DNA of 33,365 nucleotides from Basidiobolus meristosporus CBS 931.73. Lineage: Eukaryota; Fungi; Basidiobolomycota. The position numbers and the translations under genes were made by a program. Below are positions 1-33,365 of the stretch, piece after piece; the stretch's first letter is position 1, and every line of letters begins with the position of its first letter. The stretch covers positions 1 through 33,365 of the forward strand of contig MCFE01000820.1 of NCBI GenBank assembly GCA_002104905.1. Reading direction: 5' to 3'. The notes under the pieces are model-generated. The model was not told the origin of the DNA. It searched no databases and worked only from the letters and a program-made list of their open reading frames with translations.

Positions 1-463
1 CAACTTAACATTGCATTGCTTGATTGATCACCCATGCATTGGGGCTGCTTAGCTTCTTATTGCCAAAGGCATAGAAGTATCCATGTGCACATGTGTGCTC
101 AGGTTCTCCCAACTCTTCTTAGCTGTCCTCCATGTGCCAACTCATCACACCCATGATGGACCTCAGGGCAACATTCTTGATGAGATTGGGATCTGGTAGT
201 ACTTGCAACTTGACTTGTCTTACTATCCCCTTAGACATCTGCTCTTCAGGAAACTCCAAAAGGTGAAGAGAGCTCTGATATTCTCCACTCACCATGTAAG
301 ATGGGGTGGAGGATGAACTCAGTAGCAGCAGAGATCTATATTTTACAGTGTTATGCTTGTGGTATAGCCACTCAAATCCCACTACAAACTCCCTGCATAA
401 AAGCCATAGATGTACTTTGTTGGCATTGGTGATCCATTTTGAAATAATTATTACCACAATATC
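1..463 (-). pseudogene. CACTA-like transposase C-terminal remnant (DUF4218-like region), oldest copy
   Basis: ORF 119..487 (LLCREFVVGFEWLYHKH...HLLEFPEEQMSKGIVRQVKLQVLPDPNLIKN) is paralogous to 6440..6838; it continues at 813..941 across the LTR insertion. Confidence 0.8.
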
Positions 464-812
464 TGTTGTAAAAACTTGTACTTCCACCTAAATATTCACA
501 TAACTTAGTCACTTAGATCATTACCTTCATATCCTAGAGAATACTGACCAAACTCCTTGTCAGGATTTACTTAGAATATTTTCACCAAAATTCCAGGTAC
601 CCAGAACATGAAAATTTGATAAGTTGTCCAAGCAGCCCCAAACTTTGCACACATATTCTTTGGACCTTCCATAACCTATTCTATGTGTTTGTAATGCCAC
701 AACCAGGTAGAAGTATAAATACTACTTTTACATTCAATAAATCATTAAGTGAAAACCACATAAGCTACTTGTTCTCCCAATCACTTCTAATATCTCCAAG
801 ACTCTTACAACA
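464..812 (+). mobile_element. Ty1/copia family A LTR (349 bp), solo or hybrid, flanked by ATATC on both sides
   Basis: TGTTGT...TTACAACA termini; ATATC at 459-463 and 813-817; GTATAAATAC TATA box; homologous to the 3' LTR at 11335-11683. Confidence 0.9.
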
Positions 813-941
813 ATATCAACATTTGACTCCCAATGCTTTCAGTGTACTCTGGGTAAAAATTGCTCCAGAAGGCCACCTGAATAAGTACATATCCAGCTCA
901 TCCAGTTCAGGTATTTGTATTGTTGCTTATGTGTATCAATA
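813..941 (-). pseudogene. CACTA-like transposase fragment (QQYK..WMSWICTYS region)
   Basis: Reverse complement matches 5040-5111 plus 6356-6400; near-identical to 11684-11811. Confidence 0.8.
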
Positions 942-1069
942 ACACTCTCTGATCCTGGACACTCTATTGCCTCCTACATTTGTGTGAATTGATTGGCTAT
1001 TGCCTCTTTTTCACACTCCTTACTTCCTGACTCAACCATATCTCTTACTTTTCATGCGTACAAAATGAT

Positions 1070-1725
1070 TTATTTCTGTTGAAACTTCAGTTGTACCTCA
1101 ATTGCCAATTGTATTGACCTATACAAGTCTCTATACCATACACTAACATTAAGCCCAACCCCACACTCAACAAGTAGCTCCATTAAAATCCTCCACTCAA
1201 TAAGTATTTCTGCTGTAACGCTCTGGTTCCACAACATTGGCAGGAAGCCAATGGCTTTATGCCACCGTTCATTCACTGGTTCCCACACATCCTGGTCTTC
1301 AGCTGGCACTGCAAGGTCTAGCTCCTCATCTGCCAGTCTTTGCAATAAATCCTTGCAATATTCCAGTGTGTATTCTTGAGCACTGCTCTTGAAGAAGTGC
1401 TGCAACCTCTTGGTGTACCTATTAATGTTCCAAAACTCCACTGAAGGCATTGTGATTGTCTTTCAAGCTCTTGAGGTTGTAGCCTTGTCTGTCAGTGGGA
1501 TCTCCACTCTGTCAACAATGGAGGCTGTGGAGGCTGTGGTAGACAAATTGCCTTTTCAGCAAACTCATCCACCTTGCTGGAGTGTAGCTCAACTGGCTGC
1601 ACTTCCAACTCTTGTGAAAACAGCTGTTTTCTTGTTGGTATTTCTTCTTGGCTATGATGGGATTTAGTCTGTTCCTGGCTTGCAGCATTAATTGGCAAGA
1701 ACTGCAGTTTTTTTTGCATGCCTTC
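1070..1725 (-). pseudogene. Disrupted C-terminal part of the accessory gene
   Basis: ORFs 1492..1719 and 1070..1450 are joined in one frame with the upstream repeat region in the paralog ORF 12625..13161; here they are broken by TAG (CAG in the paralog), a 1-bp frameshift and a TGA. Confidence 0.7.
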
Positions 1726-3138
1726 CTATCTCAGTCTTGGGTGGACATTTTTCCCTTTACCTTTTCCTTTATCACTGCCAGGCCTTTCACTGCTACTTTG
1801 TCTAAGTGCTTCTTGTAAAGAACTACGTTTTCTCCTGGATAAATTCTGCTCTGACACATCTGTTTTGGCCTGCTTGTCCCTTGCTGGCACTCTTCTGGCA
1901 ACCTGATGTTTCTTTTCAGCTTGTTTTGAGCTCTCAACCTTAGTTGTGACAGGCTCCTGTAAAAGCGGCTGGTTTTTATCACTGCCAGGTCCTTCACTGC
2001 TACTTTGACTGGGTGCTTTGTGAGTGGTACTACGCTTTTTACTTGATAAATGTTGTGCTGGTGCATCCATGTCTGCCTGCTTGTCCTTAATTGGCACTCT
2101 TCCAGCTGCCTGACATCTCTTTGATGCTTGTCTGGAGCGTTTGGCCCTGCTTGTAACAGGCTCTTGAGGAAGCCACTGGTTTTTAGCCATGGCACCCTTG
2201 CTATTCTGCCTTTGATAGTTTCTGCTATTCTTAAGATACTTTCTTAGCATACCAATGCTGGCCCAAAATCTGTTTGCCTGTTTGAATCCAGGATAATGCT
2301 TGAGGAACAAGTCAAGTGCATTCTGCTTGGCCTTGAGTTCCTGATGGTCCCATGGTATACTGGCCTTAAGGTGATGGCATACTAGACTTCTGATGGCCTC
2401 TTGTATATTAGCCCACTCTTCATTATTGCACTCAAAGGCTTCACAGATCTTCAATGTCTTTTGATTTTTAGGCTCAGGTATAAACGCCATGTTGTCTCTC
2501 TCCCATGTTGCAATAGGTTTTTCTGTGGGCTTTATTTTTGTGCACTGTTGTTGTGCTTCAAAGACTGTATGGTGTTCCTCTGCTGTTACATCAGGAAATG
2601 ACTCAATTCTTGGCTGTGACATTGAGCTACTTGAGTTCCTTCTTTGCAGCAAAGATACTGCTTTCTCTACCTGGGATATTGATTGCTCTACACGTATTAT
2701 CTGCTCATCCTGTTTCTGGACTACTTCCTGATTTTTCTGGGCCATTGCATCTATCCTATCAGCCACTGCACCTAATTGCTTCATTAATGCTTTGGTATGA
2801 GCTGACAACATACTTGCTAATATGGGTGGTGGTGATGTTATCATGGCCACTTGCTGATCTTCAACTGAGGGTACTGTGTTTGCTACATTCTCATCTGCCT
2901 GAGCATAATGGTCAGCTTGTGGCTCCACAGAAGTTCTCAATTGCCTACTTGACTGAGAGCCTGAGGAGTTCACATAATTACCTTGAATGGGCACACTGTC
3001 CGCAGGGCCTTTTTTGGATGTAGCCCTGCTTGTTGCACTGAATGTCAAAGCAAGCTGTTGTCCAACCGATCTTCTGTTGCCATCAGCAGTGGGGTTTGGT
3101 TGAGAACCAGACAACTTTGCTTTATTTTTTGGTGGCAT
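1726..3138 (-). CDS. 470-aa transposon accessory protein of unknown family (coiled coil, helical W-rich domain, basic 69-aa repeats)
   Basis: Long open frame; decayed paralog at 12333-14380; heptad-like segment LSAHTKALMKQL...SLLQRR; domain EEWANIQEAIRSLVCHHLKASIPWDHQ...YPGF...FWASIGMLRKYLKNSR. Confidence 0.7.
   Translation of the reverse strand: MPPKNKAKLSGSQPNPTADGNRRSVGQQLALTFSATSRATSKKGPADSVPIQGNYVNSSGSQSSRQLRTSVEPQADHYAQADENVANTVPSVEDQQVAMITSPPPILASMLSAHTKALMKQLGAVADRIDAMAQKNQEVVQKQDEQIIRVEQSISQVEKAVSLLQRRNSSSSMSQPRIESFPDVTAEEHHTVFEAQQQCTKIKPTEKPIATWERDNMAFIPEPKNQKTLKICEAFECNNEEWANIQEAIRSLVCHHLKASIPWDHQELKAKQNALDLFLKHYPGFKQANRFWASIGMLRKYLKNSRNYQRQNSKGAMAKNQWLPQEPVTSRAKRSRQASKRCQAAGRVPIKDKQADMDAPAQHLSSKKRSTTHKAPSQSSSEGPGSDKNQPLLQEPVTTKVESSKQAEKKHQVARRVPARDKQAKTDVSEQNLSRRKRSSLQEALRQSSSERPGSDKGKGKGKNVHPRLR
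1765..2178 (-). repeat. Two tandem in-frame 207-bp (69-aa) repeats
   Basis: QWLPQEPVTS...SSSEGPGSDKN / QPLLQEPVTT...SSSERPGSDKG; ATCACTGCCAGG at 1771 and 1978. Confidence 0.9.
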
Positions 3139-3569
3139 ATATATGTAAGTGAATCAAACCAAAGGGGAAATAGTGTTACATATACATGTGTATGTGGTGC
3201 CACAACTTTATTTAAAATGCTTACTATGGCAGGTCATCATTGAATCTTACATTCATGTAGGTACAATGTCTCAAATACAAGACTGTCTTAAGTTCACATG
3301 AGTATTGACCAAAAAGTGATATAATAGCGTACGTTGTTGAAGGTCAAACTGTTTGCCCCATGGACAAGTCTACTTTGACTCAACGCCGTAAGAGAAGAGA
3401 AAAAAGACCATGTGGCTATTGCGGCAAGCCTCTCAGTCATGAAGCACACAGACAGCATAGGAAGTATTACAAGGATCACAGCCAATGCTTTGCCACCCAA
3501 GTCATATTAGACCATTCATTGGTCACTACTGTACCAACATGATCTTGCCAGCCAGTTGATACTTCTATA

Positions 3570-4985
3570 TTGGCACCCGGCCGTCTTTGTAACCTTGCGC
3601 AAACTGAGTCAGGAGGTTTTTTGATGCCTTTAGGCTCACCTCAGCCTTCTGAATATGGCATGCAGAGTGATAGCTCTGACAAAGAAGGTTCACTGATGGA
3701 TTTTGAGCCTATCTCCCCTAACAACAGTACCACGTATGGGCCTGGTCAAATCCTTATATGCATTGAGACAACACCTGTTGAAACAAATGTGAAGGATACT
3801 TTATGGAGCCAAGTGAGCCCAGTAATCCATCTACTGGTGAATGATGTAATGTTGTGGCTAGAGAAGTGGTGTGTTTCCACTAATATTAGTAATGGGGGCT
3901 TTGAGGATTTACTACTACTTCTTGCCAATATCATACCGGGATGCAACTTACCATCTACGTGGTGCAAGTGGACAACTGTCATGCGGCTGGCAACATATGA
4001 TCCAGAGACTGTCCTGATTCCAGCATGTGTTAACAGTTGCATGGCATTCACATCCAAAAATGCTACCATTGCAATGTGTCCAAATTGTCAGGAATCCACA
4101 ACCATTGAGAGAAAACATTGTTCACACTCTGGATATATTCCGGTCATACCCTGTCTGAGGAAGCTGATGCAGTCCAACAAATATTGCAAAGCTATACAGT
4201 ACTGCACTCAGTATCAATCAAGTGCAAACATATCCAATATATTTGATGGCAAACATTACAAACAGCTAAGAAGCAAGGGCTACTTTGAAGGTATGTATGA
4301 CCATGCCTTTGCTTTAGCACTTGATGGATTCTCATTAAACAAGTACTCTACCAGCAAATCCTGCTGGCCACTGATTCTCATCAATCTGAATCTGCCACCC
4401 ATCTTACGGTATCAGAGCAATAATCTGATGGTAGTCTCACTGGTATCTGGGCCTAAATCACCATCCAACCTGGATAGCTACCTGTATCCATTGCTGGATG
4501 AATTTTGTATGCTTTCCAGCAGGATAATGGTAAATGGCCGTCATGTAAAAGCACATTTTATTATCTGCATTGGAGATACCCCAGCCATCAGCAAGATAGC
4601 AGGTTTTTCCAGGTGCAATGGACGGTATTGCTGTCAAATGTGTGAGATCCAGGAGATTTACTCCATAACTCACACACATTATTATTACCCAAACACCAGC
4701 ACTAAGAACATCATCTTTCCACAGAGAGAATGTACAGAAGTAAGTATGCAATTGCAGCAAAGTTGGCAAGCTATACGCCATTGGCCAGAATATGGAATCA
4801 ATTGGAAACCAGAGATACTTAAGATAGAGGGTATCTGTTGGGGCAAAAGCTTTCCACTGGGAGCAATGCATTTGCTTTTCAACAATATCCCTATACTGAT
4901 GACCAGGTTGTACATGGGGCATTTCAAGCTAAATGAGCCCTTTGAGATACCAGAGAAATTTGAAAAAATTGGCAAGATATTATAG
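3570..4985 (+). CDS. Largest open segment (471 aa) of the CACTA-like transposase
   Basis: Contains the first two catalytic Asp motifs (LDGF, GDTPA) and the CxxC/H motifs. Confidence 0.8.
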   Translation: MAPGRLCNLAQTESGGFLMPLGSPQPSEYGMQSDSSDKEGSLMDFEPISPNNSTTYGPGQILICIETTPVETNVKDTLWSQVSPVIHLLVNDVMLWLEKWCVSTNISNGGFEDLLLLLANIIPGCNLPSTWCKWTTVMRLATYDPETVLIPACVNSCMAFTSKNATIAMCPNCQESTTIERKHCSHSGYIPVIPCLRKLMQSNKYCKAIQYCTQYQSSANISNIFDGKHYKQLRSKGYFEGMYDHAFALALDGFSLNKYSTSKSCWPLILINLNLPPILRYQSNNLMVVSLVSGPKSPSNLDSYLYPLLDEFCMLSSRIMVNGRHVKAHFIICIGDTPAISKIAGFSRCNGRYCCQMCEIQEIYSITHTHYYYPNTSTKNIIFPQRECTEVSMQLQQSWQAIRHWPEYGINWKPEILKIEGICWGKSFPLGAMHLLFNNIPILMTRLYMGHFKLNEPFEIPEKFEKIGKIL

Positions 4986-5435
4986 AGTATCCACTACCCT
5001 AAGTACTTCTCACAGGCTCCAATTAATATTCATATGCATATGCAACAATACAAATGCAAAGACTGGATGAACTGGATATGTATTTATTCAAGTGGTGTTC
5101 TGAAGCCATTCTGATGTGTTGTATGATGATTAGTTTGGGGCTTGTTCTACAATGTAGAGGCTAATCAACAATATACAACAACTTCCAGTATGCTAATACT
5201 GAAATAGTTTATTGGGAGTTTGATATACCAATAGAAGATATAACTTCCACTAATTTTGTCAATCTTAGGCTCAAAATATACTGTAGGCAGTGTTTGTCAC
5301 TTCTACAGCAGTGTTCTGACCTTCTGTCAACTAATTGGCTTATTTACTTTTATAGTAACTTTTCCTTATTTGGAGGTCACTTTCCTTTCTGAGAAAATGT
5401 TTCCTAATATGGAAATTCTGAACTCCCCATCAACC

Positions 5436-5662
5436 TAAAGGGGTGTGTTGTAGAAGTCTCTAAAGGGGTCTTTAGACCTAAAGGGGTGTCTTAAGGAGTG
5501 TCTTTAGAGTAAAGAGGCTTCTTGTAGTGGTCTCTAAAGTGGACTTTACACTAAAGGGGTGCCTAAAGGGGCTTCTTTAGAGTGAAGGGGTTCTTAAAGG
5601 GGTCTCTAAAGGGGTCTTTAGAGTAAAGGGGTGTCTAAAGGGGTGTCTTTAGAGTAAAGGGG
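5436..5662 (+). repeat. Degenerate tandem array built on a TAAAGGGG core (about 14 copies at irregular spacing of roughly 12-25 bp)
   Basis: TAAAGGGG at 5436, 5461, 5479, 5552, 5564, 5636 and 5655 among others, interleaved with CTTTAGAG. Confidence 0.9.
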
Positions 5663-6007
5663 TTTCTCAGAGAGGACTTTTCCAACAGAAAAGTGGTAGT
5701 TTCTTGTAGAACTTAGATTGGATTCTTGTGAGCTTTGCAGTCTCTTTACTGATGTAGTACTGATCAAAGTCAGAATACTCAACAGTGCAAGTGATGCAGG
5801 GGAAGTCTTATAACCCTTAAACTTGTAACTGTAGTGTGGAGATTCTGGAAAGAGAGGCTCTCTTTTATTTTTCAGCTGGGGAAGTCATATATATGAAAAT
5901 TTTGAAGGATCAAAGTTTTTGGGCAATTGCACAAGCAATACACATGATACAAAGCTAAAATTTTGCAGTAGTGCAGATCAGACATAGGCGCAGCACCTGT
6001 GAAAATT

Positions 6008-6155
6008 TCACGTGATTTGATTGGCTGGCTTGAAAGTTACACGCAATCAAAGTCACCCTAGTAATCCTAGCAATAAGGCATAGTATATATAATAGTTGGA
6101 CTCTTTTGGTCATAACTCCTTAAGTACTGCTTCAAATGAGCTGTAATTTGAAGCA
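6008..6155 (+). promoter_or_regulatory. Promoter-like module: E-box, inverted CCAAT, TATA and downstream hairpin
   Basis: TCACGTGA 6008-6015, ATTGG 6020-6024, TATATATAA 6084-6092, TGCTTCAAAT/ATTTGAAGCA 6128-6155. Confidence 0.5.
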
Positions 6156-9100
6156 TGTGTTGGCTACTACGTGTTCTGTATGACATAATATTCTTGGGTG
6201 GATTGCTTACAGGGTCTGGAGCATTTGTTCTTCAAAGTTTCAAATTCTTGATCTTTCACTTGTGTGTTACAATAGCAAAAAGCAAAATAGCAAAATGAGT
6301 GCAATATTGGTTTAGAGATATTGTAGTAATGAAATACTCTCCATTACCACAATTCCTACCAAGAGTACATTGGAAGCATTGGGAGTCATATGTGAACATT
6401 GTAGGAATATTTATCTAGAAGCAGATCACCAATGCCAACTTGACACATCTACAGCTGTTGTGTGAGGAGTTTGTGAAGGGATTTGAGCAGCTATACTACA
6501 AACATAAAGCTGAGCATGTAGATCACTGCCACTACTGTATCCATTCTCTACTCCATCTTGCTTGGTGTGTGGAGAATATTGGGCCTTGCTTCACCTGTTG
6601 GGAGTTTCCTTTAGAGCGGATGTGTGGGGAGATAGGAAGACAAGTCAAGTTGCAGGTACTACCATACCCCAATCTCATCAAGAATATTACCTTCAAGTTT
6701 GTCATGGATGTGATGAGTTGGCACATGGAGGACAGCCAGAAAGAGTTGGAAAATACTGAGGACAAATGTGCACATGGAGACACCTATGCCTATGGCATTA
6801 AGAAGCTAAGCAGCCCAAATGCGTGGGTAATCAGTTAAGTAATGCAAAGTTGGGTTGGGTGCAACAAGCAACTAATTTTTATCAGGAAAACTACACCCAG
6901 ATATGCCAGATTTCTTGTGGTCACATGCCAACTTCTACACCATTCAATATGGAATTCACACAAACAAAAGCCAGAGTGCACCTATAAGGGGGACTAGAAT
7001 CCAGCAGGGAGAAGGAATATATTGGCTAAATACCAAGAAGTTCTTTGCCAATATTCAGGAGGTATCCATGGCAGAAGTGGCAACAACCAAGCATATGTTT
7101 GCAAGATGTATATGCTATCAGCAGTACAAGGTATATAGCAACTTTGTAAGTATCACACTAAAAAGCTGTAAAGTTGAGGTGATAGAAGAATGTCAATTGC
7201 GGCAGGTGTGCGCATTTGTAGAGGTTAGTAAGCAGGGGGCCATATATTTTTTTGATTTGAACTATATGTGGAATACCCAAGGTAGTAGTTGGTAAGCAAA
7301 TAAAGAAAGGTGATTCTACAGTGGAATATATGAATTGCTTAAGGGGAGGTAGAAAAAGGAAATACCATTTGATAAATTGGTATGGTAGCATTATACAGAA
7401 CCAGTAGCAGGCCATCATACTGCCAAGAAAAAGCCATTGGAGTCTTGCTGTGAGGCCATTAAAATACCATCAAGCTTCTTGCCATATAAGGCAAGTGGAA
7501 GTCCTGGCCAACTGGATCCACTTAAAATAGTAATAGAGCGCTGAGAGACCGCAACAATACCATGAAAATATTGTCACAGCACCTATCAAAAATTGTCAAG
7601 TTTTATCCCTTTATTTGGCTGTAAAGTTTGCAAAACACCGTCATGATCTTGTTATAAGATTGTCAGGAGGGTCACTAATTCCAAGCTACTGTTATTATGA
7701 TGGTCTCTAAATGGGATCTTGACAGATGATCCAGATTGGATCCACCTGCAGGATCAAATTATTGTTCATAGGGAGAATTACCCTGCTGGTAAATGATATG
7801 GAATCTGTGGGCGTACCATCTACTGATGAGGATGTGATAGTTACCATCCTGAATAGCATGACATATGAGTTTCAGGGCCTTGTTTCAGCCCTAGAGTCCA
7901 GAACTGAAGATTTGACCTTAAATTACATATATGGAAGGCTCCTGGATGAAGAATTAAGAAAATCAAGCGCAAATAGGAAGGAAGAAGAAAATGCTTTAAT
8001 AAGCAATGTTAACCAACAAAGGAGGTACCCAAAACCCTACAAAGGCAACAGCAACCTGTTTTGTAACTACTGCAAAATGAAAGGACACACATCAGACTAG
8101 TGTCTCAAAAAGAAAGATAATCCGCAAAAGAAGCCTGAATATGGAAATGCTGCATCAACTGAAGATAGACTATTTATATCTGCACTAGATATGACCACAA
8201 ACAAGGATTCTCAGATGTGGTATATTGACTCTGGAGCATCTCAACACTTTACACACTACAAAGAACTTTTTACCCAATATTAAGATTTTCCAATTAAGAA
8301 GGTTTTCATGGGTGACAATAGAACACTTAATACAGTGGGAGAAGGAACTATCCAAGTAAGCCTAAGAAGCGGTGAAGGAAGCCATACACTGACTTTCAAA
8401 GAAGTACTCTATGTACCAGAAATAGCCAAGAACCTACTATCTGTAAGCAAGGCCACTGGAGAAGGACTCAATTTCAACTTTGACAATTCTGGATGCAAGA
8501 TCACTGATCAAAATGGTGCCCATATTGCTTTGCAAATCAGAGATCAGAATCTATACAAGTTGACTTATATTCCATCATATCTGGAAGCCAATATAAGTAA
8601 CTTACATGAAGAAACACCAATGCTTTGGCACAGGAGATTTGGGCACATCAATTTTGATTATTTGCGCAAAATGATCAAAGATCAGCTAACTTTGGGGGTA
8701 AAGTTGATCCCCCACTAATTTGGAGCACTGTGAAGCCTGCATATATGGGAAACAAGCCAGACAACTGTTCAAGAGCTCTGGGTTAATCAAAACTAAGAAA
8801 AAATCAGATCTAATTCACTCAGATCTGTGTGGACCTATGCAAAATTTATCCTTAGGTGGGATGAAGTATTTAATCACTTTTATTGGTGATTATACAAGAG
8901 ACACATGGGTCTACTTTGTGGAGACAAAGGAAGAAGCTCTGTCTAAGTTTGGGGAGCTTAAAGTCATGGTAGAGAGAGAAACTGGTGAAAAAATCAAGAA
9001 AATATGCTCTGACAATGGTGGAGAATATACCTCAAAACTCTTCATCCACTTCTGCAAAATTCATGGGATAAAGAAAGAGACTACTGTACCATACTCTCCA

Positions 9101-11322
9101 CAGCAAAATTGAGTAGCAGAATATGCTAACAGATCAATAATTGATATGGTAAGATCTCTGATCCATGATGAAAAATTATCCTATGATTATTGGGTGGAAT
9201 CAGTTGCCACTGCTGTATATCTTAGAAATAGGAGTTATGACAGAATACTTCGTGATTCTACTCCATTTGAAGCATGGTATGGATACAGACCAAGTGTAGA
9301 ACATCTAAGAATATTTGGGTGTACAGCATATGCCAAGAAATTGCCCAGAAATCAGTCAAAATTTGAGCCCAAAAGTGTAAGATGCATATTTTTGGGCTGC
9401 TGCAATGAGAGTAAAGCATTCAGACTCTAAAATACCAAAGCAAAGAAGCTAATCAAGTCCAGGGATATGTTTGATGAATATTCAAATTTTCACAAAAAAT
9501 GCCATCAGATGATAACAAAAATCTGATCTCAATTCCACCAATTGTCAGGATTGAATCAGAGCAAAACAATATGGATTTTTTTCACTCCAGAGGACTCTAC
9601 AACTGTGGTTCAGCCAGAATCAGTGCCCAGGAATATCCCATAAGTGATCATTCCAGTATCAAATGCCAGGAGATCCAATCGGACAAGAAATAGCTCAAAT
9701 TACTATATCAATGAGGGTACAAACTTAGCCTATGCCTAATCAGTCCATATTGATGAGCCCCAGAATGTAAAAGAGGCCCTAAATAGCCCTCAGACAAAGT
9801 TTTGGAGATCTGTAATGACTGAGGAATATCAGGCCCTGATGGAAAATCAAACTTGGGACTTAGTCAAATTACCAATCAACCAAAAATCAATTGGATACAG
9901 ATGGGCCTTCAAGACAAAATACTAGGCTGATGGTACAATTGAAAGATACAAAGCAAGATTTTTAGCCAAAGGATACTCTCAAACAAAAGGACTTGACTAT
10001 ACTGAGACCTTTGCACCAGTAGCCTAGTTTAATTCCATCAGATTAATATTGGCTATTGCAGCCAAATAAAAGTTTTTCATTCATCAAATGGATGTAAAAA
10101 CTGCATTTTTGAGTGAAGAACTTGATGGGGATGAGTATATGGACCAGCCTTATGGGTTTGTTGACCAAGATCACCCCCATTTGGTCTGCAAGCTTAAAAA
10201 GTTACTATATGGTCTCAATCAATCACCAAGAGCCTGGAATTGAAAGATAGATTCTTATTTGGAATTTTTGAGTTTCAAAAGGAGTAATGCTGGCTATAGT
10301 ATATACTATAAGCCACATAGAGCAAACCCAGCTCTATTAGCTCTCTATGTGGATGATCTTATTATAGCCACTAATAACCTAGAAACATTGGAAGAGACAA
10401 AATCCAGCCTGTCTAAGAAGTTCAGGATGTCCAATCTAGGAGAACTCAGTTACTACTTAGGGATTAAGTTCTCCATAGACAAAAGTACCCAGACTATTAC
10501 CCTAAGCCAATCCAAGTATATTCAAGATATACTAGAGAAGTACCAAATGGAAGACTGTAAACTAGCAGCTACCCCAATGGAGACAAACCTTAATTTGGTC
10601 AATACTCAACCAAATCAAGAGAGCTTGGTGCCATCTAAAAGCCCTGACTTTCCTTATCAATCTATGATTGGCAGCCTGATGTATATCATGCTTGGAACAG
10701 GTCCAGATATCTCATATTCAGTGGGAGTTGTCAGCCAATATAATCAGAACTATGGATCTGATCATATTAGAGGAGTTAAGCGGTTTTTAGATACCTAAAA
10801 GGAACTGCTGATATCTGCTTAAGATACACTTATAAGGATTCAGAACAGGATCTTGAGGGATACTCTGATGCTGATTGGGACAAAATTTGGAAGACAGAAG
10901 ATCCACCACAGGATACACCTTTCTTCACTGTAAAGGAGCAATTTCATGGAATTCAAGAAAGCAACCAACCATAGCACTTTCTACCACAGAGGCAGAGTAC
11001 ATAGCAGCCTGTGACACTACAAAAGAAGCAATGTGGCTGAGAAAGCTTCTTACAGATTTAGGCCTATGTCAAAAAATGCCTATTACTTTATTTCAAGATA
11101 ATCAAGGAAGTATACAATTAGGTAGGAATCCAACTTTTCATGCTAGAACCAAGCACATAGGCATCAGACATCATTTCATACATGAAGCTATAGAGAATAA
11201 CTTAGTTAGCTTAGTGTACTCCCTACAGATGAAATGATTGCAGACATATTTGCCAAACCATTAGCGCGAGACAAGTTTGAATATCTTTGGTCAAAATTAG
11301 GACTAGTCAATACAAACATTTA

Positions 11323-11334
11323 GCTGAGTGGGAG
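11323..11334 (+). other. Polypurine tract of copia A
   Basis: GCTGAGTGGGAG immediately 5' of the LTR TG. Confidence 0.8.
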
Positions 11335-11683
11335 TGTTGTAAAAATTTGTTTTTCCACCTAAACATTCACCTAACTTAGTCACTTAGATCATTACCTTCA
11401 TATCTTAGAGAATACTGACCAAATTCCTTGTTGGGATTCACTTAGAATATTTTTACCAAAATACCAGGTACCCAGAACATCAAAATTCTCAAAGTTGTCC
11501 AAACAGCCTCAAATTTTGCGCACATGTTCTTAGGACCTTTCTTAGCCTATTCTATGTGTTGGTAATACCAAGACCAGGTAAAAGTATAAATACTACTTTT
11601 ACATTGAGTAAATCATTAAGTGCAAACCGCATAATCTACTTGTTCTCCCAATCACTTCTAATATCTCCAAGACTTTTACAACA
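11335..11683 (+). repeat. Copia A 3' LTR (349 bp) followed by ATATC
   Basis: TGTTGT..TTACAACA after the PPT; ATATC at 11684-11688. Confidence 0.95.
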
Positions 11684-11811
11684 ATATCAACATTTGACTC
11701 CCAATGGTTTCAGTGTACTCTGGGTAAAATTGCTCCAGAAGGCCACCTGAATAAGTACATATCCAGCTCATCCAGTTCAGGTATTTGTATTGTTGCTTAT
11801 GTGTATCAATA
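11684..11811 (-). pseudogene. CACTA-like transposase fragment duplicated from or to 813-941
   Basis: One substitution and one 1-bp indel relative to 813-941. Confidence 0.85.
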
Positions 11812-11909
11812 CCCTGCAAAAAATAATACTGAGGATCCTGTCAAAGGGTTGTCACAAAGCTTATATCTGGTGACTAAGAGGTAGTGATGCAACAAAGACA
11901 CCATGCAAA

Positions 11910-12150
11910 TGTTGTGAGTCTTGAAGATTTTGTAAGTGACTGGTAGAACAAGTAGATTGTGGTTGTCACCTAATGACTTATTGAATGTAAAGGTAGTATC
12001 TATACTTCTACATGGTCTTGGTATAACAAATACATGGATTAGGTTTGGGAAGGTCCCAAGATCATGTGTGCAAAGCTTTGGGCTGTTTGGGCAACTTTGA
12101 GAATCTTCATGTTCTGGGTACCTGATATTTAGGTGAAAGTATTCTTAGTG
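11910..12150 (-). repeat. Partial copia A LTR, inverted
   Basis: TGTTGTGAGTCTTGAAG is the reverse complement of the LTR 3' end; homology fades near 12150. Confidence 0.75.
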
Positions 12151-12332
12151 AGTCCAGTATATTGGTGGCTATTGGTTGGTTCCCTGCTTATTCTCTCACT
12201 TGCTTATCCCAGACACTCAATGATCTCCTGCACTTGTGTGTTTTGATTGGCTATTGCCTATTTCTCATACTCATTATTTCCTGACTTAACTGACATGCTT
12301 ACTTTTCATATATACCAATTGGTTCATTTCCT

Positions 12333-14380
12333 TTAAAACTCTAGTAGTATCTCAATTGCCAATTGTACTGGCCAATACAAGTCCCTATGCCTAACACTGA
12401 CTTTAATCACAACCTTACACTCAACAAATAACCACATTGAAATCCACCACTCAATAAGTATTTCTGTCAGAATGCCCTTTCCATGACTTTGGCAGGAACC
12501 CTGTGGCTTTATGGCATTGTTCATTCTCTGGTTCTCATACATCCTGGTCATCAGCCAGCACTGCAAAGTCTTGCACCTGGTCTGTCAGTCTTTGCAGTAA
12601 ATCCTTGCAATATTCAAGTGCCTGTTAAGAATTGGTCTTGAAGAAGTGCAGCAACTGCTTGGTGTGCCTATTGATGTTCCAAAACTCCACTGCAGACATT
12701 GTCATAGTCCTTGGAGTTCTTGATGTTGTTGCTTTGTCTGTTAGTGGGATCTCCACACCATCTACAATGGAGGATGTTGAGGTAGTGGTAGACCAAGTAT
12801 CTTTCTCTTCAAGCTCATCTACCTCACTGGAGTGTAGCTCAACTACATGCACTTCCAACTCTTGTGGAAACTCAACTACATACATTTCCAACTCTTGTGA
12901 AAACAGTTGTTGACTTGTTGTTAAATCTTCTTGGCTAGTATGAGACAGAGCATGTTCCAGGCAGACAGCAATAGTTAGTAAAAACTGCAGCTTTTTTCTT
13001 ACACCTCCCTGCCTCTGGCTTGGGTAGACTTTTGCCTGATTACATTGATCACTGCCAAACCTTTCACTGCTACTTTGACTGAGTGCATCTTGCATTGTAC
13101 TGTGTTGTCTCCTAGATAAGTGCCAAACCAATGCATCCACTTGTGCCTGCTTGTCCCTCATCAGCTACTCTTCTAGCTTCTTGATGTCTCTTTCCTGCTT
13201 GCTTTGCCTTTTCACCCTGCTTGTGACAGGCTGCTCAGAAAGCCACAGGTTCTTCTTCTGGCTATGGGTCCCATCTTTGCCACTTGCTTGGAGCTTTTAG
13301 CCCTGCCTGTGAGAAGCTCTTGAGGAAGCTGCTGGCTTTTAGCCATGGTGCCCTTGTTCTTCTGCCATCAGTTGTGTCTGCTATTATTGAGATATTTTCT
13401 AAGCATACCAATGTTGACCAAAAGTCTACTTGCTTACTGGCAGCTGATGTGAAAATTTGTAATTGCACCAAAATATACACCAAGCTTAGTCCAATCATTA
13501 CCTACAAATCTTATGAAATACCAACCAAATTCCTTGTTGGGATTTACTTGGAATACCTTCACCAAAACACCAGGTACTCAGAAAATGAAAATTCACAAAG
13601 TTGTCCATCAGCTCCCAACTTTACACACATGTTCTGGGGCCCTACCTAAGACTATTCTACATGTTTGTTGTATTGGCACAATGTAAAATTATAAAATCTA
13701 CTTTTACATTGAAGAAATCATTAAGTGAGAACCACATAATCTACTTGTTCTCCTAATCATTTCTGTTATCTCCTAAACTCCAACAACAGCAGCAAGGATA
13801 ATGTTCATGGAGCAGATCAAGTATATTCTGCTTGGCCTTGAGTTCCTGATAGTCTCACAGTATGCTGGCCTTAAGGTGATGCTATGCTAGACTTCTTATG
13901 GCCACTTGATTATTAGCCAATTTTTCACCATTGCATTCAACAGCTTCACCAATCTTCAATATCTTTTGATCTTTAGGTCTGGGTTAATATCACAGTCTCC
14001 CCTTCCCATGCTGTGATTGACTTTTCTGTGGTCTCTATGGGTCAATGTTGTTGTGCTTCAAAAACTTTATGGTGCACCTCTGCTGTTACAGCAGGAATTG
14101 GCTCATTTCTTGGCTGTAATATTAAGCTACTGGAGTTCCTTCTTTGCAGCAAAGATAGTGTATTCTCTGCTTAGGATATGGATTGCTCTTCACATGTTAT
14201 CCACTAGTTCTGCCTCTGGACTATTTTCTGATTTCTCTGGGCCATAGCATCAGTTTTATTTGCCACTGCACCTAAAACTCATTCATGCTTGGTATGAGCT
14301 GACAACAAACTTTCCAATACTGGCAATGGTGATATTGTGCTGGCCACTTACTGGTCCACCAATAGAAGTATTGTGTTTGC
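12333..14380 (-). pseudogene. Decayed paralog of the accessory gene, split by a solo LTR
   Basis: ORFs 12333..12566 and 12625..13161 match 1070-1950 (EILIEW..VEC..VSV..RDLY..QLAIE; VEFWNINRHTKQLLHFFK). Confidence 0.85.
13445..13788 (+). mobile_element. Copia A solo LTR (344 bp), TSD GCAGC
   Basis: GCAGC at 13440-13444 and 13789-13793; TG..CA termini; homologous to the other family A LTRs. Confidence 0.9.
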
Positions 14381-16460
14381 AACTGCACTTCAGCCAGAAT
14401 TAGTGCCCAGGAATATTCTGGAAATGATCATTTCAGTATTGAAAACCAGAAGACCCAACTGGACCACAAGTACCCCAAATTACTTTATTGATGAGGGTAC
14501 AAACTTGGCCTATGCTTATTGAGTCCATATTGAAGAGCCTTAGACTGTAAAAGTGGCCGTAAATAGCCCTCAGACAAAGTTTTGGAGATCAGCAATGACT
14601 GAGGAGTATCAGGCCCATATGGACAATTGAACTTGGCACTTGGCAAAAATACCAATAAGCCAGATATCAAATGGATGGAGATGGGACTTCAAGACAAAAT
14701 ACAAGGCTGATGGTACAATTGAAAAGTCCAAAGCAAGACTGGTGGCCAAAGGATTCTCCCAAACAAAAGAACCTGACTATACTGAGACCTTTGCCCTGGA
14801 AGCCAAGTTTAAATCCATCATATAAATGTTGGCTATTGCAGCCAAATATAAGTTTTTTATTCAGCAAATGGATGTAAAAGCTCCATTTCTGAATTGAGAA
14901 ATTATTGAGAACATGTACATGGACCAGCCTAACAAGTTTGCTGACTAAGGTAACCCCCACTTAGTCTGCAAGCTTAAAAAATTAGTATTTGGTGTCAAAC
15001 AATCACCAAGAGCCTGGAACTCCAATATAGTTTTGTATTTGGAATCTTTGAGCTCCCAAAGGAGTACTGCTGACTATAGTATATACTATAAGCCAGATAG
15101 AGCAAGTCCAGTTCTATTAGCTCAATATGTGGATGATCTTACTATAGCCACCAACAACCTACAAATACTGGAGGAGACTAAATCTGGCCTATCTAAGGAG
15201 TTCAAGATGTGCAAAATAGGAGAGCTCAGGTACTACTTAGGAGTAAGGTTCCCCATATACAGGAGTACCCAGATTATCATGCTTTGCCAATCCAGGTATA
15301 TTCAAGATATACTCAAGAAGTACTAAACAGAAAGCTGTGAGCCAGCAGCTGCCCCAGTGCAGACAAACCTTAACTTGGTCAAAATACAGCCAAGTCAAGA
15401 GAGTTTGGTGCCATCCAAAAGCCCTAACTCTCATTATCAATCTACGGCAGGTAGTCTGATGTTTTTCATGCTTGGATTATATCTAGATATTTCATATTCA
15501 GTGGAAGTTGTCAGCTAGCATAATCAGGACTACAGATTTGATACTATTACAGCAGTTGAGCAGATTTTTAGATACCTAAAAGGAACTGCTGATATCAGCT
15601 AAAGGCACATCTACAAGGATTCAGAACAACATCTTGTGGAATAATCTGAAGCTGACTGGGGACAAAATATAGAAGACAGATGATTTACTACTGGATACAC
15701 CTTTCTTTGCTGTAAAGGAGTAATTTGATGGAATTCAAGAAAGCAACCAACCAGAGCACTTTCTACCACAGAGGCAGAGTATATGGCAGCCTGTGAAGCC
15801 ACAAGAGAAGTTATGAGCCTAAGAAAGCATATTGAAGAATTAGCTTAATGTCAAAAGTGCCTACAAATTTATTTCAAGATAATCAAGGATGTATATATTA
15901 GGTAGAAATCCAACTTTTCATGCTAGAGATAAGCAAAGAGACATCAGATATCATTTCATATGTGAAGTTATAGACAATAACCAGGTTAACTTGGCCCACT
16001 ATCCTACAGATGAAATGATAGCAGATATATTTATCAAACCGTTAGCTAGAGACAAGTTTGGTTATCTTTGGTCAAAACTGGGACTATACAGTATGAGTAT
16101 TGAGTCAAGTGGGAGTGTTGTTGTAGTTAGTAGCTCCACTTAAATATTCACCTAACTTGGTTGCTTAGCTCATTGGCTACAAATTCTAGAAATACTTGCC
16201 AAATTCCTTGCTGGGATTTACTTGGAATATTCCTACCAAAATATCAGGTATTCAGAGCATGCAATTCTCATACTTGTCCAAACAATCCCAAACTGTGCAA
16301 ACAGCTTCTTGGGACCTTCCTAGATAAAATATATGTGCTAGTTGTGCCAAGAACATGCAAAATTATAAATACTACTTTTACATTCCATAAATCATTAGGT
16401 GAAGCCACCTAATCTACTAGCTCTCCAATTGCTTGCTGTATCTTGAAGACTCTTACAACA
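14381..16460 (+). mobile_element. Second copia A 3' half (RT-RNase H pseudogene, PPT, 3' LTR 16116-16460)
   Basis: KARLVAKGFSQ, QYVDDL, STTEAEY; colinear with 9600-11683; PPT AAGTGGGAG before TGTTGT at 16116. Confidence 0.92.
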
Positions 16461-17330
16461 GCAAGTACTCCCATATCCCAACCTCATCATAAATATGACC
16501 TTCAAGTCCATCATGGATGTAATGAGTTGGCACATGGAGGGCTGCCAGGTATAGTTGGAAAATACAGAGGACAGATGTGCGCATGGAAACACCTGTACCT
16601 TTGGTACTGCAAAGCTAATCAGCCTCAATGAATGTATAATCAGTTAAGTAAGGCAAGGTTGGGATGGATACAACAAGCCACTAATTTTATTAGAGCAACT
16701 TTACCAAAGTATACCAAGTTTCTTCTAATTACAAGCCGGTTTTTATACCTATCAATACAGAATCCACACAAACAAGAACCAGTGCACACTTATAAGGGGG
16801 ACTAGAGTCCAGCAGTGAGAAGAAATACATTATCATTGCACCAAGAGGTATTTCAAGTATATTTAGGATATATTTATGGCAAAAATGGTGGCAACCAGGT
16901 AAATGTATGAAAGATGTTTAAGTTACCAGAAATCCAAGGTATATGGCAGCTTTGCAAGTGCCTCATTGAGAAGCCATAGGGTTGAGGTGATAGAGGTGTG
17001 TCAATTCCAGCCTGTGTACGCATATGAAGAGGTCAGTATGCAGGAGGCCATAATTATCTGAATTCAAACTATATATGTAATGCCAATGGTAATGATGTGC
17101 AAACAAATAGGCTGGGGGGACTCTACAGTGGAATATATGAATGGTGCAAGGGGTGGTAGAAAAAGGAAATACTATCTGGTACCTTGGTACAACAGCTTAA
17201 CTCACTACTAGCTGTAGGTAGTAAAACTGCCAGAACAATACCAGCAGATGTCCACATCAAGGCCATCAAAGCACTATCAAGTTTTTTTCCAAATTTAAGA
17301 TTGGCATATATTGGCTAGTTGGGTTTTCAT
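16461..17330 (+). pseudogene. CACTA-like transposase 3' remnant
   Basis: QVLPYP-type and downstream sequence colinear with 6655-7510. Confidence 0.8.
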
Positions 17331-17789
17331 AAATATATTTAAAATGCAATTTGATTGTTGGAATGCAATTCAAATTTCTCCAAATGACCACTAAACTAAT
17401 GAAAAGCTTGGTAACCATTTTAGCAGTAAACTCAGCAAAAGACTATTATGATTTGGTCATAACATTGTGATAATGCTAAATAATATCAGGCTGCTGGCTA
17501 AGCCAGATATCAGCTAGATATCAGGAATTAGTGAAGTAATGAGTCTTGAGAAAATCTGAGACTTTGCCAAATGAGCTGAATCTTGGCTCATGAACTACTA
17601 AGACTTCCCTAGTAGTGAGCAATATTTATGTTTACATAGTTCTGCAATAAGCATTGATACTGTGCTGCAACCCAGTAAGCCAACAAGTGGATACCATGTA
17701 GATCTTCTAATTCTCCAGTTTACTTCCAATGTATCTCTCTGATACTTCCACAAGCATGACTCACTAGCACCACTTGCTATCTATACACT

Positions 17790-18621
17790 TATGCAACTAT
17801 ACAAATGCAAGGACTGAATGTACTGGATATTTCCTTATTCAACTAGCCTATCAGGGTTACTTTTACCTAGTGCACATTGGAAACAATGGGAGTCAGATGT
17901 TGATATTTTAAGAGTACTTGTTTCACAAGAGGTTCACCAATGTCTTTTTAGCATATCTACCAATTCATTCAAGGAGTTTGTATTGCAATTTAAGAGGCTA
18001 TACTACAATCATCAAGCTAAGCACAAAGATCTTACAAGCAGGATTAGAATTGAGCAGGGAGAAGAAACATATTGGCTAGGTACTGAAAAGTATTTTGTCA
18101 GCATTCAGGAGGCATTCACAAAAGAAGTGGCTGCAACCAAGCATATGCTTGCAAGATGTATATGTTACCATCATTACAAGGCATATGGCAACTTTGCAAA
18201 TATAACACTGAATAGCTCTAAAGTTGAGGTAACAGATATTTGTCATTTGCAGCAGATTTGTGCATATGTGGAGGTTGGTAAGCAGGAGACCATAGTTTCT
18301 TTGGCTCAAACAACATGTCAAATACCTATTGTAGTAATGATAAAGCAAATAAGATTGGGGCAAATATACAATGCAATATATGGATGGTGCAAGGAGAGGT
18401 AGCAAAAGAAAGTACCCGTTGGTAAACTGGTATAGTAGTGTTGTACAGCACCAGCTGTAGGCAGCCAAACTGCAATCATAATACTAACAGATGCGTGCAT
18501 CAAGGCTATTCAATCACCTTCAAGTTTTTTTCCATATACAGTATTTGCCTGAGCTGGCCAGCTTAGTCTGCTCAGATGAGTGTAGACTGCAATAGAACCA
18601 TGCAAATATGACTTAAGGACT
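17790..18621 (+). pseudogene. Third plus-strand CACTA-like transposase 3' remnant with internal deletion
   Basis: ORF 17818..18402 fuses the HWKQWES..FKRLYYNH segment directly to RIRIEQGEE, skipping roughly 470 bp present in copy 1. Confidence 0.8.
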
Positions 18622-18993
18622 TATTACAAATCTTAATATAAGATATGTAGAGGAATAAAGAGTTTGGCTAGTATTTACTCAATAAACTTGAACTAATCAT
18701 TATTAAGGTTCCAGCAGCTCCTCAAATATAGTTTGCCAGATCAATTGCTGACTAGTTGTATTTCCCAATGTAGATTGTGGCTGATGACTCATTTGACTGC
18801 ATCATCATCATCAAATCAGATCTTACTTAGAATACTTATTTCTGTCTGATAAAGATCTGCCAACTAATACCACTATTTTGATAGATAATACTGATATGCT
18901 GATATGTTAAATATAAAACTGATTGCTTTCATCAAATACCAATCTATCTTAGAAGCTGATCTGACTTAGACAGTCAAGCATCAGCTCATAATA
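18622..18993 (-). repeat. Degenerate gypsy 3' LTR
   Basis: Aligns to the reverse complement of 31864-32231, with the degenerate PPT adjacent. Confidence 0.9.
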
Positions 18994-20880
18994 TTCTTCA
19001 CTACTAAAGCTGAGAGGGTTCTCCTGATTCTCTTTTCTTGTGGTAACAGTATCTTGATGGTTTAGTATTGTCAGTAAGTCTTGCATGCTTGAATCTGTCT
19101 CTATGAGTTAGAACTTCTTGTATATTACTTTGTTTGTCTACTAGTAGGTAAGTTATAAATGGATATTTTTGATGGTCTTGAGTGGCCCTATCCATTGTGG
19201 TTCAGACCTCTTGCAAGTATTGTTTCTTAGCAATACAAAGTTCCCAGCTGCTCAAGCCTCTGGTGATATAGTGTTATCAAATCTCTGCTTCATCTTTTGT
19301 GCCCATTTAGAGACTTTGGCCTGAGCCTCCTGATGTTTTTGTTCCAGTTGTTGGTGTCTACTAGACTGACCAAGCTCATCCTCCAAGCTGTTAGTGAGTT
19401 TTGGCTGTGAAACATTGCCTGGAATTCTTGATTCATACCCATATACCAAATAAAATAGCAATTGTTGGGTAGTGTAGTGCACCCTAAATGTGCAGGCAGA
19501 CAGTGCTTGGTCAAAATACTCATCCCACCTGCTTACAGCTCCATTTGCATACTTGGTCACCATTTTCCATATAATCTATTAAATCACTCAGTGACTCCAT
19601 TAGTTCTAGGGTGATATGCCAAAGTTTTTAGATGTTTGATCTGCTGCATTTCCAGATAGGCTTCCAATGTTTTTGCCACAAAGTTTGCTCCTCTATAAGA
19701 TAGGATTTCTGCAAGGCATCCAAACTACCTCAGGATCTCATGGTAGATGAAACTTGCAGCCCTTGCTCACTGGCTACAGGTACAGCTTAACAACTGGCCA
19801 TTTAGTAGTATGGTTGTTTGCTACTAAAATCCAACAATTGGGTTTCAGGTAGTGGGCAGTCTTCCAACAAAGTCAATTCCCTATTTTTCAAATGGTCTTA
19901 ATGGAATTAAGGGAAGGAGCTCAAAAATTCTCTGGGGTTGACCTTGGTTGATTTAGCAACTTGGGCATGTTTTCACTGACCTCTCAATATTTGAGTCCAT
20001 TTGGGGCCACCATGCTCTAGCTTTTACAAGGCTATGGGTTCCCTCAATTCACAGATATTCAAATCCATTGTGTAGCTGGTGTATTAAGTCCAGGGAAGCA
20101 ACATAGGGGCAATAGGCAATAGAGTTTCCATAAATAGCTTGGTAAAGTGTTGCATCCTGCACTACAAATTTACTAGCTTCATCCTGGATAATCTTCTTGA
20201 TGTCTTCATCTGCCTCATTAGAAATGGCTGGGTCCTATAATTACATTGATAATAGGCTGGGTCAATCTGATTCATGCACAAAGTTGATTTGGGCAACTTG
20301 TTCTAGTCTTGATTAGGCATTAACAACCATCTTATTTTTCCCAGGGCACTAGACAATCTCCAGGTCTAATTGTTGAATGTATTCACTCCATTGTGTCATA
20401 CTTCTGGATGTCACCCTCTGAGTAAATATATACTTGAGTGAGGCATGATTAATCTTCACAATGCACTTGCCTCATTCAATGCAGCATCTCCAAGTCTTCA
20501 GGCAGTGTATTATGGTAAGCATCTCCTTCTCATGCACAGAATAGTTTTGTTCTGTTGAGGTCAGTTTGTTAGACTCAAAAGCAAATGGGTATTCTTTTCC
20601 CTTATGTTCTCAGCTCAGTACTCAGCCAATTGTATAATATGAAGCATCTATGCACTGAGTGAGCTCTTTTCTGAAGTCAGGTATTTGCAAGTTTGGCAGC
20701 TTGGCAGGTTCATTCTTGAGCATCTGAAATGCAGTTGTACAGGTTATGTCCCAATTCAAGGTTTTGCCTTTCTAAAGGATGTCAGCCAAAGCAGCTGCAG
20801 TACTTGCAAAGGAGTTGAAAAGTCCTCTATAATTGGAATCCATTCCAAGAAATAAACTGAGCACTGAAAGGCTATGGGGC

Positions 20881-23800
20881 TGATGTAATACAAAAAGTGT
20901 TCTGGATATAAGAAACTTATCAAGAAATAATGATAATAGCTGAACTGTTGCTTGTTTGTAAAGAAGATCAGTATTAATACCTTTCTAGAAGTAATACAAT
21001 TGTGACTCTGAGTGAGGAGAGCTTCTCAACATTCAGGAGCATTCTGAAACAGCTTCAGGATAATTACACAATGTTTGGTAGAAGTACCAATTTGATATTG
21101 ACTATATGGGAATAAATATAGGAACATAGAGCAGAAAGAAAGTGGCAAAGTTGGTAAACAAGTCCTACTATGATCAAGACTAGTCCAGAATGGTTAAGTG
21201 AATGTTTAGCAGCTGAATGATACCAATCTGCTGAATATTTCAACATTTCCCCTCAGCTAAATATTTTTTTAATCCTAATGTCTCTAAGCTACTCATATTG
21301 TGGCCTAACTAACAGTTTTGTCAATATATCTGCCATTATTTTGTCAAATGGGGGAGTAGACTAACTCTACTGATTTATTTTCTACAGCTTCCCCCACAAA
21401 GTGGTGTTACATATCTATGTGCTTACTTCTTGCATGATTAGTGGAATTCCTACCTAATAGAATACAACTTTGACAATCATTGTAATTTCATGTTGGTTTA
21501 TCCAAACTAGAGCTCAAGTCTTTAAATAACTTTTGTAGCCATATGGTCTCTTTAGTTGCTTGACAAGCAGCTATATTTTCAGCTTCAATTGTAGAATGGG
21601 CCACAGTTGATTGTTGCCTGAAGTTCCAAGTAATAGCTGCACAATTTTATAGAAACACATACCCAATGGTACAGCATCTGTTGATTGGATCCCCACCCCA
21701 ATGTGCATCACTATAGTCATTAAGTCCAAGCCTATTAGTTGCTCCAGAGTATTCCAGAACCATTTTAATGATATCTTGCAGATAGCTGAAAATTTGCTTA
21801 ACTGCTGAAACTTGATCCCACCCATAATTCTGCATGAGTTGACTATCTATTCCAACTGCCACAGCAATATCAGAACATAAAGACACTATCTAGTAAATAA
21901 GGCTGCAAACCATTGATTGATAGGAATGGTTTGGTCCATATTTGAGCTGTTCTCTTTTAAACCTGCTGAAGTTTGCTCAATTTCAGGTTAGTATGCATTG
22001 GTGCTGTTGCAGGCTTGCAGTTTTCTATTTTGAAGCATTTAAGAAAGTCCCTGATGTGTGTAGAGTGATTCAGCACATTTTTGGCATAATTATGTCAAGT
22101 TACATTGATACCACAAACTGCTCATTATTGCATGATCTTGCATCTCAAACTTGCTGAGGAAGTCTGATTTTTTCTGTGCATAATGTCTCCTGATCACCTG
22201 TAGCTATTACTTGGTTGTCCACACAAAGTACCACAATAATTACTCCCTTTTAAGCCAATTTCACATATATACCATGATCTGTAGTGCTATAAAGCAACCC
22301 AATCTCCTCTAGATATGTGTCCCTCTTATTATACCATGTTCTAGGTGCCTGCTTGAACCCATAAGTAATTTCTTAGGTCTGCATACCTTAAAAGGGTCTT
22401 TTACATTGGTAAAACCTGCTGCTTTGATATCCAGTTAGTATAGATCTTGGCTGTGAGCAGCTTTTAGGGCCAGAACTGTCCTATTGGAGTTAAATTTGGC
22501 TACTGGAGAAAGCATTTCCTTATAGTCTAGTCCCTGAATCAGGGAGTTGACTTTAGTCACCATTCTAGATTTGTACTATAAACTGTAGCATTTGAGGTGG
22601 TAGACTCATCTACATACCATTGGCTCTATCATAATTGGGTAATCTACCAGCTCTTTTGCTTTTGCCTTGATCAGCAGTTGGCACTATTTCTGCATGGCAT
22701 GTTGCCACATAGCAGCATGTGGACTTTGCATGGCTTGTACCAGACTTTGAGGTTTGGCACATAAGGCAAGATAAGATTTTCATGGCCATTACTTCTTAAA
22801 TTGCAATAGAACAGTGGCCTGTAGAGTTATACTAGTAGTAGAGTAGCACTATGCAAACTTCTTTGAGCAGTATTCCCCTCTATTGTTACTTCACAGTACC
22901 TTTAAGTTGCACACAGTTTGTATTTCTGCCATATTCTTCAAGAGCCTAAACATCTCTAAAGCCTATTCCTTTGTCTTGAGGAAGTGCTCCCATGTATATG
23001 TTGTCTTGTCATCAGTAAACATTATACAATGTATTTGTGGCTCTGAAGGACAATGTTTTCATGGGCTACAAATATCTGAGAGCACAATAGCCAGTAACAC
23101 GCTAGTGTTAATGCCTCTAGAGCTCCAGAAACTTTGCCTAGCTTGTTTGCTATATGAACATCCCTTGTAAACACTCAATTTAATAGGAATTAAGATTTCA
23201 AGTCCAAGCAAGTTGCCTTTTCACCAATTGGCTCATTTTCTGTTCCCAACTAAGTGCCAGCCACCTATACCACATCTCTTGGCTAGTTTCATCAGTTTCA
23301 GCAATGTATGCATACTCAGGCAGAATGCTCTTGCAATACAACTTGTATAAACTGTGATCTCTGATTTTCAAAGATGCTTTTTGTTCATTCCCACAGAATA
23401 TCAAGCAGCTCAGCTTAGTCAAAACAGACTTTAGACTTGGAGTACTTGCTTTACTGATTGTGAGTAGGTTCTTAGCTATTCAAGGCACATAGAGTATGTC
23501 AGTCAGTTTTGCTGCTGTTGCCACTAAGAGATCACTCATATTCAGCTGTATTAGCCCACTGGAGGTAGCTTCCAGTGCACAGTTGTTTCCCAGATAAATC
23601 TTCCTTATGGGAATATTTTTTGTTGCTGAGCCACCTCTTTAAACCACAAGTTGGCTGTGATGCTCCTGAGTCAATATACCATTCATTACTTTGGTTGCTT
23701 GCACTTGCTTGTACTGTCTCAAATAACTGTTCATTTGTGGTTATATGGCTTGCCTGCTCTTGTTTATGCTTTTTTCTGCCTGTTTCTTCTAGCTTTCTCT

Positions 23801-24920
23801 GGCCTAGTGTCCTGGCTTCTTAGAGTAGTCACAGCAACCACATTCTTTTTGGTTCTGTTGCTTTCTCTTCTTCTCTGTGTGCCCTTGTGAGCTGAATAGG
23901 GCATTATCTTCTGTTCTCTCTGCTTGGCCATTATGTCTATGCTATTCCCGGAGAGGGTCTTGTGCTTGCATAGTCTATAATAAGATTGTCTTCTATGCAC
24001 TCAAGAGAAAGTGTGAGTGGCTCATACTTGTCTGGTAAGCAGCAAAGTAGACAGAGTATCATTTCTGTCTCATCTACACCTGCGTCAATACCATCAAGCT
24101 CTTTTGCAAGTGTCTCCATTCTGATAATTTGCAGTAGCATGTCATCCTCTGGCTTCTTTGTCATGTTGAAGTGCTTTTGCTGCAAATGAAGCTTACTTGA
24201 TACTAACATATTCTGAAGATCTTTTCTAAGAACTCCTATGCTGCTTTGGCAGTATTAACAGCATGAATTTGGCCAATGAAAGAATCTTGCACTTTGATAC
24301 TTATGTCATTGAAGGCTTTTATCTCCTTCTCTTGAGAATTTTCAACTTCTTCTTTTGTTCCTTTGGGCTCAACCTCCTTTCCCATCAGTGTATTCCAATG
24401 CTCTCTTTCCTCATGGTGGATTGGCATCTTGACTCTCCAGAGCTTGTTGTTCCTTCCATCAAGCCTCTCCTATGAAGTGAATATGTTTGTATTGTTCTGT
24501 TTGCTTGTAAATATCATCTTTAGACTAGAGTAAGGTAATAAGGGCTCAAAAGCTGTTATAAATTAAATGTTTCTTGAAGTGAGGGAACTTATCAACAAAG
24601 AATAGTTCCAGTGGAGCTGTAGCTTAAACATAAAGAAAGCTCAGTAGTTCTACCTTTGTAGAAATAACACAACTGTCACACCAAGTATGCAGGGTTTCTC
24701 AACATTCAGGAGCATTCTATAACAGTTTCAGGGTTAATACATAAGTATGATAAAAGTGCTGATTTGTTCTTAATTAAAGGAGAGTAATTGTAGGATTATA
24801 GATCTGAAAGAAAGTATAAAGTTAGGGCTGTTATTTAGTCCTACGGTGACAAGGACTAGCTCAGAACTGTTGAGTAAAATTCTTGCTATGAATGATACCC
24901 AATGGTTCAACATCTCAACA
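20881..24920 (-). mobile_element. Ty1/copia family B element with both LTRs (20881-21245 and 24554-24920), internally deleted, TSD GGGGC/GTGGC
   Basis: PPT GCTGAGGGGAAA (21246-21257, minus); degenerate PBS GCTTTTGAGCCCT (24541-24553, minus); gag, DSG protease, IN and RT/RNase H remnants; the gypsy sequence rejoins across it. Confidence 0.92.
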
Positions 24921-26342
24921 GTGGCTACTCCAGATTTGTGATAACTTCCACTTTCTTTGGGACCTGGGTAATGCCTGTGCTAATCACTATTTGTCCTACA
25001 TACTCAACATATATGCTGAACAGCTCACACATTGCTAGCTTGTTCTCTGTTTGCTTCTTAAAGACCTTTTCAATGTTTGCTTAGTGGTCCGCATTTGTCT
25101 GGCTGTATATCAATATGTCATCTAGATAGATGAGCACAAACTTGTTTAAGTTCTCCTGGAAAATGGTTGCATTAAGGTCATGAATGTTGTAAGAGCAATG
25201 GTGAGGCAAAAACTCATGAATAGGTGGTTGTTATGTCCATATCTAATCCGGAATGCTGTTGTGGGGATACCTTCTGGTTTCACCCTAGTCTGGTTGCATC
25301 CTGATATGTGATCTATATTGGTCAATATGATGGCTCCATTAAGTTAGTCCAAAAGCTCATCAGTCCAAGGTATAGTGTACTTATTTTTTGCAGTAACTAA
25401 ATTATGATCCCTGTAGTTAATGCACATCCCAAGTGTTCCATCCTTCTATTTCACAAAAAGCACTGGTGCTCCCCAAGGTGACTTGCTGGGCCTGATGTTT
25501 CCTTGTTCCAATAGTAGAACAGTTTGTCTCCTCATCTCTTCCAATTCCATTGGACTTATAGTGTAGGGTGTCTTGCTGAGTGGGGAGCTATCCCCTGGGT
25601 AAATGACATTTACCCACATCTTGGACTGGTGGTAGGCTTACAAGTTCTGCTGGAAACATGCTTGAATATCTATTCAGAGGAACCTGAAGCCTCTAGGGAG
25701 CTGGAGTATAGAAATCATCCTGCAATACTGCAGCAAGAAATATCTTTATAACACTCCTAAGTGCACTGCAGAACCCTGCCTTGCTTAGTTCTCTGGTTTC
25801 CAACATGTTGGGATTGACCAACTTGAAATTCAGTCTGGCAGGTAGTAGTTTGTAGGCCTAGTAGCCTTCTTGTTACTGAGTGGAATGGTTCTCTAATTCA
25901 TTGATGTATTACAGTTGTATAGCCATGTTTTTCCAAGAACCAGGTCAAATTTACAGTTTCCTAGTATATAGGTCTGCAGGTCTTGTTTATAGTCATTGAT
26001 CTCCATTCTTACTTGCTGAGTGATACAGTTGATTATGTGAGTGATCACATAAGTTGCTCAAGCTGAAGTGAATTTGTTAAGTTCCAAGTTGATCCTGGTT
26101 TCAAGGCTGGTTGTTCTGACATGTACTTGTGTGATGCTCCTGAGTCAATCATAATCTTGGCAGGTACTCCATTGATTACTCCATTTAAGTATAATATATT
26201 CCTTGAGCTTGAGGTCATTTGGGATAAGTATTTGTCTGCCACTTGGAAGGCAAGCTTGGAGTCCTCTACAAGTTCAGCTTCCACTGCACTATGTCCTTGG
26301 GCTTCACTACAGTAGAAAGTTCCTGTAAACCAATGGTGATTT

Positions 26343-26711
26343 TGTTGAAATATTGGACTATTTGGTATCAATCAGCAGCTAAAAATTTACTTAACAATTA
26401 TAGACTAGTCTTAGTCACTGTAGGACTCATTTACTGCCTTAACTTTGCCACTTTCTCCAGATCCATGATCTTATAATTATTCCCCTATAGTCAGGATCAA
26501 ATTGGCGCTATTACCAAACATTATGTACTAACCCTGAAACTGTTACAGAATGCTCCTGAATATTGAGAAACCCTCCCTACTTAGTGTAGCAGCTGTATTA
26601 CTTCTACAAAGGTATAAATACTGAGCTTCTTTATGAATAAACATCAGTTCAACTATTATCACTATTTCTTGATGAGTTCCTTATATCCAACTCACTTCTT
26701 AAATTGCAACA
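26343..26711 (+). repeat. Copia B 5' LTR (369 bp)
   Basis: TGTTGAAA..TTGCAACA; GGTATAAATAC TATA; homologous to 24554-24920 and 20881-21245. Confidence 0.9.
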
Positions 26712-26723
26712 GGTTATGAGCCC
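26712..26723 (+). other. Primer-binding site for half-tRNA-iMet (Ty5/copia type)
   Basis: GGTTATGAGCCC directly after the LTR is complementary to the GGGCUCAUAACC anticodon stem-loop of fungal tRNA-iMet. Confidence 0.85.
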
Positions 26724-26747
26724 CAATTGCCTTAATCTATTCTAAAG

Positions 26748-27293
26748 ATGACTTCTACCAGCAAACAAAGCAATACCAACATCTTCCCTGTAAAGGAGAG
26801 GTTTGATGGGAAGAACTACAGACTTTGGAGAATCAAGATGCAGATCCACCTTGAGGAAAGAAAGCTTTGGAACATAGTAACAGGAAAGGAAGTTGAGCCA
26901 AAAGAAATAGCAAAAGATGTGGAGAAGTTTCAAGAGAAGGGGAGAAAGGCCTTCAATGCCATATGCATCAATGTGCAAGACTCCTTCATTGGACAAATCC
27001 ATGCCTCAAATACTGCCAATGTAGCATGGGAATCCTTAGAGAAGATCTTTAAAGCAATGTCAGTATCAAGCAAGCTTTATTTGAAACAAAAGTTCTTCAA
27101 CATGAGGAAGAAGCCAGATGATGACATGCTACAACTCATTACCAGAATGGAGACACTTGCAGAAGAACTTTACAGTATTAATGCTGGTGTAGATGATGAA
27201 GAAAAGAAACTTGGTCTGCTTTGCAGCCTACCAGACAAGTATGAGCCACTCATACTTTCTTTTGAAAGCAGAGAAGACAACTTGACTTTAGAC
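26748..27293 (+). pseudogene. gag: Copia B gag N-terminal part (DUF4219/UBN2-like)
   Basis: ORF 26748..27326; REDNLTLD rejoins YVKGRL at 32236 when the gypsy is removed. Confidence 0.9.
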
Positions 27294-27661
27294 TGTTATG
27301 ATCTGCCGCTTGAATGTTTAAGTTAGATCAGTTTTTAGTCAAATCAGTTAGTATATGTTTAGGTTATCAGTACATCAGTATTATCTATGAAATCAGTAGC
27401 ATTAGTCAGCAGATGAATCAGCAGATCCTTATCAGACAGAAATAGATATATTAAGTAGGATCTTATTGGGTGATGATGATGCAATCAAATGAGTCATCAG
27501 CCACAACCTACATTAGGAAATACAATTAGTCAGCAATTGATCTGGCAAAATGTATATAAGGAGCTGCTGGAACCTCAATAAAAATCAGTTCAAGTTTTAG
27601 TGAATACAATACTAGCTAAACTCCCTATTCCTCTACAACTCTTATACCAAGACTTGTAACA
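27294..27661 (+). repeat. Gypsy 5' LTR
   Basis: TGTTA..TAACA; TATATAA 27553-27559; AATAAA 27577-27582. Confidence 0.98.
27489..27497 (+). promoter_or_regulatory. Gcn4/AP-1-type site ATGAGTCAT in U3
   Basis: Perfect ATGA(C/G)TCAT about 55 bp upstream of the TATA box; retained in the old LTR (ATGACTCAT 18784-18792). Confidence 0.5.
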
Positions 27662-27662
27662 T

Positions 27663-27673
27663 TGGTAGCAGCG
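27663..27673 (+). other. Gypsy primer-binding site, 3' end of tRNA-iMet
   Basis: TGGTAGCAGCG one base after the LTR; TGGTAGC is the iMet 3'-end signature. Confidence 0.8.
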
Positions 27674-27719
27674 ATAACCAGAAACCTCCCTCCTGAAGAA
27701 AGAAGAAACCACCCTCAAG

Positions 27720-30700
27720 ATGTCGGACAATCAAGAATGGAAGAATGCCATGCAGCAAATCCTGGCCCAACAGCAACAGCTACTCCAGATCCTCAGCCAA
27801 CAGCAACAAGGAATGACTACCATGGCTCAGAGCCAGCAAAGCCCTATCAAGAGCAACTTTAGTGTGAAGGTCAACCGGTACCATGGCAGAGTCAATGAAA
27901 ACCTGGGAACTTGGCTCTTTCAGATTGAAGAAGCTTTTAAAGCTAAAGGAATTGCTCCAGAGAGCAAGTTGCATTATGCAGCTTCTTACCTGGCAGATGC
28001 AGCTTTACAGTGGTACCACAACAAGATCAGGTCAGCTACTATGATGGGATGCTCTACAATCTCTACCTGGGATGAGTTTGTGTCGGAAATTCAGGATGCT
28101 TTTGAACCTCCACACCAGCAGACACTACTAAGAAGGAAGTTAAAGACACTCAGACAGAAAGGAATGGTGCAAGAATACATCTATGAGTACAGATGTCTAC
28201 TTGGACAAATTGAAAGAATGGACCCCTTGGATCAAGTTGAATACTTTATTGATGGGTTGAAAGAAAGAACTCGCAAGGAAGTCAATTACCGAAGACCTCA
28301 GACTATTGAAGAAGCCATCAAGATTGCCATTGACTATGACTCAGCTATGTTTGGAGTTGGGAAGCCTACAGTGACTAGTCAGAAAGGCTATAATCATTAT
28401 GAAAGAAGACAATCAGAAGCAGTACCAATGGAAATAGACGCTATGCAGAAGAATCCCTCCTCAGAAGAATGCAAGAAGAGAGGACTTTGCTTCAATTGCC
28501 ACCAGCAGGGACATATTGCAAAGTACTGCCCTCAGAGAAGAAATGGACACCAGCCAACAAGAACCTTCAACCATATTGAATCCCATGAACACAATAATGA
28601 GGAAGATGAGCTTGAAGAAGACTCGGAACTCACCTTCCATATGACAGAAGAGTACTTGTCCCAAATGACTTCAAATTCAGGGAAGTTATTGTACCTGAAT
28701 GGAGCAATCAATGGAGTACCTGCCAAGATCATGATTGACTCAGGAGCATCGCATGAGTACATGTCAGAGCAATTTGCTTTGAAAGCTGGAATCAACTCGG
28801 AACCTACCAAATCAACTTCAGTCTCCACAGCTGATGGGAACTCCCACATAATCAACCGTATTACCCAGCCAGTAAGAATGAAGATCAATGACTATGAAGA
28901 AGACCTACAGGCTTATATATTTGGGAACTGCAAGTTTGACCTTGTACTTGGGAAAACCTGGCTATTTTGTCGTAATCCATCAATCAACTGGAGAACCCAT
29001 GCTACTCAGATCCAAAAAGACAACAAGACCTATGAGCTATTACCTGCCAGGCTGGATTTCAACTTGGTCAATTCCAGCGTGTGTGAGACAAGTGAACTTA
29101 GCAAGACCCAGTTCTGTAGAGCACTTAGAAAAGGTACCAAGATGTTCCTCATGGCGGTATTACAGGAGGATTCCTCTATCCCAGCACCCCAGCAGGTCCA
29201 GACTCTCTTGAAGAAATATTCAGACGTGTTTCCAGATGAGCTTGTAAGCCTACCACCAGTCAGAGACGTGGATCATGCCATTGACACAGGAGATAGCCCT
29301 CCAGTGAGCAAGACACCTTACAGAATGAGTCCATTGGAATTGGAGGAAATGAAGAAACAAATTGATCAGCTATTGGAGCAAGGATACATCAGGCCCAGCA
29401 AGTCACCTTGGGGAGCACCAGTGCTTTTTGTGAAAAAGAAGGATGGAACACTTAGGATGTGCATTGACTACAGAGCCCTGAACTCAGTTACCGTCAAGAA
29501 TAAGTACCCCATACCTCGGATTGATGAGCTTTTGGACCAACTTAATGGAGCCACTATTTTCAGCAAGATCGACCTCATGTCAGGATACAACCAGATTAGG
29601 GTGAAACCAGAAGATATCCCTAAGACAGCATTCAGGACCAGATATGGACATTACGAGTACTTAGTCATGAGTTTTGGCCTCACTAATGCCCCTGCAACAT
29701 TCATGACGCTGATGCAGACTGTCTTTCAGGAGTACTTAGACAAGTTTGTGATAATCTACCTGGATGACATATTGATATACAGCAAGACAGAAAAGGATCA
29801 CATGGTGCACATTGAAAAGGTCTTGAAGAAACTAAGAGAGAACAAGCTATACGGCAAGCTAGCCAAGTGTGAATTCTTTAAGGAACACGTAGAATATCTG
29901 GGACACATAGTGACTAGCACAGGAGTAACCTTAGACCCCAAGAAGGTGGAAGTAATCAAGAATTTGAAGCAGCCCCATAGCATATCAGAACTCAGATCCT
30001 TCCTTGGAATGGTTTCCTATTATCGGAGATTTGTCAAGTCATTTGCAAGTATTGCAGCCCCTTTAACTGATATCCTCAAGAAAGACAATACCTACAAGTG
30101 GGACATAGCTTGTGAGACTGCCTTCCAGACACTAAAGAATGAACTTGCTAAGCTGCCAAGCTTAAGAATACCAGACTTCAGAAAAGAGTTCACTCTGTGC
30201 ACAGATGCTTCAGATTATGCAATTGGTGGAGTGCTGAGCCAAGAACACGAGGGAAAGGACTACCCTGTTGCCTTTGAATCCAAGAAACTGAACTCAGCAG
30301 AACAAAACTATCCAGTTCATGAGAAGGAGATGCTTGCTATAATACACTGTTTGAAGACATGGAGATGCTATATTGAAGGAGTCAAATGCACTGTGAAGAC
30401 TGATCATGCCTCCCTCAAGTATATATTTACTCAGAAGGTACTCTCTAGAAGAATGACAAGATGGAGTGAATACATTCAGCAATTTGACCTGGAGATTGTC
30501 TACTGTCCTGGAAAAAACAACACAGTTGCTGATGCCTTATCAAGATTAGATCAAGTTGCACAACTCAACTTGGTGCATGAATCAGATTGGCCTAGCCTAT
30601 TACCAAAGTACTTGGAGGACCAAGCCATTCCTAATGAGGTGGATGAAGATATCAAGAAGATAATCCGTGATGAGGCCAGCAAATTTGTTGTACAGAATGA

Positions 30701-31853
30701 AACACTCTACCAAATTGTTGATGGAGGCCCTATTGCCTATTGTCCTTATGTTGCTCGCCTGGATTTAATACATAAGCTACACAATGGATATGGACATCTT
30801 GGGATTGAAGGAACCTATAGCCTTGTAAAAGCCAGAGCATGGTGGCCCAGAATGAAACAAGACATTGAGAAGCTAGTAAAAACATGCCCAAACTGCCAAA
30901 TCAATCAAGGCCAGCCACAAAGAATTGCCGAACTCTTCCCTTTGGAGCCTGTAAGACCATTTGAGAGATGGGGAATTGACTTTATTGGAAGACTGCCAAC
31001 TACCAGGAAATGCAACCGTTGGATCCTAGTAGCAATTGACCATGCCACTAAATGGCCAGTTGCTAAAGCTGTACCAATAGCCAGTGAACAAGAAGTTGCA
31101 AGTTTCATTTACCATGAGATCCTGATGAAGTTTGGATGCCCTGTGGAGATCTTATCCGATAGAGGTGCAAACTTTATGGCAAAGACATTAGAGGCTTACC
31201 TGGAAATGCAGCAGATCAGACACTTGAAAACCTCGGCATATCACCCCAGAACTAATGGAGTCACTGAGCGGTTTAATGGATTATTTGGAAAAATGCTGAC
31301 CAAGTATGCAAATGGAGTTGTCAGTAGATGGGATGAGTATATAGACCAAGCACTCTTTGCATGCAGAGTCAGAGTACACAACACCACCCAGCAATCACCA
31401 TTTTACTTAGTTTATGGATGTGAACCAAGGATTCCAGGAGATCTCACACAACCAAAGCTTACAGACACCTTAGAAGATGAACTCAGTCAGCCAAGTAGAC
31501 ACCAGCAACTGGAACAAAGACGTCAAGAGGCACAGACCAAAGTATCTCAAAGTGCAGAAAAGATGAAGCAGAGATTTGATAAGACTATAGCACCAGAAGC
31601 ATTGACAGTTGGGAACTTTGTATTGCTAAGAAACAACACTCGGAAGAAGTTTGAGCCACAATGGACAGGACCATTCAAGATCATCAGAGAATGTCCATTT
31701 GCAACTTACCAACTGGTGGACAAACAAGGCAATATCCGGGAAGACTTAGTGCATAGGGACAGACTCAAGCTTGCAAGACTTGCTGATAATACTGAACCAT
31801 CAAGATATTGGTATCACAAGAAAAGAGATTCAGGAGAACCCTCTCAACTTTAG
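27720..31853 (+). CDS. gag-pol: Single-frame Gag-Pol polyprotein, 1377 aa (Gag, CCHC, PR, RT, RNase H, IN with GPF motif, no chromodomain)
   Basis: [14 protein letters not shown]; IDSGAS; YLDD; TDASDYAIG; H..GH/CPNC; WGIDF, SDRG, ERFN; WTGPFKI; order RT-RH-IN. Confidence 0.98.
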
Positions 31854-31854
31854 T

Positions 31855-31863
31855 AGGGGAGAA
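31855..31863 (+). other. Gypsy polypurine tract
   Basis: AGGGGAGAA immediately before the 3' LTR. Confidence 0.9.
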
Positions 31864-32231
31864 TGTTATGATCTGCCGCTTGAATGTTTAAGTTAGATCA
31901 GTTTTTAGTCAAATCAGTTAGTATATGTTTAGGTTATCAGTACATCAGTATTATCTATGAAATCAGTAGCATTAGTCAGCAGATGAATCAGCAGATCCTT
32001 ATCAGACAGAAATAGATATATTAAGTAGGATCTTATTGGGTGATGATGATGCAATCAAATGAGTCATCAGCCACAACCTACATTAGGAAATACAATTAGT
32101 CAGCAATTGATCTGGCAAAATGTATATAAGGAGCTGCTGGAACCTCAATAAAAATCAGTTCAAGTTTTAGTGAATACAATACTAGCTAAACTCCCTATTC
32201 CTCTACAACTCTTATACCAAGACTTGTAACA
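31864..32231 (+). repeat. Gypsy 3' LTR
   Basis: Matches 27294-27661. Confidence 0.98.
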
Positions 32232-32235
32232 AGAC

Positions 32236-33365
32236 TATGTCAAAGGAAGACTTGTCCATGAAGAACTCAAACGTAATGATCAAGCAGAGAAAATTGACGA
32301 TAATGCTTTATTCAGTTCAGAAAGGCATACAGAAAAGAAGGGAAAGCAACAAAACCGGAGAAAACCTGGCTGCTGTAACTACTGTAAGAAGCCAGGACAC
32401 TGGGCAAGAGAATGCAAGAAGAAACAAGCAGACTAAAAACAGAAACTAGAGCAGGCAAACCATATAACTACTGATGAACAGTTATTTGTAACTGTACAAG
32501 AGAGTGCAAGTAACCAAAGTAATGAATGGTATATTGACTCTGGAGCATCACAGCATATTTGTGGTATAAAGGATTGGTTCAGCAACTTAAAGACTATTCC
32601 CGTAAGAAAGGTTTATCTGGGAGATAACTCTGCATTGGAAGCTACCGCCAGTGGGTCTATACAACTAAATATGAGTGATAACTCAGGGGCAACAATAGCA
32701 AAACTGACTGACGTACTCTATGTACCTGGAATAGCTAAGAACCTACTCTCAGTCAGTAAAGCAACTACTCAGGGACTGAAATTTGTTTTTACTAAGCTGA
32801 GCTGCTCAATATTGAGTGAAAATGGACAAAAATTAGCTTTGGGAATCAGAGATCACAACATATACAAGTTACAATGCAAGATCATTGTACCTGAGTATGT
32901 CAACATTGCTGAAACTCATGAAACCAACTGGGAGACATTGCATAGGAGGCTAGGACACAAAGGGGAACAGAAAATGAGCCAATTGGTGAAAAATCAGCTT
33001 GTTTTGGGCCTAAAATACTCAATTCCAATCAAATTGAATGTTTGTAAGGGATGTTCATATGGCAAACAAGCTAGGCAACGTTCCAAGAGCTCAGAAGGCA
33101 TCAATACCACCAAAATGTTGGCTATTGTACACTCAGACATATGTGGCCCATGAGAACACTGTCCTTTGGAGTCAAGAGATACTTTATGACGTTTATTGAT
33201 GACAAGACAAGATATACATGGGTGGACTTCCTCAAAACAAAGGATGGAGCTTTAGAGATGTTTAAGCACTTCAAGAACATGGTAGAAACACAAACTGGGT
33301 GTAAATTGAAGGTACTACAAAGTGACAATGGAGGAGAATATTGCTCAAAGGAGTTTGCAAAATAC
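32236..33365 (+). pseudogene. Copia B gag C-terminus, protease and integrase (partial)
   Basis: See the copia B element; ORF 32635..33153 is the PR-IN linker and IN zinc-binding domain. Confidence 0.92.

Follow-up and report, generated by a model that had tools for sequence, protein, structure and literature searches.

The region 943-7773 of the window (the whole analysed stretch of 33,365 nucleotides) is very likely a dead, left-truncated DNA transposon of the cut-and-paste type with two genes, which belongs to the CMC/EnSpm (Transposase_21) superfamily and comes from a Basidiobolus-type fungus. This confidence refers to the identity of the element and not to the function of its accessory protein. 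In this copy (copy 1) the transposase gene and the accessory gene are both pseudogenes. Copy 1 is an ordinary decayed transposon, a pseudogenised relic, and its sole interest lies in a second protein without known relatives of described function. Huge expansions of CMC-EnSpm elements have been described in Basidiobolus genomes (PMC5751038), and lineage-specific, fast-evolving second proteins are already on record for the superfamily (PMC1636069, PMC12730594). The original prediction had proposed an undescribed system. This applies to the accessory protein family, which matches nothing known, but not to the transposon superfamily around it, so that the claim shrinks to the accessory family. What we add here is a corrected anatomy of the element, external homologues, and negative family and fold searches.

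The divergent transposase and accessory genes

The accessory gene (minus strand) and the transposase gene (plus strand) are arranged head to head. As predicted, a Transposase_21-type gene, opening with the ATG at 3360, starts 221 bp from an ORF on the opposite strand (1726-3138). The spacer between the two start codons (3139-3359) is presumably a common promoter region of both genes. The pieces of the two broken genes were searched separately and were never joined into one protein.

The 5′ two thirds of the transposase gene (3360-5111, plus strand) form one reading frame, interrupted by stops at codons 61 and 542, that encodes a CxxC...HxxxH N-terminus and the Transposase_21 core. The ORF 3570-4985 within it matched Pfam Transposase_21 (PF02992) with an E value of 2.5e-17 and 63.3 bits (cut-off 28.6). 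The nearest relative, P0001, likewise carries PF02992 and is 47% identical to the copy 1 transposase over 492 residues (P0001 residues 31-522). The gene is split by a 1.2-kb insertion (5112-6325), which includes a 72-bp tandem array (5456-5664) and is missing from P0001 and from a minus-strand transposase fragment in the window (E0). The 3′ third follows at 6326-7295 (plus strand), corresponds to about residues 516-684 of P0001, contains the motifs HSLLH and WEFPLER, and ends in a C-terminal extension formed by the ORF 6903-7295. The gene had been called Transposase_21/DUF4218-type; the first family was clearly matched, and DUF4218 was marginal (E 0.14). The motifs DGF, GDTPA, CQMC, HSLLH and FPLER were read in the translations, where catalytic residues were assigned by eye without alignment to reference transposases. 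These motifs agree with what is described for the CMCT clade, a C(2)C and an H(3-4)H pattern (PMC12730594). Judged by its sequence, the plus-strand gene encodes a DDE-type transposase. A tblastn search of the window with a 471-residue piece of the transposase did not find a second copy, and a metagenome scan with the transposase was blank.

The accessory gene of copy 1 (1070-3138, minus strand) consists of a 470-codon ORF running from 3138 to 1726 and a broken remainder from 1725 to 1070. Codon 470 is followed by a stop and then by a frameshift and another stop; the full frame of approximately 690 codons is seen from the second copy of the element. No introns are visible, and a tandem duplication of 207 bp (69 codons) is present at 1768-2181.

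Among 1.84 billion representative proteins, only two relatives of the accessory protein were found. P0003, an ENA protein from an environmental contig, matched with an E value of 1.8e-24 (30% identity over 207 residues), and P0004 (KAK9738516.1), a hypothetical protein of Basidiobolus ranarum, with an E value of 2.3e-06. Because a homologue exists in another species at E 1.8e-24, the accessory gene is, on sequence grounds, a real conserved coding gene. The two proteins are encoded on contigs of 1793 and 1206 bp and the transposase P0001 on a different contig of 5.2 kb, and therefore neither is the second gene beside P0001. The dN/dS ratio between the two accessory copies was 0.50 (off-frame controls 0.59-0.82), which is weak evidence for selection within the family.

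So modest a sign of purifying selection between the copies would fit the view that the element captured all or part of a host gene as a transduplicate of no use to itself. CACTA-type elements are known to pick up extra coding domains and vary in their ORF2 content (PMC8978399). We nevertheless regard such a capture as very unlikely, since no host-gene relative appeared among the 1.84 billion proteins, the only two matches being those on the 1.2-1.8 kb contigs. Moreover, with about 690 codons the gene is large; it possesses a start codon of its own, 221 bp from that of the transposase, and is conserved at the protein level across diverged lineages.

The partner protein had been said to lack a recognisable TnpA motif, and this was confirmed. 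Neither the 470-residue ORF nor the conserved core nor the C-terminal piece matched Transposase_24 (PF03004) or TnpA in Pfam at E values up to 10. A match to this family, which the original prediction had named as evidence against it, thus did not occur. No other Pfam family was matched by the accessory protein, and sequence searches of the PDB gave nothing significant (E of at least 0.77). Neither the 470-residue ORF nor a three-sequence profile yielded new relatives in a word-index protein search, and a protein atlas returned only sub-threshold matches to unnamed clusters. A tblastn search of plasmids with the 470-codon ORF and a metagenome scan with the accessory profile were both blank.

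A second copy and the ends of the element

The original prediction had also described a second, diverged copy with the same layout at 11812-17330. The order of accessory gene (minus) and transposase tail (plus) is indeed kept in copy 2, but 14380-16460 is a copia RVT_2 fragment and not transposase. The accessory pseudogene of copy 2 (12197-14383, minus strand) covers codons 85 to about 690, and is 74-78% identical to copy 1 at the nucleotide level. It contains no fewer than 11 in-frame stops, and a solo LTR (13445-13788) with a flanking duplication GCAGC has been inserted into it. The copia-type fragment (plus strand; RVT_2 and 3′ LTR) stands in place of the accessory N-terminus, the spacer and the first 618 or so residues of the transposase. 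Of the latter, just the final third is left, as a tail at 16461-17294 (plus strand; residues from about 619 onwards and the 3′ region) that is 75% identical to 6652-7382.

The surroundings of both copies are rich in other repeats. An older transposase fragment, E0 (29-463, minus strand; residues 682 to 536), resumes at 11689-11811 (residues 538 to 494) and is split by a copia insertion; a recent copy of its second piece lies at 818-941. A copia-type LTR with TG...CA ends is found at 464-812 (plus strand), with its partner LTR at 11335-11683 and the 5-bp duplication ATATC at 459-463, 813-817 and 11684-11688. We considered 464-812 as a MITE and rejected this because of the TG...CA ends and the 5-bp duplications; in addition, a polypurine tract precedes the 3′ copy and the repeat is continuous with reverse transcriptase in two copies. 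A Ty3/gypsy LTR cuts off a further transposase fragment, E3 (17743-18538, plus strand; residues of about 483-579 and tail), at 18620.

In a dense, rearranged nest of transposable elements such as this window, the accessory ORF could belong to another nested or neighbouring repeat and have come to lie beside the transposase by local duplication instead of co-mobilisation. The same LTR and transposase-fragment sequence precedes both copies, ending at 941 and 11811, and the termini of the element are candidates only. However, this apparent common flank is 98.3% identical between the copies, whereas the adjoining elements are only about 75% identical, and therefore the flank is a recent patch and not a sign of common origin. 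For the same reason we rejected a single tandem duplication as the source of copies 1 and 2. The right flank of copy 1 is copia gag, which has no counterpart beyond copy 2, and the left flank of copy 2 is an old transposase fragment, which differs from the copia gag neighbour of copy 1. Furthermore, the CCCTATG-type terminus motif of another element is absent from the spacer (3139-3359). A chance neighbourhood of this kind is highly improbable, even a little more so than host-gene capture. From the sequence of their flanks, copies 1 and 2 are probably two separate insertions in different retroelement nests, which supports the proposal that the accessory gene moves with the element, the same gene order being found in two copies with different flanks.

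The boundaries had been placed at 942 and 7753, and both have to be revised. On the left, a truncated subterminal remnant (943-1069), in which CTATTGCC occurs twice, starts where the homology with copy 2 starts. Since position 943 adjoins the recently copied patch, it is a rearrangement breakpoint at which the element is cut short. We rejected CACTCTCT at 943 as a CACTA terminus, as it has no inverted partner and adjoins this patch. The earlier label "CACTA-like" thus holds for the kind of element (CMC/EnSpm, Transposase_21) but not for a CACTA terminus, the CACT at 943 being the breakpoint and the candidate termini reading CCCT.../...AGGG. On the right, the subterminal region of copy 1 (7296-7773) ends in the candidate terminus ...CATAGGG (7767-7773), which adjoins a copia gag fragment; an end at 7773 is more likely than one at 7753. 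The candidate left end of copy 2 (11812-12196) starts with CCCTGCA at 11812 and has a reverse-oriented partial copia LTR nested at 11910-12155.

None of the copies in the window has retained its two ends together, and therefore terminal inverted repeats and target-site duplications, which in the superfamily measure 2-5 bp (3 bp in EnSpm), stay candidate features. The similarity score between the candidate left end at 11812 and the right end at 7773 was 24, which is marginal against the 95th percentile of shuffled sequences (22). No inverted repeat was found between the left ends and the tails. Long inverted arms formed from the transposase C-terminus were rejected, as the starts of E0 and E3 are offset by about 10 residues and the two fragments are diverged like any other pair. 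Short subterminal repeats in direct and inverted orientation characterise the superfamily. The left subterminal regions contain the recurring 8-9-mers CTATTGCC and GGCTATTG, and the right one the recurring short motifs AATACCAT (three times), TGGATCCA (twice) and TTGTCA (three times); no subterminal motif is common to the left and right ends. The candidate ends CCCTGCA (11812) and CATAGGG (7773) differ from the 5′-CAC(TA)...(TA)GTG-3′ termini with short inverted repeats of the superfamily. Ends of the CCC type are on record for animal TRC relatives (PMC1636069).

Possible roles of the accessory protein

The accessory protein is predicted to begin with a basic, disordered segment, followed by a coiled coil (about 65 residues) and a conserved domain of three helices (about 95 residues) that carries the motif NQKTL...C...W...YPGF.QA..WA. 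Basic repeats of 69 residues each, rich in K, R and S, would come next, and no fold could be assigned to the C-terminal stretch of about 160 residues. AlphaFold2 models gave a long helix and a small helical domain with pLDDT values of 70-87. Foldseek and VIA-align searches with two AlphaFold2 models returned nothing more specific than long helices and bundles of three helices (Foldseek E of at least 0.8). With the isolated three-helix domain, the best VIA-align Z score was 5.9, which is under the noise level stated for the tool. The Foldseek comparison suggested in the original prediction thus matched neither folded part to a known fold. No TET/JBP dioxygenase, other enzyme or known silencing-related domain was matched in the Pfam, PDB sequence and fold searches.

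The original prediction had suggested an end-binding, targeting or anti-silencing factor. Our best guess is that the accessory protein was a TnpA-like DNA-binding cofactor of transposition. It might oligomerise through its coiled coil, like maize TnpA or the schistosome SmTRC-PrA, and bind the repeated subterminal motifs of the element or its chromatin. The bound protein would then assist the transposase in end pairing and cleavage, and it might also regulate the common 221-bp promoter region. DNA binding is put forward as a proposal only, because the fold searches gave nothing above background, and we hold the mechanism as a whole tentatively, at somewhat less than even confidence.

Disordered basic stretches and a coiled coil would suit a chromatin adaptor as well as a DNA binder. 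The accessory protein might accordingly have been a regulatory or anti-silencing passenger, with a role like that of VANC in VANDAL elements or of the fungal TET/JBP genes, and not a cofactor. Passengers that are thought to counter silencing recur in fungal EnSpm, Plavaka and other elements (PMC12730594), and the accessory protein is fast-evolving and lineage-restricted. However, it has no similarity to TET/JBP, to any enzyme or to a known silencing-related domain, and we consider an anti-silencing role unlikely.

A bolder form of the cofactor proposal appears doubtful, if slightly less so than the anti-silencing role. Here the accessory protein would be the founder of a new class of transposon cofactors confined to Basidiobolus-like fungi, the NQKTL/YPGF-QA-WA three-helix domain would be a novel DNA- or chromatin-binding module, and the head-to-head layout would be an independent solution to the need for two proteins that is met in En/Spm by alternative splicing. 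If the accessory protein was needed for transposition, an early-diverging fungus would have rebuilt the two-protein logic of CACTA elements from an unrelated protein and in another gene layout, and a small domain of unassigned fold class would join the transposon cofactors. For annotators of transposable elements, the accessory family is a marker of a family that helped to inflate Basidiobolus genomes.

Comparison with known systems

Like maize En/Spm, which encodes TnpD and TnpA, the element combines a Transposase_21-type transposase with a second element-encoded protein and has subterminal regions of a few hundred bp outside the genes. By analogy, the proposed division of labour between a cutter and an oligomerising DNA-binding helper would also be shared. 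In En/Spm, however, both products derive from one same-strand transcription unit by alternative splicing (PMC1636069), whereas the present element has two genes without visible introns that diverge from starts 221 bp apart. The accessory protein also differs from TnpA in having no Transposase_24 match, and the candidate termini CCCT.../...AGGG differ from the En/Spm ends CACTA...TAGTG.

The schistosome element SmTRC1 and the animal and fungal TRC elements share with the present element the Transposase_21 domain and a second protein found only in the lineage. The inverted repeats of SmTRC1 and some insect elements start with CCC, and relatives of SmTRC1 PrA, a presumed TnpA analogue, were undetected outside its lineage (PMC1636069). 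SmTRC1 uses alternative splicing of same-strand transcripts, and a head-to-head order is not described there (PMC1636069). PrA-type proteins have no sequence relation to the accessory family.

Fungal members of the CMCT clade (EnSpm, Plavaka and ESTA), some of which carry TET/JBP, are similar in having a fungal host and more than one gene (PMC12730594), but the passenger described here is no dioxygenase of the TET/JBP type. Plavaka termini read TGT..ACA (PlavakaA) or CATCA..TGATG (PlavakaB) and those of EnSpm CAC..GTG (PMC12730594). The candidate right end (...CATAGGG), which reads ...GTTCATAGGG, fits neither group. Finally, the host of the element described here is a fungus of zoopagomycete grade and does not belong to Dikarya.

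Divergent genes of copy 1

Nearly all of the window, which has a G+C content of about 39%, is made up of nested transposable elements. In copy 1, a CACTA-like element, an accessory ORF of 470 codons (1726-3138, minus strand) and a transposase frame with its ATG at 3360 (plus strand) are read away from each other, and their start codons are separated by a spacer of 221 bp (3139-3359). The observed arrangement is a Transposase_21 transposase gene with a conserved, divergently oriented second gene.

The transposase had been predicted to be of the Transposase_21/DUF4218 type. The Transposase_21 assignment was confirmed for the ORF at 3570-4985 (Pfam, E 2.5e-17), whereas the match to DUF4218 was only marginal (E 0.14). 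The limits of the gene were set using P0001 as a ruler, a 698-residue environmental protein that likewise belongs to Pfam Transposase_21 and to which the copy 1 transposase is 47% identical over 492 aligned residues. The first part of the gene (3360-5111, plus strand) keeps to one frame, which is interrupted by stops at codons 61 and 542. A 1.2-kb insertion (5112-6325) follows, after which the gene resumes on the same strand (6326-6838, and on to about 7295). The insertion, which may be a non-autonomous element, shows no coding signal and contains a 72-bp tandem array (5456-5664) that is rich in CTAAAGGGG. The DGF, GDTPA, CQMC, HSLLH and FPLER motifs are all readable in the copy 1 transposase, in agreement with C(2)C and H(3-4)H, the signature of the EnSpm-Mirage-Chapaev-Transib-Plavaka clade (PMC12730594).

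The accessory gene and its protein

Past the stop at 1726, the accessory frame of copy 1 goes on in a broken form, with about 90 codons, a frameshift, another stop and an ORF of 126 codons (1070-1450, minus strand). The counterpart in copy 2, a diverged family member, crosses the first of these breaks in a single frame, which puts the intact gene at about 690 codons without an evident intron. The N-terminus of the protein is S/Q/P-rich, and a K/R/S-rich repeat of 69 residues follows, which occurs as a duplication in copy 1 but only once in copy 2.

The pieces of the gene were searched separately and were not fused into one protein. At E values up to 10, no piece matched a Pfam family, except for weak coiled-coil look-alikes at residues 112-175. 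Transposase_24 was absent from the matches of every piece, in line with the original prediction that the accessory protein has no recognisable TnpA motif. A word-index protein search gave no match either, and just two relatives emerged when 1.84 billion representative proteins were searched exhaustively with HMMER. P0003 (299 residues, on an ENA contig) matched with an E value of 1.8e-24 and 30% identity across residues 120-326; P0004 (KAK9738516.1) comes from Basidiobolus ranarum, where it is listed as a partial hypothetical protein. In the core common to the three proteins, the positions P-NQKTL, C, W, YPGF-QA and WA do not vary, and the C-terminal stretch of about 160 residues matched nothing in the searches made. 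The AlphaFold2 model, from a shallow alignment, shows a helix about 65 residues long, which a disordered linker connects to a compact three-helix domain (pLDDT 70-85). Foldseek and VIA-align searches with the accessory models gave no match above background; the isolated three-helix domain reached a top Z of 5.9, below background, among assorted three-helix DNA-binding and other domains.

Comparison of the accessory genes of copies 1 and 2 gave a dN/dS of 0.50 (bootstrap interval 0.38-0.63), compared to 0.59-0.82 when the same alignment was read off-frame. At most, this suggests a weak trace of constraint, as would be expected if much of the divergence came after the death of both copies. The similarity of the protein to P0003 and P0004 argues more strongly for a present or past function of the gene.

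Copy 2, element ends and local history

In copy 2, the accessory pseudogene (12197-14383, minus strand) begins at the equivalent of codon 85 and is 74-78% identical to that of copy 1. The region has at least 11 in-frame stops and is broken by a solo LTR (13445-13788) of the family of the local copia-type elements, with a GCAGC duplication on both sides. Many of these stops correspond to codons for Q, W or R in copy 1, and the two accessory copies differ by 198 transitions versus 128 transversions; this pattern may reflect deamination-type decay. Copy 2 had been described as having the same layout as copy 1, and the order of accessory (-) and transposase (+) genes indeed holds. However, the stretch 14380-16460 (plus strand), formerly counted as transposase, comes from a copia-type element, of which it represents the 3' half, including RVT_2 and an LTR; its identity to 9600-11683 is 81%. 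The transposase tail (16461-17294, plus strand; residues ~619 onwards and the tail; 75% identical to 6652-7382) comes only after this piece. Copy 2 retains the gene order with the middle of the element replaced. Two decayed copia-type elements occupy 7774-11683 and 14380-16460 (gag, integrase and RVT_2; 81% mutual identity).

Both predicted boundaries of copy 1 had to be revised. Position 943 (CACTCTCT...) was rejected as a terminus and 942 as the left boundary, because 943 is a breakpoint without an inverted partner. Copy 2 reaches 385 bp further left, to a candidate end at 11812 (CCCTGCA). A reversed LTR fragment of the copia family of the window (11910-12155) is nested in this left end. On the right, a candidate end, CATAGGG (7767-7773), fits better than 7753 and lies exactly at the copia gag junction. 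The candidate ends align from the first base through CCCT, then AA.AATAAT and then GATCCTG, with a score of 24 that is barely above the shuffle 95th percentile of 22. SmTRC1 has ends of the CCC type, as do some CACTA-related elements of insects (PMC1636069). The target-site duplication is unreadable because no copy retains both ends. A few short motifs repeat within each subterminal region, and no motif common to both regions was found.

The left flanks match each other (464-941 and 11335-11811), and both end at the identical nucleotide before copies 1 and 2, which suggested a local duplication as the origin of the copies. A closer look at the sequence speaks against this explanation. The flanks include a pair of copia LTRs (464-812 and 11335-11683), each bounded by TG...CA, and a polypurine tract precedes the second. 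ATATC precedes the first LTR (459-463) and follows the second (11684-11688). Outside the LTRs, on the minus strand, 29-463 (residues 682-536) and 11689-11811 (residues 538-494) follow on from each other in one older transposase fragment, E0. Finally, identity is 98.3% between ~790-941 and 11660-11811, versus 88% in the remaining LTR pair and about 75% for the elements past the junction. On the simplest reading of the sequence, one copia element would span 464-11683 and contain copy 1, whose right end meets the copia gag in its middle (the Pfam match starts at profile position 104). The 98.3%-identical tract stops precisely at the start of the candidate terminus of copy 2, and the identity step points to a recent conversion or repair patch, which replaced the left end of copy 1. 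The patch at 790-941 was possibly linked to an excision attempt at an element end. Copies 1 and 2 would then be two divergent members of the family that inserted independently, which is the most economical, if unproven, account.

The window also harbours a young Ty3/gypsy LTR retrotransposon (27290-32231) that appears to be intact; its LTRs (27290-27661 and 31860-32231) are 99.7% identical, and it has one ORF of 1377 codons (27720-31853) with gag, protease, RT, RNase H and integrase domains. Older fragments at 18620-26700 and 32233-33359 are related, at about 80% identity, to this gypsy family and its surroundings; they are inverted and pair with 26343-33359 as inverted repeats on the kilobase scale. 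An LTR of these fragments truncates a further transposase fragment, E3, at 18620.

Proposed working and place among known elements

In the proposed working of the element, the 221-bp spacer would act as a bidirectional promoter for both genes, and cutting and joining would be done by the transposase. The accessory protein would oligomerise via its coiled coil and, in the manner of TnpA in En/Spm, bind chromatin or the DNA of the element. We tentatively consider it a TnpA-like oligomerising DNA or chromatin binder; a silencing-related or regulatory role appears unlikely.

Judged by its transposase, the element is a member of the CMC/EnSpm superfamily, of which huge expansions (CMC-EnSpm) are reported in Basidiobolus (PMC5751038). 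Its accessory family and head-to-head layout seem to be undescribed. The terminal signatures of CACTA, EnSpm and Plavaka elements are unlike the candidate termini of copies 1 and 2, and the second protein of En/Spm is TnpA, whereas the accessory protein here is not. Passenger genes occur in fungal elements (PMC12730594), and SmTRC-PrA represents a lineage-specific second protein of unknown ancestry in the CMC/EnSpm superfamily (PMC1636069).
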